Source of the DNA: a virus
Virus record (IMG/VR): IMGVR_UViG_3300034073_000569
Coordinates: 63,625 to 127,624 of that record
Strand: one strand, 5' to 3'
DNA length: 64,000 bases
The position numbers and the translations under genes are program-made. Positions 1 to 64,000 of the stretch are shown here, one piece after another. The notes below the pieces were generated by a model. The model ran no database searches. It was not told where the DNA came from and saw only the letters and a program-made list of their open reading frames with translations. Every line of letters begins with the position of its first letter. Position 1 is the stretch's first letter.

Positions 1-1
1 T

Positions 2-256
2 GACAATTTCTTGTAAGCCTCTTTGTCTAAAGTTCTCTTTAAAGTTTTCTAGCTTATCTATTTTGTCATCTAGTTTCCAATGTTTGATTGTAAAATCTCC
101 TAAGTTAGTAACATGTATTCTACTATGTTTCAAACTTGACAAACTCTTTCTTATTTCTTGCCAATAAAAGGATGTCACATCTGACACCATTTGTTGTGAC
201 AAGTTTAGCTCTTCTGCTACAATAGGGATTAGATCTTTAGACTTTCTAGGCTTCAA
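2..256 (-). CDS. HU/IHF-like DNA-binding protein (runs off window start)
   Basis: Not in ORF track. TTG start at 256 gives MKPRKSKDLIPIVAEELNLSQQMVSDVTSFYWQEIRKSL...IHVTNLGDFTI, an HU/IHF-like helix-helix plus LG.F pattern. Frame open to the edge. Confidence 0.65.
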   Translation of the reverse strand, partial: MKPRKSKDLIPIVAEELNLSQQMVSDVTSFYWQEIRKSLSSLKHSRIHVTNLGDFTIKHWKLDDKIDKLENFKENFRQRGLQEIV

Positions 257-608
257 CGCTTAAAAATTTATAGTCTAACAAAATATTTCCATTAGCGTGT
301 AACTTAAGATCAGGATTAATAAAGATCTTCTTCTTATTCTTTCCTTCCTTTTTAATAAGTCCTTTCTTCTCTGCCTTTGTCAAACAGTTACGTACAGACT
401 GTGTGCTAGAGAATATCTTCTTGTCGTATGCTTTGTTACAGAAATGCGTAAGTTCTTGGTCTCCCTCAATTGCCAGGAATGTAAGACAGTTTAAATCTGC
501 TTCACTCACTGGAATATCAAAGAGATAGCAATGTGTGAGTATCTGATATTTGACAATCTGCCAAGTGGTCATCCTCACTCTTTTATCCACCTGATTAACT
601 AGTGCCAT
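246..608 (-). CDS. winged-helix DNA-binding protein (putative)
   Basis: SSTQSVRNCLTKAEKKGLIKK..KKIFINP resembles a wHTH recognition helix plus wing. Confidence 0.55.
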   Translation of the reverse strand: MALVNQVDKRVRMTTWQIVKYQILTHCYLFDIPVSEADLNCLTFLAIEGDQELTHFCNKAYDKKIFSSTQSVRNCLTKAEKKGLIKKEGKNKKKIFINPDLKLHANGNILLDYKFLSVEA

Positions 609-1039
609 TATAATGTTATTTTAAAACTCATGTAATCTTCTTTTGTCTTGTTCCAATCCTTATGTAAAAGAACTGACTCTGCTCCTAGGTTTTTGAATAT
701 GTGCCAGCTAGCTCCATCACGAGCTTCTCCTGTAATATATTCGTAACCCATTTCCTGTGCCCAATCCATAAGAGAATGGATCATTTCATATCCTAATCCT
801 TTTCCCCTATGGCTTGGTAGTACAGTGAAACTATCTATGTGTAGTACATTGGCACTTTGCCATGATACAATAATCTCTCCAAATAATACTGACTTCTCGT
901 AGAACCACATGCCTTGACAGGTCTCATGTTCTACTAACATATATAACTTGTACTTATTATCCCATCTAAGCTCCTTTGGATGTTCACGTTCAAACTGATA
1001 TGATAGTGAATAATCCTTTAGCTTATATACTACGTTCAT
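608..1039 (-). CDS. GNAT family acetyltransferase
   Basis: Acetyl-CoA motif A VLPSHRGKGLG and C-terminal WHIFKNLG. Confidence 0.85.
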   Translation of the reverse strand: MNVVYKLKDYSLSYQFEREHPKELRWDNKYKLYMLVEHETCQGMWFYEKSVLFGEIIVSWQSANVLHIDSFTVLPSHRGKGLGYEMIHSLMDWAQEMGYEYITGEARDGASWHIFKNLGAESVLLHKDWNKTKEDYMSFKITL

Positions 1040-1048
1040 ATAATAGGT

Positions 1049-1396
1049 TTATTTCTTTAAGGATCTTTGCTTCTCTACAGCTGGAGAATTAGGGATGATC
1101 ACTTCATCCCCCACTTTAATACCCTCTTCAGCAAGTTCTGGATTATTGTCCATATCTTCCTGTGTAATAGTGTGAGGAGTGCCTTCTGGCTTTCCGCCTT
1201 GCTGTGTCATTTGTGCAATGAAAGCTAAAGCCTTAAGTTCCTTTGCTCTAGAGGTAGCAAGTCCTGTGTTCAACTGTTGCAACTGTAACTGTACAGTTTT
1301 TACCTCAATCTGCTCTTGGATAAAAGCAATAATTTCTTCTTTTGACGGAACATTCTTTACATCCTGCTCCTCTTGTAATACGTTTTCTTCTGACAT
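1049..1396 (-). CDS. hypothetical protein (coiled coil, LysM-like C-terminal half motif)
   Basis: ORF in co-oriented block. NPELAEEGIKVGDEVIIP resembles the end of a LysM repeat. Confidence 0.7.
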   Translation of the reverse strand: MSEENVLQEEQDVKNVPSKEEIIAFIQEQIEVKTVQLQLQQLNTGLATSRAKELKALAFIAQMTQQGGKPEGTPHTITQEDMDNNPELAEEGIKVGDEVIIPNSPAVEKQRSLKK

Positions 1397-1414
1397 GTTG
1401 GTTTATTTTATTGG

Positions 1415-1717
1415 TTAAAAATTTAAATCGTCACCACCAGCTTGCTCTTCTGTAGAAGACGGTGCTGCATGATGCTGAACAAATAAGTTCTGAAATTTGT
1501 GGTAAGGGGTATCTATAATGTATGTATCCCCGTGCTCCGTAAAAATGGTGGTGCAATTGTATGTGAGAGAATCCTCATCTAGGGATGTAAGCTTACAGGC
1601 CACAACGACATCTAAATGAAAAGCAAACGCCATCCACTGTCCTTGGTCCTCTATGCCCATAAGTTCTGCCTTCTCTATATCTAATGTGTGGCAGTGAATG
1701 TTACAGACGTGTATCAT
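1415..1717 (-). CDS. hypothetical protein
   Basis: 100-aa ORF with A-rich leader, first gene of leftward block. Confidence 0.75.
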   Translation of the reverse strand: MIHVCNIHCHTLDIEKAELMGIEDQGQWMAFAFHLDVVVACKLTSLDEDSLTYNCTTIFTEHGDTYIIDTPYHKFQNLFVQHHAAPSSTEEQAGGDDLNF

Positions 1718-1734
1718 TTTTTTGTTTGGTTTAT

Positions 1735-1749
1735 ATTATAATATACTTA
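1735..1749 (-). promoter_or_regulatory. putative phage (late) promoter motif TWAGTATATTATAAT
   Basis: 13-mer ATTATAATATACT (1735-1747) is identical at 29080-29092. Both lie just upstream of leftward operons. Confidence 0.55.
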
Positions 1750-1966
1750 ATAAGTTTAAACTTAACAAATTTAATAATAGATTCCAAACTTACCATAATA
1801 ATTTTTACACACTTATTAACAGCCCCCCACCTCTTAACCTATATATAGACCCCCCTCCTATTCATAAGGTTTGTGATAGAGGTTGTGAGGACCCGCCCAA
1901 CCAAGCTACCCCACCATAAGTTTGGCGGGGGAATACCCCCTCGTTTAACAAGTTAAACTTAAACTT

Positions 1967-2254
1967 ATGGCAGCAACATCATTGCATCTGCTTGCAAAGC
2001 AAGCTCTCGGTCAACTAGACACGTTGACCTTCAACATTTCGTCTGTGGAAGCTAAAGCATCCAAGACTGGAAATGTAGGCTTCCGCGTGACCACCGACCA
2101 AGGTCGTGTAGTCACTTTCTGGTCATCTTCGATGGACCAGGTCGTGGAAGCCACAGATGACGCTGGAAACTTCCAGGTCATCCCCGGCACCCGCCTTGCG
2201 GATGACGGTGGCTTGATCCCAAAGGATGCAAGCCAAGGTGGATTCTGGTCATAA
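1967..2254 (+). CDS. hypothetical early protein, GC-rich codon usage
   Basis: 95-aa ORF with AAACTTAAACTT leader, followed by a terminator. Confidence 0.85.
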   Translation: MAATSLHLLAKQALGQLDTLTFNISSVEAKASKTGNVGFRVTTDQGRVVTFWSSSMDQVVEATDDAGNFQVIPGTRLADDGGLIPKDASQGGFWS

Positions 2255-2265
2255 CCAGAACCACC

Positions 2266-2290
2266 AAAGGGGGATTATATCCCCTTTTTT
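2266..2290 (+). terminator. intrinsic terminator
   Basis: AAAGGGGGAT-TAT-ATCCCCTTTTTT. Confidence 0.8.
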
Positions 2291-2408
2291 CCGTAACCTC
2301 ACGGAACCACTTAGTACTGTATGCTGATGTTAACCTGATGTAGGTTTTCCGTTGGGATAGAGTACTAAGTTTTACTACATCTATCTATTCATCCTCAACT
2401 TATTTCTT

Positions 2409-2561
2409 ATGATCAGATCTAAGACACTCTTGTTTAATACCTGGAACTTGTTTACATACTGGTATTCATACATGAAACTAAGCTTTGATACTCTCAAGCT
2501 TAGACTAGTTAGACTAGCACCTGGATATACATCCAAAGTTTTAGTAGTTATTACGTATTAA
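2409..2561 (+). CDS. possible small protein (50 aa)
   Basis: MIRSKTLLFNTWNLFTYWYSY...VITY*, below ORF-track cutoff. Confidence 0.35.
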   Translation: MIRSKTLLFNTWNLFTYWYSYMKLSFDTLKLRLVRLAPGYTSKVLVVITY

Positions 2562-2793
2562 CGTGTGACTCTGTGAGTGGTAGGAAAGCCCTCCACACTT
2601 CTTTCATCCTTTAAAATATGCTTCTTAACCCACATTTTGGTGCGGATAAGATAGCTATAAGTCAAACAACACATGCTTTCCCTTATACCCTTGGGATGTA
2701 AGACTACAAGAGCCTTGGTCGGCACAGCTCCTAGACATGAGTGTAAACTGTCTTGTTTTATCTATCCATCATCCATTAAATACATACAGTATT

Positions 2794-3072
2794 ATGAAGT
2801 TATTATCCTACATCTTCCTTATCATAGGATCTATCCTTATGATATACACTTTTTACATAATGTTCTATCCGGCTGGTCACACAGACAAGCAGTTCATTAT
2901 GTCCCTGTTCTCTGGTATAGCTACCACTTTTCTTGGTTTCACACTTGAGACACATAGTACAAATGCTTACACACGCTTCCAGCGTGACGATAAACGTAAG
3001 AAATTACGTAGTTCCTACACTGTACTCATCCTGTCCAGTTTTCTGGTCTTAATCAGCCTTATTTGGCTTTAG
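2794..3072 (+). CDS. membrane protein (3 TM)
   Basis: Likely start MKLLSY at 2794. Three hydrophobic segments. Confidence 0.75.
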   Translation: MKLLSYIFLIIGSILMIYTFYIMFYPAGHTDKQFIMSLFSGIATTFLGFTLETHSTNAYTRFQRDDKRKKLRSSYTVLILSSFLVLISLIWL

Positions 3073-3091
3073 TTAAAAAGTTTAAGTGAGC

Positions 3092-3172
3092 TCATATTTG
3101 ACCCCATTAACATAGATACTATATAGTATACTAACTACTATGTTATGGAGGGGTCATATTTGACCTCATTAA
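3092..3172. repeat. 19-bp direct repeat flanking nested inverted repeats (operator/origin-like)
   Basis: TCATATTTGACCcCATTAA (3092-3110) and TCATATTTGACCtCATTAA (3154-3172). Internal TAACATAG/CTATGTTA arms and ATACTATATAGTAT palindrome. Confidence 0.7.
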
Positions 3173-3262
3173 AAGTATTATAGTTCCCCCAACGATAGGA
3201 GTTTATCTGTTCTACTTCACTGAACAGAGGCTTTATGGTGAAGCTTAAACCATTATTTATAT

Positions 3263-3368
3263 AGTCAGGTGGCGGAATGGTATACGCAGGGCATTACAAC
3301 CACCAAGAGATAATATCAAAGGTGTCCTATTCAAGAGTTGTTTACAGGTTCGAATCCTGTCCTGACTG
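3263..3368 (+). tRNA. tRNA-like RNA, anticodon undetermined
   Basis: Acceptor AGTCAGG/CCTGACT, D-arm GCG-GAATGGTATA-CGC, T-arm ACAGG-TTCGAAT-CCTGT. Central 56 nt do not form a canonical anticodon arm. Confidence 0.7.
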
Positions 3369-3461
3369 CTACAAACGAATGTATGGATGGTTAGCCCTGG
3401 AGATAACGTCAAAGGGGATTACCACCAATTTCTTATTTATTAACCCTTTACATACTAAATC

Positions 3462-3776
3462 ATGAAAGAAAAAGTAACTACATTTTTCAAAAACAACTAT
3501 CACTCAATAGTAATGGGTGTTATGATTGGAATCTATGCACTTGAAGTGTATAGCAAAAGAGATTCTAAAGAAGTATTAGATCTCATCACTGATAGAGTCA
3601 TCACAATCATCTGGATATTTAACTGGTGGGTTGTTATCCAGTTCAATAAGATCAATCAGAAGTATTCTGATGAAATTACTGAGCTATGGCGTAATGAATG
3701 TCAAAGACTATATGCTGTTATAGAAGAATACCACCGCATAGTACGGAAGTCTAAGGACAATACAACTAATATTTAA
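3462..3776 (+). CDS. membrane protein (2 TM)
   Basis: Two hydrophobic segments. Confidence 0.75.
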   Translation: MKEKVTTFFKNNYHSIVMGVMIGIYALEVYSKRDSKEVLDLITDRVITIIWIFNWWVVIQFNKINQKYSDEITELWRNECQRLYAVIEEYHRIVRKSKDNTTNI

Positions 3777-3793
3777 TCATTAAATAAATACAA

Positions 3794-4288
3794 ATGAAAG
3801 TATTTACTCTAACTGCTCACGGGCAGAGTCACAAAGTGACCGTGCATCTGCACAACTATTACCAGAATAACCGCTTAGCTATACAGCTTAACTCATTTGA
3901 GGACAAAGCTCCATATGCTGTGGTTACGGTGAATAAACCTGATGTCTTATTAGCAGACAACGAAGTGCTAGTTAAAGACTATTCAGAGAACGAAGGCATG
4001 CTTGACTTCCTTGTAAAGAATAACATCGTGACACCAACACCTAATGGCGTACAGTCAGGTTTTGTGTGGCTACCAATAGCTATAGTTAACGATGAATCTG
4101 TATGGGGTGAAGTTCCTAATCCTTATAGTTTAGCTGATGAGCCTGAGTATGATAATAACCTTGACCCAGCTCCAGATGAAATCAATACCACTACAGGTAA
4201 ATCCATGTGGATCATCAAAGACTATCGTATATGGGCTGACTCATATAAGCAAGCATTAGAACTCCTATCTTTAATAGAGCAAGCATGA
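3794..4288 (+). CDS. DUF4313-like protein
   Basis: Y..N.RLAIQL...PYAVVTVN...KDYSENEG.LDFL...VQSGFV pattern. Confidence 0.65.
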   Translation: MKVFTLTAHGQSHKVTVHLHNYYQNNRLAIQLNSFEDKAPYAVVTVNKPDVLLADNEVLVKDYSENEGMLDFLVKNNIVTPTPNGVQSGFVWLPIAIVNDESVWGEVPNPYSLADEPEYDNNLDPAPDEINTTTGKSMWIIKDYRIWADSYKQALELLSLIEQA

Positions 4289-4521
4289 TAAAGTTTGAAG
4301 AAACAAAGTCTAACTACAGATTACCTGCTGGTTTTCTGTTTGCTGCATGTATCATCATGATGGCATTAATTAGTCTGATTAGAAATAGTCAGCCTGTATT
4401 TGATTACCCCGAAGAGTTTAATGTACATACTATATCTAAGGATAGAGCAAACCCAACAGAAATGATGGTAGTTTATGATACCCTTAACAACAAGTATATA
4501 TTTGAATTCATGGATAAATAA
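4285..4521 (+). CDS. hypothetical membrane protein
   Basis: ATGA overlap with upstream gene, N-terminal TM. Confidence 0.75.
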   Translation: MIKFEETKSNYRLPAGFLFAACIIMMALISLIRNSQPVFDYPEEFNVHTISKDRANPTEMMVVYDTLNNKYIFEFMDK

Positions 4522-4527
4522 TTTTAT

Positions 4528-4749
4528 ATGTTAAAGATTATATCTCAATTATTAGGAACTAAGGGACCAGAGGGTCCTTTAGTTTCCAACTACATTCCTT
4601 ATACAAAATACCCAATAACACCAGAGTTTGAAGAATGGTGTAAAACATACAATGTGTCTTGCCTAGCTGATAAGCAATCAACTAGAGTAGAGATAGTAAT
4701 GGGTAATACTATAAAGATAGTAGATCTACAATCAATTTGTCATTCATAA
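4528..4749 (+). CDS. hypothetical protein
   Basis: ORF in tightly packed operon. Confidence 0.7.
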   Translation: MLKIISQLLGTKGPEGPLVSNYIPYTKYPITPEFEEWCKTYNVSCLADKQSTRVEIVMGNTIKIVDLQSICHS

Positions 4750-4760
4750 ATCCAATCCAC

Positions 4761-5171
4761 ATGTCACAGAAAAAAATGACACCCACAATTGCTAAAGCAT
4801 TAGCAGAACAAGTTCGTGATGAACTTAGAAAAACAGCTACAAGTTATGCTGAAACTACAAAGCATAAAATTAAAACTTCTAAAGAGTTTAAACAACTTGA
4901 GAAGCTGATGGTACAGAAAGCTGATATATCTAACAAGATGGATGAGATCAAACACAGTCTTGAAGAGAAGTTTTCTAGTAAGTTAGCAGATGTATCTATT
5001 TATACATACAGTGCACGTGATACTAGCATTACTATCAGAGAAACAGCTTCCGTTTCTGTAGAAGGAATCAAGAATATGATTCTTTTAGAAGATTATCTAT
5101 CTGATACTCCTGAAAATACAGAAGACTTAGTCAAGCGTATAGCTGATAAAATCATGAACAGTAAACATTAA
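4761..5171 (+). CDS. hypothetical coiled-coil protein
   Basis: Likely start MSQKK at 4761. Confidence 0.75.
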   Translation: MSQKKMTPTIAKALAEQVRDELRKTATSYAETTKHKIKTSKEFKQLEKLMVQKADISNKMDEIKHSLEEKFSSKLADVSIYTYSARDTSITIRETASVSVEGIKNMILLEDYLSDTPENTEDLVKRIADKIMNSKH

Positions 5172-5174
5172 TAA

Positions 5175-5765
5175 ATGGCATCTGCTACTAAAACAGACTA
5201 TTCTTTGTCTGTAAACAAGCGTGCAGTACAGAATGCTATATTTAATTTATACAAAAGATATAAGTTTGACAAGGTGGTTGGTTTAGCTGGTCCTAACATA
5301 ACGGACTATTTGGAATTAATGAAGCAAAACGGATTCAAGTCTGCAGAGATATATGAAAATGATATCTCTCAGCTTGCTATCCAGATGAACAGCTTTAGAC
5401 CCGTAATAGAGTCTAAGATACAGTTCGGTGACATTATTCAAGCTAAGCCTAATCAACCATACACCTTGTATGACTTAGACTTTTGCTGTAGCATTAACAC
5501 TGCTAATCAACACATTCAGAAGTTTTCTGATGATGTTGCAATAACTACTCTTTCAATTAGACCAGTGGGCTTTATGCACACTATTCTAAAGTATGCAGAA
5601 CTTATAGATAGAAAGAGCAATCCAATTATTGAATTTCTAGGTAGTGTAAACAACAACCTAGGAAAATATAGAATGTATTCTTTGACTGCAGGTAGTAAAA
5701 AATATATATGCTATCTGTACAAAGACTCTGTTCCAATGGTTACAATCCAATCAATTATTAATTAA
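5175..5765 (+). CDS. class I SAM-methyltransferase-like protein (putative)
   Basis: Rossmann-like order KVVGLAGP / EIYEND / FGDI / YDLDFC. Confidence 0.5.
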   Translation: MASATKTDYSLSVNKRAVQNAIFNLYKRYKFDKVVGLAGPNITDYLELMKQNGFKSAEIYENDISQLAIQMNSFRPVIESKIQFGDIIQAKPNQPYTLYDLDFCCSINTANQHIQKFSDDVAITTLSIRPVGFMHTILKYAELIDRKSNPIIEFLGSVNNNLGKYRMYSLTAGSKKYICYLYKDSVPMVTIQSIIN

Positions 5766-5781
5766 AACAAAAATCCAGAAC

Positions 5782-6165
5782 ATGGAAAATTTAAACAACC
5801 CATCAATTAGTAAAAAACCATTTATGTTTACTAAAGAAGAAAAAGCAATCTTAAAACCTTATGTAATAGGTGAGAAAGAGATTAACAAACAAGTTTGTGA
5901 TGAATTAAGTGTACAAATCGGTAGATCATTTAAGAACATCTATCAGTACATCTATCGTAACAAAAAAGCTGTTGGTAAATCTAAAAAAGTAAAAGCTAAC
6001 TCTGTTAAAGTTAAAGCAGATAAAACAGTTACACGTGATAAATCTGTAAATAATAACACACCTATGTTTAAACAAGGAGAGTTTATTATTCCTGTAAGTT
6101 CATGGGAAGTACGTAATAATAATGGTACAACAAGCTTAGTTTTAAAGTTTGATAAATCAATTTAG
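5782..6165 (+). CDS. hypothetical protein, possible HTH
   Basis: FTKEEKAIL...ELSVQIGRSFKNIYQYIYR (Myb/HTH-like). Confidence 0.65.
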   Translation: MENLNNPSISKKPFMFTKEEKAILKPYVIGEKEINKQVCDELSVQIGRSFKNIYQYIYRNKKAVGKSKKVKANSVKVKADKTVTRDKSVNNNTPMFKQGEFIIPVSSWEVRNNNGTTSLVLKFDKSI

Positions 6166-6174
6166 TTTAACTAC

Positions 6175-6203
6175 AAGAGGGAAGCTGTAATGGCTTCCCT
6201 TTT
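6175..6203 (+). terminator. intrinsic terminator
   Basis: AAGAGGGAAGC-TGTAATG-GCTTCCCTTTT. Confidence 0.75.
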
Positions 6204-6218
6204 ATAATATCAGTAACC

Positions 6219-6788
6219 ATGATACTAAAAGACCGTGTGATTGATCACACAAAAAGCAATCTTCATGAAGCTATGAGTATTCCTAGCTATATGAGAACTA
6301 AATGCCGTGAGCGTATTTTCTTTGCATCTTTCTCTAATGCATTACAAAGAACTGAGTTGTTTGAAGATGAAGATGATGCTCCATCAGAAATGACTACTGT
6401 TACAGGAGACTTACAGCGTTGTCTTCAATTGATTACAGATCCTTTAGAATATGAATACACTATTCTTACTTTCTTTGGTCATCAGAGAATGGCTATGGAA
6501 GTATATGGTAGGTATAAGTTTTTACAAGAGTCTGGTAATTCTAAAGAAGACAAGCTAAAGATGAGCATCTTAAACTTAGTTGAGCAATTAAAGAATAAAG
6601 ATGAAGATGATGAGGAAGAAGATGATGTAGATAACTTAAATAGCTCCACACTTCTTAAAAGAATATCTATAGTAAAAGAGTCACACTATAACTTTGATAC
6701 TTACTTAAAATTAGTAATCAAGAAACTAAGTAGCAGAGGTGATTCTGACTTTAATATAGATGATCTATTAAAGGATGTTTTAAATTAA
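6219..6788 (+). CDS. hypothetical protein
   Basis: 189-aa ORF with acidic stretch. Confidence 0.8.
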   Translation: MILKDRVIDHTKSNLHEAMSIPSYMRTKCRERIFFASFSNALQRTELFEDEDDAPSEMTTVTGDLQRCLQLITDPLEYEYTILTFFGHQRMAMEVYGRYKFLQESGNSKEDKLKMSILNLVEQLKNKDEDDEEEDDVDNLNSSTLLKRISIVKESHYNFDTYLKLVIKKLSSRGDSDFNIDDLLKDVLN

Positions 6789-6812
6789 GTTTTTAGGGGT
6801 TAGTGAGTAAGG

Positions 6813-6848
6813 TGTAGTAGGGGGTCTTTGACTCCCTCTACATTTTTT
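6813..6848 (+). terminator. intrinsic terminator
   Basis: TGTAG-T-AGGGGGTC-TTT-GACTCCCT-CTACA-TTTTTT. Confidence 0.7.
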
Positions 6849-6876
6849 GTTTAGTCTAATAAACGTTGTAGATTTG
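6846..6876 (+). promoter_or_regulatory. Bacteroidota sigma70-type promoter
   Basis: TTTG(6846-49)-N19-TAGATTTG(6869-76) matches TTTG-N19-21-TAnnTTTG. Confidence 0.7.
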
Positions 6877-6897
6877 TTATACACAACCACATAATAC

Positions 6898-7185
6898 ATG
6901 AAGAACACAAACCCACGTTTAAATAATGGCTTTGGTCAAGTCTCTAATGAAGTTATGAGAGATCCAGAGTTATCTTTAAAAGACAAGGGCTTGTATGCAT
7001 ATTTATGTACGTTTGCTGGTAGTCAGACTAATGAATTAATAGTCAGTGTCTACCGTATGGCAGATGAGTGTGGTACAAGTCCTTCTACTATTAAAAGAAG
7101 TATAGAAGTATTACAAGCAAAAGGAATCATAGATAGAATCTTTATGGGTAAAGGTAACACCAGAAAGACTATCATTTTGAAATAA
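6898..7185 (+). CDS. winged-helix protein (HTH_36 / replication-initiator N-terminus-like)
   Basis: GFGQVSNEVMRDPELSLKDKGLYAYL...MADECGTSPSTIKRSIEVLQAKGII. Confidence 0.8.
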   Translation: MKNTNPRLNNGFGQVSNEVMRDPELSLKDKGLYAYLCTFAGSQTNELIVSVYRMADECGTSPSTIKRSIEVLQAKGIIDRIFMGKGNTRKTIILK

Positions 7186-7194
7186 AAGCTTTAA

Positions 7195-7953
7195 GGCAAG
7201 TGGGACACGTGCACATATATTAGGTGTTATACACGCTAGTATATGAATAAGTCCTTGTCCCCACGCCATGTTATTGTGCAAGTCTGACCGACAGAGCTAG
7301 TAAAAGTTGTACAGGTAGCGAAAGGTTGAGCTGGTTTAACAACATGATGAATGGTCCTATGATATATAAACCTTGCAAAAGTTTATATGGAGGTAGTTTA
7401 TCTAGTTATTCAAGTGCTCCCCAAGTGACGTACAACCGTCCGATGTGTCACTATCCTGTTAGTAGCCTTGCACATATCTTATTAACTGATTACAAAAGAC
7501 ACCTAAATCCTCCGGGTTGTGTCAGTTGTAATAGTTAGTGTACAAAGGGTCTGATTTAGAGAGCTAAGTAGCGTATTAACCATAATTACAAGGGCAGTAT
7601 CCGCGAACCCCTTCAGTAATAGAGACGTCTATGAACCAGCAAGTAGCATGATCAGAACAATGTAGATCCATAAGAACTATGGAACCTTTAGATAGACCCT
7701 TTTTTAAAAATATTACTAGGTTGAAGCCAGATATAGGTAATAAAACCGACCCGTGATGCGTCCTATGTAACATAGTTATATAGAGCCGATATAAAGCCGG
7801 ACATCTAGGAGCAGTTAGCTTAATATATGTTATTGGAAGCTACTTATACGTCACGTGTAGCAAAAACAGGATAAACAAACGGTAAATTTTTCCAAGCCTG
7901 AACTTTATTACTAACGAACTAAAGAGATAGGATGAGACACCTATCTCTTTTTT
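7195..7953 (+). ncRNA. candidate large structured ncRNA (~760 nt)
   Basis: No credible ORF. At least eight nested or long-range helices, repeated AGTA/GAA motifs, and a strong 3' terminator (see findings). Confidence 0.7.
7921..7953 (+). terminator. intrinsic terminator
   Basis: AAAGAGATAGG-ATGAGACA-CCTATCTCTTT-TTT. Confidence 0.85.
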
Positions 7954-7965
7954 AATTTAAAGTAT

Positions 7966-8241
7966 ATGGACAAACATTTATTATTAATCTGTAGCTGCTA
8001 TAGCTCAGAACATCAAATGATTATACATCTAGATGAAGGTGGTGATTTATATCCACCTGAAGCTTTTGTACATATTCATTTAGTAAGACGATCTTTTTGG
8101 TACCGTCTTAAGTATGGAATAAAATATATATTTGGATACAAGTCCAGATACGGTGCATGGGACGAATTTATCTTAGATAAAACTCATGCAAAATCTCTTA
8201 GAGAAATAGCTAAACACTTAGATGATGAAACAGTATACTAA
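7966..8241 (+). CDS. hypothetical protein
   Basis: CxC..EH and FWYRLKYGIKYIFG pattern typical of small phage ORFs. Confidence 0.75.
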   Translation: MDKHLLLICSCYSSEHQMIIHLDEGGDLYPPEAFVHIHLVRRSFWYRLKYGIKYIFGYKSRYGAWDEFILDKTHAKSLREIAKHLDDETVY

Positions 8242-8779
8242 ACTACCTATTCCTACTGATTCAGCATGGGATAGATTTAAATGGGGACGTTATGTCCACT
8301 GGCGTATTAGATATTTCTTTCAAGGTGTTAGAAATATAGTAAGATGGATTCCTACACTCTATCATGATAGAGACTGGGACGATTATTATATTACTAAAAT
8401 GCTTCAAAAGAAAATAGAGTTTCAAAGAGCTCATTTAGTATACTGCAATAGACATCTTAATATTGAGAGAGACAACTTCTGGATGACTGTAGTTCTCAAC
8501 TTACTAGAGCGTAAGCATGAATGCTATTACGAGATAGAATATCATGACTATATAAAAATGGGTCCTAACATACCTAGAGAAATTAGATATGAAGGAGTTA
8601 ATGAATATATAGCTAAATATCCAGGAGTTAAAAGACGTGCACTAGCTAAATATAAGAAGTATAAGTACATCCAAGAAAGTGATGCACTATCTATGTTTAT
8701 GGCAAGTGAACGTCAACGTAAATGTGATGCTTTAATATTTGAAATACTTAAACAACATTCTGCTGAATGGTGGGATTAA
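8222..8779 (+). CDS. hypothetical protein
   Basis: DRDWD motif and C-terminal WWD. Confidence 0.8.
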   Translation: MMKQYTKLPIPTDSAWDRFKWGRYVHWRIRYFFQGVRNIVRWIPTLYHDRDWDDYYITKMLQKKIEFQRAHLVYCNRHLNIERDNFWMTVVLNLLERKHECYYEIEYHDYIKMGPNIPREIRYEGVNEYIAKYPGVKRRALAKYKKYKYIQESDALSMFMASERQRKCDALIFEILKQHSAEWWD

Positions 8780-8789
8780 ATAAATTAAT

Positions 8790-9839
8790 ATGAATAACGT
8801 TTGGACAAAATCAGCTAATAACTACGCTATAAAAGAAGTTAGTCAACAACTTCCTCTGTTACCAGTAGGAATATACAAGTATCAATTAGATCAGTATGAA
8901 CAACCGTTTCTTACTCAAATAGCTGATAAGTTTCATTTTCCATATAAGATATATGGTGTAGAACGCTCTTTTATAGATAGAGTGAAGCGTTCATGGACAG
9001 AAACTACAGGTAACTTTGGTGTATTACTTAATGGTGTGAAAGGTACGGGTAAGACTGTTACAGCAGAAATGATCTGTAACGAAATGAACTTACCAGTTAT
9101 CGTCATACCATTTCACCACAAGTCTATTGTGTCTTTCTTAAATGAAATACAACAAGATGTTATTGTGTTTATAGATGAGTTTGAGAAAATCTATGACGGT
9201 TATAATAATTCATTACTTCCTATCATGGATGGTGCATTAAAAACCAAGCATAGATTGATGTTCTTACTTACTACTAATGAATTACGTATAGAGCGTAACT
9301 TGTTACAGCGTCCTAGTCGTATCAGATACGTAAAGACGTTTGAAGACATGACTCTACCAGTAATTATGGAAGTAGTTAACGACACACTCTTACATCCTGA
9401 GCTACGTGAGTGTACAATCAAGATGATTTCAGAACTACCTATCATCACTATGGACTTAGTTAAGTCTATTGTACAAGAAGTAAACATTCATCATGAAGAT
9501 CCTCAGTTGTTTAAGCCAATCTTTAATGTACATGCAGATAGAGATGAACTGTTCAATGTTTCTGCAATGATTGATGGTCAAAAACAAGAGGTGGCTACAT
9601 TTGCTCACGTAAGTCCTAGATATATTGTTGCAAATGCTTCTGTAGGAGAAGAATTCTGTGTAAACTATAGTGAAATAGGTGATATTGTATCTGTAATATC
9701 TGACAGTCAGATTGTTGTAAAACAAACATTCTACAATAAGTTAGAAGATGGTTCTGAAGAAGAAGTAACACAAGATATAATCTATTACTTAGAGAAAGCT
9801 ACCAAAACACATAGATCATTTAACTCTTACGCATTTTAG
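8790..9839 (+). CDS. AAA+ ATPase
   Basis: Walker A GVKGTGKT, Walker B IVFIDEFEK, TTN sensor, RPSRI arginine finger. Confidence 0.9.
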   Translation: MNNVWTKSANNYAIKEVSQQLPLLPVGIYKYQLDQYEQPFLTQIADKFHFPYKIYGVERSFIDRVKRSWTETTGNFGVLLNGVKGTGKTVTAEMICNEMNLPVIVIPFHHKSIVSFLNEIQQDVIVFIDEFEKIYDGYNNSLLPIMDGALKTKHRLMFLLTTNELRIERNLLQRPSRIRYVKTFEDMTLPVIMEVVNDTLLHPELRECTIKMISELPIITMDLVKSIVQEVNIHHEDPQLFKPIFNVHADRDELFNVSAMIDGQKQEVATFAHVSPRYIVANASVGEEFCVNYSEIGDIVSVISDSQIVVKQTFYNKLEDGSEEEVTQDIIYYLEKATKTHRSFNSYAF

Positions 9840-9841
9840 TT

Positions 9842-10381
9842 ATGACACAAGAACAATTTATTGAGATAAAAGGTGAGTATCTAGATAAAATCAAAAAGAT
9901 GATTTTAGAGCTAGGTAATATAGAGCCTCATGTAACGATCATTGGTAATGATTTAGAAGAAGATAAGCCTGCTATTATACATATTCCTCTTCCTGAAAAG
10001 ATAGCTAATTCAGATAATGGCAAACAGTTGTTTGTAGATAAAATGATTCCTGAGATAGCTGTTAAAATAAAAGAAAGATTTGATGTACAAGCAGTTTGTT
10101 TTGCATCTGAAGCATGGATGCGTGAGTCACATAAGGATGACTTTAATCCAGATCAAGATGACTACAAAAAATTACCTATTAGTAAAGAGATTTTAATAGT
10201 TACTATAGACACAGAGACTGAAACAGAAAGTCATGTATATGAGATTATTAGAATGTCAGTTTCTCCTACAGGTGATATAGTAGAAGATATTGAACTTAGG
10301 GACATGCCTGAGCTTAGTCATCAGTATGCCACTAATGAAGGTAGGTTTAGTGGATTATACAAAAAGTTTACTACCGTATAA
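9842..10381 (+). CDS. hypothetical protein
   Basis: 179-aa ORF with FASEAW motif. Confidence 0.8.
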   Translation: MTQEQFIEIKGEYLDKIKKMILELGNIEPHVTIIGNDLEEDKPAIIHIPLPEKIANSDNGKQLFVDKMIPEIAVKIKERFDVQAVCFASEAWMRESHKDDFNPDQDDYKKLPISKEILIVTIDTETETESHVYEIIRMSVSPTGDIVEDIELRDMPELSHQYATNEGRFSGLYKKFTTV

Positions 10382-10391
10382 ATTTATAATT

Positions 10392-10565
10392 ATGATTAAA
10401 TGGTTTAAAAGTTTAGTTACAAACTACAAGAGAGTAAAAGAGTTAGAGACTGAAATAGTAGTTTTAAATGATAAAATCATTGAAAAACAAGATATCATCA
10501 ATAAAACCAATGCATATTGGAAGAAAAAGATGTATCATCAAAATAAAAAAGCTAAAGAGTCATAG
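10392..10565 (+). CDS. small coiled-coil protein
   Basis: Likely start MIKWFKS at 10392. Confidence 0.65.
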   Translation: MIKWFKSLVTNYKRVKELETEIVVLNDKIIEKQDIINKTNAYWKKKMYHQNKKAKES

Positions 10566-10654
10566 CTTATAGCTCTATTATCCGTAGTTTCTGCATATTA
10601 TGTTTGCTAGTTATGCTATATTACTTAGTTTTATGGTAGACTAATCATACTAAA

Positions 10655-10918
10655 ATGCTCTATCAACTACCTAACGGAAGGGTAATAGAAATAAGTACCG
10701 AGCAGTATTTTGAAATGACTGACGAAGAGCTAGAATATTTAATAGCTTATAACTATGGTGATAATTTAGAAGATCCATGGTTTGGTTCAGTAATTCATAA
10801 GAAAACTTCTTCAGCATATGAAGAAGAAACTCCTGAAGTACTACCTGATCTAACTAAGATATCTAACGAAGATAAGATTAGTTATACAGACATTGACTAT
10901 AAGCCTGACGAAGAATAA
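10655..10918 (+). CDS. small acidic hypothetical protein
   Basis: MLYQLPNGRVIEIS, acidic. Confidence 0.8.
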   Translation: MLYQLPNGRVIEISTEQYFEMTDEELEYLIAYNYGDNLEDPWFGSVIHKKTSSAYEEETPEVLPDLTKISNEDKISYTDIDYKPDEE

Positions 10919-10944
10919 CTTTTATTATTTATTTACTTATGTAC

Positions 10945-10974
10945 ACCCCTGGGACACAATCTCAGGGGTTTTTT
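10945..10974 (+). terminator. intrinsic terminator
   Basis: ACCCCTGGGA-CACAA-TCTCAGGGGT-TTTTT. Confidence 0.8.
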
Positions 10975-10997
10975 GTTTATTTTAAAATCAATTTTAC

Positions 10998-11501
10998 ATG
11001 AAACAAAGTAAAGTTAGAGTTACCGCTGATATTAACGGTAACGTAATTGGGGTATCCCAAAACAACCCAGAGTACGGTTATGTACGTGTGGAGCAGTCAG
11101 TAACACAAATTAGTGAGGCTGGTTGGTTAAAACCTGTTAAACGCTCAGCGTTAATTAAGGGTAAAGTAGAAGACTTAGCACAAGCTGGGTTTGTAGAAGG
11201 CCATGAGCTTTCAGGTAAGATTATTGTAAAAGAATCTCTTACACCATTTAATCCTGAGAATCCAGACAAAGACTTAAAGATTGCTGGACAAACAGGCGTA
11301 GTTTGTAGAATAGATGATCAACCAATCTATCGTCAAACATTCTATACTTCTAATCAAGATGCTTATGATGAGTTAATTACTCATGATAATACAACTGAGA
11401 TCCGTGAGGTACAAGTTGCACAGAAAGAGATTACTTCTCTAAAGAACAGTGCTTTAAACGACTTAAGTCGTAAGATCTTAGCTGAAGAAGCTAATTTATA
11501 A
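10998..11501 (+). CDS. hypothetical protein
   Basis: 167-aa ORF between two terminators. Confidence 0.85.
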   Translation: MKQSKVRVTADINGNVIGVSQNNPEYGYVRVEQSVTQISEAGWLKPVKRSALIKGKVEDLAQAGFVEGHELSGKIIVKESLTPFNPENPDKDLKIAGQTGVVCRIDDQPIYRQTFYTSNQDAYDELITHDNTTEIREVQVAQKEITSLKNSALNDLSRKILAEEANL

Positions 11502-11507
11502 CTATAC

Positions 11508-11537
11508 TAAGAGGGCTCAGCAATGAGCTCTCTTTTT
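11508..11537 (+). terminator. intrinsic terminator
   Basis: AAGAGGGCTCA-GCAA-TGAGCTCTCTT-TTT. Confidence 0.8.
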
Positions 11538-11571
11538 ATATACCATTCCATCACAATTATTATGTTTAGCC

Positions 11572-12093
11572 ATGAGCAACCCAAACAAAACAGTTTCAGC
11601 TAACTCCAAAGGCATAGTTGTGTCTTTTGGAGATGTTAACAAGCATAGATTCATCAAGTATGAACCTACTGCTGTTCAACAAATTCAACTTTATGGTACA
11701 GTTAAGTATCAAAAGATTGAACAACCGGGATTTAACCATGTACAAGAAAAGCTTTATTATGAAGCTTTACATGGTTTAAACTTCTATACTACAGAAGAGA
11801 TTAAAGCTATGTCTGTAGAAAAGAAGAGAAGTATTGTTGTATTATATACAAGAGTGCAGAAATTACTTAACAGGTGGAAACAAGAAATTATATGCAAGCA
11901 GGTAGATAATCTACTTATAGCATTATTTCCTAACTCACCTATTGCAAAAACTATGATTGAAAGTGAGTATTATGACAAAGATCTTGAATGTCCATTATCT
12001 CTTAGAGAACTTGGCATTACAAGTGATAAACTCATTGCAGAAAAACTAGTCCAAGGGAAACTATTACCGTATAACTTTTTTAAATTAACTTAA
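11572..12093 (+). CDS. hypothetical protein
   Basis: 173-aa ORF. Confidence 0.8.
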   Translation: MSNPNKTVSANSKGIVVSFGDVNKHRFIKYEPTAVQQIQLYGTVKYQKIEQPGFNHVQEKLYYEALHGLNFYTTEEIKAMSVEKKRSIVVLYTRVQKLLNRWKQEIICKQVDNLLIALFPNSPIAKTMIESEYYDKDLECPLSLRELGITSDKLIAEKLVQGKLLPYNFFKLT

Positions 12094-12100
12094 TTTTATC

Positions 12101-12340
12101 ATGCAGTATACATTTATAATCAATGGAACAGCACAGCTTGTGCTTATTCCAGAAAATGAATTAGACCGTTTACTATTAGAACGTACACTTGAAGGAGGTG
12201 GGTCTATAGAGGTAGAAAAAATCTCACAACCTGTGAGTATTTTAGGCAAACCAGTGACGGATAGTGTTGTTTTAAAACGTAAATTGCACTCTAGTCAAAC
12301 ATTTTTAAATACTAAAGATAGTGATACAAGCGAAACTTAA
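12101..12340 (+). CDS. hypothetical protein
   Basis: ORF in operon. Confidence 0.7.
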   Translation: MQYTFIINGTAQLVLIPENELDRLLLERTLEGGGSIEVEKISQPVSILGKPVTDSVVLKRKLHSSQTFLNTKDSDTSET

Positions 12341-12704
12341 ACAGTGTGCTGGTTGCAACCAAATGAAACACATATGGAAGTCTCACGGGAAAGATAAATA
12401 CTGCAAGGAATGCTGGTATAGTATTGAGAAACCAAAGTCTATAGCTCCCATATCTAAAAAGATGCGGGAGACTGTAGACCAGTATACTAAAATACGTACA
12501 GCATACCTTGTAGTCAATCCTTCTTGTAAAGCAAACCTTGTAGGATGTACAAGTACAGCTACAGAAGTGCACCATAAAGCAGGTAGAGGTGAAAACCATC
12601 TACGCATAGCTACATGGTTACCTGTATGTAGAAACTGTCATACTTGGATAGAACTTCATCCTGTAGAAGCAAAAGAACTTGGACTATCAGAAAACAGATT
12701 ATAA
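12321..12704 (+). CDS. HNH endonuclease with N-terminal Zn finger
   Basis: CAGC..CKEC and ATEVHHKAGR...VCRNCHTWIE. Confidence 0.8.
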   Translation: MIQAKLKQCAGCNQMKHIWKSHGKDKYCKECWYSIEKPKSIAPISKKMRETVDQYTKIRTAYLVVNPSCKANLVGCTSTATEVHHKAGRGENHLRIATWLPVCRNCHTWIELHPVEAKELGLSENRL

Positions 12705-12720
12705 CCAAAACAAATAACCT

Positions 12721-13089
12721 ATGGACTCACGAGATTATCTTTTCAATGAAATTGGTGGTAAAATTAGTATGAGACTTTTTAATCAATTATACGTGTTAAC
12801 AAGAGAGTATCCTACTAAAGATGAAATTCATAAAATAACTGCAGAGGTATTATTAAAACGTAAAGGCATTGGTAAAGTAGGAGTTAATGAATTTTATAAG
12901 GTTGTTTTAAATAAAAAACCACCTTTTAAATTAATTTCAAACATTAATTTAATAGACGAGGATAAAGTATATAATAATATAGAAACAGCAATCATACGTT
13001 GGAATATTGATGGTACTAAAACAGCAGGTGATTTAACAAGAGAGATTATAGCAATCTTTAAAGAGCAAGAAAATGGCAGAATTAAGTAA
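12721..13089 (+). CDS. hypothetical protein
   Basis: ORF in operon. Confidence 0.75.
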   Translation: MDSRDYLFNEIGGKISMRLFNQLYVLTREYPTKDEIHKITAEVLLKRKGIGKVGVNEFYKVVLNKKPPFKLISNINLIDEDKVYNNIETAIIRWNIDGTKTAGDLTREIIAIFKEQENGRIK

Positions 13090-13282
13090 ACAAGATGTAG
13101 TTAACGATCAATACTACATTTCTACTACAGCTTCTCTTAGTGGGGAAGGTAAGTATCTAAGTACCGTGTTTGGCTACCACAATAAAAAAATTATGTGGTC
13201 CAAAGTGTATAAACAAGTGTATTATGCTACTGTAAAAGAAGCAGAAGAAGGTCATAAAGAGCTTAAAAAACAATATTCATAA
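13073..13282 (+). CDS. hypothetical protein
   Basis: ISTT...YATVKEAEEGH, same pattern as 40160..40501. Confidence 0.7.
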   Translation: MAELSKQDVVNDQYYISTTASLSGEGKYLSTVFGYHNKKIMWSKVYKQVYYATVKEAEEGHKELKKQYS

Positions 13283-13527
13283 TGGAAAAAGTAAACAGAA
13301 GAAGTCTATCAGGTATTTATATCTTTCACAAGTTTGATGAAGATGAGCGTAGAGAGCCAACAACCTTTGAAGATTGTCCTGAAGAAAAGCAGGATGAGTG
13401 GTTAAACAATTTAGATCCAGAAGCAGTAAAGACTTTAGCTAAGCAATTAGGTAGAGTTTTACGCATGATAGGAGATCAATTTGGTATTATGCAGAAAGAA
13501 GCCCCTGAAGATGATGAAATAAATTAA
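13282..13527 (+). CDS. hypothetical protein
   Basis: Translationally coupled ORF. Confidence 0.75.
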   Translation: MEKVNRRSLSGIYIFHKFDEDERREPTTFEDCPEEKQDEWLNNLDPEAVKTLAKQLGRVLRMIGDQFGIMQKEAPEDDEIN

Positions 13528-13537
13528 ACTAAATAGT

Positions 13538-13819
13538 ATGGAAAACTGGCAAGAGACAAGAGATAAGTACAGAAATGCTGTAGTTCATTTCTTAAACAGA
13601 TATAATAAAGAAGTATCTGAACACATTATAGATGTTATGATATCTGTAATGATGACTAGAGATAAAGTTTTACAAGGTGGAAGCTTTGTACAAGCAGTAG
13701 TAGATAACAATCTAAGAGACGCTATTAGTAGAGCTGATAATGATTGTAGTAATAACTTAAAAATCATTACTATTTGTTGTCACAACTGCTATGTAGAAAC
13801 TGAAATGATGTATGTCTAA
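13538..13819 (+). CDS. hypothetical protein
   Basis: GGSFVQAVVDNNLRDAISRAD motif. Confidence 0.75.
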   Translation: MENWQETRDKYRNAVVHFLNRYNKEVSEHIIDVMISVMMTRDKVLQGGSFVQAVVDNNLRDAISRADNDCSNNLKIITICCHNCYVETEMMYV

Positions 13820-14933
13820 AAGAGATGAAATCCAGCAAGAAGCTCTTGATATAGCTACGTCAAACAAACGTTGTGGCTTAGCTATATCTATGGGTGTTGG
13901 TAAAACCTTAATAGGTTTGCAATATATAGATTTCTTTCAGCAAGCTAATATGCAAAAGCTGAGAGTATTAGTTGTAGCACCTAAACTATCTATCTTTGAT
14001 AGTTGGACTACAGATGCAGCTAAGTTTGGTATATCACTAGACAATGCTGAATTTACTACCTATCTTTCTTTAAACAAAAAGAATCCAAGTCATTATGATA
14101 TTCTTGTCTTAGACGAATGTCATAGTCTTCTTACATCTCATCATATCTTCTTATCACAGTTCTCTGGTAGAATACTAGGTCTTACTGGTACTCCACCTAG
14201 ACATCATCAATCTGAAAAAGGTAAGATGGTGCATCAATTCTGTCCTATGCTTTACAAGTATATCACAGATGAAGCTGTTAGTGATGATATTCTAAATGAC
14301 TATAGAATTATAGTACACAAAATGCCTGTATCTAATATTAATAGTTTACCTGTTAATGTAAAAGGTATGCAGTTTTATACTTCAGAGCGGAAAAGTTATG
14401 ATTACTGGACTAAAAGAATTGTATCTGCACAGTCTAAGAAACAAGAACAGATTGCTTCTGTAATGAGAATGCGTGTGCTAATGGACTTTAGAACTAAAGA
14501 AACATATGTAAAGAAGTTACTTGGTGATATAGAAGACAAGTGTATTATATTCTGTAATACACAGGATCAAGCTGATAGAATCTCTAAGCAGTCTTATCAT
14601 TCTAACAATCCAGAATCTGAAGATAACTTACAAGCTTTTAAAGAAGGTAAGATATCTGAGCTATCATGCGTACTTCAGCTTAATGAAGGTATTAACATAC
14701 CAGAACTTAGAGCTGGTATAATTATGCATGCATATGGTAATGAACGCAAGTCTAGTCAAAGATTGGGTCGTCTGTTAAGACTTAATCCTACAGAAACTGC
14801 TTATGTACACATACTATGTTACAAAGATACTGTAGATGAAAGATGGGTAGCAGAAGCTCTTAAGGACTTAGATCCTAGAAAAATTAAGTATTTCGATGTA
14901 AACATATCATCCTATGAATCATCAACCCTTTAA
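13812..14933 (+). CDS. superfamily 2 (DExH) helicase
   Basis: MGVGKT, LDECH, GLTGT, EGINIP, QRLGRLLR motifs. Confidence 0.92.
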   Translation: MSKRDEIQQEALDIATSNKRCGLAISMGVGKTLIGLQYIDFFQQANMQKLRVLVVAPKLSIFDSWTTDAAKFGISLDNAEFTTYLSLNKKNPSHYDILVLDECHSLLTSHHIFLSQFSGRILGLTGTPPRHHQSEKGKMVHQFCPMLYKYITDEAVSDDILNDYRIIVHKMPVSNINSLPVNVKGMQFYTSERKSYDYWTKRIVSAQSKKQEQIASVMRMRVLMDFRTKETYVKKLLGDIEDKCIIFCNTQDQADRISKQSYHSNNPESEDNLQAFKEGKISELSCVLQLNEGINIPELRAGIIMHAYGNERKSSQRLGRLLRLNPTETAYVHILCYKDTVDERWVAEALKDLDPRKIKYFDVNISSYESSTL

Positions 14934-15312
14934 CGGTAAGTTCATTAAAAGAAATGGCAGGCTAGAGTTTTCTAGTTTAGCCATTTCTAAACAACATGAA
15001 CTATTTGTGTCAAACATACCTGATGGTACTATAGTAGAGTTCTTCTTTGAAGTACAACATGATGATGGTACTCTGCCTCAACTGGCTAAACTACATGCAA
15101 TGATAAGAGAATTAGCATTACACGTAGGTGAACCATTTGATAACATGAAGCTGTTGGTAAAAGATAAAGCTGGACTATGTCTTGCTAGAGAAGTTAGTGG
15201 TAAAGAATATTTCTTAGCCAAAAGCTTTGGTGAATGTTCTAGAGAAGAACTTTCACTTGCTATACAAGCAGCAATAGATATTGGTATCAGTGTTAACTGT
15301 CCAATTGGCTAA
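14914..15312 (+). CDS. NinB/YbcN-like protein (putative)
   Basis: TLPQLAKLHAMIRELA...SFGECSREELSLAI. Confidence 0.5.
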   Translation: MNHQPFNGKFIKRNGRLEFSSLAISKQHELFVSNIPDGTIVEFFFEVQHDDGTLPQLAKLHAMIRELALHVGEPFDNMKLLVKDKAGLCLAREVSGKEYFLAKSFGECSREELSLAIQAAIDIGISVNCPIG

Positions 15313-15571
15313 TATCAGCTTCATAAGTAAAGCCTTGTTCTTCAGCTTTACTCTCAATCTCATTCATTAGAAGCATCATAGTAGATAGATGTTCCATCCA
15401 GTCTAATGTAAGCTCTTCCTTTGCTACAGCTAGTCTTTGAAATTCAGCAAGTTCTTCATCTGTACGTTCATTAACCATATCAACTACAATAGCTTGTATT
15501 TTCTGTATAAAAGCTGAGCCAATAGTTACTTGGATGGCAGCATCCTTCTTGATCATTTTAATATTTGACAT
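15293..15571 (-). CDS. hypothetical protein (lone antisense gene)
   Basis: Likely start MSNIKMIKK at 15571. Fills the gap between plus-strand genes. TACTTTTG -7 box on minus strand at 15594-15601. Confidence 0.75.
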   Translation of the reverse strand: MSNIKMIKKDAAIQVTIGSAFIQKIQAIVVDMVNERTDEELAEFQRLAVAKEELTLDWMEHLSTMMLLMNEIESKAEEQGFTYEADISQLDS

Positions 15572-15610
15572 ACTATCAGGTATTTGTTTTACACAAAAGT
15601 ATAAAAGTTT

Positions 15611-16327
15611 ATGACACAAACAGTAAATTTAGAAGAAATTAAATGTAAGCTTATAGAAAAGCTTACTCCTTCAGGATGGTCCATGAAACTACGTGGTTTC
15701 ATCCAATCTAGTGACTTTGACAAGATACTAGAAACACTCTATGTAGAAAGAGAAGCTGGTAAAAGATTTACTCCTCTCCTTAAACATGTTTTTAGAGCAT
15801 TTGAAGAATGTCCAGAAAAAGACCTTAAGGTTGTAATCATTGGACAGGACCCTTATCCTCATATGAATGTAGCAGATGGTATAGCTTTTAGCTGTGGTAT
15901 CACACAAAAGCCACAACCTAGCTTAAAATTCATCTTTCAAGAAATAGAACGTACTGTATATCAGGAGTTTCCAACTCACCAAGATCCAGACTTAACTCGT
16001 TGGGCCAACCAAGGCGTGCTGTTAATTAATACAGCTCTAACTTGTGAAATGGATAAAGTGGGGAGTCACTACGATATATGGCATGACTTTATTATGTATT
16101 TACTAGATATGTTAAACCTTACTAACTCAGGTATAATATTCATCTTATTGGGAGCCAAAGCTCAAGAACTAGAGTCTGTCCTTGGACAAAATCACTACAT
16201 TCTTAAAGCATCTCATCCTGCTTCTGCTGTATATAACGGTGGTAAATGGGATTGTAATGATGTCTTTAACAAAGCTAATGAAATTATCCAGGGAAACAAC
16301 GGACCAGAATTTAAAATCAATTGGTAA
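15611..16327 (+). CDS. ung: uracil-DNA glycosylase (family 1)
   Basis: GQDPYP, ADGIAFS, WANQGVLLIN, SHPAS. Confidence 0.95.
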   Translation: MTQTVNLEEIKCKLIEKLTPSGWSMKLRGFIQSSDFDKILETLYVEREAGKRFTPLLKHVFRAFEECPEKDLKVVIIGQDPYPHMNVADGIAFSCGITQKPQPSLKFIFQEIERTVYQEFPTHQDPDLTRWANQGVLLINTALTCEMDKVGSHYDIWHDFIMYLLDMLNLTNSGIIFILLGAKAQELESVLGQNHYILKASHPASAVYNGGKWDCNDVFNKANEIIQGNNGPEFKINW

Positions 16328-16345
16328 ACTTTAAAAATTAACAAA

Positions 16346-16747
16346 ATGGCAGTTAACAAAGTGGAGATCTATGTATCTCAAATTTTAGAAGACCTAGACA
16401 ACGGTCTTACATGGTTAAAGCGTGATGATGTAGGCTATGGATCTATTCAAGATAAATACAACGCTAAAGATCAACAGATTGCTATGATCAGAAAGCATCC
16501 TAAGTTAAAAGATGCTGAGACAAACATTATTGTATTTACCGTAATAGACGACACAAATGGAAGTGAAGATAGAGCTGTACAGCCAACAACAAGTAGAACT
16601 TTGGGAAGCTTATCTGAAAGTGGAACGGAGCTTGAGAACCTTCAAACCGAAACTATCGGACAAGATACAGACGTTCCAGTTGAGACAGAAGACCTTGGAC
16701 GCACACCTGAACTTGCAGACGCAACTGACGCCTTCGCAAACCTCTAA
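16346..16747 (+). CDS. hypothetical protein with acidic tail
   Basis: 133-aa ORF with strong A-rich leader. Confidence 0.75.
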   Translation: MAVNKVEIYVSQILEDLDNGLTWLKRDDVGYGSIQDKYNAKDQQIAMIRKHPKLKDAETNIIVFTVIDDTNGSEDRAVQPTTSRTLGSLSESGTELENLQTETIGQDTDVPVETEDLGRTPELADATDAFANL

Positions 16748-16907
16748 TATTATGGCTTTTGCTATTATACAAACTGATAGTTTGAATAGTACAATTACTT
16801 ATTCTCAAACTTATTCAGCAACAACAACTCAAGTAGATGGTAACACTGTATGGGTGGATACCACAATTGACAAAACAGTAGAACAAAAATTTAAAATTAA
16901 CCGTAAC

Positions 16908-18068
16908 ATGTCTAAAGTAAAATCTATTACTAAAAGAACCACGCAAGAAGTGCGTCAGATTGAAACCTCTCTAATTAATAAAGAGGAAGTATTTAAAATG
17001 CTAGCTTTGGCTGAAGCAACAGGACTACCATGTCTTTTAATTGGCCAACCAGGTGTAGCAAAAACTAAAACAGTAGTTGATTATGCTAAAGCATGGTTAA
17101 ACAGAGATGGTAAGATGACAGCAAAAGACTTTGCTGAGAAGATCTACATCTTAGAAACTGATGAGGGTACTAAAGCATCAGAAATTAAAGGTATGCCTGA
17201 CTTAGGTAAGTTATTTACAGACAATGAGTATACACTTAGCACTCCTATTGCAGAAGCTGAGATTGTTATCATTAACGAGGTAGATAAAGCTAGCTCAGCT
17301 ATCCGTAACGCCATGTTAGGTGTAATGAACGAGAAGTTCTTATTTAACGGTAAGCACAAGATCCCATGTAAATGGAAGTTATTTGTGGCTACATGTAATG
17401 AAATCCCTAAAGAAGAGAAAGGCTCTCCGTTCTGGGATCGTTTCATGTTGAAGCATACAGTTAACCGTGTATCTGCAGGTGAGATGGTTAAATACTACAA
17501 CAAAGGTGGTCGTGACTACCGTGAGAAGTTTAGTATTGGCATCCCTAACAAAACAGAGATCAATGAAGTAGAAATTCCAGTAGGTAAGTTAGAAAAGTAT
17601 ATGGAAGTAGGCTATAACCATAGCTCTGACCGTACTTTGACTTTCGTTCCTACATTATCTAAGGCAGTATCCTATATCTGGGATATCTCAGTAGACAAAG
17701 CTCTTGTAAAGACAGCTCAGATCATGATTGATCAAACTGCAGGTTCTGAATTACAGAACAAACTAATGTCACCAGAAGTTAAGGCAGTAATGAGTAAGGT
17801 AGAGATGTTACATAGCTACCAAACCAACGAGCAACTAGAGCTAGCTATTGCAGAGATTGAAGGTTTAATTAATACTTATGCAAGCAGAGGTATTATGGAT
17901 TCAGGTCAAGTAGGTGAGATTGAGATTTCTATGCAATACATCTTACAGAATCATCCAGCACGTGTTGATGAAGTAGATACTAATGAATTAGAAGCTATGA
18001 TGTCAGAAGTAGAATCTGAATCATCTATGCCTATGGAAGCTGTAATGCAAGTTTCAAACCCTTTTTAG
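16908..18068 (+). CDS. MoxR/RavA-like AAA+ ATPase
   Basis: GQPGVAKT, IINEVDKA, PFWDRF. Likely start MSKVK at 16908, though the frame is open from 16557. Confidence 0.85.
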   Translation: MSKVKSITKRTTQEVRQIETSLINKEEVFKMLALAEATGLPCLLIGQPGVAKTKTVVDYAKAWLNRDGKMTAKDFAEKIYILETDEGTKASEIKGMPDLGKLFTDNEYTLSTPIAEAEIVIINEVDKASSAIRNAMLGVMNEKFLFNGKHKIPCKWKLFVATCNEIPKEEKGSPFWDRFMLKHTVNRVSAGEMVKYYNKGGRDYREKFSIGIPNKTEINEVEIPVGKLEKYMEVGYNHSSDRTLTFVPTLSKAVSYIWDISVDKALVKTAQIMIDQTAGSELQNKLMSPEVKAVMSKVEMLHSYQTNEQLELAIAEIEGLINTYASRGIMDSGQVGEIEISMQYILQNHPARVDEVDTNELEAMMSEVESESSMPMEAVMQVSNPF

Positions 18069-18129
18069 CACAGGGTTATAGACATGTAACAGAAAATTAT
18101 TACTGGAAATCTGGTATAATATATTTTCT

Positions 18130-18181
18130 AGATGGAACCGGTCAGATGAAAGAATTACTTTCATCTGCTGGTGAACCATCT
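18130..18181 (+). other. long intergenic hairpin
   Basis: AGATGG..ACCGG.CAGATGAAAG-AATTA-CTTTCATCTG-CTGGT..CCATCT. Confidence 0.6.
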
Positions 18182-18208
18182 TAGTTTATAATCCATAAAT
18201 CATGACAC

Positions 18209-19705
18209 ATGGCTAGTCCAAAACAATATAAGAATGTATATACCATTCTTGAGAAAGTAAAAAAAGGTGAGATTCAGTCTTACTATAATGATGATGACGA
18301 TGGACTATTTGGTAAGATTAACTTCTATAAGAAGGCTGACCTTATCAAACCATACTTACATTACATAGACGAGCGTAGAGTAGATACTATTGTAGATACA
18401 TATGTTAGTAATCCTGAACATATAACAGATGCATATCGTAAACTAGTAGGTAGTTCTAAGATAGATAATGATCAAAAGCCAGACTTTGAAAGTTTTGTAA
18501 CTAAGGTTAAAGAAAACTACAAGAAGTTTCCTAAGCATATGTCTAAAGATATTCATAAGCTTTTCTATCATAAGATGGAGAAACTAGAATTTGAAGACCG
18601 TGATGACTCAAACTACACTAAGTTTAAGTTACTTGAGAAAGCTAATAATCCTGTAGCTAAGATTATGGCAGAAGGTAGTAATCTTAAGTCTACCATCTTT
18701 GCTAGAAATATCATGGCTTACTTTGCTTTAAGATCTACTATGATGGAATACATTGATCCTCAAGCTAATGAAGATTTCATGAATGCTATGAATGGAGGAG
18801 GTGATTCTGATGCAGCAGATAAAGCTATGGATAAGATGTTTAATGATAGAGCATCTAAAAACATGTTTGACCAAGCTATTAAAGATGCCACTGATACATG
18901 TAAAGACATGGATCAAGCCATTGATAAAGACACTCAAGAAAAAATGTTTGAGAACGTCAATAAAGATGGTGGTAAGCAAGCTGGTAACCTTAGTCCTGAT
19001 TATATCAGAAAGGTTGTACAAGAACTATCTAAACTTAATCTTTCTATGGGAAGCCTTAAAGATAAGATTAAGAAGCTTATGGATAAGTCTGTATCTTACT
19101 TTAGTGCTAAGAAAGAAACTATCTATGAAGACTTGTTTAACTCTGATAATCTTGCAGGCTTAAGTGACTACATAGAACTACATCCTAAGTTACGTAAGAT
19201 CTTTGTAGAAGACGTTCTTGTAAAAGATGAGAAGTCTATTGGTAAAATAGATATCTATATAGATATTTCAGGATCAATGTCTGACGACTGTGGCGTAAAA
19301 GACGCCAACGGTGGTAGAATTAATAAGCTAGATTTCTGTAAAGCATTTACAGTAAAGCTTGGTGAGATGGGATTACTTAACGATGTTTACTTGTTCAACA
19401 ATCATGTAAGTAAATTTAAGAATGATCCTATTTCTTTAGCTATGCTAGATACATCAGGAGGTACTACAACAGATAATGCTGTACGTAGTATAGATAGAGT
19501 TGGTGCTAATGCCTTAGTTATTACAGATGCTGAAGATCGTTGCAGTATTTACTCAGATAAAGCTTTCTTTATAGGAGTAAAAGGAGCAAACTTTAGACAT
19601 TTTAATAATGAAGTGATTAGACAATACTCAGAGAATGGTCAAGTAGTAGTATTTGACGGTTCAAGAATATACAATGTAAGTGAAAAAGGTGATATGATAG
19701 TCTAA
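18209..19705 (+). CDS. vWA (MIDAS) domain protein, partner of MoxR ATPase
   Basis: IYIDISGSM, GGT, VITD motifs. Confidence 0.88.
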   Translation: MASPKQYKNVYTILEKVKKGEIQSYYNDDDDGLFGKINFYKKADLIKPYLHYIDERRVDTIVDTYVSNPEHITDAYRKLVGSSKIDNDQKPDFESFVTKVKENYKKFPKHMSKDIHKLFYHKMEKLEFEDRDDSNYTKFKLLEKANNPVAKIMAEGSNLKSTIFARNIMAYFALRSTMMEYIDPQANEDFMNAMNGGGDSDAADKAMDKMFNDRASKNMFDQAIKDATDTCKDMDQAIDKDTQEKMFENVNKDGGKQAGNLSPDYIRKVVQELSKLNLSMGSLKDKIKKLMDKSVSYFSAKKETIYEDLFNSDNLAGLSDYIELHPKLRKIFVEDVLVKDEKSIGKIDIYIDISGSMSDDCGVKDANGGRINKLDFCKAFTVKLGEMGLLNDVYLFNNHVSKFKNDPISLAMLDTSGGTTTDNAVRSIDRVGANALVITDAEDRCSIYSDKAFFIGVKGANFRHFNNEVIRQYSENGQVVVFDGSRIYNVSEKGDMIV

Positions 19706-21054
19706 AGATTTATCTTAGAACCTACAACACCAAAGAATAACATAGGGACATCAGGATTAGAACTAATACTAGTCTTGATCCCTATGTTTAATTTAAATCT
19801 TTTTGTAAAAGAATAGTCTACACCCATACCGGTAAGGATACCTATATCTGTAGACTCAGTGAAAGTACCATCTTTAGTTAGATAAACTAAAGGACTACCA
19901 GAAAAATATATATCTGGTGATAAAGTAATTCTACGACTAAGTGTAAAAGGCTTAGTGTAGAAAAGTAATAAAGAACTAGTAACACTCATTTGTTTTTGAG
20001 GATCACTAGAAGGAGTAGGTACATAATCTGCCCCAGCAAAAGAAACTGTCAGGTTAGCTCCTGATACACCCCACTTACCCATAGGATAAATATATGCGTA
20101 AGTACCAAAACCAAACACTGTACCAAAAGCATAAGCTGCAGTAGCACCAAAGTTAGATATACCCTGAAGTTTACCTTCATTAAAGTGCATTAACGTATAT
20201 CTACTACTAAGAGCAAACTGTTGAAAGTTGCTCCACAACATGCCGGTTACTCCCCAGGAAGATTGCCCAGTCATAGAAGACTGAGATATTCCACCGGTCA
20301 TAATAATACTGAAACTATTATCTAGACTTTGCCCACCAGTAAAGTCAGAATTAAATAATATAGGATTTACTCTAGCAGGACCTTTAGCTCCTCCTTTAGA
20401 TTTAGATTTAGCACTTGATTTAGATTCTGATTTAGATTCAGACTTTGACTCTGAACTAGACTCAGAAGAAGATTCAGAACTAGATGATTCTGAACTTGAA
20501 GAACTTTCCCCACTGCTAGAGCTGCTGCTACTAGATTCTGAGCTCGATCCTTGAGAATTGCTTGAACTACTAGCAGAGCTGCTAGCTGAGGAAGAAGCTG
20601 AACTTGCAGCAGAAGAACTTGCAGATGAAGCTGCACTACTAGAAGCTGAAGAAGCCGCTGAACTAGCGGCTGATGATGCTGCACTAGCTGCAGCAGATGA
20701 AGCGGCAGTAGACGCAGCTGCAGAGGCAGCAGCACTTACAGCAGCAGAAACAGCACCGGCTGTAATTTGAGTGCTAGTAGCTGAAGCTTGAGCAACAGAA
20801 CATGGAGATAGCTTTCTATAGTCTTCATATACTTGATTGAGCCAATTATTAAAAGCACCACTCCTAACATCAGCTGCAGTAAACACACGAGACTTGTTAT
20901 AAAAAACAATAACAGTGCTACCGTTGATAGGAATAACAAACGTAGAAACCACTTTCGTACATGGATCAATAAACGTTTGTACAAGAGTTTGTGAATACCC
21001 ATAAAATGGTAGTATTACTACTATTAATAAGGATAATATAAACTGTTTCATCAC
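19702..21054 (-). CDS. secreted/outer-membrane protein with Ser/Ala linker and C-terminal beta-barrel-like domain
   Basis: Signal peptide, Cys pair, long S/A/E low-complexity tract, then alternating amphipathic strands ending GVVGSKINL. Confidence 0.75.
   Translation of the reverse strand: MMKQFILSLLIVVILPFYGYSQTLVQTFIDPCTKVVSTFVIPINGSTVIVFYNKSRVFTAADVRSGAFNNWLNQVYEDYRKLSPCSVAQASATSTQITAGAVSAAVSAAASAAASTAASSAAASAASSAASSAASSASSSAASSASSSAASSASSSASSSASSSSNSQGSSSESSSSSSSSGESSSSSESSSSESSSESSSESKSESKSESKSSAKSKSKGGAKGPARVNPILFNSDFTGGQSLDNSFSIIMTGGISQSSMTGQSSWGVTGMLWSNFQQFALSSRYTLMHFNEGKLQGISNFGATAAYAFGTVFGFGTYAYIYPMGKWGVSGANLTVSFAGADYVPTPSSDPQKQMSVTSSLLLFYTKPFTLSRRITLSPDIYFSGSPLVYLTKDGTFTESTDIGILTGMGVDYSFTKRFKLNIGIKTSISSNPDVPMLFFGVVGSKINL
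20400..20760 (-). repeat. coding low-complexity Ser/Ala repeat
   Basis: Degenerate AASS/SESK codon repeats. Confidence 0.7.
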
Positions 21055-21782
21055 TTGTCAAAGATTCCTTTTTTAACCATACGGTCAAGGATTCTTGCAC
21101 AAGCAATATCTAAAGCTTTTTTAGTAGCAATAGAAATAGAAGATTGATTAAACTTAACAGGATCTAAACTAGCATCTGATAACCCAGATGTTTCTTTAGT
21201 AGTTTTAGCTTCACCTAAACCAGAACCAGAAATAACGGTTCCTGTTTCAGCATTTGTGAATCTCACTTGAAGACCAATACGAGTTACTAATAGTTGTTTA
21301 GTATCACCCTTAATATAAACAGATTCATCTTCTGAAATAGAGTAATCATAACATTCTATGGTAACAAAGTATTCAGCTAGGTTAATTTTACCCCTTCCAT
21401 CTAATTTATTTTCTGATATACCTGCTTGAGAAGCTTGAAACTGTTTTACCATACGGTTTTTAATTTCAGTTTTATCTTCTGTAAACTTAAATCTGTTTAG
21501 ATTTTCTAGGTATTCCATAGATATGTTAGCTACGCCTAGTCCTACACGCTTTTCTTTTAGCTCAGGAAACATCTCATACATTTCTTCAGATATTCCAGCT
21601 TTTAGAATCTGAATAGGGATTTGTTTACCTTCATAGTCAAGAAACTGACTAATGTCAATAGACTTCTCAAAACTAGCTTTATAGTTTTCAGTAGTAGTTT
21701 TAGCTATCTGACAAAAACCAGCATGCCCCAATAAGAGCATGCTGGATAAAAACACAAACCAAACAAAATATTTCTTTTTCAT
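21051..21782 (-). CDS. CsgG/HfaB-like secreted protein
   Basis: Signal peptide. LENLNRFKFTE, AEYFVTIECYDY and GLQVRFTNAETGTVI match the CsgG-family pattern. Confidence 0.7.
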   Translation of the reverse strand: MKKKYFVWFVFLSSMLLLGHAGFCQIAKTTTENYKASFEKSIDISQFLDYEGKQIPIQILKAGISEEMYEMFPELKEKRVGLGVANISMEYLENLNRFKFTEDKTEIKNRMVKQFQASQAGISENKLDGRGKINLAEYFVTIECYDYSISEDESVYIKGDTKQLLVTRIGLQVRFTNAETGTVISGSGLGEAKTTKETSGLSDASLDPVKFNQSSISIATKKALDIACARILDRMVKKGIFDK

Positions 21783-22000
21783 ACTTTTAGTTTATTGGAA
21801 TATTTGGAAAGCACCCAGTACAATAGCCAAAATACCCCGGACAAGCAATAGAATATGATATCGGTAGCCCAAAAGCTCCCAGTAATGTTTAAGAGCGTCT
21901 TGAATAAAAGATCGTAGCCCAATGGAAGGAAGAACATTGCTAGCATTAAACTGATATCTTTTAGAGAGTTCACTCTCTTTAGTCTGTTTCTTTTGTTCAT
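21779..22000 (-). CDS. small membrane protein (2 TM)
   Basis: Two hydrophobic helices, ATGA-coupled to the CsgG-like gene. Confidence 0.65.
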   Translation of the reverse strand: MNKRNRLKRVNSLKDISLMLAMFFLPLGYDLLFKTLLNITGSFWATDIIFYCLSGVFWLLYWVLSKYSNKLKV

Positions 22001-22024
22001 CAGAATCCATGGGAGTTAATTAAG

Positions 22025-22657
22025 TTAAACAATATCTTTTATCTTTCCACACTTAAGACATTCTTCATCACCGTCTCCATCAGCGTCACCCCAAACGTGC
22101 TCACACTGACGGTGTGCAAAGTACTCATCAATTTTACCATCACCATCAAAGTCAAGACCGTCCATAACACCGTCTCCGTCTTCATCAATTTCTGTACCTT
22201 TTTTAACTGGTGCAGCTACCGGTTCTACCACTGCTTTAACTTCTTCTTTAACCTCTTCTTTAGAAGCTTGTGATTGTGCGTTAGCTCTATCAGCAGCAGC
22301 TAAGAATGCCGGATCTACTAAAGGTGTAGTGTCTTTAGGAGACTCTTTCATATCATTAGTATGTGATAATGAAACTCCGTCTTCCTCATCCATCTTCTGT
22401 ACTAACATCTTGTCTTTGTCAGTATCAGAGAACCAGTAATCAATAATTTTACCATAAGAGCCAATAAACGCTCCTAGTAAAAGTAACAATAACTCTTTCC
22501 ATTCACCCTGGATAGCAGTGCCGTATGTAATAGCAGTAAAGATACCTGCTATAATAAGCATAAATGAACCTAATACTAACGCTGTAATAAACCAGCGTCT
22601 CATCATCATTGATCCTAGTAGTTCTTTAAAACCACCTGATTGTGTGTTGTTTTCCAT
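22025..22657 (-). CDS. membrane protein with DxDGDG Ca-binding-like repeats and Cys/His tail
   Basis: 2 TM, IIDYWF, then DEDGDG, DFDGDG, DADGDG, CEH and CLKC. Confidence 0.8.
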   Translation of the reverse strand: MENNTQSGGFKELLGSMMMRRWFITALVLGSFMLIIAGIFTAITYGTAIQGEWKELLLLLLGAFIGSYGKIIDYWFSDTDKDKMLVQKMDEEDGVSLSHTNDMKESPKDTTPLVDPAFLAAADRANAQSQASKEEVKEEVKAVVEPVAAPVKKGTEIDEDGDGVMDGLDFDGDGKIDEYFAHRQCEHVWGDADGDGDEECLKCGKIKDIV

Positions 22658-22675
22658 ATAACTATTTATAATTTA

Positions 22676-22996
22676 TTACCACTTTGGAGTTTCTTCTTTA
22701 AACTCATCACCTTCTTTTTTCTTAGGCTTAGGTTGATCAGCAGGTTTTGGAGCTACTTCTTTCTCTTTAATAATAACTGTTTTACCACCACCTCCACCAG
22801 AAGCTTGTTGAGCTTGTTGGTTAGAGTTTGTAATATTAATAACTGGTGCTGCAGCAGGAGCTGGAGTAGCGTCTCCACCGCCTAATAGTGATGTAGCCCA
22901 TGTACCTGCAGCAACAACTGCTGTAGATAATACACCGATCACAGTCTTTTTAAGACTTGACCATGTTCCTTCTTGTTCTTGTGTTTCTTCTGACAT
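22676..22996 (-). CDS. single-TM low-complexity protein
   Basis: TM followed by P/A/Q/G-rich linker. Confidence 0.75.
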   Translation of the reverse strand: MSEETQEQEGTWSSLKKTVIGVLSTAVVAAGTWATSLLGGGDATPAPAAAPVINITNSNQQAQQASGGGGGKTVIIKEKEVAPKPADQPKPKKKEGDEFKEETPKW

Positions 22997-23002
22997 AGTA
23001 TT

Positions 23003-23380
23003 CTATTTTATAATAATTGGATGTTTAACTTCTTTACCTTTTACATCTATAAAGATAAGATCATAATCTTGTTTAGACAAACCAGATAAATCATATACTT
23101 TTTTAGTTACTGACTCAGTAGCAGTAAAACCTTCTTTCTTTACAGGTTCATCTTTACCGAATGGTACTACTTGTACAGAATATTTAGCTCCCACTGTAGT
23201 CTCAAATTCAGCAGTAACCGAGTTACCAGTTTGAGTAATTGACTTAATAGCAGTAGCTTCTGACTTTACACCTAGATTAATAGGCTCTGGGTTTGGAATA
23301 TCTACTTTAGTGCAGGCATACACAACAAGTGAACCTACAATAATAAGATATACAGCTAATAGTTTAGTTGTTTCTTTCAT
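23003..23380 (-). CDS. putative lipoprotein with beta-sandwich domain
   Basis: Hydrophobic signal ending VYA-C, beta-rich body. Confidence 0.7.
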   Translation of the reverse strand: MKETTKLLAVYLIIVGSLVVYACTKVDIPNPEPINLGVKSEATAIKSITQTGNSVTAEFETTVGAKYSVQVVPFGKDEPVKKEGFTATESVTKKVYDLSGLSKQDYDLIFIDVKGKEVKHPIIIK

Positions 23381-23381
23381 T

Positions 23382-25508
23382 TTAAAAGTTATTATAACCG
23401 GTTAACTTAATTTGTGTAGAGTTAAGATAGATTCCTAACTGATTTCCTTTCTGATCTGCAGCATCCATAAGTGGAGATACTTTTACAGATGTAATAATAT
23501 TTACACCTTCACCAATTGTGCTAAACTTAAGTTTAAAAGGTGTAGATGTTCCTTTGATAACTTCAGAGTTATTCTTATCTAAACCTCCAAACTTTACACG
23601 TCCATCTTTAGAGTTAGCAAATACATACCAAGTGTTTGGTACAGTGCTTAATAGTTCTTCAAACTTAATCTTAGTTGGATCAAATGTAAATTCAAACTGA
23701 AGACCACTAACACTTGCACCTTTAGAATCAATATTTACTGGTATCTCAATTGTATTAGATGTAACTGTTAAGTTATTTAGATTGACATCTATAGTACTGA
23801 CATCAGTAGTTAAGTTCATAGATGTTCCAGTAGACTGAGATTGCATAGCCATAGATCTAAATGCAGAGTTAGTAGCTAAACTATTAACAGCATTAGACTG
23901 TACAATAGATGTTCCTGCAGTGCTTGTAACAACTTGAGAAGAATGTGATCTATTTACATCACCCCATAGTAAGTACTTAAGATCTAAAATAGCATTAGTA
24001 CCAGCTGTAGCAGTTTTAAAATATGTCTTAGGATATGTAATATTCTTCCAGTTAGCTGCAGTGATAGATCCCCAAGAACTATTTACAGATGTGTTAAACT
24101 CAAATTCAGCTTTTAAAGCATAATCTACATTCTGATTATTAATATTACGTATAGAAGATATATATGTTGATGTACCGTCTTTTGCTTTAATTAAAGTAGA
24201 AGGAACAGTATATTGAGCCCAGTTAGCGTCTTCAGAAACATATTCAACAGGTCCCGTATAAATATCAAAAAGCTGTACACTTTTAATAGTACTTGCTACT
24301 GTACCACTAGGAAACTCTCTCATGTCTATACGAAGAGTACTAGAAGACGTTCCTGGAGTAACATATGCCCATTCAGTTTGACCAGCTAATGTAGTAGCGT
24401 CAGATGCTCTCCATGTAGGAAGAGACATATAACCTCCACTTCCTGATACATAAGTAGTAGGAAGCATGATTAATGTATCTATACCTGCAACTTGTGCAAG
24501 CAATTGAGGAAGATCACCACCATCTATAGATTTATTTTTATTAATATCTGCAGCATATAATGACTGTCCAGTTTTAATACTTTGTCCATTAGATCCATCT
24601 AATCCCATAGATGTAAACTCACCCTGAGCTGTAGTAAAATCTGAAATAGTAATAGCATTATTATAAATAGCATATAGCTGTTCCATATCATGCATTACTG
24701 AAACCTCATATACTTTATTATCTGCTAATGAAGCTTGATTAATGTCAACTTCTCCTGTAGATGTAACAGGGAATAAAACTCCTGTATTAGTAAGAGTATC
24801 TCTAAATGATACTTTAAGAGCAGATAGGTTGTATAAATTAGAATTTAAATCTACTTTAGCTGTTACATATTTACCAAAGTTCTGATTCATAGTTACAGTT
24901 GTAGATAATGGAGCTTCCATTATTGTAGGTTCTAAAATACCAGACCCATTCCAAGCAGCAACAAAGTTTAACTTAATTGGATTAAATGTATAAGCTGTAG
25001 ATGCAGCTTTTAATCTAAATGTATATCTAACAAAATCACCGTATCCTTGATATGGCATTCCATTTGGAGTAGACCAAGATACTGTAGTTCTTAAAATAGC
25101 ATTTCCACCATTTGCATTATAAGCATATTGAGCATACTGGTAGTTAGTAGTACCATTTGTAGTAGTATTAGCACTACTACCTGATGTCACACTAGTAAAT
25201 GAATATCCCGGATAGTTATACCAAGATGTATTAACTGTTGATCCATAAGGTACCATTCCACCGTTACCACCAGTCCCTGTCATATAAACAGATACTAACT
25301 CAAAGTTAGTCTGGTCATATTGCATATCAATTAATGTTTGACGTGCTGTAGTATTATTATTACCATCAATATAGACAGTGTACACAAAAGTACCACCTCT
25401 ATTAAGAGTGGCACCACCAATTGCAGTAGAAGCTTTAAACTTCAGTTGAGCAAAAGACTGTAGAGAAAAAGCCAATAAGATTGTAACAAGAAATAATACT
25501 TTCTTCAT
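23382..25508 (-). CDS. secreted cohesin/dockerin-like protein
   Basis: Signal peptide (SFA-Q). Cohesin-like IDMQYDQTNFELV and IEIPVNI..GLQFEFTFDPTKIKF. Dockerin-like AADINKNKSIDGGDL and GDVNRS. Confidence 0.75.
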   Translation of the reverse strand: MKKVLFLVTILLAFSLQSFAQLKFKASTAIGGATLNRGGTFVYTVYIDGNNNTTARQTLIDMQYDQTNFELVSVYMTGTGGNGGMVPYGSTVNTSWYNYPGYSFTSVTSGSSANTTTNGTTNYQYAQYAYNANGGNAILRTTVSWSTPNGMPYQGYGDFVRYTFRLKAASTAYTFNPIKLNFVAAWNGSGILEPTIMEAPLSTTVTMNQNFGKYVTAKVDLNSNLYNLSALKVSFRDTLTNTGVLFPVTSTGEVDINQASLADNKVYEVSVMHDMEQLYAIYNNAITISDFTTAQGEFTSMGLDGSNGQSIKTGQSLYAADINKNKSIDGGDLPQLLAQVAGIDTLIMLPTTYVSGSGGYMSLPTWRASDATTLAGQTEWAYVTPGTSSSTLRIDMREFPSGTVASTIKSVQLFDIYTGPVEYVSEDANWAQYTVPSTLIKAKDGTSTYISSIRNINNQNVDYALKAEFEFNTSVNSSWGSITAANWKNITYPKTYFKTATAGTNAILDLKYLLWGDVNRSHSSQVVTSTAGTSIVQSNAVNSLATNSAFRSMAMQSQSTGTSMNLTTDVSTIDVNLNNLTVTSNTIEIPVNIDSKGASVSGLQFEFTFDPTKIKFEELLSTVPNTWYVFANSKDGRVKFGGLDKNNSEVIKGTSTPFKLKFSTIGEGVNIITSVKVSPLMDAADQKGNQLGIYLNSTQIKLTGYNNF

Positions 25509-26152
25509 TATAATAGTTTATTTACCAATGAGTTAGAAGCTTTCTTTAAAGCAGAACTTAAATTTTGTTGGTTAAACTTACCCCCTTCATCTATAAGAAT
25601 AGCTGACATAGATACTTCATCTGCAGATTCTTCTACAATGATTTTCTTATCCAGCTTACCGTCTTTGTACAAAAGACCACGTAGACGGATGACTACAGAT
25701 TCTTTGTTATTATGTAATACAGAAAAACTAGATTGTGTTTTTAATACATCTAGATATATGATTTCTACAGAAAGCTTTAAGTTAGCTGTCTTATCTAGTT
25801 CATATTCTTTTTCTTGAATAGCTTCTTCTAGAATATTCTTAACACCAAATTCTAAATTGCGGTTACCGGCAAGAGATCCTACTACTACTTTATTAGTAAC
25901 AGAAGATATATCTATTTTCTTAGGTTCTTCATACCAGATATTACCAGGATGATTTCTAAAGTTACCATCAAAAGTCCAAGTAAACCAGTTAGTAATAGCT
26001 CTTGTAGTTTCTTCTTTACCTGCAAAGTGTAAATAGATCATGTATCCTTGAAACAAGAATGCAAAAATGATCCATACAAATGCTAATCGTATAAAGATTC
26101 TACCTATAAGATCAATTAGTTTTTGACTATAGGTAATTACATATGCTTTCAT
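25508..26152 (-). CDS. membrane-anchored protein with CsgG/LptE-like alpha/beta domain (putative)
   Basis: N-terminal TM, GVKNILEEAIQ..LSVEIIYLD, C-terminal helix SALKKAS..LV. Confidence 0.6.
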   Translation of the reverse strand: MKAYVITYSQKLIDLIGRIFIRLAFVWIIFAFLFQGYMIYLHFAGKEETTRAITNWFTWTFDGNFRNHPGNIWYEEPKKIDISSVTNKVVVGSLAGNRNLEFGVKNILEEAIQEKEYELDKTANLKLSVEIIYLDVLKTQSSFSVLHNNKESVVIRLRGLLYKDGKLDKKIIVEESADEVSMSAILIDEGGKFNQQNLSSALKKASNSLVNKLL

Positions 26153-26158
26153 AGTATA

Positions 26159-26284
26159 TTATTTACCTTGACCTCTATACTTCTTGACATGCTTGTCTTT
26201 AGGTCCATTGCTTTTACGTAAACGTCCTGTCTTTCTTTTACCAAAGGTGATCTTCTTAGATTCACCTCCTTTAGCTTTAGCCAT
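26159..26284 (-). CDS. small basic protein (41 aa, KKYRGQGK)
   Basis: Not in ORF track. MAKAKGGESKKITFGKRKTGRLRKSNGPKDKHVKKYRGQGK* fills the gap. Confidence 0.75.
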   Translation of the reverse strand: MAKAKGGESKKITFGKRKTGRLRKSNGPKDKHVKKYRGQGK

Positions 26285-26296
26285 AGTGTGTTAGTT

Positions 26297-26896
26297 TTAT
26301 GCAAGTAATGCGTGATATTCTTTAAAATGCTTAATACGATCTGGTAAACCAATTGTACCTCCGTTAACACGTTTAGTAATTTTAGTTACTACTTCAGCAC
26401 TAGATCCAGTATCAGCAATTAAATTAAGACCATTCTTTTTCCAGAACCAAGCAGCAGAAGCTAACGCATGCTTAGAAGACACTAAGTCAGGATTAGCAAG
26501 GATATCATCTTCTACAGCTAGATCAAATGCAGCATAGTTACTTTTACCAGTTAACTGAATGTAACCACGACCACGGAATTTAAATCCTTCACCAGTAGCT
26601 TCAGCTCCGTTACCCATACGATTTCCGTATACACGGTTAGCAATCTTTTCTGGTTTACGAGCATATGCATCAGCTAATGCTTGTGTAGGAAAGTATTTCT
26701 TAAAAATACCCATAAGTCCCTTAGCTGAATAGTTAAGGTTCTCTTGAGTTAATCTAAATCCGCCAGACTCATGACCACACTGAGCTAAGAAGTGAGCTAA
26801 TCGTAATGGTGTATTAACACCAAAGTTTTGCATTACGTTAGGGATTTGTGCAATTACAGTATCCGGAACGTGTCCTTTTAGTTTGTCTAAGTTCAT
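26297..26896 (-). CDS. endolysin, glycoside hydrolase family 19
   Basis: AHFLAQCGHESGG, ENLNYS, FRGRGYIQLTG, ITKRVNGG. Confidence 0.93.
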   Translation of the reverse strand: MNLDKLKGHVPDTVIAQIPNVMQNFGVNTPLRLAHFLAQCGHESGGFRLTQENLNYSAKGLMGIFKKYFPTQALADAYARKPEKIANRVYGNRMGNGAEATGEGFKFRGRGYIQLTGKSNYAAFDLAVEDDILANPDLVSSKHALASAAWFWKKNGLNLIADTGSSAEVVTKITKRVNGGTIGLPDRIKHFKEYHALLA

Positions 26897-26909
26897 ATAT
26901 GTTAATGTT

Positions 26910-27038
26910 TTACTTCTTCTTCTTAGTAGCAGTTTTAGCTACTTTCTTAACTTCTTTTTTGATCTCTGCAGCAGCTACAACTTTCTGCACTTTGTTACCA
27001 AATAAGAACTTCTTAACTAATTCAATAATTTTCTTCAT
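26910..27038 (-). CDS. cationic amphipathic peptide (42 aa)
   Basis: Not in ORF track. MKKIIELVKKFLFGNKVQKVVAAAEIKKEVKKVAKTATKKKK* fills the gap. Confidence 0.7.
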   Translation of the reverse strand: MKKIIELVKKFLFGNKVQKVVAAAEIKKEVKKVAKTATKKKK

Positions 27039-27039
27039 A

Positions 27040-27666
27040 CTATTTATTTTTTTTACCAATCTTCCAGTAAGTCTGGAAGCCATAAGAAATATTTCCGTTT
27101 ATATCTGATCCAGCTTTAAGTCCGTAGATCTTATCACCTTTAGTCTTTAGGATAAGTCCTGCTTCAGCAGAATGTAATCCTAATGTTTGTGTAGTATTTA
27201 CACCACCACCAACATATAACTGAGTTTTAGATGGAGCCTGATTAGTAATTGTTACTGTCTTAGTAACAAATGGTACCTTGTAGTTATACTTCCACGCTCT
27301 ACCTATAAGTTTATTCTCTCGTACAGAATCTGTAACAGAGACATAACCAAGAGTATCTAGTTTCACACTGTCTACATATATTGCTAAAGCAGTGTACATC
27401 TTAACTAAATTGTCAAACTGTATCTTTAGAGCAGCATAATTAGTATCAGCTAGATACTCAGTCTTACCTGCAATAAATAAACTATCATGAATAATCTTAG
27501 CCGGCAAAGGCTTAGAGTAAATTAAACTATCGTGAACTGACCACGTAGTATCGTGTACTACTAGTGTATCAGAAGTAGAATGACTACCTCCACCTACACA
27601 ACCCTTGTTCTGTAAAAGAACAAAGACTACTAATACACCTATAATAAAGAGATATACTTTATTCAT
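27040..27666 (-). CDS. spanin-like lysis protein (putative)
   Basis: Likely start MNKVYLF. N-terminal TM plus Cys, DT-rich stalk, C-terminal beta strands. Sits between holin and lysin. Confidence 0.6.
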   Translation of the reverse strand: MNKVYLFIIGVLVVFVLLQNKGCVGGGSHSTSDTLVVHDTTWSVHDSLIYSKPLPAKIIHDSLFIAGKTEYLADTNYAALKIQFDNLVKMYTALAIYVDSVKLDTLGYVSVTDSVRENKLIGRAWKYNYKVPFVTKTVTITNQAPSKTQLYVGGGVNTTQTLGLHSAEAGLILKTKGDKIYGLKAGSDINGNISYGFQTYWKIGKKNK

Positions 27667-27901
27667 CGGTTTTCTTTTTAAATGAGAACTTATCCCCTGT
27701 ATCCCCAAGCATAGCTGCAATGGTCATATACATAACACCTTCTACTAAAGCGTCTGAAGGTTTGATGTCACCATGACTAAATGAGTTAGCCGTAAGAGTA
27801 ATACATAAGAAAAGAGCACCCATGAAAGCTATCACAGGTTTGATAGAGATGGACTTACGTTCATCTTTAAATAAATCAATGACCCATTCTTTAAATGTCA
27901 T
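27659..27901 (-). CDS. holin (2 TM, putative)
   Basis: 80 aa, two TMs, basic C-tail, lysis context. Confidence 0.65.
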   Translation of the reverse strand: MTFKEWVIDLFKDERKSISIKPVIAFMGALFLCITLTANSFSHGDIKPSDALVEGVMYMTIAAMLGDTGDKFSFKKKTDE

Positions 27902-27904
27902 ATG

Positions 27905-28186
27905 TTAATATTTTACAGCTACTAATTTATTATCTGGTAAAACAGCTACAAGTTGTTGATAATCAACAGGTTCTCTTGTTGGAGCTATAGGGGCGTCAGC
28001 TGTTTTATACAACTGACGCTCTATGTTATCTATACGAGTTTTATCTATATTAGACTGAGCCATTAGTAACTTAACATCAGCTTTTATCTCATTGACATCA
28101 TTCCATATCAAAAGACTAACAAGTGATACTAAAGATGGAAATATCCACACCTTAAAAGCAGCTACAGAAGGATTTTCTCTAGTCAT
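27905..28186 (-). CDS. single-TM coiled-coil protein
   Basis: TM then heptad region. Confidence 0.7.
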   Translation of the reverse strand: MTRENPSVAAFKVWIFPSLVSLVSLLIWNDVNEIKADVKLLMAQSNIDKTRIDNIERQLYKTADAPIAPTREPVDYQQLVAVLPDNKLVAVKY

Positions 28187-28206
28187 TTATGAAGGATGTT
28201 ATAAGG

Positions 28207-29022
28207 TTAAACAAACACAGCGTTACAAGTATCATAAGCTACTGGTAAAACTCCAATATTCATATTTGATACACTGCCTGTAGCTGTAATGTACATAGCA
28301 CGTGATCCTGACCAATCTGGTAAAGTTTCATAGTATTTGCCAATAGTAAGAGGTAATGGAGACGCAACACCTATATTAGTTATAGTTGAAGGATTACCAC
28401 AGTCACCACTAGCAAACTCATCACCTATATAGTAATAAGAATAACAAGGAACTACAGAAGTTGCTTGCATCATACCGTTAATACCGGTTGCTGTACCTGC
28501 AGCAGACATAACAAATAATCTGCTTTCCCAGTATCCTAAAGTCTCGTTATACATAACAACTACCACATCACTGCCTGGGTTAGGCATGCCGTTGTTATTT
28601 ATTGGAGGTACAAAACCAAAACCTAGACCTTCAAAATCACCGGTAATAGATGTAGCTGTTCCTAACGTATTACCACCAACTAATGTAACATTAATATTAA
28701 GATCTGTCATAGCACATGACGGTGTACCCATCATTCCGCCTGGACCAATCTTAGCGTTAAATGTAGGAGCTAGAGTTTGTTGTAAACTTACGATACCAGT
28801 TTCAGTGTTAGGACCATAATGTACAAACAAACTGTTAGCTAAAATTTCACCTTTTTCATCCAAACGAACATAATACTTTAAACCACTTGGATGAGCTGGT
28901 AGTGTCATTTCTTTTGTAATTTCAATAATGTTACTTTGAGCAGGAACTTTATCTGCTGACATCATAACACCTGCTATAGGAAAGCCTAAAGCATCTTTTT
29001 GGGCGTAAAATTTCTTAGCCAT
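28207..29022 (-). CDS. hypothetical protein, possibly structural
   Basis: First gene of leftward operon, G/T/S-rich C-terminal part. Confidence 0.7.
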   Translation of the reverse strand: MAKKFYAQKDALGFPIAGVMMSADKVPAQSNIIEITKEMTLPAHPSGLKYYVRLDEKGEILANSLFVHYGPNTETGIVSLQQTLAPTFNAKIGPGGMMGTPSCAMTDLNINVTLVGGNTLGTATSITGDFEGLGFGFVPPINNNGMPNPGSDVVVVMYNETLGYWESRLFVMSAAGTATGINGMMQATSVVPCYSYYYIGDEFASGDCGNPSTITNIGVASPLPLTIGKYYETLPDWSGSRAMYITATGSVSNMNIGVLPVAYDTCNAVFV

Positions 29023-29079
29023 GATATATAATATTTTTTAGAATAAACTTGTAAGGTGTAAGGTTTCCATAAACCCTAC

Positions 29080-29094
29080 ATTATAATATACTAA
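29080..29094 (-). promoter_or_regulatory. putative phage (late) promoter motif
   Basis: TTAGTATATTATAAT on minus strand, same as 1735-1749. Confidence 0.55.
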
Positions 29095-29111
29095 ATATTC
29101 AGGAATTAACC

Positions 29112-29119
29112 TAGATTTG
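29112..29119 (+). promoter_or_regulatory. Bacteroidota -7 box
   Basis: TAGATTTG just upstream of the replication operon. No clear -33 box. Confidence 0.5.
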
Positions 29120-29141
29120 TTAACTAAACCAATAAACCGAT

Positions 29142-29648
29142 ATGGAAACATCTAGCTATGAAGCCAGACTTGAAACAAAGCTAATTACAGAGTTTAAAGA
29201 CTTATTTTATGAGAAATTGGGCTATTACCCAATTGTTTTAGCTAAAAACAGAGTACAAGAAAATGGAACTATACCTGTAATGAGCCTGGAAGGGCTAAAG
29301 AAAATGTTTGATCCTTTCTTACCATTTAAGTTTGATGGAGCTATTCCATTAGAATCTAAGATAAGAGAAAGAGATATAGTAGAGTTAAGAATAATCTACT
29401 GCTTTTTAGCTAGAGCAATGAAGTATAATCTAAAAGCTATTGGTAGAATATTAGGAAACAGAGATCATACTACTGTTATTTACAACGTAACTATGTTTAA
29501 TAACCTAATAGAAACCAACGAAAACTTTCGTGAAAAGTATTTTACCATCCTAAATTACATAAAAACACAACATGAGCCACCAACTATGGACCACCCTGAT
29601 CAAGTACAATACCAGCCCCAATCAGATTTACTTCCTGGATTGCTGTAG
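29142..29648 (+). CDS. DnaA C-terminal (domain IV) HTH protein
   Basis: IGRILGNRDHTTVIY, the DnaA-box-binding signature RDHTTV. Confidence 0.85.
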   Translation: METSSYEARLETKLITEFKDLFYEKLGYYPIVLAKNRVQENGTIPVMSLEGLKKMFDPFLPFKFDGAIPLESKIRERDIVELRIIYCFLARAMKYNLKAIGRILGNRDHTTVIYNVTMFNNLIETNENFREKYFTILNYIKTQHEPPTMDHPDQVQYQPQSDLLPGLL

Positions 29649-30198
29649 AAGTAGAATAAAGCCCACTGGAATTATTAATCCAGAAGCTGAAGCTAACATC
29701 TGTAGAGCTAAGGGATATATAAATGATCAAGGTCAGCTGACACAAAAAGCATTAATTATTCTAGATGAGTTTGAAACCTTCCTCATCAAAGCTAAAAAGA
29801 AGGTAGCCACAGAAGTACTAGGAGATAAATTTCTAGAGAAAATATCTTACTATAGAGAACTTTTCCCAGCTAAGTCATTACCATCAGGTTCTATGGCTAG
29901 ACAATCAGTAGAAGAACTAAAGAAGAAATTTATTATATTCTTTAAGACTTATCCCCAGTTTAACTGGACATTAGTTCATCTAGCAACTGACTACTATATC
30001 TTTGAGAAAGAAAAGAAAGGGTATCAGTTCATGATGAACAGCAGTTATTTTATACAAAAGACAGACAATGTAAGTAAGACCACTAAGTCAGAGCTTGCAG
30101 ACCACTGTCAGTTTTTATTAGATAACCCAGATATTTTAAAACCTGCGTTAGCAGATTATAAAAAGCAAAATGCAGACTGGTTTGAAGATAAAGTCTAA
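29572..30198 (+). CDS. putative replication protein
   Basis: YRELFPAK..SG..AR motif, upstream of DnaB. Confidence 0.65.
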   Translation: MSHQLWTTLIKYNTSPNQIYFLDCCRSRIKPTGIINPEAEANICRAKGYINDQGQLTQKALIILDEFETFLIKAKKKVATEVLGDKFLEKISYYRELFPAKSLPSGSMARQSVEELKKKFIIFFKTYPQFNWTLVHLATDYYIFEKEKKGYQFMMNSSYFIQKTDNVSKTTKSELADHCQFLLDNPDILKPALADYKKQNADWFEDKV

Positions 30199-30205
30199 GA
30201 AAAAT

Positions 30206-30236
30206 TTTGTTTTTTACAGAACTTATCCTATATTTG
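30206..30236 (+). promoter_or_regulatory. Bacteroidota sigma70-type promoter
   Basis: TTTG-N19-TATATTTG. Confidence 0.7.
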
Positions 30237-30257
30237 AACTACATAAAACAATCCAAC

Positions 30258-30482
30258 ATGAGTAACAAACCCCACAACCCAAAAGTTATTAAAGAGATAT
30301 TTGATTCTCTTCCTACACTAGATCCTTCAAGACCTGATCTACGTATTATAAACTATGATTTACTAGAAACTATTGTAGCCAAAGCTGAGCATGTAGCTTC
30401 CTTACAAGGATCGTTGCAAGCGTATGGTGAAGCTAATACAATTGTAAAAGATGTTCTAAGTAAATCATTTCCTAGTTTATAA
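30258..30482 (+). CDS. hypothetical protein
   Basis: Likely start MSNKPH at 30258, downstream of the promoter. Confidence 0.7.
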   Translation: MSNKPHNPKVIKEIFDSLPTLDPSRPDLRIINYDLLETIVAKAEHVASLQGSLQAYGEANTIVKDVLSKSFPSL

Positions 30483-30494
30483 TATCAACTCCTT

Positions 30495-31550
30495 ATGGAT
30501 CAGAATACAGAAAGACCCTTTGGTGCTATTACGCACGCTGAAGGATTACGCAAAGGTCTAAAATACATTAATGATAGACGTAAAGGACGTATCAAGTCCT
30601 TAAGAACACCTTGGGATGCTATTAACAATGCAACTATTGGTGGTATAGAGTGGGGAAGCCTAGTTACAATAGGTGCTCGTCCCGCTGCAGGTAAGACTAT
30701 GTTCATTAGTCATATCCTTAGAGAGTCTAAAAGACTTAATCCTGACCAAGACTTTTCTATCTTGGAGTTTCAATTTGAGATGGGTGATGAATCTTATGCA
30801 GCTAGAGAATATGCTGCACAAGTTGCTATGGATTATAACGTAGTGTTATCTTCTAAAAGACAGCTTGATGATTTTGCCTATGAGCAAATGGAAAACTATC
30901 TAAAAGAAGCAGAAGAGTTAGAGAAACAAGGTATTCAAAGGATACGTATTAAGAAGCCTCTTACTTCTGCAGATATGAAGAAAGCTATCCATCATTATTT
31001 TAATGAATTAGGTGGTAAACCTATGATTGTAACTATTGACCATAGCTGGCTTGTTAAAAAAGCTGCAGATGAGAGAGAGAAGTTACAGACTTTATACAAT
31101 ATAGCAGATATGCTTATAGATGTAAAGCGTGATCTACCTGTTATTGTAATTATTCTTACACAACTTAACCGTACTATGGAAGATGTATCACGCAGAACTC
31201 CAGGTACTATTGCTAACTATCCTAGTTCATCAGATATATTTGGTGGTGACGCTCTTATGCAAGGCTCAGACTTAGTCTTTGCTATTAGTAGACCGTTTAC
31301 TCTAAACATAGAAGATTATGGACCAGAACATTATAGAGCAGATAAAGAAAACGTATTCTTACATTTGTTAAAGCTACGTAACGGTGCAACAGATGAGAAT
31401 ATTATATTCTTACAGACTGACTTTAAAAGACAACGTATGATTGAGTCAGGTCCTCCAGCAATCATACAACAACAGCCTCAGACATGGGCACCAAGAGGAC
31501 CTAGAAATAACAGACAAGCACCTTCGGCTGATGTTGGCCAAGAATTATAA
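30495..31550 (+). CDS. dnaB: DnaB-like replicative helicase
   Basis: GARPAAGKT, QFEM, VTIDH, LTQLNR, KLRNG. Confidence 0.92.
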   Translation: MDQNTERPFGAITHAEGLRKGLKYINDRRKGRIKSLRTPWDAINNATIGGIEWGSLVTIGARPAAGKTMFISHILRESKRLNPDQDFSILEFQFEMGDESYAAREYAAQVAMDYNVVLSSKRQLDDFAYEQMENYLKEAEELEKQGIQRIRIKKPLTSADMKKAIHHYFNELGGKPMIVTIDHSWLVKKAADEREKLQTLYNIADMLIDVKRDLPVIVIILTQLNRTMEDVSRRTPGTIANYPSSSDIFGGDALMQGSDLVFAISRPFTLNIEDYGPEHYRADKENVFLHLLKLRNGATDENIIFLQTDFKRQRMIESGPPAIIQQQPQTWAPRGPRNNRQAPSADVGQEL

Positions 31551-31565
31551 ACAAAAACACACAGT

Positions 31566-32144
31566 ATGTCAAGTAACACACCACAAGTAACAGACGTCAA
31601 AGAGCTTAAGAAGCTTAAGCTTGAGACAATCAGAGATTTTCATCAGGATCTGATTGATGATTTAGGTATCTCACGCACAGATTTCAACATGAAGATGCCG
31701 TTCTATGACAAGCATGGTAGAATGGTAGTAGGTATTTTCTCTTCAGAGTTTAGAAAAGAAAAAGGTTTCTTCTTTGAGTTAATTACTAGAGACTTAAGTC
31801 CTGCAGATGCAGAACGTAAAGTTTATAGAGTACCGTTTAGCTCAGCTTTTGAAGAAGAGTATGAGCTTAATGAGAAAGGATCATACTTAGTCCCTTTAGA
31901 AGAGCTAAGAATTGTTAATCCTACATCAGTAGCTATTAAGAAAAGTGCAAACTTTGGTATGGAAGAAGAACAACCATTACCGTCTTCTTTACCTAAGCCT
32001 CCAATGCAAGCTTATAAAGCTCCTGCTACAATGGAAGATGCACCTTATAGTGAAATGACTATTAGAGATTACTATGCTATCCAAACAGGTAAGCCAGTAA
32101 GTTCTAAGACATGGCTAAATGAATTAATCAAATCTACAAAATAA
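31566..32144 (+). CDS. hypothetical protein
   Basis: C-terminal MTIRDYYAI motif. Confidence 0.8.
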   Translation: MSSNTPQVTDVKELKKLKLETIRDFHQDLIDDLGISRTDFNMKMPFYDKHGRMVVGIFSSEFRKEKGFFFELITRDLSPADAERKVYRVPFSSAFEEEYELNEKGSYLVPLEELRIVNPTSVAIKKSANFGMEEEQPLPSSLPKPPMQAYKAPATMEDAPYSEMTIRDYYAIQTGKPVSSKTWLNELIKSTK

Positions 32145-32147
32145 CAC

Positions 32148-32831
32148 ATGGCACAAGGAGTATTAATTATTGCAGAGTCTGGTTCTGGTAAATCAACATC
32201 TATTGAAAGTCTAGATCCAGCAGAAACGTTTATCATTAACGTTGCTAACAAAGCTCTACCGTTTAAAGGTTGGAGAAAGAAGTATGTTCTATGGAGTAAA
32301 GATAACCCTACAGGTAATCTATATTCTGCTAGCTCATCACAACAAATAGAAGCATGCATTAAGTATGTTTCAGAGAAACGTAAAGACATCAAGAACTTAG
32401 TTATTGATGACTTCCAGTACATGAGCTCATTTGAGTTCTTTGAAAGAGTAGACGAGAAGGGTTACGAAAAGTTTACCCAGATCGGTGCCAACCTAGCACG
32501 TATTGCACGTATGCCTAAAGATTTGAGAGATGATCTATTAGTTTTTATCTTGACCCATGCTGAAGAATCTACAGATATGGAAGGTAAAAAGAAATTTAAA
32601 GCTAAGACTATTGGTAAAATGGTTGATGAAAAGCTTACCTTAGAAGGATTATTTTCTATAGTTTTGTTTGGTAAAGTTAAGAAAGACAAAGACGGAGTCA
32701 TCAGATATGTGTTTGAAACATCTAACAATGGTGAGAACACATGTAAAGCACCAAGAGGTATGTTTGATGATTTTGAAATAGCTAACGACTTAGCTTTAGT
32801 AAGACAGAGTATTATAGATTACGAAAACTAG
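32148..32831 (+). CDS. Sak4/AAA_24-like P-loop ATPase
   Basis: AESGSGKST, LVIDDFQY, LTHAE. Confidence 0.85.
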   Translation: MAQGVLIIAESGSGKSTSIESLDPAETFIINVANKALPFKGWRKKYVLWSKDNPTGNLYSASSSQQIEACIKYVSEKRKDIKNLVIDDFQYMSSFEFFERVDEKGYEKFTQIGANLARIARMPKDLRDDLLVFILTHAEESTDMEGKKKFKAKTIGKMVDEKLTLEGLFSIVLFGKVKKDKDGVIRYVFETSNNGENTCKAPRGMFDDFEIANDLALVRQSIIDYEN

Positions 32832-32874
32832 TATTTTAATTTTTTTATTCACATAAGTTTAAATTTAACACAAC

Positions 32875-33486
32875 ATGTTTAGTACAAAAGGACAAGAAGT
32901 AAAAACAGGTGGAGGTACAGCTAAATCTCTACAAGCAGGAGTAGTTTATGCACACATTTACAGTGGGCAAGTAAGAACATCTAACAAAGGTGACAAGAAA
33001 ACCTTAGAGTTAGTATTAGAAGGCCCAGCATCTGAGGGCTTTGAAGGTTGGGCTATTGATAAGAATAACCCAGATGGACCAAAGTATACAGGACAATCTA
33101 GTCGTGTATCTGGAACTATCTGGACTGATCAGTTCAACGACAGTAATGTAACTAAGAATGAGATCATGTTTAAGCTAGCAGTTATTGCATCAGAGCTTGG
33201 ATTACGTGATCAAGTAGATAATATTTCTGCATCTAGTATTGAAGACTGGGTTGAGAAAGCAATCTACATCTTAAAAGGACACAATCTTTATTGGTTCTTA
33301 AAGGGTACAGAAGAGGAATATAATGGTAAGACTATCATTAAGTTATCTTTACCTAAGTACAAGTTTGTTTCTACAGAAGAAGCTAAGCTTGACAAATTTG
33401 ACAAGAATAACCAGTATCACTACAAGGCTTTACAAAATAAACCAGTAACTAGCTTTGAGCCAGTTAACAGTGATTTTGATATGTAA
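32875..33486 (+). CDS. putative single-stranded DNA-binding protein
   Basis: Between Sak4 and primase, beta-rich, acidic C-terminus SDFDM. Confidence 0.6.
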   Translation: MFSTKGQEVKTGGGTAKSLQAGVVYAHIYSGQVRTSNKGDKKTLELVLEGPASEGFEGWAIDKNNPDGPKYTGQSSRVSGTIWTDQFNDSNVTKNEIMFKLAVIASELGLRDQVDNISASSIEDWVEKAIYILKGHNLYWFLKGTEEEYNGKTIIKLSLPKYKFVSTEEAKLDKFDKNNQYHYKALQNKPVTSFEPVNSDFDM

Positions 33487-33496
33487 TTAGCTGCCC

Positions 33497-33537
33497 AGAA
33501 GAGTGGGGGAGAGGTATTGCTCCCCCTTCTTCATTTT
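33497..33537 (+). terminator. intrinsic terminator
   Basis: GGGGGAG...CTCCCCC stem followed by TTCTTCATTTT. Confidence 0.55.
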
Positions 33538-33548
33538 AAATCTACATC

Positions 33549-34553
33549 ATGTTTAAGATAAAGAATATGGTGCATGACATCAAGGATGTCCCAGCATCAT
33601 GGATATTTGAACATTTCTGCAAGCTTAGAGAGAAGCTTAATGGGCATGATATAAAGATTAAAAGTCTTTTTAATTCTAAAGAACGCACACCTAGTATGTG
33701 CATCTATTACGATCCTACAAAAGACACATATAAGTATAAAGACTTTTCTTCCGGCAACGGTGGGTCAGCCATAGATCTAGTTAAAGAAATAACAGGATTG
33801 TCTTATCACAAAGCATGTACTCTTGTAGTAGAGAATTATAATGATTTTGTACTCCACAATAATGGTGGGTACGATGTACAGAAATTTAAACAGGCGTCTA
33901 AGTATAAAGTTAGTCAGTTTGTTTTCAGATCTTGGACTACTCAGGACCAATACTTTTGGACACAGTTTAATATTGGCTCACGTCTTTTAGATGAGTATAA
34001 CGTAAGACCTCTTAGCAGTTATACTATGCATAAAGATACTGATGATGGACCCATTGATCTAACCATTACCGGTAACTATTTATATGGTTACTTTAAAAAT
34101 GATGGTACTCTGTACAAAATCTATCAGCCTAAAACACTAGATAAAAAGTTTATTAAAGTTCAAGACTATATCCAAGGTGTTGAGCAAGTAAAGAGTGCAC
34201 CTTATCTAGTTATAACGTCTTCACTAAAAGACGTAATGTCTTTAAAGAGTCTTAAGATTTCTACCTTGGATATCATTGCACCAGACTCTGAGAATACAAT
34301 TATCCGTAAAGAACTTATGGATCAATACATCAAGAAGTATAAGAAAGTGATTATACTATTTGACTATGATGAGCCCGGCATCAAAGCTATGGAAAGATAT
34401 AAAGAACTATATCCAGAAGTAGAATATGCTGCTCTACCAATGAGTAAAGATCCATCTGATTCTATTAAGGACTACGGTCCTAAAGAAGTGTATGTACGTT
34501 TAGTACCTATACTTAACAAAAGAATATTAAATGATCAAGAAGAAAACAACTAG
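33549..34553 (+). CDS. DNA primase (TOPRIM)
   Basis: ERTPS..YKDF, SLKDVM, LFDYDEPG, KDPSD. Confidence 0.88.
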   Translation: MFKIKNMVHDIKDVPASWIFEHFCKLREKLNGHDIKIKSLFNSKERTPSMCIYYDPTKDTYKYKDFSSGNGGSAIDLVKEITGLSYHKACTLVVENYNDFVLHNNGGYDVQKFKQASKYKVSQFVFRSWTTQDQYFWTQFNIGSRLLDEYNVRPLSSYTMHKDTDDGPIDLTITGNYLYGYFKNDGTLYKIYQPKTLDKKFIKVQDYIQGVEQVKSAPYLVITSSLKDVMSLKSLKISTLDIIAPDSENTIIRKELMDQYIKKYKKVIILFDYDEPGIKAMERYKELYPEVEYAALPMSKDPSDSIKDYGPKEVYVRLVPILNKRILNDQEENN

Positions 34554-34920
34554 ACGTACTGCATCTCCTAAGACTAGGAATGCAGGTACAATGACTGAAT
34601 CCGCATTTTGGAGTTTCATTAGAAGTACGTTACGTCAAAAATCAAGATGGTGGAAACCAATTACACAGTGTAAAATGGAATCTCGTAGACCATATAAAGG
34701 TCCGTTGAAGAGACAGAAGTTTGAATACCAGTGTAACTCTTGTAAAAAATGGTTTCCTGAAAAGAAAATTAATGTAGACCATATAGTTGGTGCAGGTAGT
34801 TTAAACTGTGCAGCAGATCTTCCTGGATTTGTAGAGAGATTATTCTGTGAACAAGATAATCTACAGGTACTCTGTGAGGTGTGCCATAATGAAAAAACAC
34901 AACTTGAAAAAAAAAAGTAA
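34531..34920 (+). CDS. HNH endonuclease
   Basis: CNSC..VDHI..NLQVLCEVCHNEKT. Confidence 0.85.
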   Translation: MIKKKTTRRTASPKTRNAGTMTESAFWSFIRSTLRQKSRWWKPITQCKMESRRPYKGPLKRQKFEYQCNSCKKWFPEKKINVDHIVGAGSLNCAADLPGFVERLFCEQDNLQVLCEVCHNEKTQLEKKK

Positions 34921-34921
34921 G

Positions 34922-35077
34922 ATGGAAGATCCTATTGTTGAAGCTGTTATAGAACAGATGAGAAAAGACTTTGAGATGGATGATGTAACAGCTATTTATG
35001 AACTGTTAGAACATCTACCAAAGAAAAACCTATTAGGCTATTTACCAGAAGAAATAGCAGAACAATTAGAAAAATAA
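34922..35077 (+). CDS. small hypothetical protein
   Basis: Likely start MEDPIVEAV. Confidence 0.65.
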   Translation: MEDPIVEAVIEQMRKDFEMDDVTAIYELLEHLPKKNLLGYLPEEIAEQLEK

Positions 35078-35082
35078 TAACT

Positions 35083-35250
35083 ATGGACCCAGTAAAAGCG
35101 GCATGTCCTACCAGTAATGCAGATTTACAAGGTAAGTATGATGAACTAGTTAAGTTTCTTGAGTATGAAGAAGCTATGACAGTAGATCCTACTACACAAA
35201 GACGCATTAGAACTAAGCTTGTAGAGCTTGGTGAATGGGAAGACAATTAG
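35083..35250 (+). CDS. small hypothetical protein (55 aa)
   Basis: Not in track. MDPVKAACPTSNADLQGKYDELVKFL...WEDN* fills the gap. Confidence 0.65.
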   Translation: MDPVKAACPTSNADLQGKYDELVKFLEYEEAMTVDPTTQRRIRTKLVELGEWEDN

Positions 35251-35268
35251 TATTAAAACAATTTAAGT

Positions 35269-36297
35269 ATGGAATTAGAAGAAATCATGCAGGAGTCTGC
35301 AGATATGTTAGAGAAAAGCTTTTATGAGAAGAAATTCTATTTTAGCTATAGTAGTTTAAACAAACTTATGTGGAACCCAGCTGTGTTTTATCAGTTGTAT
35401 GTTCTAGGTATGAAAGAAGAGCGTACTGATGCTCATTTAGTACAAGGTAAAATTGTACACGCACTTCTTTTAGAAGAAGATAAGTTCAATGATATGTTTA
35501 TTATTAGTCCTGCCAAGCTTCCAGGAGATTCAGTTAAAGTAGTTATTGATAGAGTGTATGCTCACCATGCAGAAATATCTAAGAACGGTGACACAAGAGA
35601 AAGATTAGAAGACTTTGATCAAGCTATTCTAGACGTAATGGTAGACATGAACTATCATCAGTCACTAAAGACAGATCAACAACGCTTGGATAAGATCTTA
35701 ACTCCAGACTCTATTACATACTGGGATTTCTTAAAGACTAAGGGTGATAAGATTCTTATTGATCAGCAGACATATGATTTCTGTAAAGGAGCAGTAGATT
35801 TAATCAAGACTAATAGTTCTTTATGTGAGCTAATTGGCTGTAACGTAACTGAATTTGACAATAAAGAAGTTTATAACGAGCTTGCTTTATCTGTAGAATA
35901 CAGTAATGCACCATTTGGTTTAAAAGGAATTATTGATAATCTTGTGATAGATCATGATAAAAAGATTATCTTTATAAATGATATCAAGACTACAAGTAAA
36001 GACTTAAAAGACTTTAAGGAAACTATTGAGTTTTACTCTTACTGGCTTCAAGCGGTAATATACTGCACTATGGTAGCTATTAAGTATCAACAACTTATGG
36101 AATCTGGATATGAACTTAAGTTTCATTTTGTAGTTATTGATAGAGCATTCCAAACCTATCCGTTTTATGTAACCGAACCAACATTAAAAGACTGGTTAAA
36201 CAGAATGGATAAAGTTTTAGCTGCAGCTAACTGGCATTATGTTAATAAAAGGTACGACCTACCTCATGATTTTGCAGTAGGTAACGTAGTTTTGTAA
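35269..36297 (+). CDS. PD-(D/E)XK exonuclease (RecB/RecE-like)
   Basis: SYSSLN, GKIVH, KGIIDNL..INDIKTT, YWLQAVIY. Confidence 0.88.
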   Translation: MELEEIMQESADMLEKSFYEKKFYFSYSSLNKLMWNPAVFYQLYVLGMKEERTDAHLVQGKIVHALLLEEDKFNDMFIISPAKLPGDSVKVVIDRVYAHHAEISKNGDTRERLEDFDQAILDVMVDMNYHQSLKTDQQRLDKILTPDSITYWDFLKTKGDKILIDQQTYDFCKGAVDLIKTNSSLCELIGCNVTEFDNKEVYNELALSVEYSNAPFGLKGIIDNLVIDHDKKIIFINDIKTTSKDLKDFKETIEFYSYWLQAVIYCTMVAIKYQQLMESGYELKFHFVVIDRAFQTYPFYVTEPTLKDWLNRMDKVLAAANWHYVNKRYDLPHDFAVGNVVL

Positions 36298-36309
36298 TCA
36301 AATTATAAA

Positions 36310-36870
36310 ATGATAGACAGCTTATACACGAAATATTTTCAGAAATCAAGATCATTTTTGTTTCCTGCTTTGGGTATAAAGCGTACTAGTAATTTTACTC
36401 CCTCTGGTACTTACCTTTCCGTAGATGGATTGGTAAAGCCAGAGGATGTAAAGTTAGTCTGTAGCTTTCCAGATGACGAGTCTGAAGGTTTCAAAGCGTT
36501 TGAACAACAAATGCTTTTAAGTAATCCTTTATTCTTAGAAATGGTTTCTATACAGGGTTATAAGCTATATGTCTTTGATTTTCATATATATGAGAAGGAT
36601 TGGTTCAATTTTATATTAGGTAAGTATTCTAAACTATCTAATGTCTTAAAACGAGCAATCAAAAACTACTATGGTGACAAGTCAACTGAGTATAAGTACA
36701 TAGAAACATTTTTATATCCTGAGAAATACTTTAGCATTTACGCTAAACTTTTAGATGTTGAAGTTAGTCTACTAGAAAATACCGGTGAGCTATGTGATCC
36801 ATGTGATATGGAAAAAGAAAACTTAAAAATTCCTGTTGAAGATTTGGAAATATTAAAAAAAGGTACTTAA
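36310..36870 (+). CDS. hypothetical protein
   Basis: FLFPALGI...GKYSKLS pattern. Confidence 0.8.
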   Translation: MIDSLYTKYFQKSRSFLFPALGIKRTSNFTPSGTYLSVDGLVKPEDVKLVCSFPDDESEGFKAFEQQMLLSNPLFLEMVSIQGYKLYVFDFHIYEKDWFNFILGKYSKLSNVLKRAIKNYYGDKSTEYKYIETFLYPEKYFSIYAKLLDVEVSLLENTGELCDPCDMEKENLKIPVEDLEILKKGT

Positions 36871-36875
36871 TTTTG
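36843..36875 (+). promoter_or_regulatory. Bacteroidota sigma70-type promoter
   Basis: TTTG-N21-TAATTTTG. Confidence 0.65.
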
Positions 36876-36894
36876 TATAAATAATAAAAAAACC

Positions 36895-37302
36895 ATGAAA
36901 AATTCAATGATGTTAGTTACCAGTAGCTGGGGTAATGATAAAACATTTAAGCTGTTACCTATTACGCCAGAGTGCCCGTATAACGAGTGCATCTTTGATG
37001 TTAGCACAAAAGTGTTAGCTATCATTGGCAAAGAAAAGAAAGAGTCATTCCATATGTTACCAAAGTTATCTGATGAAGGTGATGTTCAGTACATGAAGAT
37101 TGGTAAAAGAAACAATGGAAAAGACTATAAGGAAGAGAGAAAGATGTTAGAGACGTTCTATGAATACTACATTGAACATCCACAAGAGATTATTGACTTC
37201 TTAAACATGTTTGCTGTAAACGCAGACTCATTTGACTACACACAATACTTAGAAAAGAAAGTAGAGCAGCCAAAGCAATCTAATATTTTGACTGGTATTT
37301 AA
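36895..37302 (+). CDS. hypothetical protein
   Basis: 135-aa ORF. Confidence 0.8.
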   Translation: MKNSMMLVTSSWGNDKTFKLLPITPECPYNECIFDVSTKVLAIIGKEKKESFHMLPKLSDEGDVQYMKIGKRNNGKDYKEERKMLETFYEYYIEHPQEIIDFLNMFAVNADSFDYTQYLEKKVEQPKQSNILTGI

Positions 37303-37328
37303 TTTTAATCTTGTCCATTTTACAAATT

Positions 37329-37352
37329 AAGGCAGAAGTTCTGCCTTTTTTT
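37329..37352 (+). terminator. intrinsic terminator
   Basis: AAGGCAG-AAGTT-CTGCCTT-TTTTT. Confidence 0.7.
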
Positions 37353-37393
37353 GGCGGCAAAAAGGGGGAAACAGCTTAACTGAATAAAGAATT

Positions 37394-39334
37394 ATGGAAG
37401 AAAAGAAACCTACCCACTGGGTAATGGACTATGAGACGTTAGTTAATTGTTTTATAGGTGTGTTCCAACATTACAAAGATGAGAATATCAGAAAGACCTT
37501 TGTAATATATAATGATCGTAATGATCTACCACAATTCATAGACTTTCTAAATGAGTGTAAAGATAAAAACCAATGGCATATTAGTTATAATGGTTTAGCT
37601 TTTGATGCTCAGATTAGTCAGCATATTCTAGATAAGCAACGTCAGTTACTAAATCTTAGTACAGAAGATGTTATCAAAGACATCTATGCTTTTGCACAGA
37701 AGACCATATCTCTTAAAGATCAAAACAGTTTTCTTGAGTACTCTCCCGCTAAGATTAAGATTAGACAGATAGATCTATTTAAGATGAATCACTGGGACAA
37801 CCGTGCTAAGATGAGTAGTCTTAAGTGGATACAGTATTCTATGGACTGGAAGAATGTAGAAGAGATGCCTCACCATCATGCTGCTCCTGTAGAAACAGAT
37901 GAGCAACTTAAGATGATTACTGAGTATTGTGTCAATGACGTACTTAGCACAAAGAAAGTGTTAGAGCATTCCAAAGAACAGATTGTCTTAAGACAAACTC
38001 TTACTAAGGAGTATGGTATTGATCTCTATTCTGCATCAGAGCCAAGAATATCTAAAGAACTATTCTTACACTTCTTGTCACAGAAGTTAGGTTGGGATAA
38101 GGGATATATTAAAACACTTAGAACTCATCATAGAGAAATCTATTTGGGTCAGTGCATTTTACCTTATGTCAGCTTTAAGACTGAAGCATTCCAAAGAATG
38201 TATGACTATCTACGTACTCAGGTAATTATATCCACTAAGAACGGATTTAAGTACACTGTAGATCATAAAGGTATGAAAACTGATTACGGGCTCGGTGGTA
38301 TCCACGGGGCTAGAGATGCAGGTGTTTATGAAGCTAAGCCGGGTTATACTATTATGACTTCAGACGTAACTTCATTCTATCCTAATCTAGCTATTAGAAA
38401 TGGATTTCACCCTAGTCATCTACCTAAAGAAGAATTCTGTGAACTGTATGAATGGTTCTTTGAAGAGCGTAAAAAGATTCCTAAGTCTGACCCAAAGAAT
38501 TATGTGTACAAGATCATTCTGAACTCTACATATGGTTTAACAGGTGATGAGAATAGTTTCCTGTATGATCCTCGTATGACTATGCAGATTACTATCAACG
38601 GACAGTTGTTACTATCTATGCTATATGAGATGATATCTTTGGCTATCCCAGAGTCTATACCTCTTATGCAAAACACAGATGGTCTTGAGACTTTGATTCC
38701 TACACAATATGTAGAAACCTATCATCAAGTATGCCAAGAGTGGTGCAAACTAACTATGCTAGAACTAGAACATGATGAGTATTCTAAGATGATCATCAGA
38801 GATGTAAACAATTACATTGCGGTATCTAAGTCTGGTAAAGTAAAATGCAAAGGTGCGTTTGAGTGGGAGGATCTGGACAAAAAGAAAGTAGCTGTATTTC
38901 ATAAGAACAAAAGCTTCTTAATTATCCCTAAAGCCATCTATGCTTACTTTACAAAAGGTGTTAAACCAGAAGATTTCCTAGCAGCCAATCAAAGTATATT
39001 TGATTACTGTGCCGGTATAAAGTCTAAAGGCGGATGGTACTTTGAGCTTAGAGATCTTAAGGAAGGTCAGCTAGTAACAACAAGACTACAAAAAATCGTT
39101 AGGTATTATGTTTCTAATAGAGGAGGTAAGCTAGTCAAGTGTCATGCAGATGGCAGACTAATCCAGGTAGAATCTGGACAGTGGCTACAAACTACTCTAA
39201 ACGAAATAAACGAAACAAGACCTTTTGAGTCTTATGATATTAACACAAGCTACTATCTAGAACAGATCTATAAGGAGATACATCAGATAGAAAAAGAAAA
39301 GAGTTTATCATTTACACAATTATCATTATTTTAA
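37394..39334 (+). CDS. DNA polymerase family B
   Basis: Exonuclease DYE, YNGLAFD, YCVND. Polymerase SDVTSFYP, KIILNSTYG, NTDG. Confidence 0.93.
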   Translation: MEEKKPTHWVMDYETLVNCFIGVFQHYKDENIRKTFVIYNDRNDLPQFIDFLNECKDKNQWHISYNGLAFDAQISQHILDKQRQLLNLSTEDVIKDIYAFAQKTISLKDQNSFLEYSPAKIKIRQIDLFKMNHWDNRAKMSSLKWIQYSMDWKNVEEMPHHHAAPVETDEQLKMITEYCVNDVLSTKKVLEHSKEQIVLRQTLTKEYGIDLYSASEPRISKELFLHFLSQKLGWDKGYIKTLRTHHREIYLGQCILPYVSFKTEAFQRMYDYLRTQVIISTKNGFKYTVDHKGMKTDYGLGGIHGARDAGVYEAKPGYTIMTSDVTSFYPNLAIRNGFHPSHLPKEEFCELYEWFFEERKKIPKSDPKNYVYKIILNSTYGLTGDENSFLYDPRMTMQITINGQLLLSMLYEMISLAIPESIPLMQNTDGLETLIPTQYVETYHQVCQEWCKLTMLELEHDEYSKMIIRDVNNYIAVSKSGKVKCKGAFEWEDLDKKKVAVFHKNKSFLIIPKAIYAYFTKGVKPEDFLAANQSIFDYCAGIKSKGGWYFELRDLKEGQLVTTRLQKIVRYYVSNRGGKLVKCHADGRLIQVESGQWLQTTLNEINETRPFESYDINTSYYLEQIYKEIHQIEKEKSLSFTQLSLF

Positions 39335-39345
39335 TTAACACAATT

Positions 39346-40158
39346 ATGCCAGTTAAAACAATATTTGCGTCTGAAGATTATTTAAGAGGATGTAGACTAC
39401 CTAACCACGGTAAGTCTTACACAGTTATCTCACACGGAACAGTTATAGATGAAGCTAGAGCTAGATTATCATCAGCCGGTTTCACAATTACAAATGAATT
39501 ATATAAAACTACAATCTCTGGAGATGTAGCACAAGGAATTTACCACCTAAGATCAGGAAGTGATCCTGACATGGGACTTATGTTTGTATGGTCAAACAGT
39601 TACAATAAAACCATGGCTTTTAAATGTGCAATTGGTGCACAAGTATTCATCTGTATGAATGGTGTAGTATCAGGAAACCTAGGTTCTTATAGAAGAAGAC
39701 ACAGTGGCTCAGCTCTATCTGATCTAACTACTTCTATGCAAGAACAGATAGCTAATGCTTCTACATACTATGATGATCTTATCAAAGACAAAGAGATGCT
39801 TAAAGATATTACTCTTACTACAAGACAGAAAGGTAGTATTTTAGGTAGACTATTTGCTGAAGATGAGATCTTGACACTTACTCAAGTAGGTATAGTAAAA
39901 CGTGAGATTGACAAACCAAGTTTTTCTTATAGCAGTAATCCAGACAGTGCTTGGGATATGTACAATCATATCACACTAGCACTTAAAGATTCTCACCCAA
40001 TGAGTTATTTGTCTGACCATCAAAGAGTACACAGCTTCTTTGTTAACGAGTTTGGCAATATTGTAAATAGTCAATCTGTACCAGTAACATTAGAACCTGA
40101 AGAAGTTACTGAACAGTATGAAGAAGTAATGTCTGATTTTGGAGTAAACTTTATTTAA
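39346..40158 (+). CDS. DUF932/DUF945-like protein
   Basis: NSYNKTM..GAQVFICMNG..RRH and AWDMYNHIT. Confidence 0.75.
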   Translation: MPVKTIFASEDYLRGCRLPNHGKSYTVISHGTVIDEARARLSSAGFTITNELYKTTISGDVAQGIYHLRSGSDPDMGLMFVWSNSYNKTMAFKCAIGAQVFICMNGVVSGNLGSYRRRHSGSALSDLTTSMQEQIANASTYYDDLIKDKEMLKDITLTTRQKGSILGRLFAEDEILTLTQVGIVKREIDKPSFSYSSNPDSAWDMYNHITLALKDSHPMSYLSDHQRVHSFFVNEFGNIVNSQSVPVTLEPEEVTEQYEEVMSDFGVNFI

Positions 40159-40159
40159 T

Positions 40160-40501
40160 ATGAAATGGTATAAATTAAACGAAGACCATAGTGTAGAAGT
40201 TCTACCTGATGGTGAGTATCCTAAGATAGAAGATTTAAATGGGCCTAGTAAACATGTAGGTAATACATTCATTGGTGACCAAAGAATCTCTACAGTGTTC
40301 TTACACTTTGATCATGGCTTAAACTTTGGTACAACAGATAAACCTTCTGATCCTGTACTGTTTGAGTCTATGATATTTGGTGGGCCGCATGATGAGTATC
40401 AACGTAGATACTGTACATACAATGAGGCTTTAGAAGGACACAATTACTTAATTAAAGCTCTGGAAGAAGAAAGACACCCAGACTTTTATTTTAACGATTA
40501 A
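40160..40501 (+). CDS. hypothetical protein
   Basis: ISTVFLHFDH..LFESMIFGG..RYCTYNEALEGH. Confidence 0.8.
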   Translation: MKWYKLNEDHSVEVLPDGEYPKIEDLNGPSKHVGNTFIGDQRISTVFLHFDHGLNFGTTDKPSDPVLFESMIFGGPHDEYQRRYCTYNEALEGHNYLIKALEEERHPDFYFND

Positions 40502-40511
40502 ATAAATCTAT

Positions 40512-40562
40512 ATGATTATAGGAATTAATGGATATGCCGGCAGTGGATTTTGTAAATTCTAA
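40512..40562 (+). pseudogene. orphan 5' fragment of dNMP kinase
   Basis: MIIGINGYAGSG(FCKF*) parallels MAIIGLSGYSHSG(KDT) of 41170. Confidence 0.7.
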
Positions 40563-40582
40563 AATATTTAGTATATTGTAGT

Positions 40583-41164
40583 ATGAACTATACAAACATA
40601 TACATACTAATAGATCCTACAAATAATGAAATTAAATATGTAGGTAAAGCTAATAATATTAAAGAGCGTTTTAAAAATCATAAAAACCGATGTAGAGATA
40701 CAAATACTTATAAAAGGCATTGGATAAATAAACTTAGATTAAAGGGACTATATCCAGAACTTGAAGTTATAGATATAGTCCCAGTATCTGAGTGGCATTA
40801 TTGGGAAAAGTTTTGGATAAGTTACTACAAATCAATTGGTTGTAACTTAACTAACACAACATCTGGTGGTGATGGGTTAAGTTGCGGCAATAAAACATCT
40901 TTTAAACGTGGTCAAATACCATGGAATAAAGGTAAAAGTCCTAGTAAAGAAACTAAACTTAAAATAAGTAATACACTTAAAGGTAATATTCCTTACAATA
41001 GAAAACCAGTCATACAGTATGATCTTTTAGGTAATAAAATACAAGAATATTTAAGTTGTCATCATGCAGCTAAAGTTCTTAATACGTCAGCTATAAGAAT
41101 ATCTGACGTATGTAATGGAAATCGTAAAACACATAAAAAGTATATTTTTAAATTCAAAAACTAA
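40583..41164 (+). mobile_element. GIY-YIG homing endonuclease with NUMOD3/NUMOD1-like domains
   Basis: IYILID..KYVGKA..R, EKFWI, LTN, PWNKGK..SKETKLKIS, KPVIQYDLLG...CNGNRKTHKKYIFKF. Confidence 0.88.
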
Positions 41165-41169
41165 ACAAT

Positions 41170-41883
41170 ATGGCAATAATTGGATTATCAGGGTATAGTC
41201 ATTCTGGAAAAGACACTGTCGGCACTATCATACAATATTTAGTTGCTAGTCCTACTAAAGATACTGTCACTCTACAAGATGTGATGGACTTTCCAACTAT
41301 GCATGAATGGTGGTTAGATGAACAATCAGGTTGGGAAATAAAGAAATGGGCAGGTAAACTTAAAGTTGTAGCATCTTTACTTACAGGTATACCTAAGCAT
41401 AAGTTTGAAGACCAAGAATTTAAGAAAACTAATTTAGGTTCTGAGTGGGATGTTTTAGAAAGCACACCACGTTATACAGAAAAGGGTTCTTATTACACAC
41501 AAAAGAGTATACCCATGACAGTAAGAGATTTCTTACAGAAATTAGGCACAGATGGTCTTAGAGATAACCTACATGAAAATGTATGGGTGAATGCTCTTAT
41601 GGCTGACTATGAAGGTATGTATGATATAGACACAGATAGAACTACATACCCTAATTGGATTATTACTGATACACGTTTTCCTAATGAAGCACAAGCTATT
41701 CAGCAAGCTAATGGTATTATAATCCGTGTAGAACGTCCTGGTGTAAAACCAATCAATAATCATCCATCTGAAGTTAGCTTAGACAACTGGAACTTTGACC
41801 ATACTATTATAAATGATAGTTCTGTTGAAGCTTTAGCTAAAAAGGTTAAACAAATACTTCAGTTTCATAAAATTATTTCATGA
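41170..41883 (+). CDS. deoxynucleoside monophosphate kinase
   Basis: GYSHSGKDT, RDFLQKLGT, ITDTRFPNE, HPSE. Confidence 0.9.
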   Translation: MAIIGLSGYSHSGKDTVGTIIQYLVASPTKDTVTLQDVMDFPTMHEWWLDEQSGWEIKKWAGKLKVVASLLTGIPKHKFEDQEFKKTNLGSEWDVLESTPRYTEKGSYYTQKSIPMTVRDFLQKLGTDGLRDNLHENVWVNALMADYEGMYDIDTDRTTYPNWIITDTRFPNEAQAIQQANGIIIRVERPGVKPINNHPSEVSLDNWNFDHTIINDSSVEALAKKVKQILQFHKIIS

Positions 41884-42734
41884 AAATAATCCATCAGCGT
41901 ACTAAAACCCTAATAACCCGTGATAATGGAAGGAGTTCGGATGCAGTTAGTCCGAACTTCATCTACGGGTGCTTAGGCGGTTGTATGAGCTCATACTGTT
42001 ATGTAGGCAGATACAATCATGATAAAGTATATATAAATGAAAACACTGGTGATATTCTAAAATCCATGGACGGATGGTTAAGTAAACAGTCTTGGCCTAA
42101 GACACCTAACCAGTGTGATGAAAAGTATTACACAATAGATATAGGATGCAGCACAGACGTAGCTCTAATGACTAAGCATTATGATTGGCAGGAAGTATTC
42201 TACTGGTTTAATAACCATCATATGGCTAAGTCTACTTTTGCTACTAAGTATCCTACCATGTTTCAACCTCAGTGGAAATATATCTTAAATAAAGATAGAC
42301 ATCGTATCCGAGTAAGCTTAATGCCTCAGATATACTCTGATGTACTAGAACCAAATACAGACACTATAGAAGAACGTATCTGGAGCATACCTAGGTTACA
42401 GGAGCATATGGAAGTACATATTAACTTTAGTCCTATTATATATACGGACGGTTGGATAGAAGAGTACCGTAAGCTATTTCAACAACTTAAAGCTGCTAAT
42501 ATAGATGTTAAGTGTGAATGTATATTCCTTACACATAATATACATCAGCATGAACGTAATGAGCAACCAGTGCGTGATCTATTATGGCGTCCGGATATAC
42601 AAGAAGCCAAAGACTCTCAGTATGCTGCAGATAATATTAGGTATCAGTGGCAACTTAAAAAACAAATGGTTGGTGAGTTTACAGCTCTATATGCAGAGTT
42701 TTTTGATCCAACTAACATTAGATATATATTTTAA
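41880..42734 (+). CDS. spore photoproduct lyase (SplB)-like radical SAM protein
   Basis: PNFIYGCLGGCMSSYCY, DIGCSTD, TFATKY, RIRVSLMPQ, VHINFSPII. Confidence 0.8.
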   Translation: MKIIHQRTKTLITRDNGRSSDAVSPNFIYGCLGGCMSSYCYVGRYNHDKVYINENTGDILKSMDGWLSKQSWPKTPNQCDEKYYTIDIGCSTDVALMTKHYDWQEVFYWFNNHHMAKSTFATKYPTMFQPQWKYILNKDRHRIRVSLMPQIYSDVLEPNTDTIEERIWSIPRLQEHMEVHINFSPIIYTDGWIEEYRKLFQQLKAANIDVKCECIFLTHNIHQHERNEQPVRDLLWRPDIQEAKDSQYAADNIRYQWQLKKQMVGEFTALYAEFFDPTNIRYIF

Positions 42735-42736
42735 CT

Positions 42737-43003
42737 ATGACACCACAGGAGTTTAAAGAAAGATATACAAAGCATCATTATCTAACAGTAGGTAAACTAA
42801 AAGAATACTTAGCTGATTATCCAGATGATGCTTTAGTAGTAGCACAAAGAGTAGAAGATGTATATTATGAAAAACATGGATGGCAAACACTAAAGAAACC
42901 AGACCCTATGTTTAAAGATCATGAGATTGAATACTCACCCGTATGGAGTCCTGTTTTATACAGGAATGATAAAGAATGTTTTTATTTAGACTTACACTAT
43001 TAA
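42737..43003 (+). CDS. hypothetical protein
   Basis: LTVGKLKEYL..PDDA motif. Confidence 0.75.
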   Translation: MTPQEFKERYTKHHYLTVGKLKEYLADYPDDALVVAQRVEDVYYEKHGWQTLKKPDPMFKDHEIEYSPVWSPVLYRNDKECFYLDLHY

Positions 43004-43005
43004 TT

Positions 43006-43698
43006 ATGAAAATACTACACATTTCAGACACCCATGGATTCCATAATCAATTCCCAGATACAACCTGGGAAGGGATTGATATAGTAGTCCATAGCGGTGA
43101 TTGTTCTAACTACTATGATGTATTTAGAAACGAGCAGGAAGTAACAAACTTCCTCAATTGGTATGAGCGTGTACCCGTTAACTATAAAATATACGTAGCG
43201 GGTAACCATGACACCTCTATAGAAAGGAAACGTATTACTAAGAAAGACTTTGAAGACCGTGGTATCATATACCTAGAGAATTCAGAGACTGTTATAAAAG
43301 GAGTCAAGTTCTATGGATCTCCCCTTACACCAACATTTGGTCAATGGGCTTTTATGAAAGCTCGTGATAAAATGCATGATGTGTGGCAGGCTGTTCCAGA
43401 TGATACTGATGTTCTAATTGTACATGGCCCACCTAAAGGAGTACGAGACTTATCGTTTGACAGACATGGTCAACTAGAGTTCTGTGGTGATCAAGCACTT
43501 CTTAAACGTTGTCTTGCTTTAAGTAGCACACTTAAGCTTATGTGCTTTGGTCATATCCATAATATGGATGGTGTATATAACCAAGGAGTAGCCACTTTTG
43601 GTCATACTTCCACTGTATTTTCTAATGCTGCTTGTGTTAGAGATGGAAGGTTTGATCTAGGCTTAACTTCTTTTGGAAATGTACTAGAAGTTCAATAA
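43006..43698 (+). CDS. calcineurin-like metallophosphoesterase
   Basis: ISDTH, HSGD, GNHD, HGPP, FGHIH. Start MKILH at 43006. Confidence 0.92.
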   Translation: MKILHISDTHGFHNQFPDTTWEGIDIVVHSGDCSNYYDVFRNEQEVTNFLNWYERVPVNYKIYVAGNHDTSIERKRITKKDFEDRGIIYLENSETVIKGVKFYGSPLTPTFGQWAFMKARDKMHDVWQAVPDDTDVLIVHGPPKGVRDLSFDRHGQLEFCGDQALLKRCLALSSTLKLMCFGHIHNMDGVYNQGVATFGHTSTVFSNAACVRDGRFDLGLTSFGNVLEVQ

Positions 43699-43741
43699 TT
43701 TTAAGTATATTATATAACCGACACTCCTTAAAAAATAGCCT

Positions 43742-43972
43742 ATGAAAATAGGAAAACACTGTACAGACTGTGCACGTTGGTATCCCCTATTCATGTTTAA
43801 GACTGACACTAGAAAGTTTCAGTTAAAAATAGCACTAGGTAAGGTACGAGTGTGTAGAATTTGTACTTTTGTAAAGTCTGGAAAAGGATCTGTTACAAGA
43901 TGGAATGGTAAAGATTTTCATAACGTAACTCTCACTTTTAAAGAACGTATTAAAGAATTTTTTACTAAATAA
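43742..43972 (+). CDS. small Zn-finger protein
   Basis: CTDC..CRIC. Confidence 0.65.
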   Translation: MKIGKHCTDCARWYPLFMFKTDTRKFQLKIALGKVRVCRICTFVKSGKGSVTRWNGKDFHNVTLTFKERIKEFFTK

Positions 43973-43980
43973 AACCAATT

Positions 43981-44208
43981 ATGAAAGATGTTTGTGTATC
44001 CTGCGGTGTAGAAACTCCATACGATGTATACACTCATGTAGACATGAGAAATGGATACGTAGAAGGTTTAGGTCAATTATGTGCAAATTGTTATACAAAC
44101 GGTACTAACCGTAATAACATCCTTGTACCAGAAGCCACTATTATAAACACACCTAACGATAATGAGTTAGGAAGTAGAGTAAGACAGATATACTATGACT
44201 CGAAATGA
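43981..44208 (+). CDS. small Zn-finger protein
   Basis: CVSCG..YVEGLGQLCANC. Confidence 0.75.
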   Translation: MKDVCVSCGVETPYDVYTHVDMRNGYVEGLGQLCANCYTNGTNRNNILVPEATIINTPNDNELGSRVRQIYYDSK

Positions 44209-44446
44209 GATTATAGCAAGAGATATCATTAACCAAATGTTCATCATAGCCGGCCATCAAGTCAGCTATGATGACATTATTGGTAGAAAAGATGCCTGGT
44301 ATACTCAATGGACTATGACTGAAGCTCAAAGACAAGAATGGATACAGTGGGGCATCAAGTATCTAAAGAAGAAAAGCTATTATAAAAAGATAGCAGAAAG
44401 AGAAATGGCTATGATTGATCTATATTGTGGATTAAAAACTATTTAA
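44195..44446 (+). CDS. hypothetical protein
   Basis: ORF in operon. Confidence 0.75.
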   Translation: MTRNEIIARDIINQMFIIAGHQVSYDDIIGRKDAWYTQWTMTEAQRQEWIQWGIKYLKKKSYYKKIAEREMAMIDLYCGLKTI

Positions 44447-44447
44447 A

Positions 44448-44717
44448 ATGAAAAAGTATATTGGTGCTGTACTTAGTATTGCAACTATTGGTCTACTGTT
44501 CTATACACTGTTTGATCTGAAAGAACAGGTTAAGCAAATAGGAATATTACAAAAACAGTTAGACAGCACCATTACAGTTAAAGACAGTCTTATTAATGAA
44601 GTATTTATCCGTGAGATAGAAAACGGTAGATATCAAACTACATTATACTACTTAGAAGAGGCTAATCCTAAAGTAGCATCAGAGTTTAAAAAATACATGG
44701 AAAACCAAACAGAATAA
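44448..44717 (+). CDS. single-TM coiled-coil protein
   Basis: N-terminal TM. Confidence 0.75.
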   Translation: MKKYIGAVLSIATIGLLFYTLFDLKEQVKQIGILQKQLDSTITVKDSLINEVFIREIENGRYQTTLYYLEEANPKVASEFKKYMENQTE

Positions 44718-44720
44718 AAT

Positions 44721-45197
44721 ATGAAAGTAAGCTTTGATTTTGACGGTACACTAGAGCGTGAAGACGTTCAGGAGTATGCCAAAACACTTATAAAATTAGG
44801 TGTAGAAGTATGGGTAGTAACTACTCGTTACGATTCTAATCACCAACACAAATACTTTAGAGTTTTTCCTGAAGAACAATGGGCTAAAGTATGCTCACAT
44901 ACTAATGGTGATCCTAACTTTGGTTTATGGGGAGTGATAGAGAAACTTGGTATACCTAGACATCATGTACGTTTTACTTGTATGGAGTACAAGTATAAAT
45001 ATCTAGATGGCACTAAGTTCATATGGCATCTGGATGATAATCCAGAAGAGTTTTCTCAAGCTAAAGCTAACCATTTAAAAGTTCCTATGATACAAGTAGA
45101 AGCTAATGGTTGGAAGGAAAAATGTGAAAGATTTATCAACTTAAAAATTAGTGAGATAGAAGCTAATAAGACAGAAGAAAATAAAGATTTACTATGA
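44721..45197 (+). CDS. HAD-superfamily hydrolase
   Basis: DFDGT, VVTTR, HLDDN. Confidence 0.85.
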   Translation: MKVSFDFDGTLEREDVQEYAKTLIKLGVEVWVVTTRYDSNHQHKYFRVFPEEQWAKVCSHTNGDPNFGLWGVIEKLGIPRHHVRFTCMEYKYKYLDGTKFIWHLDDNPEEFSQAKANHLKVPMIQVEANGWKEKCERFINLKISEIEANKTEENKDLL

Positions 45198-45448
45198 GAT
45201 GGAAAATTAATAAAGATCCAGATGTAGGAGATAAAAGGGAGTATATGCGTTTTGCTTGGCTTCCAACTTCAGTTACAAATGTAGATGAAAATAATCAAGA
45301 GTATATAATTTGGTTATCTATCTATACCTGTAAACAAGAGTATATGAAATGGACTGCTTGTGCACCAGGTTACCGAAACGGTATGAGAGTAATTGGATGG
45401 CGTACAGTTGATCGTGTTATTCATAATAACATAAGAAAGAAGTGGTAA
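45194..45448 (+). CDS. hypothetical protein
   Basis: RFAWLP motif, ATGA coupling. Confidence 0.7.
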   Translation: MRWKINKDPDVGDKREYMRFAWLPTSVTNVDENNQEYIIWLSIYTCKQEYMKWTACAPGYRNGMRVIGWRTVDRVIHNNIRKKW

Positions 45449-45486
45449 TAGACTCATAATAACAATATAGAAAACACTAATAAAAA

Positions 45487-46467
45487 ATGAAAAGAAACAT
45501 CTTTGAGGCCAGAGTAAACATTCTTCCGTATGAGTATCCACAGTTGTTAGCATATAAAGATGCTATCCGTCACTCTTATTGGATTGATACTGAGTACAAC
45601 TTTACTACAGACATTGACGACTTTAGAGTTAAAGTGACTGATGAGGAAAGAGAAGTGATTAAAAGAACAATGTTAGCCATTGCTCAGATAGAAGTAAACG
45701 TTAAGACCTTCTGGGCTGACTTATATAAAAGGATGCCAATCACTGAGATAGGTGATGTAGGCATGACCTTTGCAGAGTCTGAGGTGAGGCACAAAGATGC
45801 TTATGCTAGACTACTTAGAATTCTTGGTCTAGAAGAAGAGTTTAGAACAGTTATTGAAATTCCAGCTATTGAAGGTAGAATCAAGTATCTAAAGAAATAC
45901 TTAGATGGATCTCGTAGTAAAGACAATAAGATGTATACTAAGAGTGTTCTTTTATTCTCTCTATTTATTGAGCACGTAAGCTTGTTCAGCCAGTTCTTGA
46001 TTATGATGTCTTTTAACAAAGAGAAAAACTTGTTTAAAGGAATCTCTAATGTTGTAGAAGCTACTTCTAAAGAAGAAGATATCCATGGTAACTTTGGAGC
46101 TGAACTAATTAACATTATTCAAGCAGAAAATCCAGAATGGTTTGACCAGGAGTTTAAAGATCTTATTTACTCAGCATGTCAAAAAGCATTTGCTGCAGAG
46201 TGTGATATTCTAGATTGGATCTTTGAGAAAGGTGAGCTTGAGTTTCTTCCTAAAGAAAACATTAAAGCTTTCATCATGAACAGATTTAATAACTCTTTAG
46301 CTAAGATTGGTATGGACCCTATCTTTTTTATTGACTCAAGTCTATTAGAACAGACACACTGGTTTGATGTAGAGATTACTGCTACTAAAGAGGGAGACTT
46401 CTTTTACAAAAAACAAATTGATTATAATAAAAAATCTAAAGCAATCACAGAAGATGACCTATTCTAA
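45487..46467 (+). CDS. nrdB: ribonucleotide reductase class Ia beta subunit
   Basis: ESEVRHKDAY, EEDIHG, C-terminal DFF...Y. Confidence 0.93.
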   Translation: MKRNIFEARVNILPYEYPQLLAYKDAIRHSYWIDTEYNFTTDIDDFRVKVTDEEREVIKRTMLAIAQIEVNVKTFWADLYKRMPITEIGDVGMTFAESEVRHKDAYARLLRILGLEEEFRTVIEIPAIEGRIKYLKKYLDGSRSKDNKMYTKSVLLFSLFIEHVSLFSQFLIMMSFNKEKNLFKGISNVVEATSKEEDIHGNFGAELINIIQAENPEWFDQEFKDLIYSACQKAFAAECDILDWIFEKGELEFLPKENIKAFIMNRFNNSLAKIGMDPIFFIDSSLLEQTHWFDVEITATKEGDFFYKKQIDYNKKSKAITEDDLF

Positions 46468-48079
46468 CTATTATTGGCTTAATGATGAAAGCCGCAAGTT
46501 CCTTTCTAGAGGATATATTACAGAATCTCCTGAACAAAGGATTAAAGACATAGCTAGAATAGCTGAGAAGTATCTCAATGTTCCGGGCTTTGCACAGAAG
46601 TTTGAAGACTATATGAGCCGTGGGTTCTATAGTTTATCTACTCCAGTGTGGATTAACTTTGGTAAGCAAAAAGGTTTACCTATTAGTTGCTATGGTAGCA
46701 ACGTTGATGACAATCTAGATAGCATTCTTAATGCAGGTCGTGAGATTGGTATGATGTCTAAGTATGGTGGAGGTACTAGTGTATTCTTAGGAAACATTAG
46801 ATCCCGTGGCACTATCATCTCTACAGGAGGTACAGCAGATGGACCTGTACACTACGCTCGCATTTATGACACTGTAGTAGATGTTTGTAAACAGTCTGAA
46901 GCAAGACGTGGTGCATGTGCAGCATACCTTCCAGTAGAACATCCAGATATTTTAGAGTTCTTAGATATTGGTACAGAAGGTAATCTTATTCAGAACCTTC
47001 AGTATGGTATTACAGTAACTGATGCTTGGATCGAAGAGATGAAAGCAGGTGATCCTGACAAGCGTAAGATCTGGGCTAAGATTATCCAGAGACGTAATGA
47101 GTTTGGTTTCCCATACATTATGTTTAAAGATAACTCTAACAACAACTCTCCTTATAAAGAGTTAGGAATGGACATTACAGCAAGTAACTTATGCTCTGAG
47201 ATTCAATTACCTACAGACAGTTATAACTCTTTTGTGTGTTGTCTAGGGTCCCTAAATCTATTGCACTGGGATGAAATTAAACAAACAGATGCTATTGAAA
47301 CTTATACTCTGTTTCTTAATGCAGTGATTGATGAGTTCATTACTAAGGCTGCTACACTACCGGGCATGTCTAGAGCTCACAGATTTGCAAAGAACCACAG
47401 AGCAATTGGACTAGGTGTGCTAGGATATCATTCTTACTTACAGTCAAAGCTTGTAGAGTTTGAATCTATGCATGCTAAGATGTTAAACGTAGAGATATTC
47501 AAGACTATCAAAGAAAGATCTGATGCTACATCTAAGATGTTGTGTGAGACTAAAGGAGTTAAGTCTATTAGACCAGGTTATGCTAATACAACCCTAGTTG
47601 CTATTGCACCTACTAAGTCTAGTTCATTTATCCACGGTCAAGTTAGTATGGGTATTGAGCCTATTAAATCTAACTACTTTATCAAAGACTTAGCTAAGAG
47701 TAAGACTGTATACAAGAATCCTTTCTTAGAAGAAGAGCTTGAGAAATACAATCTTAATAACGCAGAGACATGGGACAGCATCCTTAAGAAAGATGGATCA
47801 GTACAGCATTTAGATTTTCCTACAAAAGCTGTATTTAAATCATTTATTGAGATTAGTCCTAAAGAGATTATCATCCAAGCTGCTGCAAGACAGAAGTTTA
47901 TTGATCAATCTCAGTCTTTGAATTTAATGATCCACCCAAGTATCCCAGCTAAAGACATCAACCAGCTGTATCTATTTGCTCATGAGCAAGGAGTAAAGAC
48001 TCTATACTATCAGTTTAGTATCAGTAGTGCTCAATCATTTACAAGAAACATTTTGGAGTGTGCTAGCTGTGAGGGATAA
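46454..48079 (+). CDS. nrdA: ribonucleotide reductase class Ia alpha subunit
   Basis: PISC, SNLCSEI, AIAPT, KTLYY, C-terminal CASCEG. Likely start MTYSNY at 46454. Confidence 0.95.
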   Translation: MTYSNYYWLNDESRKFLSRGYITESPEQRIKDIARIAEKYLNVPGFAQKFEDYMSRGFYSLSTPVWINFGKQKGLPISCYGSNVDDNLDSILNAGREIGMMSKYGGGTSVFLGNIRSRGTIISTGGTADGPVHYARIYDTVVDVCKQSEARRGACAAYLPVEHPDILEFLDIGTEGNLIQNLQYGITVTDAWIEEMKAGDPDKRKIWAKIIQRRNEFGFPYIMFKDNSNNNSPYKELGMDITASNLCSEIQLPTDSYNSFVCCLGSLNLLHWDEIKQTDAIETYTLFLNAVIDEFITKAATLPGMSRAHRFAKNHRAIGLGVLGYHSYLQSKLVEFESMHAKMLNVEIFKTIKERSDATSKMLCETKGVKSIRPGYANTTLVAIAPTKSSSFIHGQVSMGIEPIKSNYFIKDLAKSKTVYKNPFLEEELEKYNLNNAETWDSILKKDGSVQHLDFPTKAVFKSFIEISPKEIIIQAAARQKFIDQSQSLNLMIHPSIPAKDINQLYLFAHEQGVKTLYYQFSISSAQSFTRNILECASCEG

Positions 48080-48090
48080 AAACCAACACA

Positions 48091-48513
48091 ATGATTGATG
48101 AAATATTAACACAAGAAAGAGTAGGTCAAAAACCTAGGTTCTTTCTACACGATGAAGTAAAAACTTGGTTGGTAGATAATTTACAGACAACTGTACTCAC
48201 TCAGATCGAAATGACTGATTGGGTACAGTCTATGGCTAACATGGACCAACCTTATTATAATAGATATCTAGAAAGTCTACAACTACCTACTAGAATCAAT
48301 GTAATAACTATGACAACTTGTGATGGAGAAACTGTAGGGTATACTAAAACATCTACTTTTGATTTATCAGAGTATGCCAAAATTATAAAATCATCTGGTA
48401 AAAGAATAGATGAACTACAACAGAACATTACACAATTAGTTGATAACCAAAGAGTTATGCAACAAGAGTTAATAGAACTCAAAACAGAATTAGATTTACT
48501 TAAACAAAAATAA
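48091..48513 (+). CDS. hypothetical coiled-coil protein
   Basis: 140-aa ORF. Confidence 0.75.
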   Translation: MIDEILTQERVGQKPRFFLHDEVKTWLVDNLQTTVLTQIEMTDWVQSMANMDQPYYNRYLESLQLPTRINVITMTTCDGETVGYTKTSTFDLSEYAKIIKSSGKRIDELQQNITQLVDNQRVMQQELIELKTELDLLKQK

Positions 48514-48517
48514 AACA

Positions 48518-48820
48518 ATGGAAAACTTTAACACACTTATTGACAACGTAATTGGATGGGCAGAAGATAAGAACATCTTAAAGCCTGAGAACGCACCTAA
48601 ACAGATGCTTAAGGTTATGGAAGAAGTAGGTGAAACTGCTGGAGCCTTAGCTAAGAATAAGCAAGAAGAGCTTAAAGATGGTATAGGAGACGCATTTGTG
48701 ACCTTAATTATTCTAGCTAAACAAGTAGGTATGGAACCTGCAGAGTGTCTAGAAGCAGCTTGGAATGAGATTAAAAGCCGTACAGGTAAAACTGTAAACG
48801 GTGTATTTATTAAAGACTAG
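48518..48820 (+). CDS. MazG-like nucleotide pyrophosphohydrolase
   Basis: KVMEEVGE...DGIGD. Confidence 0.88.
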   Translation: MENFNTLIDNVIGWAEDKNILKPENAPKQMLKVMEEVGETAGALAKNKQEELKDGIGDAFVTLIILAKQVGMEPAECLEAAWNEIKSRTGKTVNGVFIKD

Positions 48821-48823
48821 AAC

Positions 48824-49264
48824 ATGAAGAAAGCTCTTTATTTAGATGACCAGCGTACCCCAACGGAAACTATTCCGGGGTACGAACCTTGGTTTGTAGT
48901 TAGAAACTACTCACAATTTGTAGAGTGGATTACTACTCATGGTATACCTGATCTTATATCATTTGACCATGACTTAGCTGACGAACATATTGATGATTAC
49001 TTTAGACAGAAGCTAGCACTAGGATACCAGCATCCAACCTATGATGAATACACTGAGAAAACTGGTCTAGACTGTGCTAAGTGGTTAGTAGAATATTGTC
49101 AGGAAAATAACGTACCTTTAAAAGGCTGTTCTGTACACAGTCATAATCCTGTTGGAGCTAGCAATATACATAGTTTACTCAACGGATTTAAAAAACATAT
49201 GGGTTTACCAGAAGATTGCTACATCGGTAAGCATCCATTTACAGTAGAAACAAAAACCAAATAA
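48824..49264 (+). CDS. cyclic-phosphate-processing receiver-domain protein
   Basis: LYLDDQR, ISFDHDL, TGLDCAKWL, VHSHNPVG. Confidence 0.8.
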   Translation: MKKALYLDDQRTPTETIPGYEPWFVVRNYSQFVEWITTHGIPDLISFDHDLADEHIDDYFRQKLALGYQHPTYDEYTEKTGLDCAKWLVEYCQENNVPLKGCSVHSHNPVGASNIHSLLNGFKKHMGLPEDCYIGKHPFTVETKTK

Positions 49265-49265
49265 T

Positions 49266-49469
49266 ATGCAGATTAACAAAATGCCAACAGTATCATTCTC
49301 TTTATTCAATGCAGACAGGAGTCTGTTTGGTATAGAGTGTGAAGTATTAAACATGTGTGATGGTATAAGACCAGATAAAAGTTTTATTTTAACCAGATAC
49401 GCATCTATAAGTTTTGGTATAGTCGTAGCTCTTATGACTATCAATATAAAATTAAAGGGGGATGTTTAG
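49266..49469 (+). CDS. hypothetical protein
   Basis: Last ORF before convergence. Confidence 0.6.
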   Translation: MQINKMPTVSFSLFNADRSLFGIECEVLNMCDGIRPDKSFILTRYASISFGIVVALMTINIKLKGDV

Positions 49470-49481
49470 TCCCCCTTTTTT
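49454..49481. terminator. bidirectional terminator at convergence
   Basis: AAAGGGGGA-TGTTTAG-TCCCCTTTTTT between convergent genes. Confidence 0.75.
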
Positions 49482-49482
49482 A

Positions 49483-52400
49483 TTAGTACCCTGGTTGGAT
49501 TCTTATATCCCAATCTTTTCTAAAGTCCTCATCATATGTAGCCATTAGAAGCATACCTTCTTTAGCTACTGGCACCATCTTAGTAAAATACTTCAATGGT
49601 TTTGCAGACTCTGTCCAATCCTCATTTCCGGATAACTGACCTCCAGCTTCTTTAGATAAAGCTCCTAAGAATCTAAACATGTCTTCAGCTAAACTGATTA
49701 CTGGCAAAGGAGACTTAGTTAATCTTGTAAATTCAATAGGGTTATAGTAGAATGCAAATTCATTGTAGTATTTTTTAAGAGCTCTAGCTAAATACTGTTT
49801 CATTCCTTTGTTTCTTCTATTACCATCATCTCCAGATACAATTGATAATACTGCTGCTGCAAATGCACTAAGTGTCATAAGCTCAGCTACCATAGAACGT
49901 AGATTACCAATATGGATATCTACAAACTCTCCTTCAGTGATAGTAAAGTCTTCTCCTTTCTCATATGCTTCACGCTTAAGTTCTTCATACTTATCTTTAG
50001 CTAACTGTACAGCATCGTCACCGAATCCAGACATAATAGCTTTAAGAAGCTTAGGAAGTTTTTTACTAAACACATGACCAAAGAATGAGTGGAACTTACC
50101 ATATGTCCAGTTCTGTAACTCATCGTCATACTTAAGTCCTTCAAATCTTTCTTCAACCATCTCTGGCATCCATGATCTAAACTGCATTAATGCTTGACCT
50201 AATAGAGTAGTTCTAATATTGTTAATATCATCTCTAGATTGGTTACCAACAATACGCTTGTTAACACCCTTAATCTTGTTTCTAAAGTCAGAAAATGTTT
50301 CACTATCTTTTTCTATTCCTGGTATGCTAAAATTACCATCTTTATCTAGCGTACCTTTTACATAAATACTTTCTTTATCTTGAAGCTCACCAACTTCTTG
50401 GTCAATCTTCTTCATCAAAGCTTTACGCTCAGCACTAGGTAAGTTATAAAACTCTGTATTATAATTATACTTAGCTTTTACAAACTGTTGTATACTAACA
50501 ATCTTACCATCTTGTACCATATGCTCCATCATCATAGCAATAGCTACCGGATACTGTACAGCTTTATCACCCATACGCATCATGATGTATGCATTTTCTG
50601 TAGTTAATACTCTGTTAGTTGCAGATAAGCTAAGCTCTTCTATCATAACATTTGTATTACCTTCACCAAGTACGTTCATGAACTTTAATGCGGCCCAAGC
50701 TTTCTTACTTCCTGATGCAGTGTACATAGCTTTAGCCCATGTCTTATTAGTAAAGTAAATACCTTTCTGAGCCATGAACAAAGCATTACCTGTACCACCA
50801 ACAAACTGTGCTGTACCAGACAATGGACTTAAAGCTAACGTCTTAAGACTAAAGAATCTCATAGCAGCTTGTGCTGACTTTAATAGAGAGTATTCCTTTC
50901 CTAATACTGTAAGCTTAGCATCATTATATTTACCACCAACTCTGTCATATAAGTAGAAGTTTGCAAACTCTTCAAAGATCTTAGCGTTTCTGTCATTGTT
51001 ATCTGCAGACTTAGCTTTACCGTTCTCAATTTTAACATTACCAAACTGATCTGTAACTAAGCTACGCTTGTTACGCTCTACATCTAAAATCATTTGTGTA
51101 GAGTCTTCAATCTCATGCATAGCCTCATAGTTATACATATGAGCTGACCATACGGCAAATACTTTAAACAAGTCTCTAGACTTTTTAGAGTAATCCACTT
51201 CTCCTGTCTCTTCATTCTTTACACCAATATCTGAAGTAAAGTATACAGGAATACGGTTAATGATAGTACCATCAGTTGGATCAATCTCTGGCGTATAAGT
51301 ATTACCAGCATCTACTTGTAGATTTTCAAATACACCTTTAGTAGAAAATAGATTTCTTACATCACCAAAAGCAAACTGATCAATTTTAGAAGCAAATACA
51401 GAAGGAATAAAGTTTTTAGAATTCTTATCTAACATACCTAAATCTTCTGCCTCATCAATTAATGTTTGGAAAAAATCATATACATCTTTAAGTGCTTGGT
51501 TCTCAGGCTTTTGTAAGTTTAACCACTTATCTGTAAGCCATTGATCAGCCGGTACTAAGAAACCATTAGTAGGATTAAGTAAAGCTTTAACATTAACCGT
51601 TCCGTTATCATTAACAACCTTATGATTAAGAGCCCACTCTTTAATCTTCTTTTGTACTATCTTCTCATTAGCTTGTTCATCTAAAGCATAACCAACACTT
51701 CTGAAGTTTTCTATAGTTCTTTTTTCTGCAGCCTCATACTTCTCCTTATCATAGTTCATATTATCTACAATCCACTTACTGTTACCAGCTAATATGGCTT
51801 TGTTCTTTTGTTCTCTGAACTCAGACTTATATTTATTTAAGAAGTTACCATTCCAGTTACCTTTATCATCTATCTGAAGAATCATCTCCATGGCTTTATC
51901 TGCAGACATTCCTCTAGCACTAGCCCATGTTAAAAACTTCTTCTTTAGAAGGACCATTTTAGCAGCTGTAGAATCAAACTTAGCATCTCTGTTATTCTGA
52001 ACTACACGTAATATCTTAGAAAATAATCTAAAGCTTTTCTGTGGTATATTACTTAATGCACTTAGTAAACCTCTATATGTACTAAGAGGAGCTTCTGCAT
52101 CTAAAATATTAAATATACCATTCTTCTTAGCTAAGTTGTCAACTTGTTCTTTTCTATAAACATCTAAGTCAGCAATAAGCTTTGTTACTCTTGACGTCAT
52201 AGTCAAGAATCTTTTATTAAGATCTTCATACTCAGCTACAGCACCTTTCTTTTTACTGTTTTTTGCTACGTTAAAGTATTGTTCTCTTAAGTCATAAAGC
52301 AACACACCTGACTCACTAAATACTTGTAAGATCTTAATAGCATCCTGAAGTTCTTTACCGCTTAATGTTTTATTATCAAGCATCTCAGCATACTTCTTAT

Positions 52401-54900
52401 ATTCCAAAAGACCTAACTCTACTAAACGATCTACTTTATTCTTAAGCTGCAAATCTCTGATAGCAACTCTAAGCTGAGCTAGCTCTTCACGTTTCTTATA
52501 AAGCTCTTCTTTAGTGTATCTTGTTTTATCAATCTTGTCATAGATACCATTTAGTTTCTCTAATAGACTATCCATTTGACTGTCCCCGGTACTTTCTGTA
52601 CGAAGAGTAACAGGTAATAAATAGCTTTTATCATCAGGAATTAAAGTAGGGTCAATATTACCAACCTCTAATTCTTTAATAGTATCAATCTGACCATTCT
52701 TTATAGTGAACTTAGTTCTCATAGGAATAGCACGAAGTTTTCCAAACTTCTGGAATCCATACTGCAGCTGTAAGATCTTACGATAGTTCTCTAGCTGTAT
52801 ACGATACATAGTTTCTTTGTAAGTCTTTAAGTCAGTTTGTGTCTTACCCACCTCTTGTGATTTCCAGTCATAGATATCTACAACACCATTAGGTTGGATA
52901 ACAACTAAGTCAATACTTCCACCAATCTTAGCTTTCTGATCAAACACTTTAACCTCAGACATAAACTGAGTACCTGGTTCATACTGAGCCATTACTGATT
53001 GAATGTAAGTATTCAATCTTGTGTATACTGCGTTTGGAAGAATAACATCTATAGGACCTTGTACATCACGCTTGCTACCATCATCATAAGTCCAGCTATT
53101 AACAATGTTCTGGATCTGCTCATGGATTACATCACCAAACTCAGCTTTATTTAAATCAATAAGCTTTTGTTTTTCTGATCTTTGGTCTGATCTAAATATC
53201 TTCTTAAGCCATCTATCTACATATGTAGAAGTAACTGACCCTTTGGCATTCTCACCTTTGTATTTATATATGTGTCTCTTCTGACCAGTTCTTGGATCAA
53301 TGCTATTATCTAATTCAATATTAGCCTGATCCATCTTTAATCCTTGAGTAGGATCTACTAACTGATAGTACTCTTCGTTTAACTGAATATCTGTATCTAA
53401 GAACTCAGTGTTACCATCTAGGATGTTTTCTGCAGCTGTCTCAAATGGATTGTCTTCAGACTTATTAAAGATCTCTTTAACAAAGTCCCATAACTTATTC
53501 CACCAACTCATCAAGAAGTTCATACGCTCTTGAGTCTCGTTGCCAGTCTGCATCTTAAGAATATGTTCAGCTATCACTTGACCAATAGCTTCTTTCTTAA
53601 TCTTATCAAAATTTATGGTACCATCAGCATTACGGTACGCAGCTTTGTTTTTATACTGTTCTACAGTTTGTGTATACACTTTGTATCCTGTAATTCTAGA
53701 TAACATCTCTTTGTACAAAGGATGGCCCGGGCCTAGCATCTCTACAAAAAAGTGAGCTGCTTCTTCAGGAAGTGTATCTAGTGATTCTAAACCATCTACT
53801 ACCTGAATAATCTTATTTAACATGTTAGCTTTAGCAGCTGCATCTTTTACAATATTACCTTGAGCATCTCTGATTACATCTACAGACTGAATAGCTACAC
53901 CAATCTTTTCTAAGAACTTAGTAATCTTATTCTTAACATCTTCTGGTCTTGTACCTTCTTCAATATCTTTTGCAGTTAAAGATGGAGATACAAATCTTCT
54001 AAAGCCTTCAATATCTTGTTTAGAACCTAGTACAAGAATTTGTTCTGGTTCAAATACAGCAATAGTGTCACCTTTTTCTTGACCAGCATCTTTGCCAACA
54101 ACTGAATCATATCCAGAGTTTCTAGACTTTACTACTCTAGGAGCAGTAAAAGCATCTGTATCATGCACCTCTTCTGGTACATCAGCAATCTCTGATGGAG
54201 CAGTGTATGGGTTTTGAATATTTACAACAGCTCTGATTATGTTTTCATCTTTACCAAAACTGAATTGATCTGAGTATTTCTTAGAAGTACTGAAGTAAGT
54301 AACGTATCCTTTGAATCCGTCTTTGATTAAGTCTTTTAAGAAAGTACCATGGTATACAATACTCTTTATCCTACTATTAGGAAACACAGTATTAAGGTAC
54401 TCTGAATATTGTTGAGGGCTACCAATAGATGCAAGCTCACGATTACGTCTAAAGAAAGCTTCTGAGTCTTCTTCAAGCTCACGAATCTCTGTAGTAAATG
54501 GAGTATTAAATAAGTAATCCTCATTCAATAACTGATCGTTTGTTTCTAAAGCATTATAGAACAATCTAACGTTACCGTTTCTATCTGTAAATAAACCATT
54601 TAAGATTTTAGGTTCACCGTTCTCATCTATATTTTTAGATACAAATCTTTCAACAGTCTCTAATGTACCGGCATCCATACCAGGGTCTTCACGTCTAATA
54701 CGCTCAAGTCTTTCCCAATCACCAAACCAGTCTTTAAACTTAGTGGTATACACTTGTGCCCAAAACTTAAGAGATTTCTCTTTAGCTTCAGGTCCCATAA
54801 TAGAAAGAATATCTTCGTAGAGTCTAGACTCTTTCCCGTTAGGGGCTAATACTCTTTCTATTTGTTTAGTCTCAGGATTACGAATTATACTACAACCCAT
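49483..54900 (-). CDS. giant polyvalent (probably virion-ejected) protein with ART-like, zincin-like and PD-(D/E)XK domains
   Basis: FKDWFGDW..DENGEP, VYHGT..YFST..NIQNP..YDSV..VFEPEQI, LPEEAAHF, GSIDLV..IYDWKS..YRIQLENY. Adjacent to the vRNAP. Confidence 0.8.
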   Translation of the reverse strand: MGCSIIRNPETKQIERVLAPNGKESRLYEDILSIMGPEAKEKSLKFWAQVYTTKFKDWFGDWERLERIRREDPGMDAGTLETVERFVSKNIDENGEPKILNGLFTDRNGNVRLFYNALETNDQLLNEDYLFNTPFTTEIRELEEDSEAFFRRNRELASIGSPQQYSEYLNTVFPNSRIKSIVYHGTFLKDLIKDGFKGYVTYFSTSKKYSDQFSFGKDENIIRAVVNIQNPYTAPSEIADVPEEVHDTDAFTAPRVVKSRNSGYDSVVGKDAGQEKGDTIAVFEPEQILVLGSKQDIEGFRRFVSPSLTAKDIEEGTRPEDVKNKITKFLEKIGVAIQSVDVIRDAQGNIVKDAAAKANMLNKIIQVVDGLESLDTLPEEAAHFFVEMLGPGHPLYKEMLSRITGYKVYTQTVEQYKNKAAYRNADGTINFDKIKKEAIGQVIAEHILKMQTGNETQERMNFLMSWWNKLWDFVKEIFNKSEDNPFETAAENILDGNTEFLDTDIQLNEEYYQLVDPTQGLKMDQANIELDNSIDPRTGQKRHIYKYKGENAKGSVTSTYVDRWLKKIFRSDQRSEKQKLIDLNKAEFGDVIHEQIQNIVNSWTYDDGSKRDVQGPIDVILPNAVYTRLNTYIQSVMAQYEPGTQFMSEVKVFDQKAKIGGSIDLVVIQPNGVVDIYDWKSQEVGKTQTDLKTYKETMYRIQLENYRKILQLQYGFQKFGKLRAIPMRTKFTIKNGQIDTIKELEVGNIDPTLIPDDKSYLLPVTLRTESTGDSQMDSLLEKLNGIYDKIDKTRYTKEELYKKREELAQLRVAIRDLQLKNKVDRLVELGLLEYKKYAEMLDNKTLSGKELQDAIKILQVFSESGVLLYDLREQYFNVAKNSKKKGAVAEYEDLNKRFLTMTSRVTKLIADLDVYRKEQVDNLAKKNGIFNILDAEAPLSTYRGLLSALSNIPQKSFRLFSKILRVVQNNRDAKFDSTAAKMVLLKKKFLTWASARGMSADKAMEMILQIDDKGNWNGNFLNKYKSEFREQKNKAILAGNSKWIVDNMNYDKEKYEAAEKRTIENFRSVGYALDEQANEKIVQKKIKEWALNHKVVNDNGTVNVKALLNPTNGFLVPADQWLTDKWLNLQKPENQALKDVYDFFQTLIDEAEDLGMLDKNSKNFIPSVFASKIDQFAFGDVRNLFSTKGVFENLQVDAGNTYTPEIDPTDGTIINRIPVYFTSDIGVKNEETGEVDYSKKSRDLFKVFAVWSAHMYNYEAMHEIEDSTQMILDVERNKRSLVTDQFGNVKIENGKAKSADNNDRNAKIFEEFANFYLYDRVGGKYNDAKLTVLGKEYSLLKSAQAAMRFFSLKTLALSPLSGTAQFVGGTGNALFMAQKGIYFTNKTWAKAMYTASGSKKAWAALKFMNVLGEGNTNVMIEELSLSATNRVLTTENAYIMMRMGDKAVQYPVAIAMMMEHMVQDGKIVSIQQFVKAKYNYNTEFYNLPSAERKALMKKIDQEVGELQDKESIYVKGTLDKDGNFSIPGIEKDSETFSDFRNKIKGVNKRIVGNQSRDDINNIRTTLLGQALMQFRSWMPEMVEERFEGLKYDDELQNWTYGKFHSFFGHVFSKKLPKLLKAIMSGFGDDAVQLAKDKYEELKREAYEKGEDFTITEGEFVDIHIGNLRSMVAELMTLSAFAAAVLSIVSGDDGNRRNKGMKQYLARALKKYYNEFAFYYNPIEFTRLTKSPLPVISLAEDMFRFLGALSKEAGGQLSGNEDWTESAKPLKYFTKMVPVAKEGMLLMATYDEDFRKDWDIRIQPGY

Positions 54901-54902
54901 AG

Positions 54903-57900
54903 TTATTTACCTTTTTTATTACATTTAACAGATTCATCCTCTTTTTTAGAGATAGTATCATCTACTTCCTTATTCTCGTTTAAGCTTTTTAAAGCATTCT
55001 CAGCTAGAGCCTTTAGACCATTGTTCTGAGTCTTCTCACCTGCTAATTCACCCATGGCTTTAATAAACCCTGGTTGTCTCATCAAGTCTTTAGCAGATAC
55101 ATATCCTTCAGATGCACTTAATGCAGCTTGTGTTTCTATCTGCATTACATTACCTGGTAAGATAGACTCTTGATCATCTTTATAGATCTCAAGCATACGG
55201 TTTCTATTTCCAGCTTTACCAATAGGAATGTATATGATCTTTCCTTTCTTATCTTTCTGTTCAGTCTTTTGGAACAAGATTGGTTGGAAAGCTTGAGCTA
55301 AGCTCTTATCTTTCTTCATCTTCTTGAATTCTTCCTTACTAATCTTAGGATCACGTACATATTTTACTAAGTAGTCATTAAGAATAATAGAACTATTAGC
55401 ACTAACAGCCAACTGACCACTCTTAATTCTTAACCAAGCTGGTGCTTTAGTTACAATTGATCTATTATACCAGTTGTTCTGATGGAAAGATTTCCATACT
55501 TGATCTACTGATATAGATGGGTCTAATTTAAATCTATCTAAGATTGTCTTTACAAGCTCAGAGTAAATCTCAGTACTTAGTACCTTCTTATAGTCAATAA
55601 AACTACTTTGTAAACCTGACTGCAATATACTAAATTTAGCTAGGTCATCAGCAAATTTAACTAGGTTATCATCAGCTGTTTTTTCACCGTAACTTCTTAA
55701 GTTATTATAGGCTTCTATAACATTGTTAATCTGGAAAGTATCCATCTTATTTCTGAACAACATGATGTTATCTGTCTTAGTAGCATCATCTGTCATTAAC
55801 GGTACTAACTCCTTGATAATCAAGTTGTCAGAGATGTTTGGATCTTCTGAGTTCTTATACTTGTACAATGCACTAGCAAAAGAATTCTCTCCTGTAAATA
55901 AGTCTTTATATAAACTGTTCAATGTTTCTTGCTTTCCTTCAGCGTTCATATACGGTGTAGTATGAAGTAAGTAAGCAATCACAAAGTTTTGGTATCTATT
56001 AATCAAGTTAATAGCATCATCCTTCATAATAAAGAACTCTGGATTATCTATCTTATCATACAATGGTTGGAATACCTCTTGGATCTCAGGAGACAATGTA
56101 ATAAAGAAGTTTCTAAACATGCTGAAGATATCTTCTTTTTGCTCCTTCATCTCTCCTAAGAAAGTACTCTCTAGAATAGAATCCGGGTTGTTAACAAAGT
56201 TCTCTTGTTTAGATCTTTCCCAACGACCAATTTGTAACATGTTTTCTTGTACAGTTTTAGTCTTATTGGTATCATATCCAATAGCTTGCATGAAGTTAGA
56301 CATTAATCTAGCTTGTGCTTCATACTCTACATAGTCCATAATTACAGCAATTTGTAATCTTGGATCAGCATTGCTACCATCTTTAATAGCTTTAACTAAT
56401 TCTTTACTATCAAATGTCTCAACGCTATCTCTGATCTCATTGAGCTCAGCTAAGATAAGTTTTTGTAACGCATCTTCTTGAGCTTTAGATGATTGAGCAG
56501 CTCCAGCAAGCATAGCCTCTAAGTCACCACCTACTACTTTATTATAGTAAGGTGCAATAACCTTATAGAATAATTCTTTTCTAGTTAAGTTCTCACCATT
56601 AATAACTTTAAATGAAGATCTATTCTTAGACGTTTCTGTAAACAAGCTATCTAAGATAGGTTGACCAAAGAAATAAGCTAACTCATCTACTGGTACACCA
56701 TGGTGTTGTAAATAGAACCAAGTACTAGCTGTATTCAATGAGAAGTTTAAGTCAAATACAAATGGATCTTTAGCACCATCCACAAAGCCAGATAAGGCTT
56801 GTGAGATAAGTTCACTAATAAATGCACCTGCTTTATCTAGTCTATGACCAATTGAGTATAGACCATTCTCATCTCTACCGTGGTGAGTAAGCTTAATGTT
56901 TACTGTTTTAGTATCTTCTCCTTTAGCATTTAAGTAATAGATGCTCTTAGAACTATATCTATTGTTTAACTTAAGACCACTAACTTGAGCCATTACGTGG
57001 AATGTAGAATGTACTGCTGCAATACCTACCATTCTCTTAGCTGTTAAGTAACGCTCACGAATACTGTTAGATCCAATAAATGTTCTTAAGTATGTAGGAG
57101 ACTTCTCATCTTCTAGTTGTTTAGTACCAGCTTCAACTTTCCATCCTTTAATCTCTTCTGCAAGATCTTTAAGAGTATCCGTTGTATTTGGAGCTACAAG
57201 TTGAGCATAGTTCTCTGGTCTAAGAATAAGTTCAGACATGATGTTGATTAACTTATTCTGTAAGCTTTCCTTAGTACCAAGCGTAGGCTTAATGTAACGG
57301 ATAACCTTTTGTCCTTTTACAGAAGCATTATATCTAGAAAGACTAGCCTTAATAAACGCTAAGTCTTCTTGTGTTTCTTTAGAAGCACTAATATCACTTA
57401 AGCTAGTTTTAGCTCCTTTGACAATCTTGCCTCTATCTGTATATGTAGATTCATTGATCTGCTTGAACTGCTCTGGTGTAATAACGTTCATTACGTTATC
57501 TGCATATGTTTGATCAGCACCAGAAGAGATCATATCATTAATCATGAAATCTCTAAAGTCTTTACCAGAGTAATCTTTACCAAGAATATCTACAAAGTAA
57601 TTACCTAAATAGATATTAAGCTTATCTATATCAAAGTCAGATCCAGCTTTACCAACAATCTCAGAAGGAACTACAATCATATCACCATTAGTGGTAGGAG
57701 TAAATCCTTTAATGATAATACTTTCAATTGAGTTCATACCCTGTGTAGGAATACGGAAACCAATAGCTTTAAGTAGCTCATTATCAATACCTTTGATACC
57801 ACCTTCTGGCATTAAATAAATACCATTTACTAATTTTAATCCTAACTCTTCTGGAGTAACCTCAGTAAAAGGCCATGTAATATACATCTCTACACCTTGA

Positions 57901-60900
57901 ATCTTACCATCCTTAGAGTGATAAAACTTAAGATCTGAAGACTGCATACGAATAGATGCTTTTTCTTCTTCTGTTAATCCTTTAAGTTCTGACTTAGTAA
58001 GTGTCTTGTAAATACCATCTTTAAGATAGACATAGTTTCTTGGAGCAGCTTCATATGTAGTGCTAGCAACTTGCGGTGAAGATTTACCACTCATTTTCTG
58101 AGAGATAATTCTGCTGTCCACAATTGAGTTAAGAATATTATCTATCTTATCACGGTTGATTAAAGTATCAAACTCATATTCTAATGATTGTGTATCATCT
58201 TCATTTACAATGTAGTTGATAGCGTTAATCATATTATCTGGTAAGTCTCTACTCTCAGCTTCTCTTCTTAAGATCTTAACAAGTCTAGAGATATCTTTAG
58301 CCTCATATTGGAAGTCACCTTTTTTCTCAAGACCAAGTTCTTTAAGAAGCTCTTCTTTACCAAGTCTCATCATCTCACGAATAGTCTCATTATACTCTTG
58401 AATAAGACCGCCAATAGTTGGATTAACAGGAGCACCATTCTCATAGAAGTTACTCATTACTTGTTTAGTAATCTGAGTTCCTTTTACAACAAACTTCTTA
58501 GGCTTGCTAGATTGCTCAACCTGAATTCCGTAGAATCTACTGTATAGACTCTGACGTGGTAATTCAGTTGGTAACTGATATCCTTTATCTGATGTTACAA
58601 CATTGATCTCTCCAGCCTCATTATAAATTGGCAAGAAGTTTCCATCTGCAGTAGTAACGTTACCCACTTTCTCTCCTGACTCAAAACCAATTACATCCAC
58701 TTTATCTTTCTGAGCAGCTATGTAAAGCTTCTCAAACTGATTACCTTCTACATGACGGTAGAACTTAGGTTGTAAAGCGTGCTTTAAGAATACTGGGTGA
58801 GTTACATTATCTGTTTGAGCATATCCAAAGTACTGTGGTTTTAACACCTCAAATACATATCCTGGATTTCCTTTATCATATACTTCTTTAGCAGCTTCTA
58901 TCTGAGCTTTATTAGCAGCTTTATAACGAGGATCTGACTTTTTAATAGTCTCACCTTTAGCATTAGGCATAGCTCCAGAACGAACTAAAGTCTCATAAGC
59001 AATCTCATAATCCCACTGAGCCTCACGTTGACTAGTAAACTTACCACTCATAAATAGAATATCTCTAATTACGTCTGGTAAACCCATAGCCATAGCATCA
59101 GCTTCATTTAAGTTCATGTATGCTTTAATCATACCTGTAAACTCTTTCTTCTTATTTAGAATGAATCCAGATATCTGACCCTGCTCATTAAATCTAGCAC
59201 CAATCTTTTTTTCTGCTGCTTCTTTAGTAATACCAGAAGCAATCATCTCAGCATATGTACTCTGTGCAATATCATTATAGAATGCACTAACTACATCCAT
59301 ATCTTTAAATGATATGTTCTTAATAGTCTGATGTGTCTCTTCTGAACGAAGTTTACCATCATTACGTACCATGTTATCATCCATCCACGCAACAACATCA
59401 CTGTCTTCTACAAAAGCTTCTTTAGTAGAAGTAGCACCATTAGCACGCTTAGGTAAGTCTTTATATAAAGCAGGGTGGCCGTAAATCAACTTATGCTGCT
59501 CTGTTAAAAGTAACTCTTCATTTAATGAAAGGATAGCAGCAATAGTTCTAAGATTATCTTCTGTGTATCCACTACGACTCTTTAACTCAGAATCATATCC
59601 TCCAGCTTTGTAGTTTAATGTTTGAGTATCTTTGATACCTAACATCTCATCTAAGCCATCATTGTCAATAGCATCTGTAATGTATAAGTCACTCTTAAAA
59701 GTATCAGGCTTAATAAATAAGTCTAAGTCTTTTAAGAATACAACTGTATCTTCAATCTTATTGTTGATATAAGTAGTAATCTTATCTTCAATCAACTCTC
59801 TGTTCTTTTCAATGAACTCTTCAATGAACTCTTCAAAGTCCATATCATTAGTAATAAGTTCTTGATTGAACTTAGCAATCATGTCTTTACCAATGATGTC
59901 TCTGAAGTGACCTAAGTTAAATACACCATCACGGTAGTATTGAATATTTACAGGACTATAATCTTGTATAGTAGCAGCATACATTTCATCATATAAATGA
60001 TTTATGTACATATCTACAATACTCTTGTCTTCTGTAGTCATCATTTTTTGAATATCCCTTCTGCTTACCATAAGCTTACCAGGAATTCCAATACCATATT
60101 CTGTACTCTTATCTGAGTTAATATTAGAGAATACAATATTGTTTAACAAGAAGTGAATCTTATTAGCTACACGCTCAGGGAACTGAAGCTTAGCTGTGTT
60201 ATTACCATCAACTTCTGTAATACCTAAACCAGAAATAACATGATAGCTGATTTCTGTATTATTCTTACGCTTTCCATTGATATCAAATAAACGTCCACCT
60301 TTTCTTAAAAGCTCAGAGTTAGTTTGGTAAGCATTAAATACTACATCACCATCTTTTTCAAATCCTAACCATGGTGCAGTTTGAATAAGCTCCTCTTGTG
60401 AGTTAACTGTATTCAAAATGTTAATCATGTTACTTAACAATGATGGTTGACCAACACTAAATTGTTGCTGACCCTCTGCATTGTTGTAACTTAAAATGTT
60501 ATCTTCACTACTATACTTAGACTCAATAGCAATAAGTGTGTTAATTCTACCACCTACTACGTTTCTACCAAATAGATCAGCAATATCATCTATCTCTCCT
60601 GACTTCATTACGTCTAGGATCTGAAGAGTTTGCTCACGAATACTATTCTCAAACTGTGCTAACTCATTTAAGTCAGCAGTAAACTCAATACCCAATACAC
60701 TAAGTGCGTTTAAAGCTGTAGCTAAGTCATATGTACTTCTTGCTTTAGCCTCATCCATTAGATCAATATAGTCATCAGACTTTCTATTGATCATCATACG
60801 ACCAGAGTTATCAATATTAACTAAGTTAGTCTGTTTGTTTTGAACAGCTACCTTTAAGTTATTAGCCCACTCATTGCGGATTCTATCCTCATTTACATTA

Positions 60901-63900
60901 ATAAGTGGATTAGTGTTGTAGATATATCCCTCATCAGAAACAATAAGCTTCTCTGGAGAGAATCTAGCATTGCTAAAACTCTTAGTAAATGAAACTCTTA
61001 ATAGAACATCTTCTTTGTTTAATGTAGAAGCTGGTATTTTAATTCCTAAATTGTTCTCATACTTAAGACGTAGCTTTAAGTTACGCACCCAACCATAGTT
61101 CTCACGATAGTTATTATCCGCAGTTTTGTACTTCTTATCTAACTTTTGCATCATTAGATCTAAAGTATTTTTACGAACACCGTCTTTATCTACAATACTT
61201 ACTACGTTACTAAGTTCATTAAGTAGGGTTGTATGTACTCTATCTGTATTAACTAAACGTGGTTGGTTAAGATCGTTCTTTACAAGGACAGTTTTACCTC
61301 TTGTTACAGTAGTCTGTGGTAAAGAAGCAAGTAATAACATAACGTTTGTAGACGTCATGCTTCTAGGATCAATTGTAATAGCGTCTCTGATACCTAAAGT
61401 ATCTGTAACGTTGTTTTCGTCTTCTTCTATCTCAGAGAAGATTACACCGTAACGATCTAAGTTCTTCTTGAATTCTCTGTAGAACTCATCTATGTTAGCG
61501 TTAAGTGTAGAGTTGATCTTTGGACTAATTAAAGACAAGTTATTAGATACTTGTTCTACAGACTTATTCCATAAATCATTCAATAAAGCATTAGACTGTT
61601 TTTTGTCTAAGCTTCCTAAGATGCTATCTATATTATTTCCTTGCTTGAATAACTCAGTAAAGAAGTAGTAGTTCAATCCTTCTAATAGATCAGCAGTATC
61701 CTTTTGAGTTAAGTCTGCTACAGCCTTATAAGCTATACCAGAAGCTAAACGATCTTTGATAAATCTAGCATTTCTAAATCCACCAGTTCCAATCTTCTTG
61801 AATAGATCGTTAATGATACTATTCATTTCAGCTTTCTCTTTAGGAGTGATGCTAAATAAAGCCTGGATAGCTTTCCATAAGTTCTTAAAGAAGTTAGCAA
61901 TCTTGTTACCAATAGATCTATCTAAAAGGATATAATCACGGAACTCTTCTGCTAACATCTCACGTACATCGTACATGCTAGCTTCTGAATAAGGCTTTGT
62001 CTCTTTAGTAAACTTATTATAGAATGATCCTTCACGAGCTTTAAACTCACTAGCTAAATCAAGCTTCTCATCTTGTGTCAAGAATGAAGCCCATACAGCT
62101 TCAAAGGCTTCGTGGAAACCAGTACCAATAGTAGCATTCTCATAAATGTGTAATGCTCCTCTCATGAACGCTCCTAAACCTTTACCATGAATTAAATGAC
62201 CTACCTTCTTTACAGGGAACATAGGTAACACTTCTTTCATAAACTTAGTAAGCTTACCAAAGTCTTCGGTAGCTTCCATCTCTCCAATATCTAAACGGAA
62301 AGGAGGTTCTTCAGAATCAATATCCAACTGTGCAATTAAAGCCTTGGTTAACAACGCTTTAGCTGCATTTATATTACCAGAAGGAATAGCAATAGTAGCT
62401 TCTGCTAACTTAACTACTTCCTTAGTCTTAACATTCATTTGAGAAACAGCAGCAGATAGTTTACCATTCTCAGGTACAGCATTTGCTACAGCTTCTTCTA
62501 CACTAAAGAAAGGACCTTCTTCTACAACTGTAACTTCTATTGGAGTTTCAGAAACAACACCAGATTCTGCATTCTTTTGAGCAAGTCTTAAGCCTTCTAA
62601 GAAAGCTTCATCAATCACTTCTTTAGTAGTATGAGTAAAGTCACTATACTTTAATAGTAATTGAGCTTTATCTGGGTTTTGCTTAAATGATTCTACAACT
62701 AACTCTTTCATTAGTTGTAAGTTATCAAACCCTTTCCTTACAGCCTTACCTCTGATCTTAGTACCATACCCACCAGCTTTAACATATTTATCATATGTAA
62801 CTTGATCAAATGTACCTGACTTGTTAGATTGGTAAGCATGCTCTACGCTTCCATATTCATTACCATTCCATGCAAATGTACGAGGAGCTAAGTTAGAAAG
62901 TTCTCTAGTATTAGTCTCACTTTCTGGACCACTCCAGTATACATTGATTACAGGCTTAACAAGTTGAGGAGTTACAGCAGTAGTTGGTGCTTTAGTAACT
63001 TTAGCTTCAGCAGCTTTTTGAGTAGCTTGAGCAGCAAGTTGTTTTAATCCACGGTTAGCACCATAGACATATCCAGTTGCTTGAGTGATGTTCTTAAGAA
63101 TCTCACTCTTATTATCAGCTATTTCCTTTTGTGATGCAAAAGGTTTAGACTTCTTAATGTTATTTCCTTTCTGAACTTTAATAATGATACCACCACGCTC
63201 CATTTCGTAGCTGACAGTAACACCATTAATTTCAATCTTATTACGTTCACCACTTAAGAACTCATCAATCTTATCATCTAGTAATTCAGAAGAACCTTTA
63301 AGCTTAGCTATAGGTTTCTTCTTAGATGCTTTTACTTCTTCTTCAGCTTCTGGCTCAACTAAAGATGGATCTTTCCAGATAATCTGAACCTGAGTACGCT
63401 GAGGAGTATTAGAATCATATAATGGTAATGAAGAATAAACTGGAGGTGTTGTACCATCTTCTCTCTTAGCTAATAAGTATTCTTCATACGTATCGTAAGA
63501 TTTGTCTAATACAGCCTTACCCTTTACAAACTTGATAGTTGTAAAGCTATCATTATCCTGTAAAGCTTTATTGTTAACGTGGTGAGTTACACCTCTAACT
63601 AACTTGTCTCTATTCTTAAGAATCTCTTCTTTAGTAAAAGGAATAATAAGATTACCTCTATGTAGACCACTTTGTACCCAGAAGTATTTATCTGAAACCT
63701 TTCCTTTTACAGGACGGCTCCAGTTTAAGATATGCTTTAAGTAATCTTCAATAATGCTCATCTCAGCTTGGTCAGCTGTAGATAAAGGTTTTCTTTTCTT
63801 TTTACCAGAAGCAGCATTATATCCATACTTCTGTACATATAGTTCAGATAATCTTACAAACGCTTTGATAAGGTTATCCTTCTCAATATCTGTTAAGTCA

Positions 63901-63998
63901 CGGTTGAATACACGAATTACTTTATCTCCATAGATCTTCTTACCATTCTCCATGGTGTATTCTTGCATAACCACACGACCTGCTTGAACACCCGCCAT
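54903..63998 (-). CDS. virion RNA polymerase (crAss-like, double-psi beta barrel), probably 5'-truncated
   Basis: GFRIPTQG and catalytic GSDFDIDKL (~57620-57645). At least 3031 aa. The codon upstream of the ATG (xTA) is not a stop, so the ORF likely continues off the window. Confidence 0.9.
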   Translation of the reverse strand: MAGVQAGRVVMQEYTMENGKKIYGDKVIRVFNRDLTDIEKDNLIKAFVRLSELYVQKYGYNAASGKKKRKPLSTADQAEMSIIEDYLKHILNWSRPVKGKVSDKYFWVQSGLHRGNLIIPFTKEEILKNRDKLVRGVTHHVNNKALQDNDSFTTIKFVKGKAVLDKSYDTYEEYLLAKREDGTTPPVYSSLPLYDSNTPQRTQVQIIWKDPSLVEPEAEEEVKASKKKPIAKLKGSSELLDDKIDEFLSGERNKIEINGVTVSYEMERGGIIIKVQKGNNIKKSKPFASQKEIADNKSEILKNITQATGYVYGANRGLKQLAAQATQKAAEAKVTKAPTTAVTPQLVKPVINVYWSGPESETNTRELSNLAPRTFAWNGNEYGSVEHAYQSNKSGTFDQVTYDKYVKAGGYGTKIRGKAVRKGFDNLQLMKELVVESFKQNPDKAQLLLKYSDFTHTTKEVIDEAFLEGLRLAQKNAESGVVSETPIEVTVVEEGPFFSVEEAVANAVPENGKLSAAVSQMNVKTKEVVKLAEATIAIPSGNINAAKALLTKALIAQLDIDSEEPPFRLDIGEMEATEDFGKLTKFMKEVLPMFPVKKVGHLIHGKGLGAFMRGALHIYENATIGTGFHEAFEAVWASFLTQDEKLDLASEFKAREGSFYNKFTKETKPYSEASMYDVREMLAEEFRDYILLDRSIGNKIANFFKNLWKAIQALFSITPKEKAEMNSIINDLFKKIGTGGFRNARFIKDRLASGIAYKAVADLTQKDTADLLEGLNYYFFTELFKQGNNIDSILGSLDKKQSNALLNDLWNKSVEQVSNNLSLISPKINSTLNANIDEFYREFKKNLDRYGVIFSEIEEDENNVTDTLGIRDAITIDPRSMTSTNVMLLLASLPQTTVTRGKTVLVKNDLNQPRLVNTDRVHTTLLNELSNVVSIVDKDGVRKNTLDLMMQKLDKKYKTADNNYRENYGWVRNLKLRLKYENNLGIKIPASTLNKEDVLLRVSFTKSFSNARFSPEKLIVSDEGYIYNTNPLINVNEDRIRNEWANNLKVAVQNKQTNLVNIDNSGRMMINRKSDDYIDLMDEAKARSTYDLATALNALSVLGIEFTADLNELAQFENSIREQTLQILDVMKSGEIDDIADLFGRNVVGGRINTLIAIESKYSSEDNILSYNNAEGQQQFSVGQPSLLSNMINILNTVNSQEELIQTAPWLGFEKDGDVVFNAYQTNSELLRKGGRLFDINGKRKNNTEISYHVISGLGITEVDGNNTAKLQFPERVANKIHFLLNNIVFSNINSDKSTEYGIGIPGKLMVSRRDIQKMMTTEDKSIVDMYINHLYDEMYAATIQDYSPVNIQYYRDGVFNLGHFRDIIGKDMIAKFNQELITNDMDFEEFIEEFIEKNRELIEDKITTYINNKIEDTVVFLKDLDLFIKPDTFKSDLYITDAIDNDGLDEMLGIKDTQTLNYKAGGYDSELKSRSGYTEDNLRTIAAILSLNEELLLTEQHKLIYGHPALYKDLPKRANGATSTKEAFVEDSDVVAWMDDNMVRNDGKLRSEETHQTIKNISFKDMDVVSAFYNDIAQSTYAEMIASGITKEAAEKKIGARFNEQGQISGFILNKKKEFTGMIKAYMNLNEADAMAMGLPDVIRDILFMSGKFTSQREAQWDYEIAYETLVRSGAMPNAKGETIKKSDPRYKAANKAQIEAAKEVYDKGNPGYVFEVLKPQYFGYAQTDNVTHPVFLKHALQPKFYRHVEGNQFEKLYIAAQKDKVDVIGFESGEKVGNVTTADGNFLPIYNEAGEINVVTSDKGYQLPTELPRQSLYSRFYGIQVEQSSKPKKFVVKGTQITKQVMSNFYENGAPVNPTIGGLIQEYNETIREMMRLGKEELLKELGLEKKGDFQYEAKDISRLVKILRREAESRDLPDNMINAINYIVNEDDTQSLEYEFDTLINRDKIDNILNSIVDSRIISQKMSGKSSPQVASTTYEAAPRNYVYLKDGIYKTLTKSELKGLTEEEKASIRMQSSDLKFYHSKDGKIQGVEMYITWPFTEVTPEELGLKLVNGIYLMPEGGIKGIDNELLKAIGFRIPTQGMNSIESIIIKGFTPTTNGDMIVVPSEIVGKAGSDFDIDKLNIYLGNYFVDILGKDYSGKDFRDFMINDMISSGADQTYADNVMNVITPEQFKQINESTYTDRGKIVKGAKTSLSDISASKETQEDLAFIKASLSRYNASVKGQKVIRYIKPTLGTKESLQNKLINIMSELILRPENYAQLVAPNTTDTLKDLAEEIKGWKVEAGTKQLEDEKSPTYLRTFIGSNSIRERYLTAKRMVGIAAVHSTFHVMAQVSGLKLNNRYSSKSIYYLNAKGEDTKTVNIKLTHHGRDENGLYSIGHRLDKAGAFISELISQALSGFVDGAKDPFVFDLNFSLNTASTWFYLQHHGVPVDELAYFFGQPILDSLFTETSKNRSSFKVINGENLTRKELFYKVIAPYYNKVVGGDLEAMLAGAAQSSKAQEDALQKLILAELNEIRDSVETFDSKELVKAIKDGSNADPRLQIAVIMDYVEYEAQARLMSNFMQAIGYDTNKTKTVQENMLQIGRWERSKQENFVNNPDSILESTFLGEMKEQKEDIFSMFRNFFITLSPEIQEVFQPLYDKIDNPEFFIMKDDAINLINRYQNFVIAYLLHTTPYMNAEGKQETLNSLYKDLFTGENSFASALYKYKNSEDPNISDNLIIKELVPLMTDDATKTDNIMLFRNKMDTFQINNVIEAYNNLRSYGEKTADDNLVKFADDLAKFSILQSGLQSSFIDYKKVLSTEIYSELVKTILDRFKLDPSISVDQVWKSFHQNNWYNRSIVTKAPAWLRIKSGQLAVSANSSIILNDYLVKYVRDPKISKEEFKKMKKDKSLAQAFQPILFQKTEQKDKKGKIIYIPIGKAGNRNRMLEIYKDDQESILPGNVMQIETQAALSASEGYVSAKDLMRQPGFIKAMGELAGEKTQNNGLKALAENALKSLNENKEVDDTISKKEDESVKCNKKGK

Positions 63999-64000
63999 TA

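Follow-up and report, generated by a model that had tools for sequence, protein, structure and literature searches.

The window, by which we mean the whole 64-kb stretch of DNA analysed here, contains a long gene-free segment that is framed on the plus strand by predicted signals for the start and the end of transcription. On its 5' side, a terminator scan returned an intrinsic-terminator-like hairpin with a T-run (6819..6846, plus strand) that ends the preceding gene, forms the upstream boundary of the unit and is retained in seven of nine aligned relatives. It is followed by a match to TTG-N19-TAnnTTTG (6847..6876, plus strand), which we take to be the Bacteroidota housekeeping promoter consensus; a regular-expression scan found three plus-strand matches to this pattern in 64 kb and none within 7186-7965, and the window shares an aligned TAnnTTTG or TAnnATTG box with the relatives L027, L028, L033, L034 and L037. 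The gene for a 95-aa winged-helix (HTH_36) protein comes next (6898..7185, plus strand; recognised by Pfam, PHROG and AlphaFold), and the unit ends, beyond the structured segment, at an intrinsic terminator from the same type of scan (7921..7956, plus strand; 11-bp stem, 8-nt loop and T-run) whose stem letters vary among relatives while the pairing, judged by eye, stays. Ten nt 3' of that T-run, at 7966, the next ORF begins. The promoter match and the two terminators would bracket the winged-helix gene and the RNAs as one predicted unit. The phage itself is crAss-like; all 87 records matched by its 3031-aa ORF belong to Crassvirales, phi14:2 among them. It is a freshwater phage, and its host is probably a member of the Bacteroidota. 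Such phages are among the most abundant known.

The segment at 7186-7965 is, as the initial annotation had pointed out, the largest gap in the 64-kb window without an ORF of at least 75 aa on either strand (780 nt). When the cut-off is lowered to 60 aa, two ORFs interrupt it (7326-7538 on the plus and 7576-7773 on the minus strand), and in five of seven close relatives the gap holds no ORF of at least 60 aa. Recoding TAG as Q, TGA as W or TAA as Q opens no long frame across it, and the gap is non-coding, being ORF-free under four genetic codes. Its G+C content is 0.40 versus 0.30-0.35 in the flanks.

Structured modules in the gene-free segment

All seven helices that had been proposed for this segment are present, five of them as perfect complements (7275-82/7467-74, 7306-12/7430-36, 7364-71/7381-88, 7544-52/7694-7702 and 7452-60/7865-73), one with a single bulged C (7200-07/7256-64) and one with a single G-U pair (7481-87/7533-39). 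Perfect inverted 7-mers number 48 against 26 +/- 6.8, and 8-mers 17 against 6.8 +/- 3.1, in 200 mononucleotide shuffles. Comparison with shuffled folds, a control suggested at the outset, likewise came out in favour of structure, the whole plus strand folding better than all 20 shuffles (z = -2.64; minus strand, z = -1.78). As for the short words said to be abundant, GAAC is enriched (7 versus 2.5 +/- 1.5, with 4 of 500 dinucleotide shuffles as high) while AGTA is not (8 observed versus 10.2 +/- 2.8 in dinucleotide shuffles).

The plus-strand segment appears to be made up of separable modules, A1, A2, B and C, with B as a constant core and A and C as accessories. Module A1 (7197..7268) is a long hairpin, 7200-07/7256-64, built around an inner stem and followed by GCCA, and module A2 (7275..7474) is closed by 7275-82/7467-74 and contains the inner helices 7306-12/7430-36 and 7364-71/7381-88. 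Module B (7479-7707) comprises a hairpin at 7479..7540, whose helix P1 pairs 7483-7496 with 7525-7537 and is defined by covariation and a covariance model, and a multi-branched core at 7544..7707 closed by the 15-bp helix P2 (7546-7561/7686-7700). Module C (7716-7915, plus the terminator at 7921-7950) has two domains delineated by RNAalifold and pair counts: domain I (7716..7808), with helices 7716-21/7803-08 and 7746-48/7798-7800 and the hairpin 7760-66/7780-86, and domain II (7814..7915), with helices 7814-19/7910-15, 7833-38/7890-95 and 7839-43/7857-61.

Module B was recovered in 36 distinct copies among related freshwater phage contigs, and its pairing is kept to a striking degree: over 35 sequences, 97.3% of cells are paired, and 13 pairs and 93 cells are compensatory, a level reached by none of 500 shuffles and compared with at most 13 compensatory cells in slid controls. 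G-U cells outnumber A-C cells by 108 to 7, and therefore the structure is carried by the plus strand; the corresponding ratio in module C is 30 to 1. The fold of B is likewise better than that of all 200 shuffles (z = -4.15). In the same 35 sequences, P1 has 13 pairs, eight of which show compensatory changes, with 96.9% of cells paired and an invariant CUGAU/AUAG motif containing a bulged G; P2 has 15 pairs, four of them compensatory, with 99.8% of cells paired, and bears the same bulged-G motif, which occurs in this way twice in B. A covariance model built for searches from P1 alone (R1) scores 49.1 bits at P1 and finds nothing else in the window. A U-tract lies 3' of P2 in nearly all 35 sequences. 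RNAalifold on 13 type-1 B sequences gave no convincing consensus for the interior of the module. The core also holds a self-complementary TGATCA (7651-56), which reads CGATCG in L033 and is absent from L030, L031, L056 and L069.

Similar evidence is at hand for module C, where, across 12 distinct sequences, 98% of cells are paired and 11 pairs and 35 cells are compensatory, with at most 5 compensatory cells in slid controls; domain I contributes 15 pairs, six of them compensatory and 100% paired, and domain II (helices 4, 6 and 7) five compensatory pairs. Taken as single sequences, the folds of A (z = -1.79; 10 of 200 shuffles as good) and C (z = -1.43; 17 of 200) are not clearly better than shuffles. 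The comparison of module A draws on only seven distinct sequences with 85% mean identity, which offer few variants to judge by, and its compensatory changes were read by eye: the apical stem of A1 changes from GTGT/ACAC to GTAG/CTAC in L004 and L081, and the inner helices of A2 persist with other letters in L003 and L004, while the closing helix of A2 is invariant and hence uninformative on covariation. A search for common ancestry between A2 and the B core returned a local alignment score of 17 against 16.6 +/- 2.2 in shuffles (132 of 300 as high), and the idea of a paralogue was dropped; the two do share GTCTGA...GAGCTA(A)GTA just within their closing helices.

Modules B and C thus display what is generally expected of a structured non-coding RNA, namely compensation above shuffled or slid controls and a strand-specific excess of G-U pairs, and the proposal that the segment is non-coding and structured holds for the plus strand, where the pairing is kept through compensatory changes. 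That several structured RNA domains, each self-contained, are transcribed here from the plus strand is in our view very probable.

Known RNA families and the arrangement of modules in relatives

A cmscan of 4227 Rfam 15 families found nothing within 7186-7965 at the gathering score and, between 7100 and 8050 at E <= 10, returned two chance-level minus-strand matches, to SpF03 sRNA (E 0.31) and MESTIT1_3 (E 6.4). Within 7186-7965 there was no Rfam match to group I or II introns, RNase P RNA or known self-cleaving ribozymes, nor to GOLLD, OLE, HEARO or raiA, which are presumably among the families of that library; two matches to RF01998, a piece of a group II intron, lie elsewhere in the phage (E 0.995 and 6.1). 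The tmRNA model RF00023 has no match at E <= 1 in the phage, and ARAGORN found none in the window or the genome, so the earlier statement that no intron, RNase P or tmRNA signature is present stands. Across all 127.6 kb of the phage, the ROOL model (RF03087; cut-off 99.1 bits) had no match at E <= 10, in a search in which 14 control genomes also scored 0 and which consequently had no positive control. The suggestion of a divergent GOLLD or ROOL member is not supported, no model matching even at E <= 10. Since the modules are absent from Rfam 15 and their structure is kept by compensatory changes, they represent new RNA families in a phage; the alternative suggestion of a new class is therefore upheld by the Rfam search, in the plural.

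The 780 nt had no blastn match in 50,697 phage records; a pattern scan of bacterial and archaeal genomes gave three stretches, none confirmed by nhmmer, and no prophage or host was found; and we found no description of these RNAs in the literature. Sub-hairpins of modules A, B and C may be among the csRNA candidates catalogued from IMG/VR, which number 8495 and measure 29-151 nt (PMC10690425).

The composition of the island differs from relative to relative. Among 36 distinct B loci, C accompanies B in 16, the full A in six and A1 alone in four, where it sits directly 5' of B (L056/L064, L066 and L074); 26 loci are without an A module and 20 show no C, although some of the latter contigs end early. 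A tRNA lies just 5' of B, between the winged-helix gene and B, in three of the 36 loci (L031, L032 and L065), a tmRNA downstream of B in nine of 34 loci scanned, and a NADAR gene at the island in L034 (E 6e-50); some relatives have a tRNA in the position of A. In L061 and L064 a 244-aa ORF sits between B and C; the idea that it is ParB-like found no Pfam match at E <= 0.001. No conserved helix links two modules, each of which closes on itself.

These observations bear directly on whether the segment specifies one RNA or several. A single large ornate RNA of about 770 nt, with B as its core and A and C as a variable periphery, and perhaps capable of multimerising like ROOL and GOLLD, would account for the single promoter and the one strong terminator that frame all modules, for metatranscriptome contigs that bridge A and B as well as the gene and A, and for the phage setting beside tRNA and tmRNA genes in relatives, a setting in which GOLLD and ROOL are also found; the TGATCA palindrome could then serve as a kissing contact. 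Against it stand the lack of a ROOL match at E <= 10 and of any Rfam family, the separation of B from C by the 244-aa ORF, the loci in which A is absent or C is not seen, the four relatives that lack the palindrome and the missing inter-module helix. The sole candidate for such a helix is the 9-bp pseudoknot 7452-60/7865-73 of the initial annotation, which fails because its partners occur independently (A is present and C missing in L028 and L029, and in L033 C occurs with the same 9-mer but A is missing). Relatives that carry the modules separately leave no room for an obligatory RNA of about 760 nt, and we consider one large RNA of any kind distinctly unlikely. ROOL and GOLLD are several-hundred-nt, multi-domain, G+C-enriched RNAs of phages and prophages with tRNA-type genes nearby, and the RNA described here resembles them in its size, its several domains, its G+C enrichment, its phage location and the tRNA-type genes of relatives; it differs in that its domains are separable, have their own closing helices, turn up in varied combinations and may have a protein gene inserted between them.

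The mosaic content, variable among close relatives, and the accessory ORFs inserted at the same spot (NADAR in L034, the 244-aa ORF in L061 and L064) would also be expected if the modules were selfish or decaying sequence, left over from mobile RNA genes as pieces resembling tRNAs or introns, that had gathered in a permissive hot spot without benefit to the phage. No intron or ribozyme model matches, however, and B persists in 36 distinct versions, its motifs invariant and its pairs kept by compensatory changes, even as identity in the adjacent protein drops to 45%, which makes this explanation extremely improbable.

The adjoining winged-helix gene

The 95-aa protein matches Pfam HTH_36 (E 5.6e-9) and PHROG families of replication initiators and DnaD-like proteins (E 2e-11 to 7e-10), the latter matches covering only the N-terminal part of profiles of 308-455 positions. 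Its AlphaFold model (pLDDT 88) has a winged-helix fold, with the CodY wHTH (E 1e-3) and the N-domains of plasmid RepA as best PDB neighbours. Overall, the protein is similar to the DNA-binding domain that replication initiators of phages and plasmids carry at their N terminus. The gene is not a split exon, because 12 aligned homologues, as low as 44% in identity, all keep its full length. A tblastn search of the phage collection gave three weak matches in Firmicute phages and no crAss record.

The association with module B is constant: at each of the 35 distinct loci for which enough sequence is available, a same-strand winged-helix gene lies directly 5' of B. Across these loci protein identity drops to 45%, and at several B begins within a few bases of its stop codon. 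A related winged-helix gene in L040 (49% identity) is not followed by B, and in L041-L043 the same domain heads Rep-like proteins of 312-343 aa that are followed by an ORF of about 430 aa.

Origins of replication usually adjoin their initiator gene, and it is conceivable that the segment is an origin or primer-RNA locus for the initiator-like protein, its structures acting as single-stranded DNA or as an origin transcript. Two points speak for such a role: the matches to phage and plasmid initiators are confined to their origin-binding N-terminal domain, and the same domain heads the Rep-like proteins of L041-L043. G-T wobble would be tolerated in single-stranded DNA too. The segment nevertheless contains no iterons, only four two-copy direct repeats of 10-15 nt, and lies above its flanks in G+C, with no AT-rich unwinding element; the minimum of the cumulative GC skew and the strand switch are about 4 kb from it, near window position 2900-3200; the region lies between a promoter and a terminator, and its depth in RNA libraries exceeds that of the flanks. 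An origin is, on this balance, very unlikely.

Transcription, a known analogue and a possible role

In four metatranscriptome runs from four studies, contigs over 7242-7911 are deeper than contigs over the flanks: about 61-73 over the RNAs versus 0-8 over the flanks in X16, 24-44 versus 0-16 in X17, 7-21 versus 0-2 in X18 and 56-72 versus 8-38 in X15. These depths are those of assembled contigs and carry no strand; contig depth cannot rank genes, and DNA may contaminate RNA libraries, so that the deeper cover over the RNAs than over the flanking genes is weak evidence of expression. Module A is connected to B by one contig (X17 record 19) and to the gene by another (X15 record 2), and two RNA contigs end at 7702 and 7708, at the U-tract of B. 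Adapter-tagged contig ends in X16 at 6899, 7459 and 7896 are not interpretable as RNA ends, and the stretch 7510-7643, which has no RNA-contig cover in X16, is not read as an absence of RNA.

To our knowledge, phi14:2, a Cellulophaga phage, is the only crAss-like phage with a transcriptome, and its pair of abundant early intergenic RNAs may be the closest known analogue. The study of that transcriptome reports two long early intergenic regions, at the g004-g005 and g005-g006 junctions, that are transcribed above most genes from the first time point and whose RNAs stay abundant while other early transcripts fall (bioRxiv 10.1101/2020.03.07.982082). Both are crAss-like phages of Bacteroidota hosts, probably so in the present case, and each has a long gene-free stretch that is co-oriented with the surrounding non-structural genes and lies a few kb inside the rightward block which these genes form. 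RNA above that of neighbouring genes was measured in phi14:2 and is only hinted at here by contig depth. A tmRNA belongs to the island in phi14:2 (4031-4502; 46.0 bits, E 1.4e-16, one bit below the Rfam cut-off) and in nine relatives of the window, whereas the window's own phage is without one. The flanking proteins are unrelated, and crAss records of the phage collection contain no homologue of the winged-helix protein. Searches of phi14:2 1-12000 gave no convincing homology in sequence or structure: with nhmmer profiles of the three modules the lowest E was 0.031, over 32 nt, and R1 gave E 0.84, in a coding gene on the opposite strand.

Overall, we favour, at about even probability, the view that the segment makes up the non-coding portion of a single early transcription unit with independent RNA domains. 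The order would be a terminator, a host-type promoter, the 95-aa winged-helix gene, A1-A2-B-C and a second terminator, with B as conserved core and constant partner of the winged-helix gene and with A and C as accessories that may be added, dropped or swapped for tRNA, tmRNA or small accessory genes. The RNAs would outlast their mRNA because long-range closing helices should shield the domains from exonucleases, and either processing or partial termination at the U-tract that follows B could set them free.

A rival account keeps the same unit and assigns to B, maybe with A or C, a role in cis, in which the element would control read-through of terminators through processive antitermination or attenuation, comparable to HK022 put, Bacillus EAR or lambda N/nut, with the winged-helix protein as protein part. 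As in those systems, the early or operon transcript contains an RNA element 5' of terminators that have to be passed for downstream genes to be read, and a small protein gene adjoins it. The unit stands within a long co-oriented gene array, B is right behind its first gene at 35 of 35 loci, the U-tract follows the closing helix of B almost throughout, and host-type promoter matches are missing from 7186-7965. The next ORF, moreover, begins 5-15 nt past the last terminator or U-tract (7966 in the window, 5076 in L028, 4997 in L029); with no promoter room before it, downstream genes must be read through to some extent, an arrangement that a cis-regulatory role explains no worse than the preferred reading does. 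Conversely, B is multi-branched and, at about 230 nt, far larger than put, nut and EAR, with which no homology was found; a phage polymerase ignoring hairpins might read the downstream genes; the tRNA between gene and B in L031, L032 and L065 implies that the transcript is cut there; and the deeper contigs over the RNAs than over both flanks, together with the persistence of the phi14:2 RNAs, point to stable accumulated RNAs. We regard control in cis as possible but rather unlikely.

Within the preferred reading of an early unit with independent RNA domains, the modules may act in trans as stable RNAs. B may be bound through its two invariant bulged-G helices (CUGAU/AUAG), perhaps by a dimeric protein, for which the neighbouring winged-helix protein is the obvious candidate; that this protein binds B is nonetheless pure conjecture, its sequence and fold neighbours being DNA binders and replication initiators. 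Because tRNA and tmRNA recur in the island, our best guess for the field of action is the take-over or surveillance of host RNA and translation, where the RNAs might serve as decoy, sponge or scaffold, a link to tRNA and tmRNA that amounts to guilt by neighbourhood. Protein-bound RNAs acting in trans in partnership with the winged-helix protein are, taken together, a tentative proposal that we hold clearly less likely than not. Y RNAs with Ro60/Rsr, including the YrlA type, are modular and stable, use a bulged-nucleotide helix as protein site and possess tRNA-like modules; the RNAs described here are comparable in their modularity, in the presumed protein site and in the tRNA-like modules alongside, but they have no Rfam Y-RNA match, their motif is CUGAU/AUAG with a bulged G and occurs twice, and the phage has no TROVE match at E <= 0.01. 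Nor was an SmpB gene found in the phage.

A more specific version of this proposal, bold and on the whole improbable, is that B RNA and the 95-aa protein form an undescribed, dedicated two-part phage RNP, in which an initiator-type domain would have been re-used to hold the RNA of about 230 nt by two identical bulged-G helices. The particle would target host RNA or the surveillance of translation early in infection, or would serve to decoy an RNA-targeting defence, with A, C, tRNA-like elements and tmRNA as exchangeable accessories.

What these findings add is a set of uncatalogued RNA families with clear covariation, provided as three candidate family alignments, and a concrete pair of protein and RNA with defined motifs, in which B always stands behind the winged-helix gene (35 of 35 loci). 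They suggest that a freshwater branch of crAss-like phages keeps an island comparable to the abundant early non-coding RNAs of phi14:2, and hint that tmRNA belongs to such islands, that of phi14:2 included. Should the RNAs prove to be decoys, scaffolds or antiterminators, they would constitute a new RNA-based layer of host take-over in a major group of phages.

Self-contained RNA domains in a gene-free stretch

The 127.6-kb IMG/VR virus record of which the window is the second half (completeness rated 98%) harbors at window 7186-7965 a 780-nt gap that, as the initial annotation had noticed, is the longest in the window at a 75-aa ORF threshold. Two shorter ORFs lie within it (70 aa, +; 65 aa, -), neither of them conserved; ORFs of 60 aa or more are absent from the corresponding gap in five of seven close relatives, and 7186-7965 stays closed when any single stop codon is read as sense. 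The G+C content of the stretch is 0.40, against 0.30-0.35 in its surroundings, and short inverted repeats occur at about twice their frequency in shuffles.

Alignment of the eight closest gaps and profile searches reveal a mosaic of + strand modules: A1 (7197-7268), a hairpin followed by GCCA; A2 (7275-7474), a self-closed domain; B (7479-7707), comprising a hairpin, P1, a core closed by a helix, P2, and a U-tract; and C (7716-7915), two closed domains followed by a strong terminator (7921-7950, +). All seven helices proposed from the sequence are present, five as perfect complements, one with a bulged C and one with a G-U pair; of the two words said to abound, GAAC is enriched, while AGTA is no more frequent than chance. 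The + strand of the whole stretch folds better than shuffled controls (z = -2.64; - strand, z = -1.78, weaker), and by module z is -4.15 for B (0 of 200 shuffles), -1.79 for A (A1 plus A2) and -1.43 for C, so that the strong thermodynamic signal is that of B only.

These domains belong to uncatalogued families. No Rfam 15 family (4227 models) reaches its gathering score in the stretch, where matches at E <= 10 amount to two at chance level, both on the other strand; for ROOL, a divergent form of which was among the identities first envisaged, the whole phage yields no match at E <= 10. Comparison of the stretch with 50,697 phage records by blastn gave no match, no cultured relative was found, and a literature search returned no description of these RNAs. 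The modules are thus new RNA families within a known category, that of phage islands bearing structured non-coding RNAs whose function is unknown.

Compensatory pairing and the autonomy of the modules

Related loci were gathered via flanking proteins and via a conserved pattern, which occurred in 21 stretches of viral contigs and 40 of metagenome contigs; three stretches from bacterial or archaeal genomes were dismissed as chance matches. The 62 matches to B at E <= 1e-10 reduce to 36 distinct sequences, of which 35 entered the covariation set, the truncated L039 being left out. On these RNAalifold recovers P1, P2 and one small hairpin (32 pairs), with 97.3% of cells forming standard pairs and both-side changes in 13 pairs (93 cells); the observed score was equalled in none of 500 shuffles, and with the partners displaced by 1-3 columns no more than 13 compensatory cells remained. 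C likewise shows the covariation that the proposal of a structured RNA had called for, its 34 pairs being 98% paired among 12 distinct sequences, with 11 pairs and 35 cells compensatory, as against at most 5 cells in the slid controls. Since G-U cells greatly exceed A-C cells in both modules (108 vs 7 in B, 30 vs 1 in C), it is the + strand that carries the structure. A is represented by just seven distinct sequences, 85% identical, among which the A2 closing helix is invariant; judged by eye, the A1 apical stem and two A2 inner helices keep their pairing with other letters in two relatives (L003, L004). That the stretch is selfish debris strikes us, beside this compensatory pairing, as scarcely credible.

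An invariant motif recurs in P1 and P2, in which CUGAU faces AUAG and a G is bulged; for the interior of B no consensus structure was resolved. A2 looks similar to the core of B, but not to a statistically significant degree. The interior also holds a self-complementary TGATCA (7651-7656), replaced at the same alignment column in L033 by CGATCG, both ends having changed together, and missing from L030, L031, L056 and L069; it may serve as a kissing contact or as an alternative partner of the 5' strand of P2.

Were the stretch one large ornate RNA with a variable periphery, as in the initial proposal of a single ~760-nt molecule, A2 and C might be expected to meet in the 9-bp pseudoknot suggested at the time. 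That pairing does not survive comparison: its A2 side occurs without C in L028 and L029 and its C side without A in L033, and L030-L032 possess C with different letters at the pairing site. We therefore regard a single large RNA as improbable. Among the 36 distinct B loci, C was seen in 16, full A in 6 and A1 alone in 4, and in 3 (L031, L032, L065) B is immediately preceded by a tRNA. In L028 and L029, which have A and B without C, the next gene begins 13 nt past B; both also carry an extra 5' hairpin, and in L027-L029 A and B are separated by a piece of 75-190 nt. B and C are split in L061 and in L056/L064 by a 244-aa ORF with a DGQHR motif, lying exactly between them (L064 1326-2060, +; L061 4607-5341, -) and lacking a Pfam match at E <= 0.001, which may be a mobile gene. 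The end of the A1 hairpin, whose last bases are GCCA (7265-7268), reads ...CCCACGCCA, an acceptor-like stem followed by GCCA that may be a tRNA-like processing signal; this 9-mer occurs again in the extra insert between A and B of L028.

A winged-helix gene and its RNA in one probable transcription unit

B is the constant partner of a small winged-helix gene (6898-7185 in the window), which stands directly upstream on the same strand in all 35 distinct loci with enough upstream sequence, the 36th contig offering only 117 nt. Across these loci the protein diverges to 45% identity; in several of them only a few bases part the stop codon from the start of B, so that gene and RNA must be co-transcribed there. 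Only one locus of this type was found without B (L040 4001-5744), where the gene behind the winged-helix gene (49% identity) encodes a 481-aa AAA ATPase. For the 95-aa protein, profile searches return Pfam HTH_36 and, over their N-terminal part only, PHROGs of the phage replication-initiator and DnaD-like types; its AlphaFold model (pLDDT 88) has as PDB neighbours DNA-binding winged helices, plasmid RepA N-domains included, none better than E 1e-3, and in L041-L043 the domain heads Rep-like proteins of 312-343 aa. Such affinities would suit an origin or primer locus, a reading that we hold to be highly improbable: an origin is more likely at window ~2900-3200, some 4 kb upstream of the RNA island, where the cumulative GC-skew minimum coincides with a switch in gene orientation.

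A promoter match and terminators enclose the gene together with the RNA domains. The previous gene closes with a terminator-like hairpin (6819-6837, +), and downstream of this hairpin lies a match (6847-6876, +) to TTG-N19-TAnnTTTG, which we take to be the Bacteroidota promoter consensus; it is one of three on the + strand of the 64 kb, none of which falls within the RNA stretch. At the other end, the next ORF begins 10 nt past the T-run of the 7921-7950 terminator. This lack of promoter room ahead of downstream genes speaks for a cis-acting read-through element, to which we grant a modest chance.

The stretch is present, whole or in part, in 20 public runs, six of them RNA libraries. In all four RNA runs compared, from four studies, contigs over 7242-7911 are deeper than those of the flanking genes, depth of assembled contigs being a weak measure and one open to DNA carry-over; in one run (X18) the flanks are almost uncovered. 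One RNA-run contig spans A-B, includes the 75-nt insert of a relative and stops at 7708, and another stops at 7702, both at the U-tract of B.

Crassvirales context and tmRNA neighbours

A 3031-aa ORF at the end of the window (54903-63998, -) matches Crassvirales records only, 87 in number and including Cellulophaga phage phi14:2, the best homologue being 29.7% identical over 80% of a 1000-aa piece. According to a preprint (bioRxiv 10.1101/2020.03.07.982082), the transcripts of two long intergenic regions of phi14:2, read rightward, exceed those of most genes already at the first time point and remain abundant, one such long non-coding RNA coming from the g005-g006 gap; their function is given there as 'to be determined'. 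The phi14:2 record (NC_021806) has no current gene at 2904-4602. A match to the Rfam tmRNA model (4031-4502, +; 46.0 bits vs a cut-off of 47, E 1.4e-16) falls in the g005-g006 gap, where the record annotates no RNA feature. Neither the profiles of A, B and C nor a covariance model of P1 found anything convincing in phi14:2 1-12000, and the flanking proteins of phi14:2 are unrelated to those of the window.

Downstream of B, or of B and C, a same-strand tmRNA above the Rfam cut-off occurs in at least 9 of 34 distinct loci scanned, a minimum, since many contigs stop short. The matches at L045 2397-3080 and L080 2252-2935 span 684 nt for a 374-position model, so that a large insertion seems to be present in both phage tmRNA genes. 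In L034 a NADAR-domain ORF (4561-5049, +; Pfam E 6e-50) lies between B and the tmRNA gene; the island thus gathers accessory genes as well, which may be anti-defence genes. The window's own phage has no tmRNA and no SmpB or TROVE gene. An Rfam tRNA match at window 3263-3368 (+; 39.3 bits) extends over 106 nt where the model has 71 positions, and so represents a gene of tRNA shape that holds a large insert; no tRNA is called by ARAGORN anywhere in this phage.

We favor a reading in which the domains would be stable RNAs acting in trans, B being bound by way of its two bulged-G helices, perhaps by the winged-helix protein encoded next to it, and in which their field of action would be the take-over of host RNA or translation.
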